Shown here in pieces: positions 1-32,000 of a stretch of 32,000 bases of DNA. How positions within the stretch are numbered: position 1 is the first letter of the stretch; each line of letters opens with the position of its first letter. The position numbers and the translations under genes were made by a program. The notes under the pieces are model-generated. The model was given only the letters and a program-made list of their open reading frames with translations. It searched no databases and had not been told where the DNA came from. Source of the DNA: Candidatus Harpocratesius repetitus. Its GTDB lineage: Archaea > Asgardarchaeota > Lokiarchaeia > Sigyniarchaeales > Promethearchaeaceae. The stretch lies in the NCBI GenBank assembly GCA_021498095.1, contig JAIZWK010000001.1, positions 840,001 through 872,000 on the forward strand, written 5' to 3'.

Positions 1-2
1 TT

Positions 3-2801
3 ATTATTTATCTTATTGCTGCTATTATTATGTTTATTTTCGGAATTGTTACTGGTGAGGGAAATATGACAATGATTTACACAACTTTGGCTATCGTTGG
101 ATTGAATTCTATAGTTGCTGTTGTTCAACAAGCCAGAGCTGTTAAAAAATTAAAAGCTTTACGCGCTTTATCCGCTCCAACTTGTGTAGTAATACGTGAA
201 GGGCAAAAAATGGATATTCCCACAACTGATGTTGTTCGAGGAGATATTCTAATTTTGGATACAGGTGCCAGAATTCCCGCTGATTGTCGTATTTTAGAAT
301 CAAGCAATTTGCAAGTTAATGAAGCTTCATTAACAGGCGAAAGCGAACTTGTGGCGAAAAATCATGGTGAAGCTCTACTTAATTTATATAAACCTCGTCC
401 TCTTTCTAATATTTCTCCAAAAGATTCTGAAATTTCTCCAAAAGATTCTAAAATGGTTCAAAGTTCTTTACCCTTACAAGCGCAATCCAATATTCTTTTC
501 TTTGGGACTTATATTACCTCGGGGAATTGTCGTGCAGTGGTTTATGCAACCGGTGTTCATACAGAATTAGGGAAAATTTCCCATAAGTTAGAAGAGCAGG
601 GTTTCCAAGAAATACCAATACAAGTAAAATTGAACCATATCGGTAAATGGTTTGGTATTGGAGTTATGACGTTTTGGGCAATTGTGTTGGGAATCATCTA
701 TTTTACGACCGGACGGGTTGAAATTATCAAAAGTTTAAACTCTGCGATGGATATAATGCCTATCAATATTCCCCTTCTCACAACTATCGTAATGCTTTCT
801 GGGACTCTTGCCATGGCCAATCAAGGAGTAATTGTTAGAAATCTCACATCTGTAGAAAGTTTAGGTAGGGTTAGTGTCGTTTGTAGCGATAAAACTGGGA
901 CTTTAACTAAAGGAGAAATGTGTGTGCAACATATCTGGGCTCGAGGATCGCACTTTATGGTAACTGGTAGTGGATATAATCCTAAAGGAGATTTTTTTCT
1001 TACCGATAATCCGAAAAGACCCGAAAAGATCGAAAATATTCAAGAATATCCGCATTTACAATTATTACTAGCAAATTGCTTGTGGAATAATAATGCATCC
1101 GTTCAAATTCAAAATATTGAAATTGGAAAAAAGACCTCATCCAGATGGACGATAATTGGCACTCCAACAGAAGGAGCTTTAGCTACATTGATAAAAAAGG
1201 TAGGTGATCCAGCAGTTATTAATGATTTTTCAAATCCACCTGTTTCAGTGGTGCATGAATTTGGTTTTTCTTCTCAACTAAAACGCATGACAAAAATTTT
1301 ACAAACCACTGATAAATCCTACATCAGCTTTACAAAAGGTGCCAGTGAAGTCGTTTTATCCCTCTGTGATAGATTATTAGCCGAAGAAAATAGTGCAGTT
1401 CCATTTATTGATGAACTACGATTGGTTATTATGAATCGTATTAATATATTTGAAAGTCAAGGTTATAGAATACTTAGTTTTGCCTATAAAAGGTTTAACA
1501 ATCTTCCATCTGATGATTTGGATACACCTAAAATTAGAGAAGATATTGAGTCAAATTTAATATTTATTGGCTTTGTTGCAATTATGGATTCTCCACGTAA
1601 TGGAATAAAGGAAGCAATTCAATCTTGCTATAATGCTGGTGTTGATGTTGTTATGATCACTGGTGATAGTCTGCCAACAGCAAAGGCTATTGCTGCTCAA
1701 ATTGGAATGTCTGCTTTATCTCCTAATAATGTGCATTTGGGAGGTCTTGAATCAATATTTTCTGATACTAATAAAATACCAAATATTTCTCAAATTAAGG
1801 TTTTTGCTCGTGTTTCTCCTTTGAATAAGCAAGAAATTGTTGAAGCATATCATAAACATGATAAAATTGTGGCAATGACGGGTGATGGTGTTAATGATGC
1901 TTTGGCTTTACATGATGCTGATGTTGGTATTGCCATGGGGATTCAAGGAACGGATATTGCGAAAGAGGCAGCCGATATGATCCTTTCTGATGATAATTTC
2001 GTTACATTAGTTGAAGGTATTAAACTAGGTAGAGGGATTTTTTCAAATATTCGATCTTTGGTGTTCTTCTTCATTTGTATCAATTTATTTGAAGGAATCG
2101 TTCAATTTATATTGGCAGTTATTCTCAACCTACCTTATTTTTTAAACGAAGAATTCTATTTCCAATGGGTGTTTCTTTCTCTCACAGTTCATATGTTTCC
2201 TGGGTTGATGTTAACATTTGATCGAATTTCATCTGATATCATGCATGAAAAACCTCGAGATTCCCAAGAAATTCTTTCCCGACATGTTCTTTTACTTCTT
2301 CTTGTTTATGGAATTTTATTAAGTGTTTCTATGTTAAGTATATATTTCTTAGTTCATACAGGTGTTTATTCTAACGCTCAAAATGATTTTTTTGGAAGAT
2401 GGAATATTTATTATTTATTTACCCCTGAAACTTATGATCTTTGGAAGAATGTGGATTTTACTAACGCTAAAACTTTAACTATGTTGATGACAACGCTTTT
2501 TATTTGTGAAACCTCGTTAGCACTCCAAATTCGTCGTCCAAATAAATCCTTGTTTCATAGTTTGAGAGAAGATATTAATCCTGTTGTGATTTCAGTTCTT
2601 TGTTTTTTATTTGGTTTATTTATATTCGCTTTATATTTTCCTGGATTTCAGATTTGGATGCTTAAAAAGGGTATTTCTTTAAATTTTGTTCCAATGAACC
2701 TTATTGATTGGCTTGTTTCGATAGGAATTGCTTTTGGCATTTGCATTCTTCCCTTTGAAGGTGTCAAATGGTTCTATCGTCGCCGTGAAGTATATTTTTA
2801 A
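3..2801 (+). CDS. P-type ATPase, P2A-like scaffold with non-canonical transport site (5'-partial)
   Basis: TGES actuator motif, DKTGT phosphorylation motif (Asp codon at 888), KGA, MITGD and TGDGVND motifs, and multiple hydrophobic helices. The frame is open upstream of ATG 30 (IIYLIAAIIM), so the gene starts before the window. TM4 reads PINIP instead of PEGLP. Confidence 0.93.
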   Translation: MIYLIAAIIMFIFGIVTGEGNMTMIYTTLAIVGLNSIVAVVQQARAVKKLKALRALSAPTCVVIREGQKMDIPTTDVVRGDILILDTGARIPADCRILESSNLQVNEASLTGESELVAKNHGEALLNLYKPRPLSNISPKDSEISPKDSKMVQSSLPLQAQSNILFFGTYITSGNCRAVVYATGVHTELGKISHKLEEQGFQEIPIQVKLNHIGKWFGIGVMTFWAIVLGIIYFTTGRVEIIKSLNSAMDIMPINIPLLTTIVMLSGTLAMANQGVIVRNLTSVESLGRVSVVCSDKTGTLTKGEMCVQHIWARGSHFMVTGSGYNPKGDFFLTDNPKRPEKIENIQEYPHLQLLLANCLWNNNASVQIQNIEIGKKTSSRWTIIGTPTEGALATLIKKVGDPAVINDFSNPPVSVVHEFGFSSQLKRMTKILQTTDKSYISFTKGASEVVLSLCDRLLAEENSAVPFIDELRLVIMNRINIFESQGYRILSFAYKRFNNLPSDDLDTPKIREDIESNLIFIGFVAIMDSPRNGIKEAIQSCYNAGVDVVMITGDSLPTAKAIAAQIGMSALSPNNVHLGGLESIFSDTNKIPNISQIKVFARVSPLNKQEIVEAYHKHDKIVAMTGDGVNDALALHDADVGIAMGIQGTDIAKEAADMILSDDNFVTLVEGIKLGRGIFSNIRSLVFFFICINLFEGIVQFILAVILNLPYFLNEEFYFQWVFLSLTVHMFPGLMLTFDRISSDIMHEKPRDSQEILSRHVLLLLLVYGILLSVSMLSIYFLVHTGVYSNAQNDFFGRWNIYYLFTPETYDLWKNVDFTNAKTLTMLMTTLFICETSLALQIRRPNKSLFHSLREDINPVVISVLCFLFGLFIFALYFPGFQIWMLKKGISLNFVPMNLIDWLVSIGIAFGICILPFEGVKWFYRRREVYF
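411..452 (+). repeat. 21-nt tandem duplication (ISPKDSE/ISPKDSK) in the P-type ATPase actuator loop
   Basis: atttctccaaaagattctgaa is followed directly by atttctccaaaagattctaaa (20/21 identical), in frame. Confidence 0.9.
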
Positions 2802-2928
2802 TATAGATGATCAAAAAAGTCCATTTTTTCACACTTTCTTAAATCAAATGCGATAAAGTGTTCATCTAACCGATGTTCATCTATCATCTATTAACACTAA
2901 TTGGATACAACGCTGTAAAATAAAAAGA

Positions 2929-3156
2929 TTAAAAAGAGTGAGGGTCAAAAAGGGGTATTACTCTTGTTTTTTTCAAGTACCATGTATCTATCTCCAATTC
3001 CCTTTCTTGGTTAAGTGCCTGGTTAATTTGAGAGTGAATACATTGGAAAGGGATAATTATTTTTTTATTAAATTGAGGAAATTCTACCACAGCACGATGT
3101 TTTTGAATGTCTCTTATTATTCCAGATAATTTTGTATGATCATTTCCATAGGGCAT
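2929..3156 (-). CDS. small hypothetical protein (~75 aa, probably beta-rich)
   Basis: Fills the gap between the convergent ATPase and the divergent aminopeptidase. ATG at 3156 (track start 3159 is TTG). Protein-like composition; no family recognised. Confidence 0.55.
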   Translation of the reverse strand: MPYGNDHTKLSGIIRDIQKHRAVVEFPQFNKKIIIPFQCIHSQINQALNQERELEIDTWYLKKTRVIPLFDPHSF

Positions 3157-3524
3157 CAATTTTCATTTCACTCTCCAAAACAGCAAAATTTTGAATATAT
3201 TTCTTAATTTTTGCATAAATATGTTAAGATATGTGGATCTGTTAAGTTTTGTTTGTTCTATTTTTTACTTAAATTTCCCTATTAGGGGAACATTAAATAA
3301 AGTTATCTTGTAAACAATATATCTAATAACAATAGATACTACTATACTCTTAGAATTTTACCTCATTTAAACATTTCTTGCATCATTCTGTCGATTGACA
3401 AAATTCGACATAATCATGCGCTTTTAGAATTAATTCCAGTAATTCTTAATTGAAGGAATTAACAGTAGAGAAGATTTTAATATTAACAGATGCTTATCCA
3501 ATTACTTTAGTTATTTCTTTTGAG

Positions 3525-6029
3525 ATGAAAACTATGAGTCAGATTAAACCCACCCATTATTGGGTTCATTTGGAACCTGATCTGAAGCTGTTTACATTTC
3601 ACGGATTAACCCGTATTGATTTTTCGCTTTCTGAATCAACAACAGAAATCCGTCTAAATGCTAAAGAGTTAAAGATCTTAAAAATAAAATTGAATCTTTC
3701 TTCTAAATCTGAAGAAATTGGTTGTTCCTTTGAACTCCAACCAGAAAAAGAAGAATTGGTTATAAAGGCTGATAATCTTATCCAAGGAGTATATTCAATG
3801 GAGATCGAATTTGATGGAACTCTTAATGATATGCTTTACGGATTTTACCGCAGCAGGCTAACTTATAATGGTAAAGTTACCTACATGGCAACTACTCAAT
3901 TTGAGGAAAGGGACGCACGTGCCGCTTTTCCCTGCTTTGATGAACCTGCCTTAAAAGCAACCTTTGATCTCGAATTCCTAATTCCAGAAAATCTTAAAGC
4001 AGTAGCCAATACTGATATTTTAGAAGAAAAATCACTTCCTGAAGGTAAAAAAATTGTTAAATTTGAGCGTACTCCCATTATGAGTACATATTTGCTTTAT
4101 TTCGGCGTGGGTGAATTTGAATTCTTAGAAGATTCGAGTAAGTCACCAAAATTACGTATTGTAGCTCCCCCGGGAAAGGCGCAATATGGAAAATTCGCTT
4201 TAGATATAGCTCGAAAATCATTTGATTACGGAGAAAAATTCTTCCAAGCACCTTATCCAATCTCGAAATGTGATTTTATTGTAGTAGAAGATTTTGCGGC
4301 TGGAGCCATGGAAAATTATGGAGCTATCACCTTTCGGGAAAATTTATTGCTTGCTTACCCTAATAAAACATCTAAACCTCAAATGGTTGCAATTGCAGCA
4401 GTTGTGGCTCATGAAATCACCCATATGTGGTTTGGAGATTTAGTTTCGCCCGCTCGATGGAAATACATCTGGTTGAATGAGTCTTTTGCAACATATTTCA
4501 CCTCTGCCATTCCCGATTATTATTTTCCTGAATGGAAATCATGGGAATCTTTAATAGGTGGTCGAGGTTTAGGTGGTTTTGCAAGAGACGCCTTAAAATC
4601 AACTGTTCCTATTGAATTACCTGGAGATCAAGAAATTAACATAGATGCATCAAGTGCTCCTATCATATATGCCAAAGGTGCACTTATTATGCGCATTTTA
4701 GAAGGATACATTGGTGAAGAAAAATTCTTCCAAGGAATTCGTCATTTTCTTCAAAAATTTGCCTTTAATTCTGCCACCAGTGATGATTGTTGGGCTGCAT
4801 TTGAAGAAGCCACAAATGAACCTATTACAGAATTTGCAAATTCTTGGGTGAAACAAGAAGGTTATCCATTTATCACAGTATCTCAAGAAGAAAATACAGT
4901 TATTCTTGAACAACATCGCTTTACCATGCTCCCCATGGAAAGTCAAGCCATTTGGTTCATCCCACTAAAAATTAGAGTATTTAAAGAGGATGGAACTGAT
5001 GAAATTTTGAAATTTGTTATGAAATCGCAAACTTTTCAGTTTGATTTACCCTCAGATGTAGTTACGTTCAAACTTAATGCAGATCAAACAGGATTTTATC
5101 GCGTAAAATATTCAGTAGAACATTTCCGTAAATTGGGTGAATTTGCCAAATCTAAGCAATTGAATGTATACGATCGCTTTGGACTTCAAAATGATTATTT
5201 CAATTTCATGCAGAGGGGAGATTATTCAATTGAGGATTACCTTGCTTTTTTACGCGATTATTATAGTGAAGAATCCAGCGCATTAGGGTTGTCAAATATA
5301 GCATCCAACCTAGTTAGACTTGAGTTATTAGCACCTGGATTTGTAGAAAAAATAAAAGAAACCGGCCGACTTATAGCAGAAAATGGATTAGAATTAATAG
5401 GTTATCTTCCTAAAACTGAAGAAATTGCTATGATTTCCCAAACTAGGAATGATTTACTATGGATGGGTGGTCATTTTGGGTCTGAAAAAATAAAGACATT
5501 TGCATCAAAATATTTCCAAACTGTACTTGCAGGAGAAACTATCTCACCTGATATTTTCCAAAGTATCGTTCGTTTAGGTGCTGAACAATTTCCAGATGCC
5601 TGGGACTATATGGAAAGTCAAGTAACCGATCCTAATGTCCCTGAAGCAGTAAAACAATATTGGTTAGCTGCATTTGGAAGTTTTAATGATCCAAACTTGC
5701 TTAAAAAAGCATTAGATCTTAATCTCACTAAAATTCCAAAATTGAATCGCGCTCAGATTCTTATAATGGTCGCACGAAATCCTATAGCAAAAGATTGGAT
5801 TTGGAAATATTATCATTCCAATTTTCAGCAACTAATGAAAGAATTACCTAAATCTGTTTTAGGAAACACTCTCGCCATGATTCCTCCAATAGGTGCGTTA
5901 ACCGATAAAGAAGATGTTCTTTCTTTCCTTGACCAAATTGGAAAAATGGTTCCTCCAGCGAGGGGTGTTGCAGAAATGGCGGCTGAAATTGCTGAATTAT
6001 ATTCTACCTTTTATAACAAACACAAATAG
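3525..6029 (+). CDS. M1 family Zn aminopeptidase (aminopeptidase N / tricorn-interacting factor type)
   Basis: GAMEN exopeptidase motif, HEITH-x18-E zinc motif, ARAAFPCFDEP and YAKGA motifs. Start is probably ATG 3525 or 3534 rather than TTG 3450. No obvious signal peptide. Confidence 0.95.
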   Translation: MKTMSQIKPTHYWVHLEPDLKLFTFHGLTRIDFSLSESTTEIRLNAKELKILKIKLNLSSKSEEIGCSFELQPEKEELVIKADNLIQGVYSMEIEFDGTLNDMLYGFYRSRLTYNGKVTYMATTQFEERDARAAFPCFDEPALKATFDLEFLIPENLKAVANTDILEEKSLPEGKKIVKFERTPIMSTYLLYFGVGEFEFLEDSSKSPKLRIVAPPGKAQYGKFALDIARKSFDYGEKFFQAPYPISKCDFIVVEDFAAGAMENYGAITFRENLLLAYPNKTSKPQMVAIAAVVAHEITHMWFGDLVSPARWKYIWLNESFATYFTSAIPDYYFPEWKSWESLIGGRGLGGFARDALKSTVPIELPGDQEINIDASSAPIIYAKGALIMRILEGYIGEEKFFQGIRHFLQKFAFNSATSDDCWAAFEEATNEPITEFANSWVKQEGYPFITVSQEENTVILEQHRFTMLPMESQAIWFIPLKIRVFKEDGTDEILKFVMKSQTFQFDLPSDVVTFKLNADQTGFYRVKYSVEHFRKLGEFAKSKQLNVYDRFGLQNDYFNFMQRGDYSIEDYLAFLRDYYSEESSALGLSNIASNLVRLELLAPGFVEKIKETGRLIAENGLELIGYLPKTEEIAMISQTRNDLLWMGGHFGSEKIKTFASKYFQTVLAGETISPDIFQSIVRLGAEQFPDAWDYMESQVTDPNVPEAVKQYWLAAFGSFNDPNLLKKALDLNLTKIPKLNRAQILIMVARNPIAKDWIWKYYHSNFQQLMKELPKSVLGNTLAMIPPIGALTDKEDVLSFLDQIGKMVPPARGVAEMAAEIAELYSTFYNKHK

Positions 6030-6161
6030 TTCAACCATTCTCACTATTTTTCTTTTTCTTTTTATTTATTATTTACCTAATTCAGTTATTTATTTTGTGT
6101 TGATAAGTTTGATTCTTTCCCCCATTTTTGTTTGATTCTTTATAGGAACTTGTCTAGTTAT

Positions 6162-6905
6162 CTAAATAACTTTTCGACCAACTTCCTTTATTTGAAATTG
6201 ACAATGATCATTACCAGTCGCAAAACATTCCAACTCTTTAATCTCATATTCTTTTCCAAATTTTTTTTCAAATAAAGTAGTAAAAAAACCTTCATCTAGT
6301 TTACAAACTGGTCGTCCTAAATTTGGTAAATGAGAACATTCAAAACATTCATAAACATTAAAAATAATTCTCGATGGTTCGAATCTCAATTCGTCAATAA
6401 TTCCAAATCCATTTCTTTTCCAGAAACGAGATATTTCTTCTAATAATGCTTCTTCTTCTTCAGAAAAAAATAAACCTTCAAATTTATCACCTAATTGTTT
6501 TCCCACAATATAATGTATCTCTTCTGCCTTAGGAACACGCGCATCAATTATTGTCGTAAAGGTATTAAATAATGTTTTAATAATTTTCGACGAATCATCA
6601 TTTTGAGTTATTTTACGGTCTCGAAACATATTTTCTATTATTTCATTTGAAAGTTGAAGTGAATCCCCAAATTCTTTTCCTCTGATGTTTAATTCTTTAT
6701 CAAAGTAAAGGGTGACAGAATGAGCCGGATTTCCATGAATATAACGAAAAGTAAAGGGATAATGCTCATGAGGTTTACTAAATACTGAATCGGGAATTAG
6801 GAACTCGATATTTGAATTACATTGAGGACAAAATAATTTTACATAATGTTTTTCTTTGTTGTATTTAAACATACAAATCTTTTGGAAATTTATACTTAAA
6901 AGCAT
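6162..6905 (-). CDS. V4R (4-vinyl reductase) domain protein with N-terminal CxxC/His domain
   Basis: C-terminal ECFEC...PVC...G...ELECFATGNDHCQF is the V4R pattern. N-terminus has CPQC and IHGNPAH. Alternative start ATG 6872. Confidence 0.8.
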   Translation of the reverse strand: MLLSINFQKICMFKYNKEKHYVKLFCPQCNSNIEFLIPDSVFSKPHEHYPFTFRYIHGNPAHSVTLYFDKELNIRGKEFGDSLQLSNEIIENMFRDRKITQNDDSSKIIKTLFNTFTTIIDARVPKAEEIHYIVGKQLGDKFEGLFFSEEEEALLEEISRFWKRNGFGIIDELRFEPSRIIFNVYECFECSHLPNLGRPVCKLDEGFFTTLFEKKFGKEYEIKELECFATGNDHCQFQIKEVGRKVI

Positions 6906-6971
6906 TCCTAAAATAAAATATGTGTCTACCTATACGAACAAGATGATTAAAACGAGTTTTATTAAGATAGA

Positions 6972-7044
6972 TGGGCGCATCCTGGTTTGAACAGGAGACC
7001 CCTTGAACGTAAATCAAGTGTAATAACCACTATACTATGCGCCC
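6972..7044 (-). tRNA. tRNA-Val (anticodon UAC), 73 nt, no intron, CCA not encoded
   Basis: Reverse complement folds as a cloverleaf: acceptor GGGCGCA/TGCGCCC, D arm GTAT-AGTGGTTA-TTAC, anticodon stem CTTGA/TCAAG with loop TT-TAC-GT, T arm TCCTG-TTCAAAC-CAGGA, discriminator A. Confidence 0.95.
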
Positions 7045-7114
7045 TTAGGTTACTGATACATTTAAGGTATTAATTAAAAATAATATAGAATAGATTAAAT
7101 TTTTTTCTATTAAC

Positions 7115-9271
7115 TCATGGTTCGTTTGTTTGAAAATGCAGTTTTATTTCTGTAGATAATTCTTGAGCTGAAGCCGGGATAAAAGTGATGAATTGATAAA
7201 CCCAAGGTAATAGATGTTTTTGATATTCAAGAATCTGGCCGTCATAAAATAGTAGTATTGCGTGTTGAGAATTGTTAAATGGGGCAAAAGAACAAATTGC
7301 ATGTATTTTGAAAAATGCTTGGGATAAAGAATAAATTTGGGCCATCCGTGCATCATATTTACGTGTTAAGTATTTTTTACGGCGAAGAAGTCGAAGTGTC
7401 GAAGATTCAAATGGGAAAGAAATGAAAGAGAACACATCAAAGTAAGGTAATATGTGTAAAAGTTCAGTAAGAGAAATTTGAGAAAGATCCACTAATAAAA
7501 TATACTTTTTAGCATCAGAATATGTTTTATTGGATTCTTTTCTCATTTTGTTTAGATTTTCCAGCCATTTTAATATATAAGGAAATGTGTTGTTTTGATG
7601 AGATTCCCACCTCTTTACAGAATAATGCAATTTTTCTAAGCGCGGGATTAATTTATTCGAGAGTATTTCTTTAAATTGATGAGGATTGCTGAAGAAGACG
7701 ATTGTAGGACGATTTATCAATTGTGCATGGTATACCAACTTAGCTGTATATTTTGCTGAAATTACAGAAGAATAACGGGCTAGAAATGGGGTTATGGATG
7801 TATCTCCCCATACCTTAATTCGATCTTGGCTGATTTCGACAGGTAAAGATCGGATCTGAAAGCCTTTGGAGAGACTACCTAATCCTGTTATAGCTAAGTA
7901 AGATCGAACATCTAAGCTTGGAGATATTGAAATACTGCTAAATGCATTCTGGAATAGGGGATCACTGTAAAGTCGAATATCCATTAAATTCATGTGAAGT
8001 GTCGATGTTAATGGCGATATTGATTTTAATGATGAAGAAGAGGTTGATGATAGCGAGGAGGTTGATGATGAAGGTGTTAATAATGATGTTGATGTTGATA
8101 CTGTTCTTTCATTTGAAATCTCAATTGTAAATGCGTAGGGCAAGGTTGGAGTAGTTCTCTGCTGAATTACAACAAAAAAATAATTAAATAGAGCCAAAAA
8201 AGTTGAAAATATGGAAGAATCTTTAATAAAGGTGGAATCTGTTAGTAAAAATTTGAAATGATTGTGAAGAATACTTGCCAATCGATCGAAAGAACACTTA
8301 TGCTTTTCACAAAGATTAAATAGAAAATCAATAGGGCGAAATTGGAATTCTTCAGTTATTGGCATGGATTTTACTTTTGGTTGTTTTAGTGAATATGAAT
8401 TTGGATACGATTGAAAAGACTTTATATATTTTAGGAATAAGCTTAGAAATTTCGCAAAAAATCTATATTGAGTGACAGTTGGTGCATTTGACTTTAAATC
8501 TATAAGATAATTATAAAGTAATTCAATTTTCGATGTTTGAAGATGAATGGAATAATTGTTCAGAAGGTAATTATGAATTTGGTGGCAATCATCTAATATA
8601 AGGATAGAATTTTCAATGGATCCTATATTTTTAAAAAAACCTGGTTGGAGTGGATGAAAAGAAAATAAATCATCATAGGTAATGAAAATAATGCTCATTT
8701 CAGAAATAAAGTATTTAAGAATTTGTGAAATCGGAAGATTATTGGCTTCAGTAATATAGAATTGAATAATTTGCTGAAAGTCAAATTGGTGAACTGCGCA
8801 ATTTTCAGAGAAAGAATCGAATAAAGTCGAGATTTTTGATTTAATTTGAAGCATCTGTGATGAGGTAATAATTTGTTCTTCATTGATCTTTTTTTGAAAT
8901 TTCTTTCCTAAAATAGATTGTAATTGTGAATGATATCCGCATAAATCACAAATAAGAACTGAACTGAATAAAGATTCATCCATTGTTCTTAGACTTTGTA
9001 GGATTTGCTTTTTTTTAGATAAATCACTCAAAACAAAAACTAAATGCTTATGGTATTGTAAAATCATTGGTAGAGTTGCTTGAAATATTATTTCGTATCG
9101 GGAATGCTGCGGAGGAGCATAAAATAGTATATTTTTCTGTGCAGGGATATCATTCTGTAAAAAATTTACCACCCTATTAACATCGGGTGTTTTAACGATA
9201 GGTTCTATGAATGAATGAGAATTGATTTCACCATGTTCTGAAATAATAAAGTCAGTTACTCGATCAGCCAT
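7115..9271 (-). CDS. degenerate XPD/Rad3/DinG-like helicase homologue (probable pseudo-ATPase)
   Basis: Motif order resembles DinG/XPD, but Walker A reads FYAPPQHSRYE (no GxGKT), Walker B reads LILDDCHQI (for DEAHN) and motif III reads SISPSL (for TSGTL). Contains a Ser/Thr-rich insert. Confidence 0.6.
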   Translation of the reverse strand: MADRVTDFIISEHGEINSHSFIEPIVKTPDVNRVVNFLQNDIPAQKNILFYAPPQHSRYEIIFQATLPMILQYHKHLVFVLSDLSKKKQILQSLRTMDESLFSSVLICDLCGYHSQLQSILGKKFQKKINEEQIITSSQMLQIKSKISTLFDSFSENCAVHQFDFQQIIQFYITEANNLPISQILKYFISEMSIIFITYDDLFSFHPLQPGFFKNIGSIENSILILDDCHQIHNYLLNNYSIHLQTSKIELLYNYLIDLKSNAPTVTQYRFFAKFLSLFLKYIKSFQSYPNSYSLKQPKVKSMPITEEFQFRPIDFLFNLCEKHKCSFDRLASILHNHFKFLLTDSTFIKDSSIFSTFLALFNYFFVVIQQRTTPTLPYAFTIEISNERTVSTSTSLLTPSSSTSSLSSTSSSSLKSISPLTSTLHMNLMDIRLYSDPLFQNAFSSISISPSLDVRSYLAITGLGSLSKGFQIRSLPVEISQDRIKVWGDTSITPFLARYSSVISAKYTAKLVYHAQLINRPTIVFFSNPHQFKEILSNKLIPRLEKLHYSVKRWESHQNNTFPYILKWLENLNKMRKESNKTYSDAKKYILLVDLSQISLTELLHILPYFDVFSFISFPFESSTLRLLRRKKYLTRKYDARMAQIYSLSQAFFKIHAICSFAPFNNSQHAILLFYDGQILEYQKHLLPWVYQFITFIPASAQELSTEIKLHFQTNEP

Positions 9272-9340
9272 TATTAAGCAGCTAACATTGATTGAAATAA
9301 AAAAATAGCCACACCCATTTTGTTTATTGATTTTTTAAAA

Positions 9341-10156
9341 TTACCAGTATTTTTTTACCCGATCGGGATTAAAAACACTCATAACGCAATTTGGCATGAA
9401 CTTACCGATGTGAGCAATTAATCCAGCAGCAGTTGTTCCTGGCTTACATCGAACAGCAGTTTCCATCGGACCTAAACGATCAATTTGGACTACATCGATT
9501 GTATGACCTCTTTTTGCTAAGGTTTTTTTGACTGTTTGGCGCGAAACTCCTACAGTGAAGATTGTTTCCATTCCATCATCGACCAATGTTTGTAAATTTT
9601 CTATAAATGTCTCTGAGAATTGACCTTCAACTTTCGGTTTCCCCTTTTTTTCATATGTAATTTTAGTAACTTCAATTTCAACAGGCAAATGGTTCATTAA
9701 TCCATATAAATGTATCAATTGATGGGTTGAAAGTTTAGTGTTCCGAACTAATTGGCGCCGAAGTCGAAATAATGGGATCAGAACTTCTTTTGAAGGTCCC
9801 TCTATTCCTACATCAACAAAAAGGCCAAATCCGACTTTTCCAACAGAAGTAAGTTGTCCCATTAATGGAGTATTTTTGGGAATATTGTTAGCATTAATCA
9901 CTTGACCAGTTATTTCTTTTAATATGTGTGAAACAAACGTCAATTCTTCCCGATTCGTACCTAAAAGCGTGATATTGATCCGATCATCAACGCGAAATTC
10001 GAGCTTTTCAATAGCAACATCTAAATCTTTGGGAATCCGTTCTTCTAAAACTCGCTGAAATGTGTGAAGGAATTTGGCGCGTTCGGGCGCTGTTTTGGCT
10101 TGATTGATTGAATAATATTGATAAGCCGACACATATGCGAGCGATGCATGTGACAT
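9341..10156 (-). CDS. conserved archaeal protein, DUF2110-like (S1/OB-like segment)
   Basis: GKVGFGLFVDVGI...VLIPLFRLRRQL...PVEIEV resembles the archaeal DUF2110 family, recognised from memory and not searched. Confidence 0.55.
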   Translation of the reverse strand: MSHASLAYVSAYQYYSINQAKTAPERAKFLHTFQRVLEERIPKDLDVAIEKLEFRVDDRINITLLGTNREELTFVSHILKEITGQVINANNIPKNTPLMGQLTSVGKVGFGLFVDVGIEGPSKEVLIPLFRLRRQLVRNTKLSTHQLIHLYGLMNHLPVEIEVTKITYEKKGKPKVEGQFSETFIENLQTLVDDGMETIFTVGVSRQTVKKTLAKRGHTIDVVQIDRLGPMETAVRCKPGTTAAGLIAHIGKFMPNCVMSVFNPDRVKKYW

Positions 10157-10223
10157 TTTTTTTTTCCTCTTAGCTTAATAGCCTAAATAAATAAAATCAC
10201 ATAAAATCAAATCAATTCATTTT

Positions 10224-10278
10224 CATCTATTTAATGGATAGATGTAACTATGTGTGATCAAGTGTGATCAAATTTATA
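10224..10278. promoter_or_regulatory. candidate operator array and TATA box upstream of the profilin-like gene
   Basis: Inverted repeat CATCTAT-N7-ATAGATG (10224-10244), direct repeats GTGTGATCA at 10252 and 10262, then TTTATA at 10273-10278. Confidence 0.35.
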
Positions 10279-10343
10279 GGTTAAGAGGAAATATGTGTGA
10301 TATTAAAAATTTTTTTTGGTTTTACACAAAATGGAGGTCTTTT

Positions 10344-10724
10344 ATGGATGTCAACAGTATAATTCCTGAATTTGATGCATTTATCGCTGAATTTCCCGAT
10401 TTTGATCTTTTTATAATTCTAACGCAAGATGGTATTATTAAGTATTGTTCTGATCCAGATCGTGTTCAATCTGAGCAAACCAAAGCACTGATGCAAGCTT
10501 GGTTAAATCATGAATCTGCTTGTGTACTTGGTAAGGATCGTTATCCAATTTTAAGTTGGGAACCTTTACAATTTGCTGCCAGAAATGTAAAAGGAAAAGG
10601 TGCATTGGTGGGAACAGTAACGAGTTCAAATCATTATCTTGTGGCGCATTTAAAACCAGATGCAAAATTAGCCCCTGCAATTGCAGCTATTTATTTAAAT
10701 AGAAAATTTTGGAAGTTAATCTAA
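10344..10724 (+). CDS. Asgard profilin-like protein (126 aa)
   Basis: GGAGGT (10333-10338) precedes ATG 10344, so the track start at 10254 is probably too long. Size and the pattern AW...S...G..RYPIL..EP.QFAARNVKGKGALVGT.T...YLVAH match Lokiarchaeal profilins as I recall them. Confidence 0.7.
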   Translation: MDVNSIIPEFDAFIAEFPDFDLFIILTQDGIIKYCSDPDRVQSEQTKALMQAWLNHESACVLGKDRYPILSWEPLQFAARNVKGKGALVGTVTSSNHYLVAHLKPDAKLAPAIAAIYLNRKFWKLI

Positions 10725-10810
10725 AGATGGAAGTTTTTGATTGTTGTTCCTTTTTTTTTGATCTTTATATTATTTGATTTTTTAACTCTTTTCATATTCG
10801 AGTGAATATT

Positions 10811-11800
10811 TTATCCGCGATCAGGTCCTGCTTGGGCGAAGATTCCATTAAAATTCTTCATGATTGGATAAGATTGTCCAAAAATCATTCGAATTGCATA
10901 GAAACTGATTTTAAAACCCATTTTCTGTAAAAGATTCACTGCTCTGGTATTCCTTTCCAATACACCAAGCTTAATATTAACATAAGATGTGAAAGTGTTG
11001 GAAGTGTTAGAAATATTGGAAATGTTAGAAATCTTGGAAGTATTGAAAGATTTTTGATCATGTGCTATACAATAAAGAAGCAGATCTTCAGGATGGGGTT
11101 CATTTTGCGAAACAATCCAAGGCCCAATCTTAAAGTATCCGTCTCTTCTTTCTACCATAATATATGAAGAAATTTGTCCATTTTGAGTTTGATAAAAGCA
11201 AGTTGATGGATTTCTATTATAGATTTCTTTTAGAAGTATTTTTCGGGAAGATCCAAATATCTGTTCATCAAAATTAATTATGGATTCCAGTATGTCAGGG
11301 GTAATTTGATGCATATTTTTTGGTTTTGGGTTAATAAGTGTTGGTAATTTTCCATTAAATCGTAAAGAACGACATATTTCTTTAAAACCAAACGACGAGT
11401 AGAATGGTACAGCTTCTGGGACTGAATCGAGCATTATTGTTTTAACTCGGCGAGATCTAAGTGAATTCATGGCATAACTAAAAAGTAATCTGCCCAAACC
11501 TTTATGTCTAAATTCTTTTTCAACAATGAAATTACCAATAAATGTAAATTCCTTGTATTTTGTGCTAAATATCATCGCACGGGCAGTTCCATCGCATTCT
11601 AAGATAAAATTACCTTTAGGATCGAATTTAAGCAAATCTTGAAGTTCATCAACAGTTGTAATCCAATTTTCTTCTTGAGTGAGATTCCAACCGAATTGAA
11701 TATGTTTTTTTTTAAAGGGAACAATCTTAATAGAGCTGAAACTTCGAATTTGGTTGTGATTGGGAATTTTTGAATGATTTAGTGAATGTGAGCAAGGCAT
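10811..11800 (-). CDS. two-domain GNAT acetyltransferase (YitH-like)
   Basis: FIGNFIVEKEFRHKGLGRLL acetyl-CoA motif A, AVPFYSSFGF motif B, and a second GNAT-like domain (IGPWI, N.RAV.L.QKMGF). ATG 11800 avoids overlap with the divergent hydrolase. Confidence 0.85.
   Translation of the reverse strand: MPCSHSLNHSKIPNHNQIRSFSSIKIVPFKKKHIQFGWNLTQEENWITTVDELQDLLKFDPKGNFILECDGTARAMIFSTKYKEFTFIGNFIVEKEFRHKGLGRLLFSYAMNSLRSRRVKTIMLDSVPEAVPFYSSFGFKEICRSLRFNGKLPTLINPKPKNMHQITPDILESIINFDEQIFGSSRKILLKEIYNRNPSTCFYQTQNGQISSYIMVERRDGYFKIGPWIVSQNEPHPEDLLLYCIAHDQKSFNTSKISNISNISNTSNTFTSYVNIKLGVLERNTRAVNLLQKMGFKISFYAIRMIFGQSYPIMKNFNGIFAQAGPDRG
10991..11050. repeat. degenerate 9-nt tandem repeat (about 6.5 units) encoding SKISNISNISNTSNT in the GNAT
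   Basis: gaaagtgtt ggaagtgtt agaaatatt ggaaatgtt agaaatctt ggaagtatt gaaaga. Confidence 0.8.
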
Positions 11801-11867
11801 TATAATTACTTTATTATGGAAGCGGTTATTTATACATATTTTTATCTCTCTCTTCATTATTCCAGTT

Positions 11868-12437
11868 ATGGAAAAGTATGATGAAGAAAAAAGTTCTGAA
11901 AAATCCATAAACATTCTTTTTCTTCATGGGTATGAAAGTTCTGGAACTGGATTTAAGGCGGAATATTTCCGTAAAATTTTTCCTTCCATTCATACACCTA
12001 CATTATCTGGCGATTTAAATTCTCGAATGGAACAAATCTTACCTCTATTTCAAAAATATTCCCGCTGGTTCATCATAGGCTCTAGTTTTGGTGGATTAAT
12101 GGCAACCATTTTGGCTCAGAAATATCCCACCAAAATTGAACGGTTAATCCTTTTAGCCCCTGCATTAATACCTCCTTTTTTCTCCTTTGATATACCTAAT
12201 GGATCTGCTATTTCTGATAAATCTGAGAATTTTAATAAAACATTGAAGTTAATAAAAATTAAAACCGATGTCATCCATGGAAAACAAGATTCAGTCGTTC
12301 CATTACATCAAGTTAAGAAATTGGCAGAAAAACTATTTTTAAATCTGACTTATCATGAAGTTAATGATGATCATCGATTGCATGCCACAACAAAAAGCAT
12401 TGATTGGAAACAACTATTATTTCCATCAAAAAGATAA
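11868..12437 (+). CDS. alpha/beta hydrolase, YqiA/UPF0227-like esterase
   Basis: FLHGYES oxyanion region, GSSFGG nucleophile elbow, HGKQDSVVP, and C-terminal DDH catalytic His. Confidence 0.85.
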   Translation: MEKYDEEKSSEKSINILFLHGYESSGTGFKAEYFRKIFPSIHTPTLSGDLNSRMEQILPLFQKYSRWFIIGSSFGGLMATILAQKYPTKIERLILLAPALIPPFFSFDIPNGSAISDKSENFNKTLKLIKIKTDVIHGKQDSVVPLHQVKKLAEKLFLNLTYHEVNDDHRLHATTKSIDWKQLLFPSKR

Positions 12438-12524
12438 GTGATTAAATCAAGAAATCTGAAGCACATAGATAATGTTAAGAGTAATATCGCCAATTTCCTT
12501 TTTTTGTTTTTTTACAATCCTTTA

Positions 12525-13343
12525 CTAAAGGTACCATTGCGGTTTTAATCTTTGTGTCAATGCTTGAGAAAATCTTTCTTGTAATGCAGGAGGGATTTGT
12601 AAATCAAATTGTCGAGCTTTAAATTTGCAGACACGAACACAAGCAAGACATCGTATACATTTTTCTTCATCTATATCTAAAGTGGTAAAATCTATTGCAT
12701 CTGTGGGACATTGGGCAAAGCATTCTCTACATGTGATACAGATTTCCAAATCGCGCTTAATAGTTGGAACCAGAACACATGCACGATATTGAGGATGAGG
12801 TTGAGAGTAATCAATTTCAGGATCTTGGAATATAATTTCAAGAGATTTAGGCGATGTTATTCCTGGATTTTCCATTTTTTTTAAAATCTGATGAGAAAAT
12901 GTTTGGACATTATGAAAATCTTCAGCATCTGGTCGATTTAATGCAAGTGGGAATTCTTCTCTTCCAAATGAATGCATTCCGGTAAAAGATCCTGCACCAA
13001 AAATTCGAAAATTGCTACTTTTCAACAGAGTTACAAATTCATTTAGAGCTTTCCCATTGCTTACATTCCCATTAATCACAAGAGCAATGCACCATCGATT
13101 CTCACCATTGATCTGATTTAAAACTTTGATAATTTGATCTGGAACTCGACCTGCATAAACTGGGGTTCCAAAAATAATCAAATCACCTCTTAAATCCCAC
13201 TTTCCACTATTTCTGGTTCGTGTATATGTTAAATCAATCGACTTCTCCAATGATAAACCTAAATAAAAGGCAATTCGCGTGCAGTATTTTTTTGTATTAC
13301 CTGTAGGAGAGAAAAAGATGGGTTGAACTGAATGGAATTCCAT
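12525..13343 (-). CDS. flavodoxin-fold plus 2x[4Fe-4S] ferredoxin protein (EFR1-like)
   Basis: FSPTGNT FMN-phosphate loop, PVYAGRVP, and two CxxCxxCxxxC motifs (CITCRECFAQCP, CIRCLACVRVC). Confidence 0.85.
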   Translation of the reverse strand: MEFHSVQPIFFSPTGNTKKYCTRIAFYLGLSLEKSIDLTYTRTRNSGKWDLRGDLIIFGTPVYAGRVPDQIIKVLNQINGENRWCIALVINGNVSNGKALNEFVTLLKSSNFRIFGAGSFTGMHSFGREEFPLALNRPDAEDFHNVQTFSHQILKKMENPGITSPKSLEIIFQDPEIDYSQPHPQYRACVLVPTIKRDLEICITCRECFAQCPTDAIDFTTLDIDEEKCIRCLACVRVCKFKARQFDLQIPPALQERFSQALTQRLKPQWYL

Positions 13344-13416
13344 TATGAAAAGTACGTGTTTTTCCCAAAAAAGTTTAAGGAAATGTGGTAAACCTTAAAG
13401 CCTTTTTTTTTAAACC

Positions 13417-13430
13417 CCAAAAAATTTAAA
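13417..13430 (+). promoter_or_regulatory. candidate BRE/TATA promoter of the psmA-exosome operon
   Basis: CCAAAAAATTTAAA (purine run followed by TTTAAA) about 75 nt upstream of the psmA ATG. Confidence 0.4.
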
Positions 13431-13505
13431 GTGCAAGTCATTGTATTTGATATAGAGAATCAACGCAAGTGATCATAATTATACAAATTGAAAAAGTGAA
13501 CAATT

Positions 13506-14228
13506 ATGTTTAGCACACCTGGACTTGGATACGATAGAGCCATAACGATCTTTTCCCCTGACGGACGTTTATTTCAGGTGGAATATGCTATTGAAGCAGT
13601 AAGACGTGGAACAACTGCCATTGCTGTAAAAAATGAAACTGGAGTTGTTTTTGCTGTTGAACGACGTAATCTCCCATTACAAGAACATCTTGGAAGTGAA
13701 AAACTCTTTAAAATCGATGATCATGTCGGTGTGGCTATCTCTGGGTTAACTGCTGATGCCAGGACTTTAATTGATCAAGCACGCGTTCATGCACAGGTCA
13801 ATATTCTAAGTTATGATGAAGAAGTTTCCGTTCTTGAAACAACTCGTGATCTGTGTGATCAATGTCAATTATATACGCAAAATGCAGGAGTGCGCCCTTT
13901 TGGAGTATCATTATTAATTGGTGGTGTGGATGATGATAAAACGGTGAACCTATATCTAACTGATCCATCAGGTGCATTCTGGGGATATAAAGCTTGTGCA
14001 ATTGGAAGTGGTTCAGCTCAAGCCCGAGAGTTTTTAGGAAAAGAATATAAAGAAACTATGGATTTTGAAGAGTTAAAACTTCTTACAATTCGCACATTAA
14101 AAGAAGTTATCGAGGGTGATTTAGATGCTGAACGATTTGAAATTGCTGTTATCAATGCAGAAGATAGACAATGGAAATTGTTTTCTATTGAAGAAAATAA
14201 AAAACTTCTGAAAAAATTAAACGAATAA
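13506..14228 (+). CDS. psmA: proteasome subunit alpha
   Basis: GYDRAITIFSPDGRLFQVEYA signature, RPFGVSLLIGG, DPSG, AIGSG. Confidence 0.98.
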   Translation: MFSTPGLGYDRAITIFSPDGRLFQVEYAIEAVRRGTTAIAVKNETGVVFAVERRNLPLQEHLGSEKLFKIDDHVGVAISGLTADARTLIDQARVHAQVNILSYDEEVSVLETTRDLCDQCQLYTQNAGVRPFGVSLLIGGVDDDKTVNLYLTDPSGAFWGYKACAIGSGSAQAREFLGKEYKETMDFEELKLLTIRTLKEVIEGDLDAERFEIAVINAEDRQWKLFSIEENKKLLKKLNE

Positions 14229-14438
14229 GACCTTTTCTGTTTATGAAATAAACAAAATTTTTTTACTCGATTTCATTGTAATTCTTAAATAACATATAAT
14301 ATATATCTTATTAGAAACGGTAAGAAACGATATTGTCCCAAATTATAATATTTCATTTAATAATTGCCGAAGATTTAAAAAATCTATGTAAATTTGGGCG
14401 ATATATTAGGATATAAGGAAAAATTGGAGAAAGGCAGG

Positions 14439-15230
14439 ATGTCTCACTCAAGGGGAGGGCCGAAAGGGAATTTCGATTTGGGAAAATATATTATTGTGAA
14501 AATTGAAAAAGCTAATCACAATTTTGAGATGATCGTTGATCCTGAAGAAGCCTGGAAAGCTAAACAAATACTCAAAGAAATGCGGCAAAAAGAGCAAAAT
14601 CATGAAATAACAGTTGATGATGTTTTATCTACATCTGAAATTGATTTAGAAAGCATTTTTCCCACATATGATTTCTTTCTTAATGTCAAAAAAGGTGATC
14701 GAGTCACCGAATCAGATTTAGAAAATGCATTTGGAACCACAGAAGAACGAAGAATTGCTGCTGATTTTTTATTAGAAGGTGACTTTGCTTGGACTAAAGC
14801 ACAACGTGAAAAATGGTTAGAAAAGAAAAGGAAACAAATAATTAATATCTTAGCTAGAAATTCCATTAACCCTCAAACAAAACATCCTCATCCCCCAAAA
14901 CGTATTGAAAAAGCACTAGAAGAAGCTCGTGTGTCGATTGACATAAATAAATCGGCAGAAGAACAAATAGATGATATAGTAAAACGAATTCAAGCTGTAA
15001 TACCTATCCGTATTGAAGCAATTCAAATGGCAATTAAGATTCCTGCGGAATATGCTGCTAAAGCTTACAACACGGTAGAGCAATATGCTCAAATAAAGCA
15101 ATCAGAATGGCAGACGGATGGTTCTTGGATTGGTATGATATCTTTACCTGCAGGTCTTCAAATGGAAATGCTTGATAAATTGAATAAATTAACTCATGGT
15201 AGAATGCAAAGTAAATTGATTCAAAAATAA
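14439..15230 (+). CDS. ribosome maturation factor SBDS/Sdo1
   Basis: FE.IVDP, KGD..TESDL..AFGT, INPQTKHPHPPKRIEKAL, QSEWQTDGSW; conserved position after psmA. ATG 14439 preferred over TTG 14394. Confidence 0.95.
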   Translation: MSHSRGGPKGNFDLGKYIIVKIEKANHNFEMIVDPEEAWKAKQILKEMRQKEQNHEITVDDVLSTSEIDLESIFPTYDFFLNVKKGDRVTESDLENAFGTTEERRIAADFLLEGDFAWTKAQREKWLEKKRKQIINILARNSINPQTKHPHPPKRIEKALEEARVSIDINKSAEEQIDDIVKRIQAVIPIRIEAIQMAIKIPAEYAAKAYNTVEQYAQIKQSEWQTDGSWIGMISLPAGLQMEMLDKLNKLTHGRMQSKLIQK

Positions 15231-15413
15231 ATTGACTTAATGCTATATGTTAAGCTATATTAAGCAAATTGACTTAACTTATAGGTAGTCTTCTTCAAAC
15301 AAATAAAAACAATGGGGATTTTTGAGAAGAGATCAAAACCTCTTTTCCTCTTTTCTTCCGTTCAAAATAAGAAAATTGTAACTTGTAAAAGTTGTAAAAA
15401 AAAAGTGAAAAAA

Positions 15414-16160
15414 ATGTCCGCGGAGAATAAACCAATACGAGAAATCGTTACTCCAGGTCAAGTTATTGCCACCGATCCTGGGTTAATTGCAGGAAGAGGG
15501 GCAATAAAGGAAGATAATGGTCAAATTACGTCTGTCTTTGTTGGATTAAAGGAAATCCGAGGAAAATATGTTAATGTTGTGCCATTAAATGGGCTTTATA
15601 ATCCTCAAATTGGAGATAAAGTAATAGGGCGAGTAATTGCAAAAACACCAGTAAAATTTCTGCTTGACATTAATGCAAAATTTTTAGGAATTTTGAAACC
15701 ATCTGATGCATTTAAAAGACCACATCAGAATCGGGGCTATCCAAAATCAATGGGTACATATAGATTGCCTCGAGAAAATGATATGGATAAGTTAAAAATG
15801 GGAGATCAAATTATTTGTAAAATTTTATCCGGATCACGAACTGAAGAACCAGCACTTACCAGCTTGGGTCAAGAGCTTGGACTAATCACAGAAGGGTTAG
15901 TTATTGCAATATCTCCCACAAAAATTCCCCGAGTGATTGGAAAAAAGGGAAGTATGATCGCCTTATTAAAGAATTTATTACATTGTAAAATTTTTGTGGC
16001 TCAAAATGGGCGTATTTGGATTCATGGACGAAATCCTGAAAATGAACGATTATTAATTGAAGTGATATATAAAATTGAGCGTGAAGCTCATACAACTGGA
16101 TTAACTGATAGAGTTAAAGCATATATTTTAAAAGAAAAGAAAATTCGAGGTATCAAATAA
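15414..16160 (+). CDS. rrp4: exosome cap subunit Rrp4 (S1 + KH)
   Basis: IVTPGQ, YNPQIGDKVIG (S1), KIPRVIGKKGSMI and AQNGRIWI (KH), EAHTTGLTDRV. ATG 15414 preferred. Confidence 0.95.
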   Translation: MSAENKPIREIVTPGQVIATDPGLIAGRGAIKEDNGQITSVFVGLKEIRGKYVNVVPLNGLYNPQIGDKVIGRVIAKTPVKFLLDINAKFLGILKPSDAFKRPHQNRGYPKSMGTYRLPRENDMDKLKMGDQIICKILSGSRTEEPALTSLGQELGLITEGLVIAISPTKIPRVIGKKGSMIALLKNLLHCKIFVAQNGRIWIHGRNPENERLLIEVIYKIEREAHTTGLTDRVKAYILKEKKIRGIK

Positions 16161-16162
16161 AA

Positions 16163-17308
16163 ATGCCAATCTTAGTACCAGAACCTCATGATGAAATATG
16201 TTTCCGTGAAGATGGAAAGCGATTAGATGGTCGAGCAGTGGACGAACTTCGTCCCTTTTCGTGTGAAGTAGGTGTAATTAAAAATGCTCAAGGGTCTGCT
16301 CTCGTAAGACACGGAGGTAATTTGATTTATGCAGCTATTTACGGCCCTCGAGAGGTGCATCCCCGTCATTTAGCCCGTCCCGATAAGGGAATTTTAAGAG
16401 TGTATTATCGAATGGCGACATTTTCCGTTCATGAACGAAAAAGTCCCGCACCAAATCGTCGTGAAAATGAAATTTCCAAAGTTATTCGGGAAGCTTTGGA
16501 ACCTGTATTGTTTTTGGAAGCTTATCCCGATTCCCAAATTGAAATATATATTGAAGTTATTGCTGCAGATGGGGGAACCCGGTGTGCAAGCACTACAGCT
16601 GCATCGTTAGCATTAGCTGATGCAGGAATTCCTATGAAAAGTATGGTTGTGGGTGTAGCAGCTGGAAAAGCACAGGGTCGTGTTTTACTTGATTTAGGTG
16701 ATAAAGAAGATAAAGTCGGTCAAGCAGACATTCCTTGTGTTGTAGTAATGAAAGATAAATCAATATCACTTCTGCAATTTGATGGTGAAATGTCTTTAGA
16801 AGAAATGAAAACTGGATTTGAATATGTATTAAAGGGTGCAGAAATCATTTATCAAAAGCAATTGGAAGCTTTGCGTGAAAAATATAATAAAATAACAAGA
16901 GAAGCTGAAATTGAGGACTCTGCAGTAGGAAATTTACCACAAAATGAGCAAAAGTCTATAAATGAATCCCAAAATGCTCAAGATAGTCTTCAAAATACTT
17001 CCCAAATTGATGAACAAATGAAGGTTCAAAATGAAAAACAAGAAATTAATAATGATCATAAAGCTGAACCATCTCCTTTAATGGAAAATTCATCTGCAAT
17101 TAATGAATCTCAAAAAGAAGTTGAGAAAGGGGAAGTCGAAGAAAAATCAAAGGATGAAAAATCAAGCGAAGAAAACATAATTAAATCCAGCGAACAATCC
17201 GCTAATTCCACTGATGATTCACCAAAACAAGGAGAAAACCAGTCTTCACAAGAAGAACAACAATTAAATACAGAAAATGATTCACCTTCAGGAGATGATC
17301 AAGAATGA
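16163..17308 (+). CDS. rrp41: exosome core subunit Rrp41 with ~140-aa acidic C-terminal extension
   Basis: RLDGRAVDELRP, GSALV, YGPRE, NRRENEISKVI, ADGGTRCAS and EDKVGQAD active-site motifs. Stop overlaps the rrp42 start (ATGA). Confidence 0.96.
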   Translation: MPILVPEPHDEICFREDGKRLDGRAVDELRPFSCEVGVIKNAQGSALVRHGGNLIYAAIYGPREVHPRHLARPDKGILRVYYRMATFSVHERKSPAPNRRENEISKVIREALEPVLFLEAYPDSQIEIYIEVIAADGGTRCASTTAASLALADAGIPMKSMVVGVAAGKAQGRVLLDLGDKEDKVGQADIPCVVVMKDKSISLLQFDGEMSLEEMKTGFEYVLKGAEIIYQKQLEALREKYNKITREAEIEDSAVGNLPQNEQKSINESQNAQDSLQNTSQIDEQMKVQNEKQEINNDHKAEPSPLMENSSAINESQKEVEKGEVEEKSKDEKSSEENIIKSSEQSANSTDDSPKQGENQSSQEEQQLNTENDSPSGDDQE

Positions 17309-18132
17309 TGGATATTAATGAAGTTGTGAGTAATTTAGAGAAAAACTATATCTTAAAACTTTTAAAACAAGGGAAAAGAATTGATGGTCGTGGGTTATTT
17401 GAATATCGCGATGTTAAAATCAAAACTGGGTTTATTCCGAAAGCTGAAGGTTCAGCAGATGTATTTTTAGGCGATACACGTGTTATGTGCGGAGTAAAAT
17501 ATGATATAGGTACTCCATTTTCAGATAATCCTGATAAAGGTGTTTGTACCGTTATGTCTGAATATTTACCGATTGCTTCTCCAATGTTTGAACCAGGACG
17601 ACCAGATGAAGTTGCAATTCAATTAGCCCGAGTAGTAGATAGAGGAATTCGTCATACTAATTGTATTGATTATAAAAAACTATGCATCAAAGAGGGCGAA
17701 TATGTTTATATTCTTTTCGTTGATTGTTATATGATGGATTATTTTGGGAATTTAACTGATGCTTCTGCGATTGCGGCGATAGCTGCCTTATTAAATACTA
17801 ATTTACCTGGGGCTAAATTAAACGAAGAAGGAGTTCCTGAATGGGATGGAACATATTCACCTTTAACCATTTATGAGATTCCACTTAGTATAAGTTTTGG
17901 TAAAGTTGGAAATGTTATTTTTGTGGATCCTAATTTATCTGAAGAAATGGTGCTCGATGGATCTATTGCTTTTGCAGTTGATGAGAAGAAACAGGTTACT
18001 TCCATCCAAAAATACGGAAATGCTACTTGGAGTGTTGAAGAAATCTTAGATACTTCGAAAAAAGCAATTGAAATTGCTGATGAATTACGAGCAAAATTGA
18101 ATTTACGCCAACACGTTCCTCAGCCTAAATAA
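17305..18132 (+). CDS. rrp42: exosome core subunit Rrp42
   Basis: RIDGRGLFEYR, KAEGSA.V.LGDT.V..GVK, PFSDNPDKG, LARVVDRGIR, DP.L.EE...DG. Confidence 0.96.
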   Translation: MMDINEVVSNLEKNYILKLLKQGKRIDGRGLFEYRDVKIKTGFIPKAEGSADVFLGDTRVMCGVKYDIGTPFSDNPDKGVCTVMSEYLPIASPMFEPGRPDEVAIQLARVVDRGIRHTNCIDYKKLCIKEGEYVYILFVDCYMMDYFGNLTDASAIAAIAALLNTNLPGAKLNEEGVPEWDGTYSPLTIYEIPLSISFGKVGNVIFVDPNLSEEMVLDGSIAFAVDEKKQVTSIQKYGNATWSVEEILDTSKKAIEIADELRAKLNLRQHVPQPK

Positions 18133-18251
18133 GCTTAATTAGGTTACTTTTTTTCAATTGATTTTTTTTATTTTTTGGCGACAAATTCACAAAATTTTTT
18201 TATTTTGCTACTTTGAAGTAATTATTATCTTAGCATGTTGAAGTGAAATTT

Positions 18252-18539
18252 ATGCCTAAAACAAAAAAAGTGGGTATTTCGGGAAAATTCGGCCCGCGAT
18301 ATGGATCTAAATTACGCAAACAGTGGAATGAAATAGCAGAAAAACAAAAAGGTCCTACAAAGTGTCCTAAATGTGAATCCAAAATCTCTAATATGCGCGA
18401 GTTTATCGGAGTGTGGCATTGCAAAAAGTGTGGTGCACGCTGGACTGGTGGTGCTTGGGAAAGTTCCACTGCCCGTGGAAAAGAATCTCATCGAATTGCG
18501 ACCCGATTAGCCCGTGAAACATCAGAAGCAGAGAATTAA
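18252..18539 (+). CDS. rpl37ae: 50S ribosomal protein L37Ae (eL43)
   Basis: TKKVGISGKFGPRYGSKLRK, CPKC...GVWHCKKCG....GGAW. Confidence 0.97.
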   Translation: MPKTKKVGISGKFGPRYGSKLRKQWNEIAEKQKGPTKCPKCESKISNMREFIGVWHCKKCGARWTGGAWESSTARGKESHRIATRLARETSEAEN

Positions 18540-18654
18540 ATTTGATAATGGTTCATAAAAAATATTATTCAAAACTTTTTTTACTTAGTTTTTCTAATTT
18601 CAATCTATTTATCCTAATGCTTAAAAATTCTGAATTATATAGGATCTTAAGAAA

Positions 18655-18915
18655 ATGCGTATTTCTACAGAAATTTCTTTAATTTTTTCTTCTTTTGAAA
18701 ATCGTGATATTTTTTATCAAAGTTTTATGCCTGAATTTGATCGTACAAACATGAAACGATCGACTTGGGTCGTTAAAACACCTTCTTCTACAGAGCCACT
18801 ATTAATTTTTCAAATTCAAGCAGATGATGCTACGGCGTTTCGCGCTACTATTAATTCCTTAATTCAATTTGCATCTATTGTTGAAAGAACTCTAGAATTA
18901 GCTGAGAATTCATGA
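18655..18915 (+). CDS. pcc1: KEOPS complex subunit Pcc1
   Basis: 86 aa with IQADDATAFRATINSLI signature; conserved position after rpl37ae. Confidence 0.85.
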   Translation: MRISTEISLIFSSFENRDIFYQSFMPEFDRTNMKRSTWVVKTPSSTEPLLIFQIQADDATAFRATINSLIQFASIVERTLELAENS

Positions 18916-19020
18916 TTATATCATAATCTCAAAAAATTTTAAATAAGCGATCTACATCTAAAAAATATTAAAGTAATTTCTCTTAGAAAAAAATAATTAA
19001 TGTATTAGGGAGATGTAAAA

Positions 19021-19641
19021 ATGCCAATTGTAACTCATCAAGATGAATATCTGTTATCGAAAATTGATATAGAATTAGCCGGAATGTTGAATTATTTAGC
19101 TCGAGATATTGAATCAATTAGGAATCAAGAGAAGAAACTTGGAGATATGTATCAATCTTATACCAAGGATTTAGGAAAATACATTCGAAAAATGCGTGAT
19201 AAAAGCAAACAAATGGATGTATTAGCCAGAGAAGATAAATCTGGAATAACTAAGGCAGATGTCGATGCTTACAAAAAACAAATTCAAAAGGTTGATGATC
19301 GAATTCGAATGATTGAAGGATATTATGACAGAATGAAAGATCTAGCTCTTCAAAAAAATAATTTAATCAAACGAATGAATGAATATGCGAAATTGATTGT
19401 GAATCATGCAAAAATCCGAAAAACAATAGTCGATATAGGTTTACGTATTGAAAAAGAAAAGAATAAAATGGTTGCAGCTGAATCTATTTCAAAAAATGAA
19501 GATAAATTAAAGGATGCTGAGAGAGAGTTTGAACGCAGTAAAAAAGAATTGAATAAAAAATGGAATCAACTAGAAGAAGAACGACAAGAAGTTAATAATA
19601 TGTGGAAAGCTTTGAAAGATTCTATTGATAACTTTGAATAA
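19021..19641 (+). CDS. all-helical coiled-coil protein (possibly BAR-like)
   Basis: 206 aa, K/E/R-rich heptads, only one Pro near the N-terminus; GGAGA upstream of the ATG. Confidence 0.75.
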   Translation: MPIVTHQDEYLLSKIDIELAGMLNYLARDIESIRNQEKKLGDMYQSYTKDLGKYIRKMRDKSKQMDVLAREDKSGITKADVDAYKKQIQKVDDRIRMIEGYYDRMKDLALQKNNLIKRMNEYAKLIVNHAKIRKTIVDIGLRIEKEKNKMVAAESISKNEDKLKDAEREFERSKKELNKKWNQLEEERQEVNNMWKALKDSIDNFE

Positions 19642-19701
19642 AATTATTTATTTTGCTTCTTCATTTGGATTTTTTTCATTTTTAACAAATAAATGAAATG
19701 A

Positions 19702-21177
19702 TCAGATATTTTGATTTAAAATTGTTCTTAACTGATTTAAAGTGAAGGGTTTTCGCAGAACCCCTAAAAATCCGAATTTCTTTGGATTAGCCATTATTGG
19801 ATCATTTGAATAACCACTTGCTACTATCGCTCGAATTTTTGGATCATACTCTTTTAATTCTGCAATAACTTCCTTTCCACCTAATCCACCTGGAATTGTT
19901 AGATCCAATATAACTAATCCAAAAGGTGAATTATTTTTATAAGCTTCCTTATAAATTCTTATAGTATCTTCTCCTTTTTCGGTAAAAACTGCGTCATAAT
20001 TCAAATGATGTATTAATTTTTCCATAATTCTTTGAATAGAATGATCATCTTCTAGAATAAGAATAGAATTTGATATTTTTTCTTCATTATTTGCTTTTTT
20101 CTTCTGAGAAGTGCTATTTTCTGAATATATTTCAATTGAATCTTGAGCAGGTAAATATATACAAAATTCTGTGTAATGATTATTTTTATCAGTTGATGTA
20201 TTAAAACATATAAAACCTTGATGGAATTTTACAATCGAATAAACAGTTGCTAAACCTAAGCCTGAACCCATCTTTTTTGTTGTGAAATAAGGATCAAAAA
20301 TTTTTGAATGATATTTCTCTGGGATACCCGTTCCAGAGTCCCGTATTTTAATTTCGATATATCGACCTGGGGGAATGAGTATTCGATGAAAATATCCCAT
20401 CTTTTTGTAAACTGGAGTTTTTATTTCGACATTATGAAAATGAAGAAAAATTTCTCCCCCATTAGGCATTGATTGATCCGCATTAATTATTAAATTCGAT
20501 ATTACTTGAGATATTTGATTTGCATCTACTACAGATAACCATAGTTTATGATCAAAATCTAAAGTACATTTTGATCTAGATCCCCGTAATGCAAAAATTG
20601 CAGTTTCTGTAATTACTTTTGTTAAATCCGTTGGTTTTTTTACCGGAGCACCTCCTGTAGCAAATGTAAGGAGTTGTGTAGTTAAATTTTGTGCCCGCAT
20701 GATGGATTTTTCAGCATCTTTCAAAGTTTCTCTTATAAAATTTAAATCGTCTTCTTCTAATGCAAGAGTTATATTTCCTAATAACGCTGCAAGAATATTA
20801 TTAAAATCGTGTGCAATTCCTCCAGCTAAAGTTCCAATACTTTCTAATTTTTCCTGATTAAGTTGATATTCTGTTAATTCAGTGGGTGTCTTATTATCTT
20901 CAAGAAATAAAATCATTTCTTTTGAATCTGTTTTCTCTGAGAGAAGATCTATATTTACAATATAGGGGAACTTTTGCCCGTGTTTAGTAATAATTTCCAT
21001 TTCATATTTTCCAGAAAATGTTTTATTCTGTTGAAATGATTCAAAAATATTCTTTCCAAGAGATTGATAATCAGGAGCTATAAAATTTAAAATAGATTTA
21101 CCAATAATTTCATCCAAAGTCATCTTAAAGACATTTAGACCTGCTGAATTTACTTGTAATATCTTTAATGAATTCAA
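19702..21177 (-). CDS. hybrid sensor kinase PAS-HisKA-HATPase-REC
   Basis: GGIAHDFNNIL H-box, NLIINADQSM N-box, DSGTGI and DPYFTTK.MGSGLGL G-boxes, REC with EDD, LDLTIPG, SGY and KPF. The true start is probably upstream (frame open to 21261). Confidence 0.93.
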   Translation of the reverse strand: MNSLKILQVNSAGLNVFKMTLDEIIGKSILNFIAPDYQSLGKNIFESFQQNKTFSGKYEMEIITKHGQKFPYIVNIDLLSEKTDSKEMILFLEDNKTPTELTEYQLNQEKLESIGTLAGGIAHDFNNILAALLGNITLALEEDDLNFIRETLKDAEKSIMRAQNLTTQLLTFATGGAPVKKPTDLTKVITETAIFALRGSRSKCTLDFDHKLWLSVVDANQISQVISNLIINADQSMPNGGEIFLHFHNVEIKTPVYKKMGYFHRILIPPGRYIEIKIRDSGTGIPEKYHSKIFDPYFTTKKMGSGLGLATVYSIVKFHQGFICFNTSTDKNNHYTEFCIYLPAQDSIEIYSENSTSQKKKANNEEKISNSILILEDDHSIQRIMEKLIHHLNYDAVFTEKGEDTIRIYKEAYKNNSPFGLVILDLTIPGGLGGKEVIAELKEYDPKIRAIVASGYSNDPIMANPKKFGFLGVLRKPFTLNQLRTILNQNI

Positions 21178-21446
21178 ATCTACTATGATTATTATCGGAG
21201 ATATAAATTTGGTACTTATTTCATCTCTTGAGTTAATATTTGAAATAAATATTTTCCTCCCTCAAATTCTTATAAATAAGAAATTTTCTATTAATCATTA
21301 TTTTTTAATTATCATAACTCCAATTCCAAGTTTTAAGTAGATTTTTACTTTTATTAACTATAGTTTTAAAATAATTATAAGAAAAATTTCCATTTTTTAT
21401 AATTCATAAAAATAAGAAGAATGATAAAAAAAATCGCAATTATTGA

Positions 21447-22226
21447 TTATCCATATGAAATTATCCTAAAAGAATCTTCGATTTTTAAAAAATAATTCAT
21501 ATTTTTGGAATTTAGCACTAATTCGCCCTCATCATTAATTCCATTAATAATACATTTTTTACCATTATTTAAGGTAATTTGGTTTCCTATATATAATAGA
21601 TGTTGATTATATTGTGATATTAGTAATGTTTTTTTATTTTTTGGAAAATTTACAATATATGATTCCCAAATTTCATGATATAAGTTCTTTAACAAGATTC
21701 GAGCAAAATTAACAATAGGAACTTTTGTATGAGTCAAATCAAAAACTGAGACTACATTTTCTTTTAAGTAATCTGGAAAATTTGTTGTCGAATTGTTTAA
21801 ATTTATACCAATTCCAATTAGAAGAAAATTGAAATTTACTTGAGAGATTAATTCTAGTAAAATTCCACCCATTTTCTTAAATCGATAAGAATTGGATGAA
21901 AAGGTAATAACTAAATCATTTGGCCATTTAATAACAGCAGGTATATTTAGGTATGTGTTTAGGAAAGATTGTAGAAGTTGAACGATTCCATAATGGAGAA
22001 AAACAAATTGTTCATTAGATAAAAGTTTTGGTAAGGGTATTCCAAGAGTGCTCCAAAATCCTCCAATTGGAGAGATCCAATCATCATTCTTTCGTCCTCT
22101 TCCGTGTTTTTGGGTTTTTGCAATCAAAAAAATACTTTGATTTGAGTTTTGGTGAATATATGGAATGATTGCATCTTGAGTTGATGAAACTTCATCAATA
22201 TAAATTATCTTTACAGAAGGTATCAC
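21447..22226 (-). CDS. birA: biotin--protein ligase, class I (no N-terminal HTH)
   Basis: SSTQD, Q.HGRGRK...W.SP.GG, IKWPNDL, KMGGILLE, IGIGINL motifs; GTG start. Confidence 0.93.
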   Translation of the reverse strand: MIPSVKIIYIDEVSSTQDAIIPYIHQNSNQSIFLIAKTQKHGRGRKNDDWISPIGGFWSTLGIPLPKLLSNEQFVFLHYGIVQLLQSFLNTYLNIPAVIKWPNDLVITFSSNSYRFKKMGGILLELISQVNFNFLLIGIGINLNNSTTNFPDYLKENVVSVFDLTHTKVPIVNFARILLKNLYHEIWESYIVNFPKNKKTLLISQYNQHLLYIGNQITLNNGKKCIINGINDEGELVLNSKNMNYFLKIEDSFRIISYG

Positions 22227-22231
22227 GATAT

Positions 22232-22294
22232 AAAAAAAAAAAAGTGCTTGTTAAATTTTCTTACCATCATCCTACTCGGAAAGGTAGGTGGTAA
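22232..22294 (-). promoter_or_regulatory. hairpin followed by a T12 run in the birA leader
   Basis: On the + strand, TTACCA-tcat-CCTAC-N8-GTAGG-TGGTAA (22261-22294). The A12 run at 22232-22243 is T12 on the birA strand, ending 5 nt before the GTG. Confidence 0.4.
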
Positions 22295-22401
22295 CTTTAT
22301 ATGTAAAATTAAATTCTTCATCTCCATTATATTCTTATTTTTCAACTTTTACGAGAAAAGAGAAAAAATACTAATCCAATGGGGATAACTCGAATTTTCT
22401 T

Positions 22402-22409
22402 TTTATATA
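22402..22409 (+). promoter_or_regulatory. candidate TATA box of the carboxyltransferase gene
   Basis: TTTATATA ends 24 nt before ATG 22434, the usual archaeal spacing for a near-leaderless transcript. Confidence 0.45.
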
Positions 22410-22433
22410 AAATAACATTTATTCAATTCAATA

Positions 22434-24008
22434 ATGATTTTAGAAAAAATTGAAGGTAGCCAATCACCTTCACCTTCTTCATCTGATCTTATTGGGCTCC
22501 GACGTAAGTCTAAAGAAGGTGGAGGGCCATTAAAAATCGAATCTCAACACCGGAAAGGAAAAATGACTGCTCGGGAGCGAATTGATTTATTAATTGATCC
22601 TGGAACCTTCACAGAAATCGATGAGTTTATACTTCATCGCTCCACTAAATTTGGGATGGAACATCAAAAATACTATGGTGATGGTGTTGTCACGGGATTT
22701 GGTTTCATCAATGGGAGAAAAGTATTCTTATATAGTCAAGATTTTACTGTTATGGGCGGAAGTTTAGGGAATGCACACGCTAAGAAAATTTGTAAAATTA
22801 TGGATCTTGCAATTAAAAATGGTTGTCCTATAATTGCTCTTCTTGATTCTGGGGGTGCCAGAATTCAAGAGGGTGTAGATTCTTTAGCTGGATTTGGCGA
22901 AATCTTCCATCGAAATGTTCAAGCTTCAGGTGTCATTCCTCAAATATCCGTTATTTTAGGTTCATGTGCAGGAGGTGCGGTCTATAGTCCTGCACTTACA
23001 GATTTCGTCATCATGGGTGGGGATCATGCATATATGTTCGTTACTGGGCCTCAAGTTGTCGAATCTGTGACAGGAGAACAAGTTTCTTTTAATGATCTTG
23101 GGGGGAAGGATATTCATGCGAATATTTCGGGTGTTGCACATCTGGTCGCTAATTCTGAAGAACAAACCTTGGATCTGGTAAAAAAATTACTATCTTACAT
23201 CCCTTCCAATAATTTAATGGATGCACCACGAGGAAATACTGAATTAGAGCCAGATCAAACCATAAATCTTGATACAATAATTCCAGAAAATGAAAATGAA
23301 CCTTATGATATGAAATTTGTAATTAAAGGAATTATTGATAAAGGCTCTTTCTTTGAAATTTTTCCTTCTTTTGCTAAAAATATCATCACAGGATTTGGAC
23401 GTTTACAAGGGAATACAATTGGAATAATTGCTAATCAACCAATGGTTTTGGGAGGCGCAATAGACTTTCATGCTTCTGATAAAAGTGCCAGATTCATCCG
23501 ATTTTGTGATTCGTTTAATATTCCTATTTTGACATTAGTTGATGTTCCTGGTTTCATGCCTGGAACTAAACAAGAATATGCTGGTATAATCCGGCATGGA
23601 GCTAAGATGATATTTGCATATTCTGAAGCAACAGTTCCAAAAATCACGATTATTACTAGAAAAGCATATGGGGGTGCATATATCGTTATGGCTTCAAAGC
23701 ATTTGGGCGCAGATATTAATTTAGCGTGGAATTCTGCCCAAATTGCCGTTATGGGTGCTGAAGGTGCATGTAAAATTCTTTATCGAAAAAAAATTCAAAA
23801 ATCTGACGATCCAGAGAAAGAATTAGAAAGATATATTGCACAATATAAACGAGAGTTTTCAAATCCATTTCAAGTTGCTGAATTGGGCTATGTTGATAAA
23901 GTCATTTTTCCTTCAGAATCCCGTTCAATTATTTTAAATTCGCTGCAATTTCTTATAAATAAGCGTGAAAATGTCCCAAAAAGAAAGCATGGTAATTTTC
24001 CTGTCTGA
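22434..24008 (+). CDS. acyl-CoA carboxylase carboxyltransferase subunit (PccB/AccD type)
   Basis: GKMTARERID.L.DPG.F.E, DGVVTGFG, QDFTVMGGSLG, DSGGARIQEG, GSCAGGAVYSPALTD, DVPGFMPG, RKAYGGAY, KHGNFP. Confidence 0.97.
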   Translation: MILEKIEGSQSPSPSSSDLIGLRRKSKEGGGPLKIESQHRKGKMTARERIDLLIDPGTFTEIDEFILHRSTKFGMEHQKYYGDGVVTGFGFINGRKVFLYSQDFTVMGGSLGNAHAKKICKIMDLAIKNGCPIIALLDSGGARIQEGVDSLAGFGEIFHRNVQASGVIPQISVILGSCAGGAVYSPALTDFVIMGGDHAYMFVTGPQVVESVTGEQVSFNDLGGKDIHANISGVAHLVANSEEQTLDLVKKLLSYIPSNNLMDAPRGNTELEPDQTINLDTIIPENENEPYDMKFVIKGIIDKGSFFEIFPSFAKNIITGFGRLQGNTIGIIANQPMVLGGAIDFHASDKSARFIRFCDSFNIPILTLVDVPGFMPGTKQEYAGIIRHGAKMIFAYSEATVPKITIITRKAYGGAYIVMASKHLGADINLAWNSAQIAVMGAEGACKILYRKKIQKSDDPEKELERYIAQYKREFSNPFQVAELGYVDKVIFPSESRSIILNSLQFLINKRENVPKRKHGNFPV

Positions 24009-24086
24009 TGATAAAAAAATCTTTTTTCTACTATACTAATATTTCAAAAATTAAACTCAAAACTTAAAACTGAAGAGGTTGTAAAG

Positions 24087-26180
24087 ATGAAAAAACCACA
24101 TGAAATACTTAAAATTTTAAACAACACATTGCCGATCTGGGGATATAATCCTCAAGGTTTTGAAGATATAACTGTTCTTGTAACCCTCTGCGAAAATAAT
24201 GCTGTAGGTATATTAAATACTGAATCTCTTTCTATTTTACAGACTAATAAAATAATTAAACGAATATCAAAACAAATACAACCTTCAAAAATATGGGGAA
24301 TTCGCATTACTAATGAAGATTTCATCTCTGATTTAGATTTTAGCACAAATAATGTGATTGCAATTTGTTCGTTTGTTCCATCAAGTAAAAGTCTTGAAAT
24401 TTTAAAAAAGAAATCACTGCTTATCTGTGCAGAAGTGTTGACTTCACAAGAAGCAAAATCTAAAGCAAAATGGGCCGATTTTTTCTTAGTTCGCGGAAAT
24501 GAAGCCGGTGGTTTTGTTAGTAATCGAAATTCTTTCATTCAAATTCAAGAATTCTACAAATTGGGATATAGCTTTATCATTGAAGGTGGATTTGGCATAT
24601 ACAATGTTGGTGCGGCCTTAATTGGTGGTGCTCTTGGTGTAGTTTATGAATCACAATTGTATTTATTAAATGAATCTCCATTAAGTCATCAATTTAAATC
24701 TTATATTAAAACCCTGCAAGAAAATGATTTCTACTTGTTTGCTGAAAGTGAACATTTTAACTTTCGTTTGATTGGAAAATTGGCCAATAAATCTATTCGA
24801 GAAGTTAAATTGAAAGAAAAAGACTTTTATAAGCAAATTCTTGAAAAAGAAGGAGATATTACCCGAGAAGAGTTCACAAAAATTTTATTTAGTGTTATTC
24901 AAAAAGATCGGGGAAAACAAATTGGATTTCCGGATTTTTCATCAAAATACCCTAAACATTCATTTCTTCCTTGTGATCATGGTATCATTTTTGCAAATCA
25001 GATTGCTGAGCAATTTCAGTCCATTTCAAGATTTATTCAAAAAATAACTGAAATTATTATTCGACAACATAAATTAATTAAAAAACAGTGGCCTTTTCAA
25101 GAATCTAGCCCATTTGCTCAGAATATAAATGTCAAATATCCTATCATCCAAGGTCCAATGGCAAATATTACTGAATCGATTGAATTTGCCCAAATTGTTG
25201 CAGATCACGGAGCATTACCGACATTTGCTTTAGGGGGTTTGATGGGACCTGAAGCAGATGCATTATTGGAAAAAATCTCAAATTCATCTTTACAAAACTA
25301 CCAATATATGGCTGGAATTATTGGATTAGAAGTTGTTAAAAAACGTCGTGAACTTCAATTAGAATCTATAAAAAAACACAATGTTCCCTTTACATTAATT
25401 GCAGCAGGTTCAGTTGATTTAGCCAAACAAGTAATTAGACAAGGTGAAAGAGTTTTTTTACATACTCCTGCTCTATCTATGTTTAAAGAAGCCGTGAAAA
25501 ACCAAATTGAATTTTTAATTTTAGAAGGGAGTGAATGTGGAGGTCATATTGGAACCCTTTCATCTTGGATATTGTGGGAAAACATACTTCAATACTGTAA
25601 AAAAGAACAACAATCATTTTCTCAAAAAATTAACGTTATTTTCGCAGGAGGTATTATTAATGAAACCAGCAGTGCGATGTTGGCGATGATGATTGGTGAT
25701 CATCTCGATATAATCAATCCTGGAATTCAGATGGGAACATCCTATCTTTTCACTCCAGAAATTACATCTTCAAAGGCATTATCTCCCCTTTATCAGAATC
25801 TATTGTTGAATCATGACTCAACTCGTGTCATAGGCGCAACTGTAAATACACGAGCACGTGTAATTCCATCGATATTTAGTTCAGAAACAATCAAAAAAGA
25901 ACTTCATCGAATAACAGAAGAAATTCCAATTTCAAAGCGTAAAGAACTTTATGAAAAGGATAATTTGGGTGCTTTGCGAATTGCTGCACAAGCAGAAATC
26001 TGGAATAATGATCATATTCCAGGAACAGGGACTACTCAATTTATTCCAATATCTCCAGAAAAACAAGAAAAACTAGGTGCATTCATGACTGGCGAGTCAC
26101 TAACTCTTCGTACGACAGTCGTCCCTATAAAAAATTTACACTACGATATTACCAAAGGAGGATTTCATAAAGTTTCAAAT
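24087..26180 (+). other. domains: tandem FabK/nitronate-monooxygenase-like (PfaD-type) enoyl-reductase barrels
   Basis: Barrel 1 has RGNEAGGF, IIEGGFG and GALGV. Barrel 2 has YPIIQGPM, LEGSECGGH, IFAGGI and GIQMGTSY. Boundaries are approximate. Confidence 0.8.
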
Positions 26181-29100
26181 CTTCAAAAATATAATTCATT
26201 GAATCAAATTCTTAATTTTAAGAATCAATTAAAATCCAAGCCTGTTTTTGAAAAAACAAAAAAAAAATTCGCCGATTCTCGGGTTGCAATAGTAGGAATT
26301 GGTGGAGTATTTCCTGATGCTTCAAATATTAATGAATTCTGGGATAATATTTTATCAGAGAAATATTCTATTACTGAGGTTCCTAAAGATCGATGGAATT
26401 ATGAAATATATTTCAGTGAAGATCGAAATCAAAAAGATAAAACTTACACTAAAATTGGGGGTTTTATCAAGGACTTTAAATTCAAATCAATTAAATTTCG
26501 AATCCCCCCACAAATGGCTAAGAGAATGGATCCTGTCCAGAAATGGGCTTTAACTGCAGCTAAAGAGGCGTTAATGGATGCAAATTATCCTATTGATGGA
26601 AAACAATCTCTATCATTGGCTGTTATTATCGGAAACTCTTTAGGGGGGGAAATTCAAAGATATAATGATAAAAGGGTCTTCTTCAACGAAATTAATCACT
26701 ATCTATATCAAGCAGAAAAGAAAAATATCGGAGATTCAAACTCTATTCGGAGAATTAAATCTTATCTTGAAGAAAATATAATCAAAAATATTCTTCCTAT
26801 TAATGAAGATACAATGCCTGGTGAATTATCAAATATAATTGCTGGCAGAATTAGTAATGTCTTCAATTTAAACGGAAAGAATTTAACTACTGATGCAGCA
26901 TGTGCTTCAAGTCTTGCAGCTTTAGATACAGCGGTAAAGGGTCTTCTATTAGGAGATTACGACGCAGTTTTAGCCGGTGGGGCTGATCATTCAATGGATC
27001 CATCTGTTTTTATAAAATTCTCAAAGATTGGGGCGCTTTCCGCAAAAAAGTCTTGTCCATTTGATGCAGAAGCAGATGGTTTTGTTATGGGAGAAGGAGC
27101 AGGTTTTGTTGTACTTAAACGATTATCTGATGCAATTCGCGATAATAATAAAATTTATGCGGTAATTAGGGGAATAGGTGCTTCTTCAGATGGTAGAGGT
27201 AAAGGAATTACTGCACCTAACCTACAAGGTCAAAAAATGGCTGTCATACGAGCGCTAGACTCCGCTAAAATTCAAGAAAAAGATCTTCAATATATTGAAT
27301 GTCATGGTACTTCCACTGTAATAGGAGATGCTACTGAATTAATGGTGCTTCAAGAATTACTCCACTCTAAAAATCCATCTCAGAAAATTGCAATTGGTTC
27401 TGTTAAAAGTCAAATTGGGCACTTAAAAAGTGCAGCTGCTATCGCTTCAATTATCAAAACGAGTCTGGCACTTTATCATAAAATTATCCCTCCTTCTATA
27501 AATTTTAATATTCCAAATCCCAAAATTGACTGGGATAATGTTCCTTTTTATGTAAATACTCACGCTAAAGAATGGATTCGTCCTCAAAATTCCATAAGGA
27601 GAGCAGGTGTTTCAGCTTTTGGATTTGGTGGGACCAATTTTCATGTCATATTAGAAGAGTTTTGTCCCGAATCTTTAAACAATTCTATAAATTCTATTCC
27701 AGAATATATTCCATATTCTGAGGGAATCATTCAAACGAATCAAAAAAGTGCATTTTCATTTGATAATTCTGATCCTTCTTTAGTATTTATGTTTAGTGGT
27801 CAAGGAAGTCAATATGTCGGGATGGGTCATGAATTATATGAGACAATTCCAGAAATACGAGATATCTTAAATCGTGCTAATGAAATTTGTCAGAGTTTTG
27901 GAGATTTTAACCTTCTTCAAATTTTATTTGGTGATAAATCGAAATCAAAAAGTGAAAATCAAAAAATATTAACTCAAACACAGTTCACTCAACCAGCGAT
28001 TTTTAGCTTGGAAATTGCCTTATTCAAATATTTAAATAACCGTGGGATTGTCCCAGGAATTGTTGCCGGTCATAGTTTGGGAGAATTCTCTGCCCTTGTT
28101 ACTGCAGGAGTGATGGATTTTGAAGATGCATTAAAAGCTGTCATTATTCGAGGTCAAGCAATGGGTACATCCACTCCTGATTCTAAATGTGGAATGGCTG
28201 CCCTATTGTGTCCAATTTCTCAGGTAGAAGAAATTCTAAAAAAAGTTAAAGAGGGAAATGTTTCGATTTCTAATTATAATTCTCCTACACAGACTGTTAT
28301 TTCAGGTGATTTGGTAGGTATTCAAAATGCCTTAAAAGTATGTCAAAAAGAAAATGTTAGAGCAAAACAATTAAATGTGTCACAAGCGTTTCATTCAAAA
28401 TTTGTGGCATCTGCTGGTTCTAAATTAGCGGAGTATTTAAATACCATCAAATTTCATAAACCAAATATTCCAGTATACAGCAATGTCTTAGGCAGTGCAT
28501 ACCCGACTAATTCTGATAAAATAAAGGGGATTTTATTAGATCAAATTACCTCACCTGTACGTTGGACTGACGAGATAGAGCAGATTTATAATGCGGGAGG
28601 AAGAAAATTTGTAGAAGTTGGACCTAAAAAAGCCTTATTCTACTTTGCTAAAGAAATTTTGAAAAAAGCAAAAAATGTTTCTCAATTCTTTACTTTAACT
28701 CCAAAAAAATCTGAAGTAGAATATCTAAAACAAATAACAGACGAAATTAGTAATCAAATGCAAAATAGAGAGCAAAATTTTTCCTTAAAATCCAAATATC
28801 TCTTTTCTAAACAGAATTTACCGAAGATACTTAGCCAAAATAAAGAAATATCAAATAATAATGTGTTTGATGAATTAATTTCTGATAAAACTATCCAAAG
28901 TCTTAGTACACAACCTCATTTTAGAGAATTTCTTGCTCAACAAAAAGAAATACTCGCCCCCATGTTAAAAGCATCCTATTCTCAATTTATTCGCTTGTAT
29001 AGACAAGAACAAGAACGAAAAAAGAAAGAATCGTCACAATTTATCCAAAATACACTACAAATTGGAGTAACCGGTGTTGGATTGGGAATTCCAGGAAAAA

Positions 29101-32000
29101 ATCGAAATGTATTCGATGATTCTAACATTATTGCAATTTTAAATGGGGAAAATTTTATTGAACCTCTTCCTGAAGAAGTTAAAAAAGGAATATTAGATAA
29201 AAATATTGTTCGATTAAATAAAACTTCTAATGGAGATGCCTCTTTTATAGAAATAAAGGATATTTCTCAAGTTATTCATCTTGCTGGGCAAATTGGTGCA
29301 TTTGATCCCAAAAAAGATTTTCTTCTGGATGATAAACTGCTGAATGCTCTGGATATCACTTCAAAATTAGCAATTGGCGCCGGATTGGAAGCTTTGAAAG
29401 ATGCTGGAATTCCTTTAGTAAAATCAAAGATTACTACAACAACAGGTAAGATAATTTCTGGAGATTGGGCATTACCAGAAGAACTACAAAGAGATACCGG
29501 TGTTATTTTTGCCTCTGCATTTCCTGGATTGGACAATTTGGTAAAGGATCTTACCACTCACTTAACACAACAGTTAAAATTAGAAACATTTGAGAAATTT
29601 AATCAAAAGTTTTCCAAATTTCTAAATGAAATTTCTCATTCCAAAATTAAAAAAGAGTTAGAAGAATGGTATTATGAAAATAAAGCCTTAATTTTTGGTG
29701 ATAAGAAAGATCTTATACATTTTAACCGTGCATTTCTCTTTCGAATCTTATCCATGGGTCATTCCCAATTTGCACAAATTATCAAAGCTAAAGGGCCAAA
29801 TACACAAGTAAATGCTGCATGTGCATCTACTACTAATGCTTTCGCAATTGCTGAAGACTGGATTAGAACTGGGCGCTGTAATCGAGTAATTGTGATTTCT
29901 GGAGATTGTCCAACTACAAAAAGTCTCTTTCCATGGCTTGGAGCAGGATTTGTTGCAAGTGGAGCTGGAACAATCAAACAAAACTTAACAGATGCAGTTT
30001 TACCCTTTGGAATTGGTCGAAATGGCCTTATTGCTGGAGCGGGTGCGTCTGCATTTGTTCTAGAAACTCAATCTGAATCAAATAGACGTGGGATTAAGCC
30101 AATCGTTGATTTATTAGGAACACAAATAAGCAATAGTGCATATCATGGATCTCGTCTTGATAAACTAGACATTACGGAAGAATTCAATCGTTTTATTACA
30201 ACAATGGTTAATCAACACAAAATCACAAAATCTGAAATTGCTCGTAAAGGTATGTTTGTCAGTCATGAAACTTACACACCGGCTCGAGGTGGAAGTTCTG
30301 AATCAGAATTGGAAGCATTATCTAATACTTTCGGACCAGATGTGAGTAAATTACTCATTATCAACACCAAAGGATTTACTGGTCATCTTATGGGAGTTGG
30401 TATGGAAGAAGCTGTTGCGATAAAATCAATTGAGTACGGGATTATTCCTCCAATTGCAAATTTTGGTAAAATAGATCCAAAATATAGCAAGTTTTACTTC
30501 TCAACTGGGATTAAAGAACGAAAAGATTATGCAATTCGGTTTGCTGCAGGTTTTGGATCCCAAATTGCAATTTTAATGTTCCGAAAAAATACACCCACTA
30601 ATAGAAAGGATGAAAAAGTGTATCATGCTTGGCTTCAATCTGTTGCAGGTTCAACTTCTCTCTTTTTAGATGGCCGAGTTTTAAAAGTAGACTCAAAACA
30701 GCAAATTTCATTCTCACAAAAGCAATCAATTCCATCTATTTTACAAACATCAAAATCAAATGAAACAATTTTAGCCACCTTGATTCAAATTATTGCTGAA
30801 AAAACAGGTTATGATATCTCAGATCTTGAACCACAGTACCATTTAGAAGAAGATTTAGGGATTGATACGATTAAACAAGCAGAGATTTTCGGAGAAATTG
30901 GAGAGAAATGGAATATTGAGGAAAATCAGTCTTGGAATATTAGTGAAATGCAAAGTATTGCGGATATAGCCAAAGTATTATCGCGAATGGTGAATGACTC
31001 ATCTCAGATTTCATCCCAGACTTCAAGTAATAATCATATTAATCAAAATAATTGGGAAGAAAAAGTCCGGGCAATTATTTCGGAAATTACAGGTTATGAT
31101 CATGAAGATATTCAATTGGATTTTGATTTAGAAGAAGATCTGGGGATTGATACCATAAAACAAGCAGAGATTTTTGGTAGAATTAGAGAAGAATGGCAAA
31201 TTCCTGAAGAGACTAGTATCAATCTTACAGAATTTCGTAGTATTAATGATATTCTTGCCTTTTTATCTAAAAATTTCTCTGGTTCCAGCTCTCAAACTAA
31301 AAATACCATTGATCTAAGTACATCAGAAACAAATATTGACCAACCAACTCAAATCAAAGAAGAGGAGATCAAGAAAATTATATCTGAAGTGACTGGTTAT
31401 GATCTTGAAGATATTCAATCTGATTTTGATTTAGAAGAAGATCTGGGGATTGATACCATAAAACAAGCCGAAATTTTTGGGCGCATTAGAGAAGAATGGC
31501 AAATCTCTGAAGATACTCAAATAAATCTAGCTGATTTTCGAACGATTCAAGATATTTTAACTCTTTTGAATTCAACTAAAAAAGTAAATAATTCAATAGA
31601 TAATAGTGTTGCAACTGTCGATAATTCTCAGATCTCTAAAAGTAATGATAAAAATAGAAGTGAATCCAATATAGATCAAGTTAAATCAATTATTGCAGAA
31701 ATTACAGGTTATGATTCAGAAGATTTGGAACTAGATTTTGATTTAGAGGAAGATCTGGGGATTGATACCATAAAACAAGCGGAAATATTTGGTCAGATTC
31801 GTGAGAAATGGCAAATTTCAGATGAATCTTTGATTAATATCGCTGAATTTCGGACAATAAGAGATATTTTAAATTACATCACAAAAATTAATGAAAGAAA
31901 TCTAAGTTCCCAAGAAATTCCCCAAATTGCGAAATCATCAAATGAAAATAGAACAGTAAACGAAATTATAGAATCACGAATAAAATCGATAATATCAAGA
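24087..32000 (+). CDS. giant type I FAS/PKS-like synthase: pseudoER-ER-KS-AT-KS-ACPn (3'-partial, at least 2638 aa; not in the ORF track)
   Basis: GAGGT at 24075-24079, ATG 24087. Hand translation stays open to the window end, and every motif falls in the same frame: YPIIQGPM (25137), ECGGH (25533), DAACASS (26892), HGT (27303), GH (27417), GQGSQ (27798), GHSLG (28068), NAACAST (29811), four GIDTIKQ. Confidence 0.95.
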   Translation, partial: MKKPHEILKILNNTLPIWGYNPQGFEDITVLVTLCENNAVGILNTESLSILQTNKIIKRISKQIQPSKIWGIRITNEDFISDLDFSTNNVIAICSFVPSSKSLEILKKKSLLICAEVLTSQEAKSKAKWADFFLVRGNEAGGFVSNRNSFIQIQEFYKLGYSFIIEGGFGIYNVGAALIGGALGVVYESQLYLLNESPLSHQFKSYIKTLQENDFYLFAESEHFNFRLIGKLANKSIREVKLKEKDFYKQILEKEGDITREEFTKILFSVIQKDRGKQIGFPDFSSKYPKHSFLPCDHGIIFANQIAEQFQSISRFIQKITEIIIRQHKLIKKQWPFQESSPFAQNINVKYPIIQGPMANITESIEFAQIVADHGALPTFALGGLMGPEADALLEKISNSSLQNYQYMAGIIGLEVVKKRRELQLESIKKHNVPFTLIAAGSVDLAKQVIRQGERVFLHTPALSMFKEAVKNQIEFLILEGSECGGHIGTLSSWILWENILQYCKKEQQSFSQKINVIFAGGIINETSSAMLAMMIGDHLDIINPGIQMGTSYLFTPEITSSKALSPLYQNLLLNHDSTRVIGATVNTRARVIPSIFSSETIKKELHRITEEIPISKRKELYEKDNLGALRIAAQAEIWNNDHIPGTGTTQFIPISPEKQEKLGAFMTGESLTLRTTVVPIKNLHYDITKGGFHKVSNLQKYNSLNQILNFKNQLKSKPVFEKTKKKFADSRVAIVGIGGVFPDASNINEFWDNILSEKYSITEVPKDRWNYEIYFSEDRNQKDKTYTKIGGFIKDFKFKSIKFRIPPQMAKRMDPVQKWALTAAKEALMDANYPIDGKQSLSLAVIIGNSLGGEIQRYNDKRVFFNEINHYLYQAEKKNIGDSNSIRRIKSYLEENIIKNILPINEDTMPGELSNIIAGRISNVFNLNGKNLTTDAACASSLAALDTAVKGLLLGDYDAVLAGGADHSMDPSVFIKFSKIGALSAKKSCPFDAEADGFVMGEGAGFVVLKRLSDAIRDNNKIYAVIRGIGASSDGRGKGITAPNLQGQKMAVIRALDSAKIQEKDLQYIECHGTSTVIGDATELMVLQELLHSKNPSQKIAIGSVKSQIGHLKSAAAIASIIKTSLALYHKIIPPSINFNIPNPKIDWDNVPFYVNTHAKEWIRPQNSIRRAGVSAFGFGGTNFHVILEEFCPESLNNSINSIPEYIPYSEGIIQTNQKSAFSFDNSDPSLVFMFSGQGSQYVGMGHELYETIPEIRDILNRANEICQSFGDFNLLQILFGDKSKSKSENQKILTQTQFTQPAIFSLEIALFKYLNNRGIVPGIVAGHSLGEFSALVTAGVMDFEDALKAVIIRGQAMGTSTPDSKCGMAALLCPISQVEEILKKVKEGNVSISNYNSPTQTVISGDLVGIQNALKVCQKENVRAKQLNVSQAFHSKFVASAGSKLAEYLNTIKFHKPNIPVYSNVLGSAYPTNSDKIKGILLDQITSPVRWTDEIEQIYNAGGRKFVEVGPKKALFYFAKEILKKAKNVSQFFTLTPKKSEVEYLKQITDEISNQMQNREQNFSLKSKYLFSKQNLPKILSQNKEISNNNVFDELISDKTIQSLSTQPHFREFLAQQKEILAPMLKASYSQFIRLYRQEQERKKKESSQFIQNTLQIGVTGVGLGIPGKNRNVFDDSNIIAILNGENFIEPLPEEVKKGILDKNIVRLNKTSNGDASFIEIKDISQVIHLAGQIGAFDPKKDFLLDDKLLNALDITSKLAIGAGLEALKDAGIPLVKSKITTTTGKIISGDWALPEELQRDTGVIFASAFPGLDNLVKDLTTHLTQQLKLETFEKFNQKFSKFLNEISHSKIKKELEEWYYENKALIFGDKKDLIHFNRAFLFRILSMGHSQFAQIIKAKGPNTQVNAACASTTNAFAIAEDWIRTGRCNRVIVISGDCPTTKSLFPWLGAGFVASGAGTIKQNLTDAVLPFGIGRNGLIAGAGASAFVLETQSESNRRGIKPIVDLLGTQISNSAYHGSRLDKLDITEEFNRFITTMVNQHKITKSEIARKGMFVSHETYTPARGGSSESELEALSNTFGPDVSKLLIINTKGFTGHLMGVGMEEAVAIKSIEYGIIPPIANFGKIDPKYSKFYFSTGIKERKDYAIRFAAGFGSQIAILMFRKNTPTNRKDEKVYHAWLQSVAGSTSLFLDGRVLKVDSKQQISFSQKQSIPSILQTSKSNETILATLIQIIAEKTGYDISDLEPQYHLEEDLGIDTIKQAEIFGEIGEKWNIEENQSWNISEMQSIADIAKVLSRMVNDSSQISSQTSSNNHINQNNWEEKVRAIISEITGYDHEDIQLDFDLEEDLGIDTIKQAEIFGRIREEWQIPEETSINLTEFRSINDILAFLSKNFSGSSSQTKNTIDLSTSETNIDQPTQIKEEEIKKIISEVTGYDLEDIQSDFDLEEDLGIDTIKQAEIFGRIREEWQISEDTQINLADFRTIQDILTLLNSTKKVNNSIDNSVATVDNSQISKSNDKNRSESNIDQVKSIIAEITGYDSEDLELDFDLEEDLGIDTIKQAEIFGQIREKWQISDESLINIAEFRTIRDILNYITKINERNLSSQEIPQIAKSSNENRTVNEIIESRIKSIISR
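26280..27660 (+). other. domain: ketosynthase 1 (type I / Pfa-like), Cys-His-His intact
   Basis: RVAIVGIGGVFPDA start, MDPVQ, DAAC (Cys 26901), ECHGT (His 27303), KSQIGHLK (His 27420), SAFGFGGTNFH. Confidence 0.95.
27783..28680 (+). other. domain: acyltransferase (malonyl-CoA:ACP transacylase-like)
   Basis: FMFSGQGSQY, TQPAIF, GHSLGE (Ser 28074), Arg in IRG, SQAFHS, PVRW, FVEVGP. Confidence 0.93.
29058..30587 (+). other. domain: ketosynthase 2 (FabF-like), Cys-His-His intact
   Basis: IGVTGVG start, EALKDAG, NAAC (Cys 29820), SHET (His 30264), TKGFTGHLMG (His 30384), AAGFGS. Confidence 0.88.
30762..32000 (+). repeat. tandem ACP domains: 4 complete plus the probable start of a fifth, all with GIDT
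   Basis: TGY...LEEDLGIDTIKQAEIFG with the Thr codon at 30867, 31152, 31455 and 31767 (spacing 95, 101 and 104 aa). IKSIISR at the window end resembles helix 1 of another copy. Confidence 0.92.

Follow-up and report, generated by a model that had tools for sequence, protein, structure and literature searches.

A biotin-protein ligase gene, an acyl-CoA carboxylase subunit gene and a megasynthase gene lie side by side in the Asgard (Loki-type) archaeon Candidatus Harpocratesius repetitus, raising the question of whether such a locus could supply its synthase with its own extender unit. We analyzed a 32,000-nucleotide stretch of contig JAIZWK010000001.1 (assembly GCA_021498095.1, positions 840,001 to 872,000 of the forward strand), hereafter the window, followed the cluster past the window end, and compared it with 41 genomes from the same order as the host (relatives sample) and with 301 Asgard genomes (phylum sample). 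We observe directly which genes and motifs are present, that the genes are single-copy, and how far their synteny and co-occurrence extend; from this we consider it probable that the cluster is a self-contained assembly line for acyl chains that depends on ACP, with its upstream half in the window. The features are listed in Table 1.

Table 1. Features of the cluster within the window and past its end.
Feature	Window position (nt)	Residues	Genome position	Strand	Remarks
birA	21447-22226			minus	259 aa, GTG start; group I biotin-protein ligase, without HTH domain
birA/carboxyltransferase divergent intergenic region	22227-22433				207 nt, AT-rich as read from the sequence
Carboxyltransferase (beta) subunit, acyl-CoA carboxylase, PccB/AccD5 type	22434-24008			plus	524 aa
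Carboxyltransferase/synthase spacer	24009-24086			plus	78 nt; T6 run, TATA-like tatactaatatt, GAGGT before ATG
Megasynthase	24087-32000 in window	1-2638 of 3,795	ends 875474 (window-equivalent 35474)	plus	
TIM-barrel-like region	24087-25106	1-340		plus	
FabK/PfaD-like ER	25104-26186	340-700		plus	
KS1	26277-27719	731-1211		plus	C/H/H catalytic motif
AT	27783-28688	1233-1534		plus	
KS2	29005-30596	~1640-2170		plus	C/H/H catalytic motif
ACP repeats 1-4 of five	30855-31772 (repeat region from ~30780)			plus	each DLGIDTIKQAE; ACP5 just past window end
KR	past window end	~2680-3180		plus	
DH	past window end	~3250-3560		plus	HxxxGxxxxP
Sfp-type PPTase	past window end	~3570-3795		plus	WxAKEA
Alpha/beta hydrolase			875474-876265	plus	263 aa; GESFG nucleophile; Hydrolase_4 and Peptidase_S9 matches
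BCCP			877484-878038	minus	184 aa; EAMKM; PF00364, 58 bits; ACC BCCP models
Biotin carboxylase			878138-879631	minus	497 aa; Biotin_carb_N, CPSase_L_D2, Biotin_carb_C

The arrangement described in the original prediction, with birA divergent from a PccB/AccD-type carboxyltransferase gene that ends 78 nt ahead of the synthase start codon, was borne out by the open reading frames and profile matches, and the spacing is exact (the stop ends at 24008 and the ATG begins at 24087). In a profile search, BirA reaches 113 bits on the TIGR00121 birA_ligase model, whose cut-off is 83; it also matches PF03099 and carries the motifs GRGR at residue 42 and KWPND at residue 100. The carboxyltransferase matches Pfam Carboxyl_trans (PF01039) over its full length (641 bits, profile positions 2-493 of 493), with the crotonase-fold double domain of a beta subunit, and its closest solved relatives are PccB-type hexamers (E-values 1e-198 to 1e-203). 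The region between the two divergent genes is presumably a promoter region, judging by its sequence. Since a T6 run and a TATA-like element occur in the spacer on the other side of the carboxyltransferase gene, the synthase may be transcribed separately from the carboxyltransferase.

The prediction had noted the lack of a biotin carboxylase or BCCP gene inside the window, and both genes indeed lie beyond base 32000. It had proposed that they might be elsewhere or fused downstream, or that the enzyme might work as a transcarboxylase, and had suggested a search for them. This search located both genes downstream of the synthase in the same cluster (genome positions 877484-879631, window-equivalent 37484-39631, 5.5-7.6 kb past the window end); a transcarboxylase or a location elsewhere in the genome is therefore rejected. 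The biotin carboxylase scores 598 bits against NF006367 (cut-off 597) and provides the ATP-grasp subunit of a multi-subunit acyl-CoA carboxylase, and the BCCP, with its biotinyl-lysine motif, is accompanied by a biotin-protein ligase. The start of the hydrolase gene overlaps the synthase stop (TAATG), and BirA, carboxyltransferase, synthase, hydrolase, BCCP and biotin carboxylase are all encoded within about 18 kb. A pyruvate carboxylase or oxaloacetate decarboxylase as the alternative partner of the biotin carboxylase and BCCP was rejected, there being no PYC_OADA or OAD_beta match in the genome.

Genome-wide, no second KS, AT, ACP, PPTase, carboxyltransferase, biotin carboxylase, BCCP or BirA was found: birA is single-copy in the profile search, biotin carboxylase and BCCP occur once each, the carboxyltransferase is the sole Carboxyl_trans gene, and the megasynthase holds the only matches to KS, AT, ACP (PP-binding) and PPTase (ACPS) models. 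Since this archaeal host has no other KS, ACP or PPTase, a dedicated supply would be a necessity rather than a convenience.

The gene set is also syntenic in other genomes, a check that the prediction had called for. Synteny of all six genes, from birA to the biotin carboxylase, extends to relatives down to 54% synthase identity, with cluster synteny held in G001, G002, G031 and one Heimdall-type genome and the hydrolase itself syntenic in G001, G031 and one Heimdall-type genome. In the relatives sample, synthase, carboxyltransferase and biotin carboxylase are confined to the same four of 41 genomes; BirA occurs in three, all of them synthase-bearing, and BioY only in two of the four synthase-bearing genomes. 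Across the phylum sample, 57 of the 58 synthase-bearing genomes have the carboxyltransferase, which is found without the synthase in 118 genomes. In at least 46 Asgard genomes, drawn from several families, the gene immediately upstream of the synthase gene and co-oriented with it encodes the carboxyltransferase, so the adjacency exceeds chance.

Pfam and NCBIfam matches give the megasynthase the domain order ER-KS-AT-KS-ACPx5-KR-DH-PPTase. It carries the activities of a type I FAS (KS, malonyl/acyl transferase, KR, DH, ER and ACP) with their catalytic motifs, in an order that matches neither the animal (KS-MAT-DH-ER-KR-ACP-TE) nor the fungal/CMN arrangement. It resembles PfaA, the iterative, malonyl-CoA-using PUFA synthase of Shewanella, Moritella and Schizochytrium (TIGR02813), in its sequence of KS-AT, tandem ACPs, KR and PKS-type DH, and the part of the protein in the window scores 814 bits on the PfaA model, below the cut-off of 1010.1. 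The PfaA order KS-AT-(ACP)n-KR-DH is present with an extra ER, KS2 and PPTase: unlike PfaA, the Asgard megasynthase carries ER and PPTase on the same polypeptide, has a second KS, its C/H/H triad intact, between AT and ACPs, and bears threonine rather than serine in its carrier domains. The full set of PfaA partner subunits (PfaB, PfaC and PfaD) is missing, and no other KS, AT or FabA-like gene was found in the genome. Because PfaB, PfaC, CLF and a FabA-type dehydratase pair were found nowhere in the genome, cis-double-bond chemistry is unlikely.

Such an architecture might belong to a secondary-metabolite PKS of sporadic occurrence rather than to a fatty-acid synthase, its product being a signalling lipid or a scaffold of the polyene or enediyne-like kind. 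Enediyne PKSEs are iterative type I synthases with the order KS-AT-ACP-KR-DH-PPTase, a C-terminal cis PPTase and a separate release hydrolase, and in these respects, compared by description only, the Asgard system recalls them. KS1 is of the type I PKS kind, the synthase is patchy in the host's own order (7 of 75 genomes), and relatives that lack it still have PlsC-type genes. However, enediyne PKSEs, again by description, have no ER, a single ACP, no second KS and a conjugated polyene product, whereas the fused FabK-like ER of the Asgard protein completes a full reductive loop. Three further Asgard families have the synthase almost throughout (26/28, 10/11 and 11/11 genomes), which fits core physiology better than it does an accessory metabolite, and the conserved cluster includes no tailoring genes. 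We consider this explanation unlikely.

The acyltransferase and carboxyltransferase domains bear on which extender unit is used. As predicted, the AT has GHS.G and AFH motifs and no YASH: we find GQGSQ at residue 1238, GHSLG at residue 1328 (nt 28068-28082) and SQAFHS at residue 1432 (nt 28380-28397), along with the carboxylate-binding arginine in VIIRGQ at residue 1355. At the specificity position of the carboxyltransferase is Ile417 (nt 23682-23684), in a GGAYIVM segment aligned to ScPccB residue 422. Isoleucine at this site (ScPccB-D422/ScAccB-I420) is the acetyl-CoA-accepting state and aspartate the propionyl-specific one, the residue being an important determinant of specificity and not the sole one (PMC7835884). 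The cluster carboxyltransferase thus probably accepts acetyl-CoA. Isoleucine-type enzymes are promiscuous for acetyl-, propionyl- and butyryl-CoA rather than strictly acetyl-specific (PMC7835884), so propionyl- or butyryl-CoA could also be carboxylated here, and the host, having a methylmalonyl-CoA mutase, probably generates propionyl-CoA. Both points would suit a carboxylase that supplies methylmalonyl- or ethylmalonyl-CoA, the product then being a polyketide-like lipid with methyl branches instead of a straight chain. The AFH-type AT argues otherwise, as does its score against the FabD malonyltransferase model (242 bits, cut-off 260.9), and we regard a branched product as quite improbable.

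A further alternative is that the carboxylase belongs to the methylmalonyl-CoA pathway, as a housekeeping propionyl-CoA carboxylase or as a decarboxylase or transcarboxylase acting on methylmalonyl-CoA, and that its adjacency to the synthase is incidental. The best NCBIfam model for the carboxyltransferase is mmdA (TIGR01117, 754 bits), the closest solved relatives are named propionyl-CoA carboxylase beta, the genome encodes the mutase, and the carboxyltransferase occurs without the synthase in many other Asgard families. However, the mmdA score falls below the cut-off of 998.8, and the genome has no match to the membrane subunit OAD_beta (PF03977). A link between the carboxyltransferase and the mutase was rejected from their distributions: the mutase is found in 39 of the 41 relatives, a pattern unlike that of the carboxyltransferase, which, as is also true of the biotin carboxylase, is present only in the four with the synthase. 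The cluster-linked Asgard carboxyltransferases, this one included, form their own clade, set apart by a branch supported at 100/96; every one of them has isoleucine at the ScPccB-D422 site, most non-cluster Asgard paralogues have the propionyl-type aspartate, and genomes of family f18 keep both paralogues. With adjacency conserved as broadly as described above, a housekeeping role of this kind is very unlikely.

Carboxylases beside synthases are known from polyketide or lipid clusters of actinomycetes, for example at the accA3-pccB-pccE locus of Streptomyces toxytricini (PMC2886142); they likewise place a PccB-type carboxyltransferase next to a synthase to supply or boost extender units, and the same D422/I420 specificity logic applies. 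In actinomycetes the enzyme is additional to a housekeeping ACC, whereas the Asgard one is the cell's only carboxylase, comes with its own BirA, has no visible epsilon subunit and belongs to an archaeal host. The acetyl-/propionyl-CoA carboxylases of the Sulfolobales/Thaumarchaeota type, for which saci_0260-0262 has been cited (bioRxiv 10.1101/2024.07.05.601840), have the same three subunits (biotin carboxylase, BCCP and PccB-type carboxyltransferase). Unlike the Asgard cluster, they serve CO2 fixation or other metabolism and have no linked ACP-dependent synthase.

Contamination or a very recent bacterial import, which would make the cluster uninformative on archaeal biology and could be suspected from its typically bacterial or eukaryotic domain families and its homologues in Desulfobacterota, Chloroflexota and Elusimicrobiota, is extremely improbable: the cluster sits in a closed Asgard chromosome, a single 4.36-Mb contig that also carries two archaeal SSU rRNA genes, 6 kb downstream of an archaeal proteasome/SBDS/Rrp4 operon in the same window, has a GC content resembling its surroundings, shares at most 38% synthase identity with the bacterial homologues, is separated from them by one branch with 100/99 support in a KS-AT tree (which left out three bacterial homologues with doubled KS, P0063, P0072 and P0075), and encodes a carboxyltransferase in whose tree the Loki-type families group together. 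At the two bacterial homologue loci inspected, there is no adjacent carboxylase or BirA, consistent with a dedicated supply being required only in hosts that lack a housekeeping ACC.

The carrier domains depart from the canonical form. In all five ACP repeats, threonine replaces the phosphopantetheine serine (GIDTI), aligning with the modified serine of PigH, AcpM and B. subtilis ACP, and the DSL/DSI serine of PP-binding (PF00550) carriers is absent from every repeat. The domains still score above the Pfam PF00550 cut-off, and the threonine is kept in nearly all of 120 homologues. If this threonine could not be phosphopantetheinylated, the synthase would be inactive; its family-wide conservation argues that the synthase works, and the site would be of biochemical interest. 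A search of openly available literature found no description of a threonine carrier site.

Returning to the reading of a self-supplied acyl-chain system, the central claim of the prediction, that the cluster makes malonyl-CoA for its synthase, is supported at the sequence level by the biotin carboxylase and BCCP in the cluster, synteny, co-occurrence, the isoleucine at the specificity site and the lack of any other biotin-enzyme partner. BirA would biotinylate BCCP, and biotin carboxylase, BCCP and the PccB-type carboxyltransferase would then convert acetyl-CoA to malonyl-CoA. The AT of the megasynthase, acting iteratively, would load malonyl units onto the five tandem carrier domains, primed beforehand by its own C-terminal PPTase. 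Full reductive cycles by the two KS domains, KR, DH and FabK-like ER would yield a long, largely saturated acyl chain, perhaps hydroxylated or mono-unsaturated, which the translationally coupled alpha/beta hydrolase would release. We infer acetyl-CoA as the substrate, as well as the product, its release and its fate, for which the PlsC-type acyltransferases present in all relatives are possible recipients.

Archaea are stated to lack FAS I, FAS II, ACP and ACP synthase, in reviews as well as in recent work (bioRxiv 10.1101/2024.07.05.601840), and reviews regard the role of lokiarchaeal PlsC/PlsY homologues as unexplained. The ACP-independent FAS complex of Sulfolobus acidocaldarius, proposed as a fatty-acid route (bioRxiv 10.1101/2024.07.05.601840), works with CoA thioesters and thiolase/DUF35 pairs and condenses without decarboxylation, in contrast to the ACP-, malonyl- and biotin-dependent Asgard system. 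The cluster, of which the same search of openly available literature found no description, is a complete gene set for malonyl-CoA supply and ACP-dependent chain building, a chemistry usually denied to archaea. More tentatively, the megasynthase and its private acetyl-CoA carboxylase might constitute a de novo ACP-dependent Asgard FAS that feeds PlsC/PlsY-type acyltransferases to make bacterial- or eukaryote-like acyl lipids, with carriers charged on threonine by a co-evolved cis PPTase; this fuller scenario is possible, and we would not yet favor it. If true, threonine charging by the cis PPTase would be a new form of phosphopantetheine modification. For the archaea most closely related to eukaryotes, the cluster offers a candidate source of fatty acyl chains that can be put to the test, and as such bears on the "lipid divide" problem of eukaryogenesis.

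Two candidates for a cluster-specific downstream user were rejected: the PlsC-type acyltransferases (matches at genome positions 534963 and 536067), since this type occurs in 41 of the 41 relatives, and an SPT-like alpha-oxoamine synthase (genome positions 1422996-1424288), which is present in 25 of 41 and does not track the synthase. Viewed as a de novo FAS, the synthase is present almost throughout several Heimdall-type families, and its occurrence among Loki-type families is patchy.

The gene arrangement of the original prediction, with birA divergent from a carboxyltransferase (CT) gene whose stop lies 78 nt before the synthase ATG, was recovered in the ORF listing and by Pfam and NCBIfam searches. 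The acyltransferase (AT) domain carries GQGSQ, GHSLG, a conserved Arg and SQAFHS, and YASH is not present in it, in agreement with the GHS.G and AFH signatures noted earlier. Reading on into the genome gives a synthase of 3,795 aa, and the alpha/beta hydrolase that follows begins on the final base of its stop codon (TAATG). Biotin carboxylase (BC) and biotin carrier (BCCP) genes had been noted as missing from the window and proposed for a genome search; both lie 5.5-7.6 kb past its end, in the same cluster. In this genome only, a dehydrogenase-like gene sits between the hydrolase and BCCP; it is missing at the same position in two synthase-bearing relatives (G001 and G031) and is therefore outside the conserved unit.

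Genes and domains of the cluster and its surroundings (window positions unless stated otherwise)
Feature	Position	Strand	Evidence
Proteasome-alpha, SBDS, Rrp4, then two further ORFs	13506-18132
birA, biotin-protein ligase	21447-22226	minus	TIGR00121, 113 bits (cut-off 83)
CT, 524 aa	22434-24008	plus	full-length Carboxyl_trans, 641 bits
KS/AT/ACP megasynthase (P0001)	long open frame from 24087	plus	Pfam, NCBIfam
 TIM barrel	aa 1-340		NMO-like, weak
 Enoyl reductase (ER)	aa 340-700		FabK/PfaD-like; best solved relatives FabK
 KS1	aa 731-1211		type I PKS-like
 AT	aa 1233-1534
 KS2	aa ~1640-2170		FabF-like; Cys/His/His triad intact
 Five tandem carrier domains	30855-31772 and beyond; aa 2257-2662, after KS2
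 KR	after carrier domains
 DH	after KR		PKS-type; HQIEGRPVLP
 PPTase	last domain		Sfp-type; WTAKEA
Alpha/beta hydrolase	beyond window, after synthase		GESFG nucleophile
Isopropylmalate/isocitrate/homoisocitrate-dehydrogenase-like gene	genome 876335-877429 (L001:14335-15429)	minus, convergent to synthase/hydrolase	LeuB model, 329 bits, under cut-off
BCCP, 184 aa	past window end	convergent to synthase/hydrolase	EAMKM
BC, 497 aa	past window end	convergent to synthase/hydrolase

Using each protein or domain as a phmmer query against all six-frame ORFs of the genome, we found no second KS, AT, ACP, PPTase, CT, BC, BCCP or BirA. Family searches of the genome confined PP-binding and ACPS matches to the synthase, and the sole KS match outside it was weak (26 bits) and is probably a thiolase-like gene. 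PYC_OADA and OAD_beta were also not found in the genome. It follows that no partner for the biotin enzymes is visible outside the cluster and that the synthase lacks any further malonyl-CoA source.

A search of 41 genomes from the order of the host detected the synthase in both remaining members of the genus (61-67% identity) and in a single genome from another family (54%), and all three share the neighbourhood: birA(-)-CT-synthase in G002, CT-synthase-hydrolase-BCCP(-)-BC(-) in G001 and birA(-)-CT-synthase-hydrolase-BCCP(+)-BC(-) in G031. BirA is present in three of the four synthase-bearing genomes, the contig of the fourth (G001) beginning inside CT. Matches to Carboxyl_trans and Biotin_carb_C were confined to the four genomes that have the synthase and occurred in all of them; because the genomes compared are related and the positive ones come from just two lineages, the pattern is descriptive and does not amount to a statistical test. 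Methylmalonyl-CoA mutase, by contrast, occurs in 39 of the 41, and CT thus follows the synthase and not the methylmalonyl pathway. A BioY biotin transporter, found among the 41 only in the source genome and its congener G002, both cluster-bearing, is unlinked in the source genome, 1.2 Mb from the cluster (2075381-2075800, minus).

Of 301 evenly sampled Asgard genomes, 58 encode the synthase. Three families have it almost throughout (26/28, 10/11 and 11/11), the order of the host has it only sporadically (2/6 and 5/69), and searches of three large families gave no match (0/76, 0/19 and 0/21). All but one of the 58 also have CT, the exception being a 69%-complete genome; judged by coordinates, at least 46 genomes have CT immediately upstream of the synthase and in the same orientation. 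In another 118 genomes of the sample CT is present and the synthase is not; the carboxylase family as such is thus found outside the cluster too. The grouping of birA, CT and synthase extends to a Heimdall-labelled genome, where hydrolase, BCCP and BC join them. CT in that genome is split into two overlapping ORFs (L022:8306-9953; query aa 16-269 and 279-524), either by a frameshift or by an assembly error.

A CT strictly specific for propionyl-CoA would speak against a malonyl-CoA supply. PMC7835884, with reference to Diacovich et al. (2004), ties propionyl specificity to Asp at the site of Streptomyces coelicolor PccB D422 and acceptance of acetyl-CoA to Ile, as in AccB; it rates the residue as important, though not the sole determinant of specificity. 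In a tree of 35 CT sequences, a branch with support 100/96 separates the 11 cluster-linked ones, which come from six Asgard families, from the non-cluster Asgard paralogues and bacterial sequences. Every cluster-linked CT has Ile at this site; nine non-cluster Asgard CTs have Asp (six), Val (two) or Ile (one), and both sampled genomes of family f18 contain both kinds. Among PccB PDB entries, the window CT scores best against the D422I mutant, consistent with the alignment. Judged by sequence, the cluster CT does not look strictly propionyl-specific, and this Ile type, the full carboxylase, the co-occurrence and the synteny support the prediction that the cluster would make malonyl-CoA for the synthase. 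A high-ranking CT homologue (P0126, 839 aa, 48% identity), labelled as the chytrid Globomyces, could represent a eukaryotic fusion protein or a contaminant.

The cluster parts, all single-copy and co-inherited, cover biotinylation, malonyl-CoA formation, carrier priming, loading, condensation, full beta-carbon reduction and hydrolytic release. The carboxylase would act on acetyl-CoA, the alpha/beta hydrolase would be the releasing thioesterase, and the product would be a long, largely saturated acyl chain, because an ER is present and a FabA-type isomerising dehydratase and CLF are absent. According to a 2024 preprint (bioRxiv 10.1101/2024.07.05.601840), FAS I, FAS II and ACP are missing from archaea, for which it puts forward a route that does not depend on ACP. 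PlsC-type acyltransferases (PF01553; three matches, genome 534963-536459 and 1973078-1973440) could use the synthase product without depending on the cluster: they occur in 41/41 relatives, with or without it. None of four archaeal control genomes has the family. A 2022 review describes the function of Lokiarchaeal PlsC/PlsY homologues as unknown.

All five carrier repeats read DLGIDTIKQAE, with Thr in place of the phosphopantetheine-bearing Ser and aligned exactly with the modified Ser of PigH, AcpM and Bacillus ACP. Nearly every carrier repeat of 120 archaeal and bacterial homologues has LG(I/V)DT(V/I), and only two of these proteins, P0023 and P0099, have Ser-bearing repeats. We found no description of a Thr phosphopantetheine attachment site in the literature. 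An S36T change in E. coli ACP is reported to block modification by AcpS. Conservation across the family nevertheless argues that the Thr form is functional, perhaps through a co-evolved PPTase.

Bacterial proteins share the synthase architecture, with 31-38% identity across the region compared; their labels are Desulfomonilaceae, Desulfobacterales, Bradymonadaceae, Chloroflexi and Elusimicrobia, and one is from a Mycobacterium. One branch of the KS-AT tree (support 100/99) separates Asgard-labelled from bacterial sequences; a few labelled Zixibacteria, Bathyarchaeia or Methanobacteriota nest among the former and are probably mislabelled bins. At two bacterial loci inspected, the synthase has neither a carboxylase nor BirA as a neighbour. 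Most simply, bacteria would rely on their housekeeping ACC, and the archaeal synthase would travel with a private carboxylase because its host otherwise has none. Some bacterial homologues of the Desulfobacterales type (P0063 at locus L024, P0072 and P0075) have two tandem KS domains before the AT, a further architectural variant of the family.

Synthase clusters with their own acyl-CoA carboxylase are already known from actinomycetes, and the principle here is the same. What is new is an archaeal host without any other ACC, KS, ACP or PPTase, the unusual ER-KS-AT-KS-ACPn-KR-DH-PPTase order, a module conserved as a whole across Asgard lineages, and the Thr carrier site. We found no description of the Asgard cluster in literature outside subscription journals; biosynthetic-gene-cluster surveys refer to Asgardarchaeota PKSs in general terms alone, and the public entries for the genes bear unspecific names such as "SDR family oxidoreductase" or "Pks15/1".

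The source genome is a single contig of 4.36 Mb (31% GC) with two SSU rRNA genes of archaeal type, and the GC content of the cluster is no different from its surroundings. The same window holds DUF2110 and V4R proteins and the proteasome-alpha/SBDS/Rrp4 operon, which resembles the conserved archaeal exosome superoperon and confirms that the chromosomal context is archaeal. In the protein collection, the closest CT, 98% identical, carries the label Candidatus Harpocratesius sp. and the next ones Promethearchaeia/Promethearchaeota; from these labels, the rRNA genes and the operon, the host is a Loki-type Asgard archaeon. A hybrid PAS-HisKA-HATPase-receiver histidine kinase (19702-21177, minus) adjoins birA; in the relatives inspected, the conserved cluster does not include it. 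A 718-aa ORF (7115-9271, minus) matches no Pfam family at E <= 0.001. Window positions 3450-6029 encode an M1 aminopeptidase whose C-terminal domain is ERAP1-like, a combination known mainly from eukaryotic aminopeptidases.

What the first reader, a model, noticed from the sequence alone, without database searches (positions are those of the whole stretch)
24087..32000. Giant ACP-dependent type I FAS/PKS-like megasynthase in an apparently Asgard archaeal genome, missed by the ORF track
Seen in sequence: one open frame of at least 2638 codons with the order pseudoER-ER-KS-AT-KS-(ACP)4+, intact catalytic motifs and a plausible RBS. It sits on the same stretch as clearly archaeal genes (exosome operon, L37ae, Pcc1) and has similarly AT-rich codons by eye. 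Established: archaeal membranes are isoprenoid-based and archaea are generally considered to lack ACP-dependent fatty acid synthases. FabK-type ER plus tandem ACPs are hallmarks of Pfa-type (PUFA/secondary lipid) iterative synthases, which normally split these domains over PfaA-D in another order. Inference: an iterative, probably fully reducing synthase making long acyl chains in an archaeon, which bears on the lipid divide and eukaryogenesis. KR, DH and a release domain or PPTase are predicted beyond the window. I cannot tell whether homologues have already been described.
Basis: partly seen in the sequence, partly recalled or inferred. Interest (0 to 1): 0.96.

Follow-up and report, generated by a model that had tools for sequence, protein, structure and literature searches.

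The report
Asgard archaeal all-in-one fatty-acyl megasynthase
A single 3,795-residue gene in a closed Asgard (Loki-type) archaeal genome encodes a complete carrier-protein-dependent fatty-acid/polyketide assembly line. It sits inside its own malonyl-CoA-supply gene cluster and carries threonine where all characterised carrier proteins have serine, although archaea are still generally described as lacking such machinery.

Summary
The frame from 24087 is open to the window's end and continues to a 3,795-aa gene: pseudo-ER, FabK-type ER, KS, AT, second active KS, five ACPs, KR, DH, fused Sfp-type PPTase. An α/β-hydrolase gene follows. Biotin ligase, carboxyltransferase, BCCP and biotin carboxylase genes flank it.

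The gene is native. It lies on a one-contig genome next to the archaeal exosome operon and has host-like composition. The cluster is conserved in three deep Asgard lineages. In this genome the only ACPs, the only PPTase and the only carboxyltransferase all belong to this cluster.

The protein passes NCBIfam's PfaA cut-off. Its core matches the uncharacterised "Type R" secondary-lipid synthases (Shulse & Allen 2011), which are widespread in bacteria. The Asgard form adds the ER pair and the PPTase in cis. All carrier sites are Thr rather than Ser across the whole family.

The best reading is a self-priming, fully reducing iterative synthase that makes a long, mostly saturated acyl chain. The product and its role remain inferred. 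PlsC-type acyltransferases do not co-occur with it, so a conserved link to bacterial-type phospholipids is not supported.

This scan found the same family earlier on other DNA (Heimdall-group Asgard, Poseidoniales, Thermoplasmatota).

The parts
19702..21177 (-). PAS-HisKA-HATPase-receiver hybrid sensor kinase; possible regulator of the cluster
   Evidence: Pfam. A PAS histidine kinase sits at the same place between the biotin ligase and the carboxyltransferase in a Loki relative (L020). It is absent from the Heimdall loci.
21447..22226 (-). Biotin-protein ligase (BirA type)
   Evidence: PF03099. TIGR00121 scores 113 bits, over the 83.1 cut-off. It is a conserved neighbour in L017, L018 and L020.
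22434..24008 (+). Carboxyltransferase subunit of a biotin-dependent acyl-CoA carboxylase, directly upstream of the megasynthase
   Evidence: PF01039 scores 641 bits. It is the only carboxyltransferase in the genome. It sits directly upstream of the megasynthase in every Asgard locus examined. Within the Loki order it occurs in 14/14 synthase-positive genomes and 1/140 synthase-negative ones.
24087..32000 (+). Megasynthase gene, first 2,638 of 3,795 codons. It continues to genome 875474 (L003:87-11474) with ACP5, KR (about L003:8874-9656), DH (about 9789-10721) and an Sfp-type PPTase (about 10764-11471)
24087..25106 (+). ERn: diverged FabK-fold barrel (pseudo-ER, aa 1-340) that has Phe where the active barrel has the GGH His and does not keep the QGPMAN motif
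   Evidence: hhalign against the ER barrel gives probability 98%, E 1.7e-13 over 274 columns. The AF2 model has pLDDT 86.5, and its top Foldseek hits are FabK (E 1.9e-14, TM 0.72-0.80).
25107..26186 (+). ER: FMN-type (FabK-like) enoyl reductase, aa 341-700
   Evidence: PF03060 and TIGR03151 FabK. It aligns to FabK structures with the E-x-E-x-GGH motif kept. The motif is present in 56/58 Asgard homologues.
26259..27731 (+). KS1: PfaA-type ketosynthase (aa 725-1215) with the Cys-His-His triad
   Evidence: PF00109, PF02801 and PF16197. The KS-AT segment scores 630 bits against PfaA positions 2-467. Motif census.
27768..28721 (+). AT: malonyl-type acyltransferase (aa 1228-1545), with GHSLGE and QAFHS
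   Evidence: PF00698 scores 169 bits. FabD TIGR00128 scores 245 bits. The xAFHS motif is present in 57/58 Asgard homologues. Malonyl specificity is inferred from the established HAFH/YASH rule.
29049..30791 (+). KS2: second, FabF-like ketosynthase (aa 1655-2235) with a lineage-variable insert. The catalytic Cys, His, His and Lys are all kept, so it is not a chain-length-factor type
   Evidence: NCBIfam FabF scores 124 bits. It aligns to FabF 1J3N. C258, H406, K441 and H446 are invariant in the 15-sequence Asgard plus bacterial alignment A1.
30792..32000 (+). Tandem ACP array: ACP1-4 and the start of ACP5. Thr codons occupy the phosphopantetheine position at 30867, 31152, 31455 and 31767 (the fifth lies just beyond the window)
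   Evidence: PF00550. The motif L-G-I-D-T-I-K-Q occurs five times. The same Thr is found in all 120 top homologues.

Best explanation
This is a native, functional gene for a self-contained, iterative, fully reducing type I acyl-chain synthase. It belongs to the PfaA subfamily, in the 'Type R' branch that has a second ketosynthase between the AT and the ACPs. Proposed mechanism, with each step marked as shown or inferred. The flanking biotin ligase, carboxyltransferase, BCCP and biotin carboxylase form an ATP-dependent acyl-CoA carboxylase that makes malonyl-CoA (gene content and coupling shown; substrate inferred). The C-terminal Sfp-type PPTase attaches phosphopantetheine to the five tandem ACPs at a Thr that replaces the canonical Ser (position shown; chemistry inferred). 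The AT loads malonyl units. Two active ketosynthases extend the chain, probably dividing the work by chain length as the two KS of PUFA synthases do (inferred by analogy). KR, a PKS-type DH and the FabK-type ER reduce each beta-keto group fully. Neither the gene nor the genome has a FabA-type isomerising dehydratase, so the expected product is a long, saturated or nearly saturated acyl chain rather than a PUFA (inferred). The conserved downstream alpha/beta-hydrolase with an intact Ser-Asp-His triad releases or transfers the chain (inferred). The N-terminal pseudo-ER barrel is a catalytically dead duplicate with a likely structural role. The physiological role of the product is unknown.
For: Gene and architecture. 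Whole-protein PfaA score of 1052.6 against a cut-off of 1010.1. Catalytic residues: ER (35), KS2, motif census over 58 Asgard homologues. Pseudo-ER. Native, not chimeric: one-contig genome; an independent 32-kb reassembly contig covers window 13000-31148 with no differences at even depth; GC 32.3% vs 31.0%, GC3 0.203 vs 0.216+-0.046, tetranucleotide distance at the 75th percentile; the archaeal exosome operon is adjacent. Family conserved in Asgard: >55 full-length homologues; 62/400 genomes and 19/85 genera, with f13 26/31, f15 9/12, f18 10/12, including the closed genome CP084166.1 of Ca. Heimdallarchaeum aukensis; two strongly supported all-Asgard clades, and a single Asgard clade is not rejected (p-AU 0.50). 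Functional coupling to the carboxylase: the same gene set surrounds the synthase in Heimdallarchaeaceae, a second Heimdall-group clade and Loki relatives; it is the only carboxyltransferase in this genome; within the Loki order the CT is present in 14/14 synthase-positive and 1/140 synthase-negative genomes; the biotin carboxylase passes the AccC cut-off. Self-containment: the only PP-binding domains and the only ACPS-family PPTase in the genome are in this gene. No FabA/FabZ domain in the genome. Hydrolase triad and conserved position. Thr as the attachment site: it is universal in the family, and Ser and Thr alternate at the same position within single proteins (P0022, P0066, P0070).
Against: There are no expression or lipid data for this organism. 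No product is known for any member of the family, bacterial ones included. In E. coli, ACP S36T cannot be phosphopantetheinylated (PMC3340395), so activity of the Thr carriers rests on conservation alone. The carboxyltransferase's best NCBIfam model is the methylmalonyl-CoA decarboxylase alpha subfamily (754 bits, below its cut-off), so acetyl-CoA specificity is not shown. The strict DH motif H-x3-G-x4-P is kept in the query but in only 7/53 Asgard homologues. An ER in cis does not prove that it acts in every cycle. The distribution is patchy in the host's own family, where only its own genus has the gene.
Confidence: 0.7

Rival explanations
1. The enzyme makes a specialised secondary metabolite rather than a plain fatty acid. 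This would be a partly reduced polyketide, polyene, hydroxy or otherwise decorated long-chain lipid. Reduction would be programmed differently in different cycles, and the two KS would handle distinct stages.
For: The family was catalogued among 'secondary lipid' synthases with unknown products. Tandem ACPs and two KS are features of programmed iterative synthases such as PUFA synthases (established knowledge). The distribution is patchy, like an accessory gene, in Lokiarchaeia. There is no co-occurrence with PlsC-type acyltransferases. The DH motif is variable.
Against: All three reducing activities are present in cis with intact signatures. There are no FabA-type isomerase, methyltransferase, cyclase, aminotransferase or tailoring genes in the conserved cluster. 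The gene is near-universal in whole Asgard families, which suits a core lipid better than a niche metabolite.
Confidence: 0.22
2. The carboxylase genes serve propionate or methylmalonyl-CoA metabolism, as proposed for Asgard biotin enzymes. On this view their adjacency to the synthase is incidental.
For: The CT's best model is the mmdA subfamily. Many Asgard families carry a close CT homologue without the synthase (f19 18/19, f9 3/3, others 71/89). Imachi et al. 2020 assign Asgard biotin ligase and BCCP to propionate fermentation.
Against: An ATP-grasp biotin carboxylase that passes the AccC cut-off is part of the cluster, so the enzyme carboxylates rather than decarboxylates. The CT is directly upstream of the synthase in all four lineages examined. 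In the Loki order the two genes are gained and lost together, even within one genus. The AT carries the malonyl-type xAFHS motif.
Confidence: 0.1
3. The gene is an inactive relic, because Thr carriers cannot be phosphopantetheinylated.
For: E. coli ACP S36T is not modified and is non-functional.
Against: An 11.4-kb frame is kept open here, and frames of 3,300-3,600 codons are open in dozens of genomes. The catalytic residues are conserved. Thr is kept in 2-6 ACPs of all 120 top homologues across bacteria and archaea. Mixed Ser/Thr arrays occur next to the same fused PPTase.
Confidence: 0.04
4. The gene belongs to a bacterial contaminant, an assembly chimera or a very recent bacterial transfer.
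For: The wider family is mostly bacterial, with at least 548 GTDB species. A few cluster members carry bacterial or Bathyarchaeia bin labels.
Against: The genome is a single closed contig. An unbroken independent contig joins the exosome operon to the synthase. Composition and codon usage are host-like. The nearest relatives are all Asgard and form well-supported Asgard clades. Other Asgard contigs carry the gene beside actin and Arf-family GTPase genes.
Confidence: 0.02

Closest known systems
'Type R' secondary lipid synthase cluster (Shulse & Allen 2011, PLoS One 6:e20146, PMC3098273; Koribacter, Solibacter, Elusimicrobium, Roseiflexus)
   Same: The core is a pfaA homologue with KS-MAT-(second KS-like domain)-tandem ACPs-KR and an associated PPTase. 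An ACC gene lies inside the Koribacter cluster, and the product is unknown. The KS2-bearing family I traced is abundant in the same phyla: Acidobacteriota including Korobacteraceae and Bryobacteraceae, Elusimicrobia and Chloroflexota.
   Different: The paper calls the second domain a CLF, but here and across the family it keeps Cys-His-His-Lys. The Asgard form adds a pseudo-ER plus ER pair at the N-terminus and fuses the PPTase in cis. A full carboxylase set and a hydrolase are clustered with it. The paper does not mention archaea or the Thr carriers. I did not compare directly with the four named strains.
PfaA subunit of bacterial PUFA synthases (NCBIfam TIGR02813)
   Same: The whole protein passes the model's cut-off, 1052.6 vs 1010.1. 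KS-AT, the ACP array and KR-DH align to PfaA positions 2-467, 1244-1703 and 1948-2525. Both have tandem ACPs.
   Different: There are no separate PfaB, PfaC, PfaD or PfaE. No FabA-type DH domains exist anywhere in the genome. The ER is closer to FabK than to PfaD (60 vs 19 bits) and is fused in cis. An extra KS follows the AT. The carriers read GIDT rather than GIDS.
Fungal/CMN-type FAS I (from established knowledge, not tested by sequence here)
   Same: An FMN-dependent TIM-barrel ER and a PPTase fused in cis, forming a self-activating fully reducing megasynthase.
   Different: The domain order and the KS/AT lineage differ entirely. No fungal FAS appeared among the sequence or fold matches of either ER barrel. 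There is no MPT or thioesterase logic.
Enediyne PKSE (KS-AT-ACP-KR-DH-PPTase; from established knowledge)
   Same: The C-terminal order ACP-KR-DH-PPTase, with the PPTase in cis.
   Different: PKSE has one ACP, no ER and no second KS, and it makes a polyene. No PKSE model appeared among the best NCBIfam matches listed.
ACP-independent archaeal fatty acid synthase complex (ketothiolase/DUF35 + SDR + MaoC + MDR; bioRxiv 10.1101/2024.07.05.601840)
   Same: It is proposed to give archaea, including Asgard, de novo fatty acids.
   Different: The proteins are unrelated, it depends on CoA rather than ACP, and it does not use malonyl-CoA. [quoted passage not shown]

Membership tests
PfaA subfamily (NCBIfam TIGR02813) | Whole-protein score above the curated cut-off (1010.1 bits) | tested here: met
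   1052.6 bits in 4 stretches.
PUFA synthase system (PfaA-E) | PfaC-type subunit with FabA-like dehydratase/isomerase domains that install cis double bonds | tested here: not met
   No PF07977 match anywhere in the one-contig genome, while 9 control genomes ring. The only DH is PKS-type (PF21089).
PUFA synthase system (PfaA-E) | Separate PfaD-family ER, PfaB AT and PfaE PPTase genes | tested here: not met
   The ER and the PPTase are fused in cis. The ER scores 60.5 bits against FabK and 19.1 bits against pfaD_fam. No second AT lies in the cluster.
Type R secondary lipid synthase (Shulse & Allen 2011) | pfaA homologue with KS-MAT-second KS-like domain-ACP(3-6)-KR | tested here: met
   The query contains KS1-AT-KS2-ACP5-KR(-DH). 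The definition was read in the paper.
Type R secondary lipid synthase (Shulse & Allen 2011) | Associated PPTase (a downstream gene in the type strains) | tested here: met
   A PPTase is present but fused to the C-terminus. Bacterial relatives mostly lack the fusion.
Type R secondary lipid synthase (Shulse & Allen 2011) | Direct orthology with the Koribacter, Solibacter, Elusimicrobium and Roseiflexus proteins | tested here: inconclusive
   KS2-family loci were found in Korobacteraceae, Bryobacteraceae, Elusimicrobia and Chloroflexota MAGs, but the four named strains were not retrieved.
Canonical acyl carrier protein (PF00550) | Conserved Ser in the D-S-L/I motif as the phosphopantetheine acceptor | tested here: not met
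   All five ACPs read G-I-D-T-I. The domain model is still matched above its cut-off.
Animal-type FAS I | Order KS-MAT-DH-ER(MDR)-KR-ACP-TE | tested here: not met
   The order differs, the ER is of the FMN/NMO type rather than MDR, and there is no TE domain.
Chain-length factor (KS-beta/CLF) for the second KS | Loss of the active-site Cys | tested here: not met
   The Cys is kept, with both His and the Lys, and all four are invariant in A1. KS2 is therefore a ketosynthase, not a CLF.
Sfp-type PPTase | ACPS-family fold with the G-x-D-x-E and W/F-x-x-K-E-A motifs | tested here: met
   PF01648 scores 65 bits. GLDLE is at aa 3680 and WTAKEA at aa 3717. The motifs are present in 51/52 and 50/52 full-length Asgard homologues.

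The most novel reading that the evidence does not exclude
Parts of the Asgard archaea, including the Heimdall-group lineages nearest to eukaryotes, make fatty acyl chains de novo. They would do so with a malonyl-CoA- and ACP-dependent type I synthase whose carriers hold phosphopantetheine on threonine, a post-translational linkage I found no description of. An ACP-dependent fatty-acid pathway would then have existed in the archaeal lineage before or independently of the mitochondrial endosymbiosis.
Probability: 0.15. Interest if true: 0.95.

Novelty: new variant of a known kind. Interest (0 to 1): 0.78.

Why it matters
Recent work on archaeal fatty acids (2024 preprint) still states that archaea have neither FAS I nor FAS II and almost never have ACP or its synthase. 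This gene shows otherwise for part of the Asgard. It is a complete, self-priming, ACP-dependent reducing synthase with a dedicated carboxylase, native to a closed Asgard genome and near-universal in several Asgard families, including Heimdallarchaeaceae.

That makes a long-standing question testable with named genes and organisms: can the archaeal relatives of eukaryotes build fatty acyl chains, and for what?

The family-wide Thr at the carrier site also points to a variant of phosphopantetheinylation that the E. coli system cannot perform. That would matter for carrier-protein enzymology and for engineering orthogonal ACP/PPTase pairs.

Two things temper this. The core architecture has been catalogued since 2011, no product is known, and my co-occurrence test speaks against a conserved hand-off to PlsC-type phospholipid synthesis.

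Tried and rejected
- **Expression:** no RNA holder was listed for the gene, so nothing can be said about expression.
- **Reads:** only Logan contigs, not raw reads, could be laid. Run X3 held only short pieces from a relative.
- **Tandem repeats:** Tandem Repeats Finder reported no DNA-level array over the ACP region. The repeats are clear at protein level, and the reassembly contigs break or fold back there.
- **Link to phospholipid synthesis:** PlsY was not found. Three PlsC-type genes exist in this genome, but across the phylum PlsC and the synthase are uncorrelated. I therefore rejected a conserved PlsC link.
- **Naming the organism:** I considered Ca. Harpocratesius repetitus and rejected it, because that assembly has two contigs. 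Two closed genomes of the same family (6.0 and 4.3 Mb) lack the gene.
- **Fungal FAS kinship of the ER:** no fungal FAS appeared among the sequence or fold hits.
- **Regular expressions:** my first patterns for the DH and PPTase motifs were mis-registered. I corrected them. The strict DH motif is not widely kept.
- **Literature:** searches for a dedicated description of the Asgard synthase or of Thr-linked phosphopantetheine found only passing mentions.
- **Asgard monophyly:** the free tree splits the Asgard sequences into two clades on a weak backbone. The AU test does not reject one clade, but that does not prove a single origin, and the groups were defined after I had seen the tree.
Full report
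**1. The observation**

The frame starting at ATG 24087 is open to the end of the window: 2,638 codons with no stop. The window is positions 840001-872000 of a genome held as a single 4,361,485-bp contig, so I could read on. The gene ends at genome position 875474 and encodes 3,795 residues (L003:87-11474). A GAGGT Shine-Dalgarno-like motif lies 7 nt before the start codon.

**2. Anatomy**

Pfam and NCBIfam give this order:
- an N-terminal region of about 340 aa
- an NMO/FabK-type ER
- KS, with its C-terminal extension
- AT
- a second KS
- five PP-binding domains
- KR
- a PKS-type DH
- an ACPS-family (Sfp-type) PPTase

*Pseudo-ER.* The N-terminal region is a diverged duplicate of the ER barrel. 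The profile-profile comparison gives 98% probability, E 1.7e-13, over 274 columns. A confident AF2 model (pLDDT 86.5, pTM 0.87) matches FabK structures best (E 1.9e-14, TM 0.72-0.80). This region has Phe where the active barrel has the His of E-x-E-x-GGH, and it does not keep the QGPMAN motif.

*ER.* The active ER aligns to FabK with that motif intact.

*Second KS.* KS2 aligns to FabF with the Cys, both His and the Lys in place. These four residues are invariant in a 15-sequence alignment of Asgard and bacterial members. It is a true ketosynthase, not a chain-length factor.

*AT.* The AT carries GHSLGE and the malonyl-type xAFHS motif, which is present in 57 of 58 Asgard homologues.

*DH and PPTase.* The query's DH has H-x3-G-x4-P, but only 7 of 53 Asgard homologues keep the strict form. 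The PPTase motifs G-x-D-x-E and W-x-x-K-E-A are kept in 51 and 50 of 52 homologues.

**3. The carriers**

All five ACPs read L-G-I-D-T-I-K-Q, so Thr replaces the Ser that accepts phosphopantetheine. This is not a quirk of this gene. Every one of the 120 best homologues, bacterial and archaeal, has 1-6 G-x-D-T motifs and almost none has G-x-D-S.

In a few proteins Ser and Thr alternate at this position along one ACP array. P0022 reads GIDS, GIDT, GVDS, and P0066 and P0070 are similar. That places the Thr at the attachment position and suggests one PPTase serves both residues.

In E. coli, ACP S36T cannot be modified and is non-functional (PMC3340395). The family therefore probably needs a PPTase adapted to Thr. 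That step is inferred, not shown.

**4. Neighbourhood**

- Upstream lie a hybrid sensor kinase, a BirA-type biotin ligase and a carboxyltransferase. The carboxyltransferase ends 78 nt before the synthase.
- Downstream, overlapping the stop codon, lies a 263-aa α/β-hydrolase with a G-E-S-F-G nucleophile elbow and the Asp and His of a triad.
- Then, on the other strand, come an isocitrate/isopropylmalate-type dehydrogenase, a BCCP and a biotin carboxylase. The biotin carboxylase passes the AccC cut-off.

Within this genome:
- The carboxyltransferase is the only one.
- The PP-binding domains in this gene are the only ones.
- Its PPTase is the only ACPS-family domain.
- There is no FabA/FabZ domain at all.

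Everything ACP-related in the organism is therefore in this one cluster.

**5. Is it native?**

Yes.
- The archaeal exosome superoperon (proteasome-α, SBDS, Rrp4, Rrp41, Rrp42, L37ae) lies 6-10 kb upstream.
- A 32-kb contig from an independent reassembly of a public run covers window 13000-31148 with no differences at even depth. It stops only in the ACP repeats. That run may be the source data, so this counts as consistency rather than independent proof.
- GC (32.3% vs 31.0%), GC3 (0.203 vs 0.216±0.046), codon usage and tetranucleotide composition are all typical of the genome.

**6. Relatives**

A search of 5.8 billion proteins returned more than 55 full-length homologues of 3,300-3,600 aa at 41-59% identity. 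They are labelled Lokiarchaeum, Promethearchaeota, Hodarchaeota, Heimdallarchaeota or Asgard group, and they include a protein from the original Loki sediment metagenome. Bacterial proteins follow at 30-40%.

All the Asgard proteins share the full layout. Most bacterial ones have only KS-AT-KS-ACPn-KR-DH. A few Desulfobacterota-type proteins also carry the ER pair or the PPTase.

In 400 genomes of the host's phylum:
- The gene is found in 62 genomes and 19 of 85 genera.
- It is near-universal in families f13 (26/31), f15 (9/12) and f18 (10/12). Family f13 contains the closed Ca. Heimdallarchaeum aukensis genome CP084166.1.
- It is rare in the Loki families, and within the host's own family it is limited to the host's own genus.

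A KS1+AT+KS2 tree gives two strongly supported all-Asgard clades on a weak backbone. In one of them, the Loki sequences (with the query) are sister to Heimdallarchaeaceae. An AU test does not reject a single Asgard clade (p 0.50).

The KS2-bearing family occurs in at least 548 GTDB species. These are mainly Chloroflexota, Acidobacteriota, Actinomycetota and Myxococcota, with Elusimicrobia and Thermoplasmatota archaea as well.

**7. Coupling to the carboxylase**

The same set of genes (biotin ligase, carboxyltransferase, synthase, hydrolase, BCCP, biotin carboxylase) surrounds the synthase in three other loci:
- a Heimdallarchaeaceae contig (L017), which has two CT and two BC copies
- a contig of the second Asgard clade (L018), where the CT is split by a frameshift
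- a Loki contig (L020), which even keeps the PAS kinase

Those contigs also carry actin or Arf-family genes.

Within the Loki order the carboxyltransferase is present in all 14 synthase-positive genomes and in 1 of 140 synthase-negative ones. This holds within a single genus too: in g19, 10/54 genomes have the CT and 9/54 the synthase, and the nine are among the ten. Relatives are not independent samples, but the pattern needs repeated joint gain or loss.

Elsewhere in the phylum the CT is common without the synthase. The carboxylase is therefore not exclusive to this cluster phylum-wide.

**8. What the product is not tied to**

PlsC-type acyltransferases are universal in Loki families that mostly lack the synthase. 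They are absent from f13 and f18, which nearly always have it. A conserved hand-off to bacterial-type phospholipid synthesis is thus not supported, although this particular genome has three PlsC-type genes.

**9. Comparison with the known**

- **PfaA.** The whole protein passes NCBIfam's PfaA subfamily cut-off (1052.6 vs 1010.1). The system nevertheless fails the defining features of a PUFA synthase: there are no FabA-type DH domains and no separate PfaB, C, D or E.
- **Type R.** Earlier notes of this scan pointed to "Type R" of Shulse & Allen 2011, and I read the paper. Type R is a pfaA homologue with KS-MAT-CLF-ACP(3-6)-KR plus a PPTase gene. It occurs in Acidobacteria, Elusimicrobia and Chloroflexi, has an ACC gene in the Koribacter cluster, and has no known product. 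The paper makes no mention of archaea. The core of the present gene fits that type.
- **What differs in the Asgard form.** The ER pair and the PPTase are in cis, the carboxylase set is complete, a hydrolase is conserved, and the "CLF" is catalytically intact.
- **Literature.** I found only passing mentions of Asgard PKS genes, for example a Heimdallarchaeota MAG in 2020. A 2024 preprint on archaeal fatty-acid synthesis still states that archaea lack FAS I/II and nearly always lack ACP.

**10. Verdict**

The gene is a real, native, conserved Asgard variant of an uncharacterised PfaA-like (Type R) synthase family. It is most likely a self-priming, fully reducing iterative synthase fed by its own malonyl-CoA supply. 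The product, the Thr-linked cofactor and the physiological role are all inferences that simple experiments could test.

The scan met the same family before on other DNA. I scored this finding on what I tested here.

Noticed in passing
G011:C1:136571-138226, G012:C197:4568-6229, G014:C12:45933-47609, G010:C171:9841-11448, G047:C190:9519-11030: Several Asgard genomes also carry stand-alone ORFs of about 550 aa that are 42-46% identical to the KS2 domain alone. Some have in-frame stop codons (TAA/TGA). They could be free-standing KS2 paralogues or decaying copies.
   Followed up: no
L018:8306-9953: In the second Asgard clade's locus, the carboxyltransferase upstream of the synthase is split into two overlapping ORFs (300 and 254 aa, 57-59% identical to the window's CT) and was not called as a gene. 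This is either a frameshift or an assembly error.
   Followed up: partly
L017:5126-10020 and 20875-22870: The Heimdallarchaeaceae locus has two carboxyltransferase genes and two biotin carboxylase genes around the synthase. That could give two carboxylases, perhaps with different substrates.
   Followed up: no
L003:12335-13429 (genome 876335-877429), minus strand: An isocitrate/isopropylmalate-type dehydrogenase lies between the hydrolase and the BCCP gene in this genome, but not in the three other Asgard loci examined. It may be a local NAD(P)H source or an unrelated insertion.
   Followed up: no
window:7115-9271 (-): A 718-aa ORF has no Pfam match at E 1e-5. It sits in a stretch with unusually strong GC skew (0.22-0.36) and low GC (0.29-0.33).
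   Followed up: no
L003:16044-16916 (genome 880044-880916), minus strand: A bPH_2 domain is fused to an XRE-type HTH just beyond the carboxylase genes. An earlier first-stage note flags this gene together with a palindromic operator.
   Followed up: no
window:31700-31999: One reassembly contig of the probable source run folds back by 300 bases inside the ACP array. Short-read contigs of two runs break there, as expected for near-identical ACP repeats. The ACP copy number (5) therefore rests on the closed assembly.
   Followed up: partly
L035, L038, L040, L049, L059, L064, L066, L070, L104: Many Thermoplasmatota MAGs carry KS2-family synthases at 42-45% identity, so the family is present in at least two archaeal phyla.
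   Followed up: no

Follow-up and report, generated by a model that had tools for sequence, protein, structure and literature searches.

The window that we analyzed, a 32,000-nucleotide stretch from an archaeon of the Asgard type, ends within a megasynthase ORF that lies on the + strand (24087..32000), continues for 3,474 nt more beyond the window end (genome L002:87-11474) and encodes 3,795 amino acids in full. Pfam and NCBIfam models give its domain order as pseudo-ER, FabK-like ER, a first ketosynthase (KS1), an acyltransferase (AT), a second ketosynthase (KS2), five ACPs, KR, PS-DH and PPTase. The whole protein passes the PfaA subfamily model TIGR02813 (1056.1 bits vs. a curated cut-off of 1010.1). 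That score adds up the matches to the KS, the AT, the ACPs and KR-DH, all in a single frame; KS2 is inserted with respect to the model, falling between model positions 887 and 1189.

The condensing region begins with KS1 (aa 725-1195; 26259..27671, + strand), which Pfam and NCBIfam identify as a PfaA/type I-like ketosynthase. It is followed by the single AT (aa 1233-1534; 27783..28688, + strand; PF00698, 1.6e-49; FabD model TIGR00128, 1e-63), whose GHSLGE and QAFH motifs suggest a malonyl-type enzyme. A low-complexity, helical linker of about 115 aa with no Pfam domain matches (28689..29033, + strand) then leads into KS2 (aa 1650-2175; 29034..30611, + strand), a FabF/type II-like ketosynthase that forms a clade of its own. 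The first-pass annotation had placed two apparently active ketosynthases of different type, flanking one AT, at 26280-30587, and those boundaries need only be widened slightly, to 26259 and 30611. The tandem ACP array starts downstream (30750..32000, + strand), with four of its five repeats inside the window; each of these four carries LGIDT, with Thr at the expected Ser position. At the C-terminus of the same ORF is a fused PPTase (ACPS domain PF01648, 6.6e-18).

Directly upstream of the megasynthase is an acyl-CoA carboxylase carboxyltransferase gene (22434..24008, + strand; PF01039, 1.5e-192), which probably serves in malonyl-CoA supply. Downstream of the megasynthase ORF, beyond the window, come the genes for the biotin carrier protein (BCCP) and biotin carboxylase (BC); a BirA-like biotin-protein ligase is transcribed divergently (21447..22226, - strand), and the cluster also includes an alpha/beta hydrolase gene. 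This order of carboxylase genes around the megasynthase is kept in the Heimdall and Hod loci. The Pfam and NCBIfam searches found neither a FabA-type DH (PF07977) nor a chain length factor (CLF) in the ORF; domain searches likewise found no FabH-like or KSQ loading domain in the system, and the cluster showed neither another AT or carrier domain nor an acyl-AMP ligase through which a second chain could be loaded. Apart from this megasynthase, Asgard archaea may have no ACP-dependent synthase of the fatty-acid type. With its own carboxylase, the cluster is a candidate route to fatty-acyl chains in a lineage related to eukaryotes, and thus bears on the "lipid divide".

Both ketosynthases carry complete, conserved catalytic motifs

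In KS1 the catalytic residues are Cys939 of DAAC (nt 26901), His1073 of HGTST (27303), and Lys1107 (27405) and His1112 (27420) of KSQIGH, followed by the motif FGFGGTN, whose FGFGG is at aa 1178. The corresponding KS2 residues are Cys1912 of NAAC (29820), His2060 of HETYT (30264), and Lys2095 (30369) and His2100 (30384) of TKGFTGH, and its gating Phe2156 (30552) lies in AGFGS. Every motif named in the first-pass annotation is therefore present in the sequence, and the positions that it proposed for mutation, 26901 and 29820, are both true Cys codons.

Its further statement that both domains keep Cys-His-His extends to the whole family. Among 225 KS2 relatives, the Cys, both His residues and the gating Phe are found in all 225 and the Lys in 224; among 175 KS1 relatives, the Cys and the second His are found in all 175 and the first His and the Lys in 174. 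KS2 also has family-specific invariant motifs (SHETYTP, NTKG[FY]TGH and AAGFGSQ). Mean pairwise identity is 51.4% for KS2 and 51.0% for KS1; KS2 is thus under the same constraint as KS1 and changes at an equal rate. The domain cuts used for these counts and for the trees (KS1 aa 725-1155, KS2 aa 1690-2180) are slightly short, leaving off the last ~40 aa of KS1 and the first ~40 aa of KS2; alignments A2 and A3 use corrected cuts. Based on these motifs and on the structural model described below, we predict that KS1 and KS2 are both catalytically competent.

KS1 and KS2 have separate origins

Profile and pairwise comparisons place the two domains in different parts of the ketosynthase superfamily. 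KS1 scores 440 bits against the NCBIfam PfaA model, TIGR02813, whereas KS2 matches FabF-type models only. The best of these, the FabF equivalog TIGR03150, gives 125.3 bits, below its cut-off of 493.75, and aligns with the C-terminal two thirds of KS2 alone: KS2 is FabF-like but, by this measure, no FabF orthologue. BLASTP gives 42 bits for KS1-KS2, 77 for FabF-KS2 and 150 for FabF-KS1.

Our phylogenetic conclusions rest on a careful maximum likelihood tree of 37 rows, with which a quick search on 79 rows agrees. The tree contains a 100/100 split with KS2, E. coli FabF and FabB and a FabF-like protein on one side, and KS1, the PfaA KS, the PfaC KS, the PfaC CLF and trans-AT KSs on the other. 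Approximately unbiased (AU) tests reject the grouping of KS2 with KS1 (p 0.0008) and with the PfaC-type CLF (p 0.001). The reference set is small: it comprises E. coli FabF and FabB, a single pfa cluster and a handful of trans-AT KSs, and does not extend to KasA/B, ladderane KSs or the KS-alpha and CLF of type II PKSs. The KS2 stem is long (3.6 changes per site), so that its exact placement is sensitive to long-branch effects. The pfa reference (G211:C18, L105) is a true pfa cluster with both KS_C-CLF and FabA-type DH domains. The PfaD-family matches from the genomes of five relatives and of several gammaproteobacteria were rejected as pfa references since they mark unrelated loci or trans-AT PKS clusters, but the trans-AT KSs from that search were kept as type I references.

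KS2 thus appears to form a separate, highly divergent clade that branches on the FabF/type II side of the ketosynthase tree. The profile scores and the tree agree with the earlier assignment of KS1 as a Pfa-like type I domain and KS2 as FabF-like, and the AU tests bear out the suggestion that KS genes of separate origin were fused. The phylogenies proposed as a check, now run, reject KS2 as a simple duplicate of KS1.

The same evidence speaks against KS2 as a chain length factor, given catalytic residues kept in 224 or 225 of the 225 relatives and the AU test against a grouping with the PfaC-type CLF. In the alignment that includes KS2, the reference PfaC CLF lacks the Cys, the Lys and the GFGG. 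Judged by its sequence, KS2 is no chain length factor.

An old and widespread architecture

The layout with a second KS is found in more than 590 species genomes. Distance matrices for KS1 and KS2 are correlated (Mantel r 0.875; none of 500 permutations was as high), and the congruence of the two trees implies that the fusion is old. The KS1-AT-KS2 fusion is not local and dates to the origin of the family: KS2 appears to have been joined between the AT and the ACPs at that point and co-inherited with KS1 since. There is also a natural split form, in which KS-AT, KS2, the ACPs, KR-DH and PPTase are separate genes; since KS2 is a gene of its own there, it is an autonomous unit. A lone KS2 gene (P0135) might have shown that KS2 can function in the absence of KS1, but we set this argument aside, since the same genome also has the full synthase.

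In 2011 Shulse and Allen (PMC3098273) described a KS-MAT-"CLF"-ACP(3-6)-KR arrangement from bacteria under the name Type R secondary lipid synthase. The megasynthase has the Type R order: KS (725-1195), AT (1233-1534), KS2 (1650-2175), five ACPs, KR and DH. Among the sequences retrieved, relatives with 44-47% identity in KS2 come from Korobacteraceae, Bryobacteraceae, Elusimicrobia and Chloroflexia MAGs. In this family the second KS is never missing, is of independent origin and has its full catalytic equipment, so that calling it "CLF", as was done in 2011, misleads both annotation and genome-mining tools. The novelty implied for this arrangement was overstated: the layout had been catalogued (PMC3098273), two active KSs are normal in PUFA synthases, and the species genomes number more than 590.

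Our literature searches found no reported product for Type R in the searchable literature, no biochemical or expression data on any family member, and no paper on Asgard, Lokiarchaeota or Heimdallarchaeia PfaA-type megasynthases or KS-AT-KS proteins; searches on Asgard PKS/FAS, archaeal hglE-KS and the Solibacter PUFA synthase returned nothing on the KS1-AT-KS2 architecture.

Structural model of KS2

AlphaFold2 predicts KS2 with a pLDDT of 88. The model places a helical hairpin at aa 1815-1870 (29529..29696, + strand; helices 126-159 and 163-181 of the model), at a position that in FabF is taken up by a short loop just past the Ile108 region. In addition to this hairpin of ~55 aa, KS2 carries a beta-hairpin insert of ~20 aa. 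The long helical insert that had been proposed at about 29540-29730 is therefore real, but it is not essential to KS2: about 45 of the 225 members (roughly one fifth), close Loki relatives among them, have only a short version.

In fold comparisons the model is closest to type II KSs: the Z-score is 40.5 for the act KS and 38.3 for FabF, compared with 31-35 for type I KSs and 26.8 for the PfaC KS-CLF (6riw_A), a distant match. The best PDB sequence matches of KS2 are FabFs. The top structural neighbors include the KS-alpha subunits 1tqy_A, 6smo_B and 6kxd_A, which work in KS/CLF heterodimers.

How the two ketosynthases may share the work

We favor, with moderate confidence, the view that these domains make up the condensing region of a Type R megasynthase for secondary lipids or fatty acids, iterative and PfaA-like, in which two competent KSs divide the labor and KS2 is no CLF. 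Drawing on the same malonyl acyltransferase and the same five carrier domains, both would catalyze decarboxylative Claisen condensations on ACP-bound chains and would share out the elongation cycles according to chain length or beta-carbon state. The two KSs probably homodimerize separately, each on the two-fold axis of a dimeric synthase. Such a division of labor is the best reading of the data and, by reasonable analogy, would parallel those of KS_A/KS_C, FabB/FabF and KasA/KasB. The family, which is very widespread, offers a compact natural system for studying how a common AT and a common set of ACPs serve two KSs; in some members the whole apparatus is borne on a single polypeptide together with its own PPTase.

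A somewhat doubtful alternative is that KS1 and KS2 pair with each other, within one polypeptide or in trans, in the manner of KS/CLF. As a "live CLF", KS2 would then help to form or lengthen the acyl tunnel and might also prime by decarboxylating malonyl-ACP, with one pseudo-dimer per polypeptide. KS and CLF are joined in cis in PfaC, the KS1 and KS2 insertions lie at the same site near the dimer-interface and pocket region, and the top structural neighbors of KS2 include the KS-alpha subunits listed above. We ran the heterodimer part of the interface check that the first-pass annotation had suggested. The predicted KS1:KS2 pair gave an ipSAE of 0.50 (0.45-0.57 among runs) vs. 0.00 for the best control, with runs sharing at least 69% of their contacts and partner pLDDT of at least 78. 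The tool grades this as weak support: among 80 solved complexes 58 attain its pass mark, as do 2 of 110 mismatched pairs, but the range at or below 0.60 holds only 7 of the 80 solved complexes along with both passing mismatches. Moreover, since all KSs dimerize via the same face, a modeled KS:KS pair can score by likeness alone. In known KS heterodimers the partner loses its catalytic residues, whereas those of KS2 are all invariant. A clade with the PfaC CLF is rejected by the AU test, KS2 is a separate gene in split clusters, and an extra lone paralogue occurs in a genome that also has the full synthase. Shulse and Allen (PMC3098273) did annotate the KS2 position as "CLF", in keeping with such a pair. 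A more specific version, in which both active sites of a heterodimer of one type I and one type II-derived KS are live and the chain is handed over at a set length, strikes us as unlikely; if true, such a two-headed heterodimer would add a third way of programming chain length to those of KS/CLF pairs and of separate KS homodimers.

It also seems improbable that KS1 carries out all ordinary cycles and KS2 is reserved for one special step, either initiation, in which it would produce or condense the acetyl starter, or a Pks13-like terminal condensation of two long chains. Since the system lacks a FabH-like or KSQ loading domain, some domain must prime it, but PfaA-type KSs are thought able to prime themselves. 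An invariant Phe in the ASAFPG motif of KS2 (Phe163) appears to align at or beside FabF Ile108, and the FabF I108F variant is restricted to short chains; the alignment beside the insertion is uncertain, however, which makes the equivalence weak. As for terminal condensation, the clustered acyl-CoA carboxylase might have a long acyl chain as its substrate, in the way that AccD4 carboxylates one for Pks13. Malonyl-CoA supply is a simpler account of the carboxylase in an archaeon with no other fatty acid synthase, and the cluster has no second AT, extra carrier domain or acyl-AMP ligase. Finally, KS2 might be a catalytically silent duplicate, either redundant or in decay. Its very long stem branch and nothing else could be cited for this, and the idea is very hard to credit given catalytic residues invariant among 225 relatives, a rate of change equal to that of KS1, retention in more than 590 species genomes and the AU test against its being a copy of KS1 (p 0.0008).

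Comparison with known systems

The closest described system is the Type R cluster of Koribacter, Solibacter, Elusimicrobium and Roseiflexus (PLoS One 6:e20146, PMC3098273), which shares with ours a single pfaA homologue, the order KS-MAT-second KS-like domain-ACP(3-6)-KR, a PPTase and frequent linkage to acetyl-CoA carboxylase genes, and which occurs in the same phyla as the KS2 relatives listed above. There the PPTase is a downstream gene, whereas in the Loki megasynthase it is fused at the C-terminus; a pseudo-ER and a FabK-like ER are also fused at the N-terminus, and the host is an archaeon. The 2011 paper names the second domain "CLF" and makes no comment on its active site (PMC3098273), whereas KS2 has a full KS set and FabF-like ancestry. 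For Type R members that lack an ER in cis, the chemistry, and hence the roles of the two KSs, could differ.

FabF (KAS II) provides the best sequence and fold matches to KS2 and has the same Cys-His-His-Lys set and GFG gating loop, but KS2 falls below the equivalog cut-off, bears the HETYTP and AAGFGSQ motifs and two hairpin inserts, and is embedded in a type I polypeptide. The KS1/KS2 pair may be likened to FabB/FabF and KasA/KasB, paired KSs with differing chain preferences. Enediyne PKSEs are also PfaA-related iterative synthases with a KR-DH-PPTase end in cis. Their layout is KS-AT-ACP-KR-DH-PPTase, with one KS, one ACP and no ER.

In most iterative type I synthases one KS programs chain growth, and PUFA synthases are the studied exception. 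These contain two KS domains that are used differentially according to chain length (PMC11962503). PfaA-D, with KS_A in PfaA and KS_C-CLF in PfaC, resembles the Loki megasynthase in being iterative and in having tandem ACPs, KR, PS-DH, a FabK/PfaD-type ER and two catalytic-type KSs per system (their activity measured there and predicted here), and KS1 groups with the Pfa KSs. The Loki megasynthase differs in having all of its domains in one polypeptide, in the order KS-AT-KS, and in its KS2, which is unrelated to KS_C or CLF and falls on the type II side of the tree. It also lacks a CLF and FabA-type DH/isomerase domains, which makes PUFA production unlikely.

Domain organization of the megasynthase

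The megasynthase ORF begins at window position 24087 and has no stop before the window ends; read in the genome, a single contig of 4.36 Mb, it spans L002:87-11474 (its locus there) and encodes 3,795 aa. After a FabK-like unit occupying the N-terminal ~340 aa, Pfam and NCBIfam models place a FabK/NMO-type enoyl reductase (ER; aa ~340-610), the first ketosynthase (KS1; aa 725-1195), a single malonyl-type acyltransferase (AT; aa 1233-1534), the second ketosynthase (KS2; aa 1650-2175), five carrier domains (ACPs), a KR, a PS-type DH and a C-terminal 4'-phosphopantetheinyl transferase (PPTase), with a KS-AT linker preceding the AT and a ~115-aa linker following it. Judged from domain content, this one protein holds a complete reducing cycle: two condensing sites, each with its whole Cys-His-His-Lys set, plus a single malonyl-type AT, five ACPs, KR, DH and ER. 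The summed parts pass the cut-off of the NCBIfam PfaA subfamily model (1056 vs 1010 bits), relative to which KS2 is an insertion.

The N-terminus (window 24087-26186) contains two FabK/NMO-like units in tandem, only the second of which is matched by the NMO/FabK models. Fusion of this pair to the synthase was found in Asgard relatives only: tblastn with either unit detected it at 5 of 80 loci, all in Asgard or unclassified-archaeon MAGs. All of the carrier domains have the motif LGIDT (window 30852-31790 and beyond; aa 2257, 2352, 2453 and 2557 within the window), with Thr in the position of the Ser that would carry phosphopantetheine.

Both ketosynthases are fully equipped

The first-pass annotation described two apparently active ketosynthases of different type flanking a single AT, and this observation is correct: every motif that it quoted is found in the sequence, and the catalytic Cys codons lie exactly at window 26901 (KS1, 26259-27671) and 29820 (KS2, 29034-30611). 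KS1 is Pfa-type, scoring 440 bits against the ketosynthase portion of the PfaA model, and KS2 matched FabF-type models only (TIGR03150 best, at 125 bits), with no match to the NCBIfam PKS or PfaA models at E<0.001. Among PDB sequences KS2 is matched best by FabFs (E ~3e-22), and its catalytic Cys, His and Lys/His align with theirs. In the AlphaFold2 model of KS2 (pLDDT 88, pTM 0.87, from an input alignment of 21 sequences), the long insert noted in the first pass is indeed a helical hairpin (aa 1815-1870, nt 29529-29696). This region is long (59-82 residues) in ~180 of 225 relatives and short (25-39 residues) in the other ~45, which include close Promethearchaeota relatives of the megasynthase, implying that the insert is not essential to KS2.

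Two protein searches yielded 225 KS2 and 175 KS1 domains from relatives. All 225 KS2 domains keep the active-site Cys, the two His and the GFG-loop gating Phe, and 224 keep the Lys; in KS1, the Cys, His, Lys and His are present in 174-175 of 175. Around its catalytic residues, KS2 also carries invariant or near-invariant family-specific motifs (S-H-E-T-Y-T-P, N-T-K-G-F/Y-T-G-H and A-A-G-F-G-S-Q). Across the 163 proteins that have both, KS1 and KS2 show mean pairwise identities of 51.0% and 51.4%, respectively, and their distance matrices are strongly correlated (Mantel r 0.875; none of 500 permutations as high). KS2 is thus constrained like KS1, is co-inherited with it and is not a decaying copy.

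The family also includes variants. On the metagenome contig encoding the relative P0194 the parts are split into consecutive genes for KS-AT (779 aa), KS2 (589), ACPs (475), KR-DH (701) and PPTase (219), with genes for ETF and an acyl-CoA dehydrogenase ahead of them. In another relative, P0200 (3,350 aa), a pair of KS1-type domains precedes the AT, and KS2 brings the number of KS domains in the polypeptide to three. One genome encodes a lone KS2 paralogue (552 aa, L088:10001-11659) with intact catalytic residues and without PKS neighbours, and, on a different contig, a full 3,524-aa synthase.

KS1 and KS2 have separate origins

By BLASTP, E. coli FabF scores 77 bits against KS2 and 150 against KS1, while KS1 and KS2 score 42 against each other. 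As tree references we used E. coli FabF and FabB, several trans-AT PKS KSs, one FabF-like protein and one true pfa cluster (PfaD, PfaA, PfaC, the last with KS-CLF-AT and FabA-type DH domains). A careful ML tree (37 rows, LG+C20+F+G4) separates, at 100/100, KS2, FabF, FabB and the FabF-like protein from KS1, the PfaA and PfaC KSs, the PfaC chain length factor (CLF) and the trans-AT KSs, a placement to be read with the long KS2 stem and the small reference set (without type II PKS CLFs or KasA/B) in mind. KS2 is monophyletic, its stem measuring 3.6 changes per site, and a quick 79-row tree agrees; in these trees the KS1 and KS2 domains were each cut ~40 aa short at one end. AU tests reject grouping KS2 with the PfaC CLF (p 0.001) or with KS1 (p 0.0008). 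The separate origin proposed in the first pass is therefore supported, and KS2 is not a simple duplicate of KS1.

Comparison of the predicted KS2 structure tells the same story: FabFs rank first in Foldseek, and exhaustive VIA-align Z scores are 40.5 for the actinorhodin KS, 38.3 for E. coli FabF and 36.6 for FabB, followed by 31-35 for type I KSs and 26.8 for the PfaC KS-CLF structure. The KS1 and KS2 subtrees show the same groupings, which argues that the fusion is as old as the family's origin.

Dimerization and possible roles

We favour separate KS1 and KS2 homodimers, because catalytic residues are normally lost in the heterodimer partner of a KS, and KS2 keeps its own. A KS1:KS2 heterodimer is the alternative. 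Of the interface predictions proposed in the first pass, the heterodimer was modeled, with three controls; its score was 0.50 (0.45-0.57 across runs) and that of the best control 0.00, with at least 69% contact agreement between runs and partner pLDDT of at least 78, and the tool grades this as weak support. Of 80 solved complexes, 58 reach the pass mark, as do 2 of 110 mismatches. Scores of 0.60 or less belong to only 7 of the 80 solved complexes and to both mismatches that passed. To our knowledge every KS dimerizes via the same face, so the score may reflect mere likeness.

The division of labour proposed in the first pass is plausible by analogy. The invariant Phe in the ASAFPG motif of KS2 aligns next to FabF Ile108, at the pocket floor. 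The FabF I108F variant is limited to short chains, and the KS2 Phe might accordingly suggest that KS2 primes or handles short chains, although alignment beside the insertion is unreliable. Type II parallels to paired KSs are FabB/FabF and KasA/KasB. Both KS1 and KS2 would condense and might split the elongation cycles between them, as in PUFA synthases, whose two KS domains are used differentially by chain length (PMC11962503).

Gene neighbourhood

The synthase is flanked by a complete acyl-CoA carboxylase set together with an alpha/beta hydrolase (window 21447-24008 and L002:11474-15631), in an order common to Asgard members: BirA-like ligase, carboxyltransferase, megasynthase, hydrolase, biotin carrier (BCCP) and biotin carboxylase. 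The carboxylase/hydrolase order recurs in three Heimdall and Hod loci (L010-L012), and among 50 full-flank loci across the family, 33 have a biotin carboxylase close to the synthase. The Asgard gene order suggests that the system supplies its own malonyl-CoA extender and that the hydrolase is a candidate for the release step.

Elsewhere in the window, archaeal proteasome alpha subunit, SBDS and Rrp4/Rrp41/Rrp42 exosome genes lie in a row (13506-18132), the Rrp41 homologue having a long, acidic, low-complexity C-terminal tail, and a 718-aa ORF on the minus strand (7115-9271) has a Ser/Thr/Leu-rich low-complexity middle.

Distribution and relation to known synthases

KS2-type domains comprise 482 representatives (50% clustering, E 1e-30 or better); in the best 150 of these, the domain lies ~1,000-2,100 aa into a megasynthase, the few exceptions being short or partial proteins. 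The nearest homologues of the megasynthase are annotated as Promethearchaeota, Heimdallarchaeota and Hodarchaeota, which, with the neighbouring proteasome, SBDS and exosome genes, marks the host as an Asgard-type archaeon. Scanning a single genome from each species gave at least 592 loci, with hosts among Asgard archaea, Thermoplasmatota, Acidobacteriota (including Korobacteraceae and Bryobacteraceae), Chloroflexota, Actinomycetota, Elusimicrobia and Myxococcota.

The architecture had already been catalogued as the Type R secondary lipid synthase, KS-MAT-"CLF"-ACP(3-6)-KR, in Koribacter, Solibacter, Elusimicrobium and Roseiflexus, in some cases linked to a gene for acetyl-CoA carboxylase (Shulse and Allen, 2011; PMC3098273). 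This, with the family's abundance, weakens the first-pass view of the architecture as unusual. The product was unknown in 2011 and the active site of the "CLF" was not discussed (PMC3098273); our literature searches found no later paper characterizing the family. Unlike KS2, a genuine PfaC CLF in the KS2 alignment has neither the Cys nor the Lys and is missing the GFGG loop. To the catalogue we add that the Type R "CLF" forms a separate clade of FabF-like KSs, fully equipped and universally conserved, and that this domain also occurs in Asgard archaea, in a version of the synthase with its own ER and PPTase.

What the first reader, a model, noticed from the sequence alone, without database searches (positions are those of the whole stretch)
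30852..31790. All four complete ACP domains carry Thr instead of the phosphopantetheine Ser (LGIDTIKQ)
Seen: GAT-ACG in copy 1 and GAT-ACC in copies 2-4, giving D-T at the start of helix II in every copy while the rest of the signature is well kept. Established: AcpS/Sfp PPTases attach 4'-phosphopantetheine to the Ser of this motif (GIDSI in Pfa ACPs). Inference: Thr kept in four diverged copies with two different codons is selection, not decay. Either the system uses Thr-linked phosphopantetheine with a specialised PPTase, or these ACP-like domains have a non-carrier role and a Ser ACP lies downstream. I recall similar GIDT motifs in uncharacterised bacterial megasynthases but cannot verify this.
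Basis: partly seen in the sequence, partly recalled or inferred. Interest (0 to 1): 0.86.

Follow-up and report, generated by a model that had tools for sequence, protein, structure and literature searches.

The report
Carrier domains with threonine attachment site
All five acyl-carrier domains of a giant fatty-acid/polyketide-type synthase in an Asgard archaeon have threonine where every studied carrier protein has the cofactor-bearing serine; the only cofactor-attaching enzyme in the genome is fused to the same protein, so an undescribed threonine-linked phosphopantetheine is likely but unproven.

Summary
The open frame starting at 24087 encodes a 3795-residue synthase: ER-KS-AT-KS2-ACPx5-KR-DH-PPTase. 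Four ACPs lie in the window and a fifth runs over its end. All five read EEDLGIDTIKQAEIFG, and the Thr aligns with the phosphopantetheinyl-Ser of solved ACPs and starts helix II in a confident model.

It is not decay or a sequencing error. The copies are only 55-70% identical in DNA. Contigs from two independent studies show only synonymous changes at the Thr codons. Of 1221 homologous carrier domains in 264 proteins, 933 have Thr, 284 Ser and 4 anything else.

The 'Ser ACP downstream' alternative fails. This one-contig genome has no other carrier domain found by these searches. Its single PPTase is the C-terminal domain of this protein, with catalytic residues intact. Three related Asgard genomes show the same closed arrangement, and three bacterial relatives keep a PPTase gene one or two genes downstream.

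Best reading (about 0.68): Thr is the attachment site, served by a dedicated Sfp-type PPTase. No biochemistry supports this yet, and I found no report of it in the searchable literature.

This scan has already made the same finding on other DNA at least 47 times, in 44 or more genomes. This locus adds a particularly clean closed system for a mass-spectrometry test.

The parts
24087..32000 (+). 5' 2638 codons of the megasynthase gene. The full ORF is 3795 aa and ends at window-equivalent 35474. Order: ER-KS-AT-KS2-ACPx5-KR-DH-PPTase.
   Evidence: ORF list and translation. Pfam domains. Passes the NCBIfam TIGR02813 PfaA cut-off.
30747..31010 (+). ACP1, Thr2261, codon ACG at 30867-30869
31032..31295 (+). 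ACP2, Thr2356, codon ACC at 31152-31154
31335..31598 (+). ACP3, Thr2457, codon ACC at 31455-31457
31647..31910 (+). ACP4, Thr2561, codon ACC at 31767-31769
31947..32000 (+). N-terminal part of ACP5. The rest lies beyond the window. Thr2661, codon ACC at window-equivalent 32067-32069.
   Evidence: Modelled.
25389..25868 (+). Enoyl-reductase (NMO/FabK/PfaD-like) domain, best Pfam stretch. ECGGH motif at 25533-25547.
26277..27506 (+). Ketosynthase 1. Active-site Cys motif at 26889-26912.
27783..28688 (+). Acyltransferase. GHSLGE at 28068-28085.
29055..30590 (+). Second KS-like (CLF-position) domain that keeps a Cys (29808-29831). Boundaries are approximate.
22434..24008 (+). Acyl-CoA carboxylase carboxyltransferase gene, 78 nt upstream of the synthase. 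Probably supplies the extender unit.
   Evidence: Pfam PF01039, E 1.5e-192. Carboxylase genes also flank three bacterial relatives.
21447..22226 (-). Biotin/lipoate protein ligase-like gene, divergent from the carboxyltransferase
   Evidence: Pfam PF03099

Best explanation
The five tandem domains are working acyl carrier domains of an iterative PfaA-like ('Type R'-like) fatty-acid/polyketide synthase. Their 4'-phosphopantetheine arm is attached to the hydroxyl of the conserved Thr at the start of helix II, not to a Ser. The transfer from CoA is carried out by the Sfp-type PPTase domain fused to the C-terminus of the same polypeptide. Shown here: the Thr, its position, its conservation, the intact catalytic domains, and the closed one-PPTase/Thr-only-carriers arrangement. 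Inferred: the Thr-O-phosphodiester linkage itself, and that the cognate PPTase accepts or prefers Thr.
For: 1. Position. The Thr aligns with the modified Ser of solved ACPs and is the first residue of helix II in a pLDDT-90 model whose best matches are all ACPs.
2. Closed system. In the one-contig 4.36 Mb genome, the only PF00550 hits are these five domains. Neither a PF14573 hit nor a relative of the Asgard stand-alone ACP was found. The only PF01648 PPTase is the C-terminal domain of the same ORF. A retained PPTase therefore has no other known substrate.
3. The same holds in three related Asgard genomes, G001, G002 and G031: Thr carriers only, and one PPTase inside the synthase ORF. Relatives that lack the synthase (G010, G011) instead have a stand-alone Ser ACP about 6 kb from a stand-alone PPTase. 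PPTases travel with their carriers in this group.
4. The PPTase looks active. The His, Gly-x-Asp-x-Glu and Lys-Glu-Ala-x-x-Lys positions are invariant in 28 Thr-associated PPTases, including this one, and the profile matches Sfp and AcpS structures.
5. Only hydroxyl residues occur at the site. Of 1221 homologous carrier domains, 933 have Thr, 284 Ser and 4 something else; those 4 sit in degenerate extra domains. A non-carrier role would not demand a hydroxyl.
6. Ser and Thr swap between orthologous first ACPs: P0019 has Thr, while P0005, P0052 and P0056 have Ser, in synthases with the same fused PPTase. Near-identical Ser variants also exist, such as DLGIDSVKVAEIF.
7. Purifying selection. All four Thr codons are used, independent strains show synonymous changes only, and the copies are 55-70% identical in DNA.
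8. The KS, AT, KR, DH and ER motifs are intact, and a synthase of this kind needs a carrier.
9. 25 of the all-Thr relatives have a fused PPTase. Three of three relatives checked without a fusion have a PPTase gene one or two genes downstream.
Against: No biochemical evidence exists for a phosphopantetheinyl-Thr in this or any other protein that I could find. The published statement is that PPTases modify a conserved serine (abstract of PMC9769936, seen). From my own memory, not verified here: the S36T mutant of E. coli ACP is not modified by AcpS (Keating, Carey and Cronan 1995), so Thr is not generally accepted by PPTases. I found no sequence feature of the cognate PPTases that would explain Thr acceptance. 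The genome is scored 93.6% complete, and HMM searches can miss very divergent carriers.
Confidence: 0.68

Rival explanations
1. The ACP-like domains are not carriers. They act as scaffolds or docking modules, and intermediates travel on CoA or on an unrecognised carrier.
For: Thr replaces the canonical Ser. Archaea are generally thought to lack ACP-dependent fatty acid synthesis (established knowledge).
Against: The protein keeps an apparently active PPTase that has no other substrate in the genome. The site admits only Ser or Thr in 1217 of 1221 domains. The array is kept at 3-7 copies as in PUFA synthases. The KS and AT domains are of ACP-dependent type.
Confidence: 0.12
2. Thr is a poor acceptor kept on purpose. 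Most domains stay apo and act as a brake or regulator, with only a small modified fraction, or they need an unknown extra factor.
For: A secondary hydroxyl is expected to be a slower nucleophile (chemical inference). Mixed proteins with one Ser ACP followed by Thr ACPs exist (P0005, P0052, P0056).
Against: 205 of 264 proteins have no Ser carrier at all, including this one. Ser is one base change away from every Thr codon, yet is almost never found within the Thr clade. That argues Thr itself is favoured.
Confidence: 0.1
3. The Thr hydroxyl carries something other than phosphopantetheine. It could hold the acyl chain directly as an oxoester, or another CoA-derived group.
For: Nothing direct. 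It would also explain a strict hydroxyl requirement.
Against: The conserved partner is a PPTase with the standard CoA/Mg catalytic residues. KS-catalysed Claisen chemistry uses thioesters (established knowledge).
Confidence: 0.04
4. Artefact: sequencing or assembly error, or a decaying pseudogene.
For: None found.
Against: The frame is uninterrupted over 3795 codons. The source-sample contigs are identical, and two independent studies show Thr codons with synonymous changes. Hundreds of relatives share the trait.
Confidence: 0.01

Closest known systems
Tandem ACP domains of PfaA, bacterial PUFA synthase (NCBIfam TIGR02813), with the PPTase PfaE
   Same: The protein passes the TIGR02813 cut-off. 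It has tandem ACPs in the same register (EKTGY...EADLGID[ST][IV]K), and KS-AT precede the array with KR-DH after it.
   Different: PfaA ACPs read LGIDSIKRVEIL with Ser, whereas here and in most relatives the motif is LGIDT[IV]KQAE[ILMV]F with Thr. ER, a second KS and the PPTase are fused into one chain instead of separate PfaC, PfaD and PfaE. PfaE carries FNISH and GCDVEN, while this PPTase has LSISH and GLDLEK.
'Type R' secondary lipid synthase clusters (Shulse and Allen 2011, PMC3098273): Koribacter, Solibacter, Elusimicrobium, Roseiflexus
   Same: The order is KS-MAT-CLF-ACP(3-6)-KR with a dedicated PPTase, often with an acetyl-CoA carboxylase gene in the cluster. The same cassette is seen in the bacterial relatives L023-L025 and here, where a carboxyltransferase lies upstream. 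The PPTase has the hShxH-type P1b' motif.
   Different: That paper never mentions serine or threonine in the ACPs (zero occurrences of 'serine'). Here the host is an Asgard archaeon, an ER domain is fused at the N-terminus, and the PPTase is fused at the C-terminus.
Enediyne PKS (PksE) layout KS-AT-ACP-KR-DH-PPTase
   Same: A PPTase is fused in cis at the C-terminus after KR-DH. This comparison rests on my own knowledge of PksE and was not tested.
   Different: PksE has a single Ser ACP and no ER or second KS, and it makes polyenes. No sequence comparison was made here.
Sfp-type (group II) PPTases, e.g. Sfp (1qr0, 4mrt)
   Same: It is a two-lobed domain of about 230 residues. The profile matches Sfp at E 2e-18. 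The Asp-x-Glu Mg triad and the KEA...K motif are conserved (the triad is described in PMC4103896, title and abstract seen).
   Different: All characterised members modify Ser, whereas its only candidate substrates here have Thr. The N-terminal lobe keeps an AcpS-like AGRxAAK motif.

Membership tests
Acyl carrier protein / PP-binding domain (PF00550) | Sequence match above the curated cut-off | tested here: met
   All five domains score 21.2-33.6 bits against a cut-off of 20.8.
Acyl carrier protein / PP-binding domain (PF00550) | Helical-bundle ACP fold with the attachment residue at the N-terminus of helix II | tested here: met
   AF2 model with pLDDT 90; helix II starts at Thr41. The top PDB matches are all ACPs, TM 0.66-0.86.
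Acyl carrier protein / PP-binding domain (PF00550) | Conserved Ser as phosphopantetheine acceptor | tested here: not met
   Thr in all five domains, aligned to the Ser of solved ACPs.
Acyl carrier protein / PP-binding domain (PF00550) | Actually carries 4'-phosphopantetheine | not testable with these tools
   Needs mass spectrometry.
PfaA-type PUFA synthase subunit (TIGR02813) | Whole-protein score above the curated cut-off | tested here: met
   1052.6 bits against 1010.1.
PfaA-type PUFA synthase subunit (TIGR02813) | Tandem ACPs with LGIDSIKRVEIL, and partner genes pfaB, pfaC, pfaD and pfaE | tested here: not met
   The motif has Thr and KQAEIF. ER and PPTase are fused, and no pfaB- or pfaC-type genes are adjacent. 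Compare the true pfa loci L026 and L027.
'Type R' secondary lipid synthase (Shulse and Allen 2011) | KS-MAT-CLF-ACP(3-6)-KR in one protein plus a dedicated PPTase | tested here: met
   Domain order; the PPTase is fused. The extra N-terminal ER and the DH go beyond the published definition.
'Type R' secondary lipid synthase (Shulse and Allen 2011) | Placement of the KS in the Type R clade of their KS tree | not tested
   No KS phylogeny with their reference sequences was built.
Sfp-type PPTase (PF01648) | HMM match above the cut-off, with the catalytic His, Asp-x-Glu and Lys-Glu...Lys residues | tested here: met
   54.6 bits against 25. Invariant H101, D118, E120, K156, E157 and K161 in alignment A2. 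Matches Sfp structures.
Sfp-type PPTase (PF01648) | Transfers phosphopantetheine to its carrier | not testable with these tools
   Needs an enzyme assay.

The most novel reading that the evidence does not exclude
Phosphopantetheine is naturally attached to threonine in a very large, cross-domain family of tandem carrier domains, by a lineage of Sfp-type PPTases that accepts or prefers Thr. This would overturn the rule that the acceptor is always Ser. In this Asgard archaeon it would be the cell's only carrier-protein system, built into a single polypeptide.
Probability: 0.65. Interest if true: 0.88.

Novelty: new variant of a known kind. Interest (0 to 1): 0.8.

Why it matters
The textbook rule is that every carrier protein of fatty-acid, polyketide and non-ribosomal peptide synthesis holds its pantetheine arm on a serine. 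A family with thousands of members that uses threonine would be a new form of a universal protein modification. A profile search found 8864 representatives at E <= 0.001, and about three quarters of the 1221 sampled domains carry Thr.

It would have practical consequences:
- Sfp or AcpS may fail to activate these synthases in heterologous hosts.
- Annotation rules and mass-spectrometry searches that look only at Ser would miss the modification.
- A Thr-specific PPTase/tag pair could give an orthogonal protein-labelling tool.

It also bears on whether Asgard archaea run an ACP-dependent fatty-acid-type pathway. Here the whole system sits in one gene: carriers, activating enzyme and all catalytic domains. 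That makes this locus a convenient test object.

Tried and rejected
- **Complex prediction** of the PPTase domain with CoA, Mg and ACP5. No verdict: score 0.83, but one control reached 0.69. Not used as evidence either way.
- **Literature searches** for a threonine acceptor, for the motif strings, for Ser-to-Thr ACP variants and for Asgard PKS. Nothing described a Thr attachment site. The library lacks most subscription journals, so this is not proof of absence. The Beld 2014 review could not be opened under the id I guessed. The S36T paper hit was only a plasmid list, and the 'DSL motif' preprint did not treat Thr.
- **RNA evidence.** No RNA holder was listed, so expression could not be assessed.
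- **A Thr-specific feature in the cognate PPTases.** The alignment with two PfaE sequences showed only the P1b/P1b'-type motif differences already described by Shulse and Allen, and no clear pocket change.
- **Sequencing error or pseudogene.** Rejected.
- **'Ser ACP downstream'.** Rejected.
- **Recent gene conversion among the copies as the reason for uniform Thr.** Rejected: the copies are 55-70% identical in DNA, and the trait is shared across phyla.
Full report
**What is in the window**

One open frame starts at 24087 and runs off the window end. I fetched the rest from the window's own genome, which is a single 4.36 Mb contig; the window is G000:C1:840001-872000. The full frame is 3795 codons and ends at window-equivalent 35474.

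Pfam and motif inspection give this domain order:
- an NMO/FabK-type enoyl reductase
- KS
- AT (GHSLGE)
- a second KS-like domain that keeps its Cys
- five PP-binding domains
- KR
- a PKS-type DH (HxxxGxxxxP)
- a C-terminal PF01648 phosphopantetheinyl transferase

The protein passes the NCBIfam PfaA cut-off. A carboxyltransferase gene ends 78 nt upstream, and a biotin-ligase-like gene lies divergently before it. An alpha/beta-hydrolase gene overlaps the synthase stop codon by one base.

**Checking the observation**

The Thr codons are ACG at 30867 and ACC at 31152, 31455 and 31767. A fifth ACP begins at 31947, with its ACC Thr codon at window-equivalent 32067.

The Thr aligns with the phosphopantetheinyl-Ser of solved ACPs. 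An AlphaFold2 model of ACP5, built on a 68-sequence alignment, has pLDDT 90. Its helix II starts exactly at the Thr, and its best PDB matches are all ACPs.

The five copies are 55-70% identical in DNA, so they have not been recently homogenised. I laid public contigs on the array. The probable source sample is identical. A roughly 96%-identical strain from a different study and a marine-sediment metagenome carry third-base changes at two of the Thr codons: 30869 G>A and 31769 C>T. Both are synonymous, and no Ser codon appears among the differences listed; the table omits 11 less-supported ones.

**How widespread the trait is**

A word-based search with the ACP region returned 776 full-length relatives. 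The nearest are Promethearchaeota (Asgard) MAG proteins. Next come Thermoplasmatota and many bacterial groups: Acidobacteria, Deltaproteobacteria, Saprospiraceae, Anaerolineae and Elusimicrobia.

A profile of Thr-type domains was run against 1.84 billion representatives. It gave 8864 hits at E <= 0.001 and 1554 at E <= 1e-30.

I aligned every carrier domain of the 264 proteins in hand to that profile:

| Residue at the site | Domains (of 1221) |
|---|---|
| Thr | 933 |
| Ser | 284 |
| Other (degenerate extra domains) | 4 |

By protein, 205 are all-Thr and 50 all-Ser. The all-Ser set is mostly canonical PfaA with LGIDSIKRVEIL, but some Ser subfamilies sit very close to the Thr consensus, such as DLGIDSVKVAEIF.

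On a tree of 247 domains the Ser/Thr label needs only two changes. In the Thermoplasmatota-like group, the first ACP is Ser in three proteins and Thr in its sister, P0019. All four Thr codons are in use across the loci I hold.

Taken together, the site tolerates only hydroxyl residues, Ser and Thr are evolutionarily interchangeable, and within the large clade Thr is held by selection even though Ser is one base change away.

**The PPTase argument**

This is the part that this locus adds.
- **Own genome.** The only PF00550 matches are the five Thr domains. Neither PF14573 nor the stand-alone ACP of related Asgard genomes finds anything. The only PF01648 match is the C-terminal domain of the same ORF.
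- **Three related Asgard genomes (G001, G002, G031).** The pattern repeats: Thr carriers only, and one PPTase inside the synthase ORF.
- **Two relatives without the synthase (G010, G011).** These have a small stand-alone Ser ACP (WTS[IV]SH) about 6 kb from a stand-alone PPTase.

So in this lineage a PPTase is present exactly where a carrier is, and here its only candidate substrates carry Thr.

The PPTase keeps the residues that define the family. The His, G-x-D-x-E and K-E-A-x-x-K positions are invariant in 28 Thr-associated PPTases, and the profile matches Sfp and AcpS structures.

Among the all-Thr relatives, 25 have a fused PPTase. Three of three that I checked without a fusion have a PPTase gene one or two genes downstream, together with a carboxylase gene. 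True pfa loci have a PfaE of a visibly different motif type.

**Interpretation**

The best-supported reading is that these are working carrier domains whose phosphopantetheine is attached to Thr by the cognate Sfp-type PPTase. I put this at about 0.68.

The linkage itself is inferred. Nothing here measures it, and the published rule is that PPTases modify a conserved serine (abstract of PMC9769936). From memory only, E. coli ACP S36T is not a substrate of AcpS, so Thr acceptance would have to be a property of these particular PPTases. I could not find a sequence feature that explains it.

The rivals are:
- a non-carrier scaffold role (0.12)
- a deliberately poor acceptor or regulator (0.10)
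- another group on the hydroxyl (0.04)
- an artefact (0.01)

**Comparison with what is known**

The closest described system is the 'Type R' secondary lipid synthase cluster of Shulse and Allen 2011 (PMC3098273): KS-MAT-CLF-ACP(3-6)-KR plus a PPTase, often with an acetyl-CoA carboxylase gene. That paper does not mention the acceptor residue at all. The domain family is PfaA-like, but the defining Ser motif and the split pfaB-E genes are not met.

Nine literature searches found no report of a Thr acceptor, within the limits of the open-access library.

**Earlier findings of this scan**

The same trait has already been noted and followed up many times on other DNA: 47 notes in at least 44 genomes, with the same conclusion. 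Notes on this genome had already pointed out the fifth Thr ACP and the fused PPTase. I reached the same reading from my own tests.

This locus adds three things:
- the whole-genome closed-system argument in a complete Asgard genome
- the contrast with Asgard relatives that carry a Ser ACP with its own PPTase
- the independent-strain evidence for synonymous change at the Thr codons

**Verdict**

The feature is a new variant of a known kind and is still unproven biochemically. Interest 0.8.

Noticed in passing
window 21447-24008 and 24087 onward: A biotin-ligase-like gene (minus strand) and an acyl-CoA carboxyltransferase gene sit directly upstream of the synthase. Carboxylase genes also flank three bacterial relatives (L023-L025), so extender-unit supply seems to be part of a conserved cassette.
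   Followed up: partly
L003 11475-12266 (window-equivalent 35474-36265): A 263-aa alpha/beta hydrolase (S33/S9/DLH-like) starts on the last base of the synthase stop codon. It is a candidate chain-releasing thioesterase and is probably translationally coupled.
   Followed up: partly
window 29055-30590: The second KS-like domain sits where a chain-length factor would be, yet keeps an active-site Cys (VNAACAST) and His residues. It may be a second active ketosynthase rather than a dead CLF.
   Followed up: no
G011:C1:729375-735853 and G010:C1:4225703-4232197 (loci L011, L013, L031, L032): Two related Asgard genomes lack the megasynthase. They have a small stand-alone Ser-type ACP (motif WTS[IV]SH) about 6 kb from a stand-alone PPTase, which is a different, uncharacterised carrier system in Asgard archaea.
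   Followed up: partly
window 19702-21177 (minus strand): A hybrid PAS-HisKA-HATPase-receiver sensor kinase gene lies just upstream of the biotin-ligase/carboxylase/synthase group. Any regulatory link is unknown.
   Followed up: no
alignment A2 and PDB matches: The N-terminal lobe of the Thr-associated PPTases keeps an AcpS-like KRxxEWxAGRxAAK motif and scores as well against AcpS as against Sfp. That looks unusual to me for Sfp-type enzymes, but I did not compare it with typical Sfp-type N-terminal lobes.
   Followed up: no
(P0004-P0021): The nearest relatives of this synthase are from Asgard and Thermoplasmatota MAGs mixed with bacterial phyla. This suggests transfer of the whole cassette between domains. 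No rooted tree was made to give a direction.
   Followed up: no
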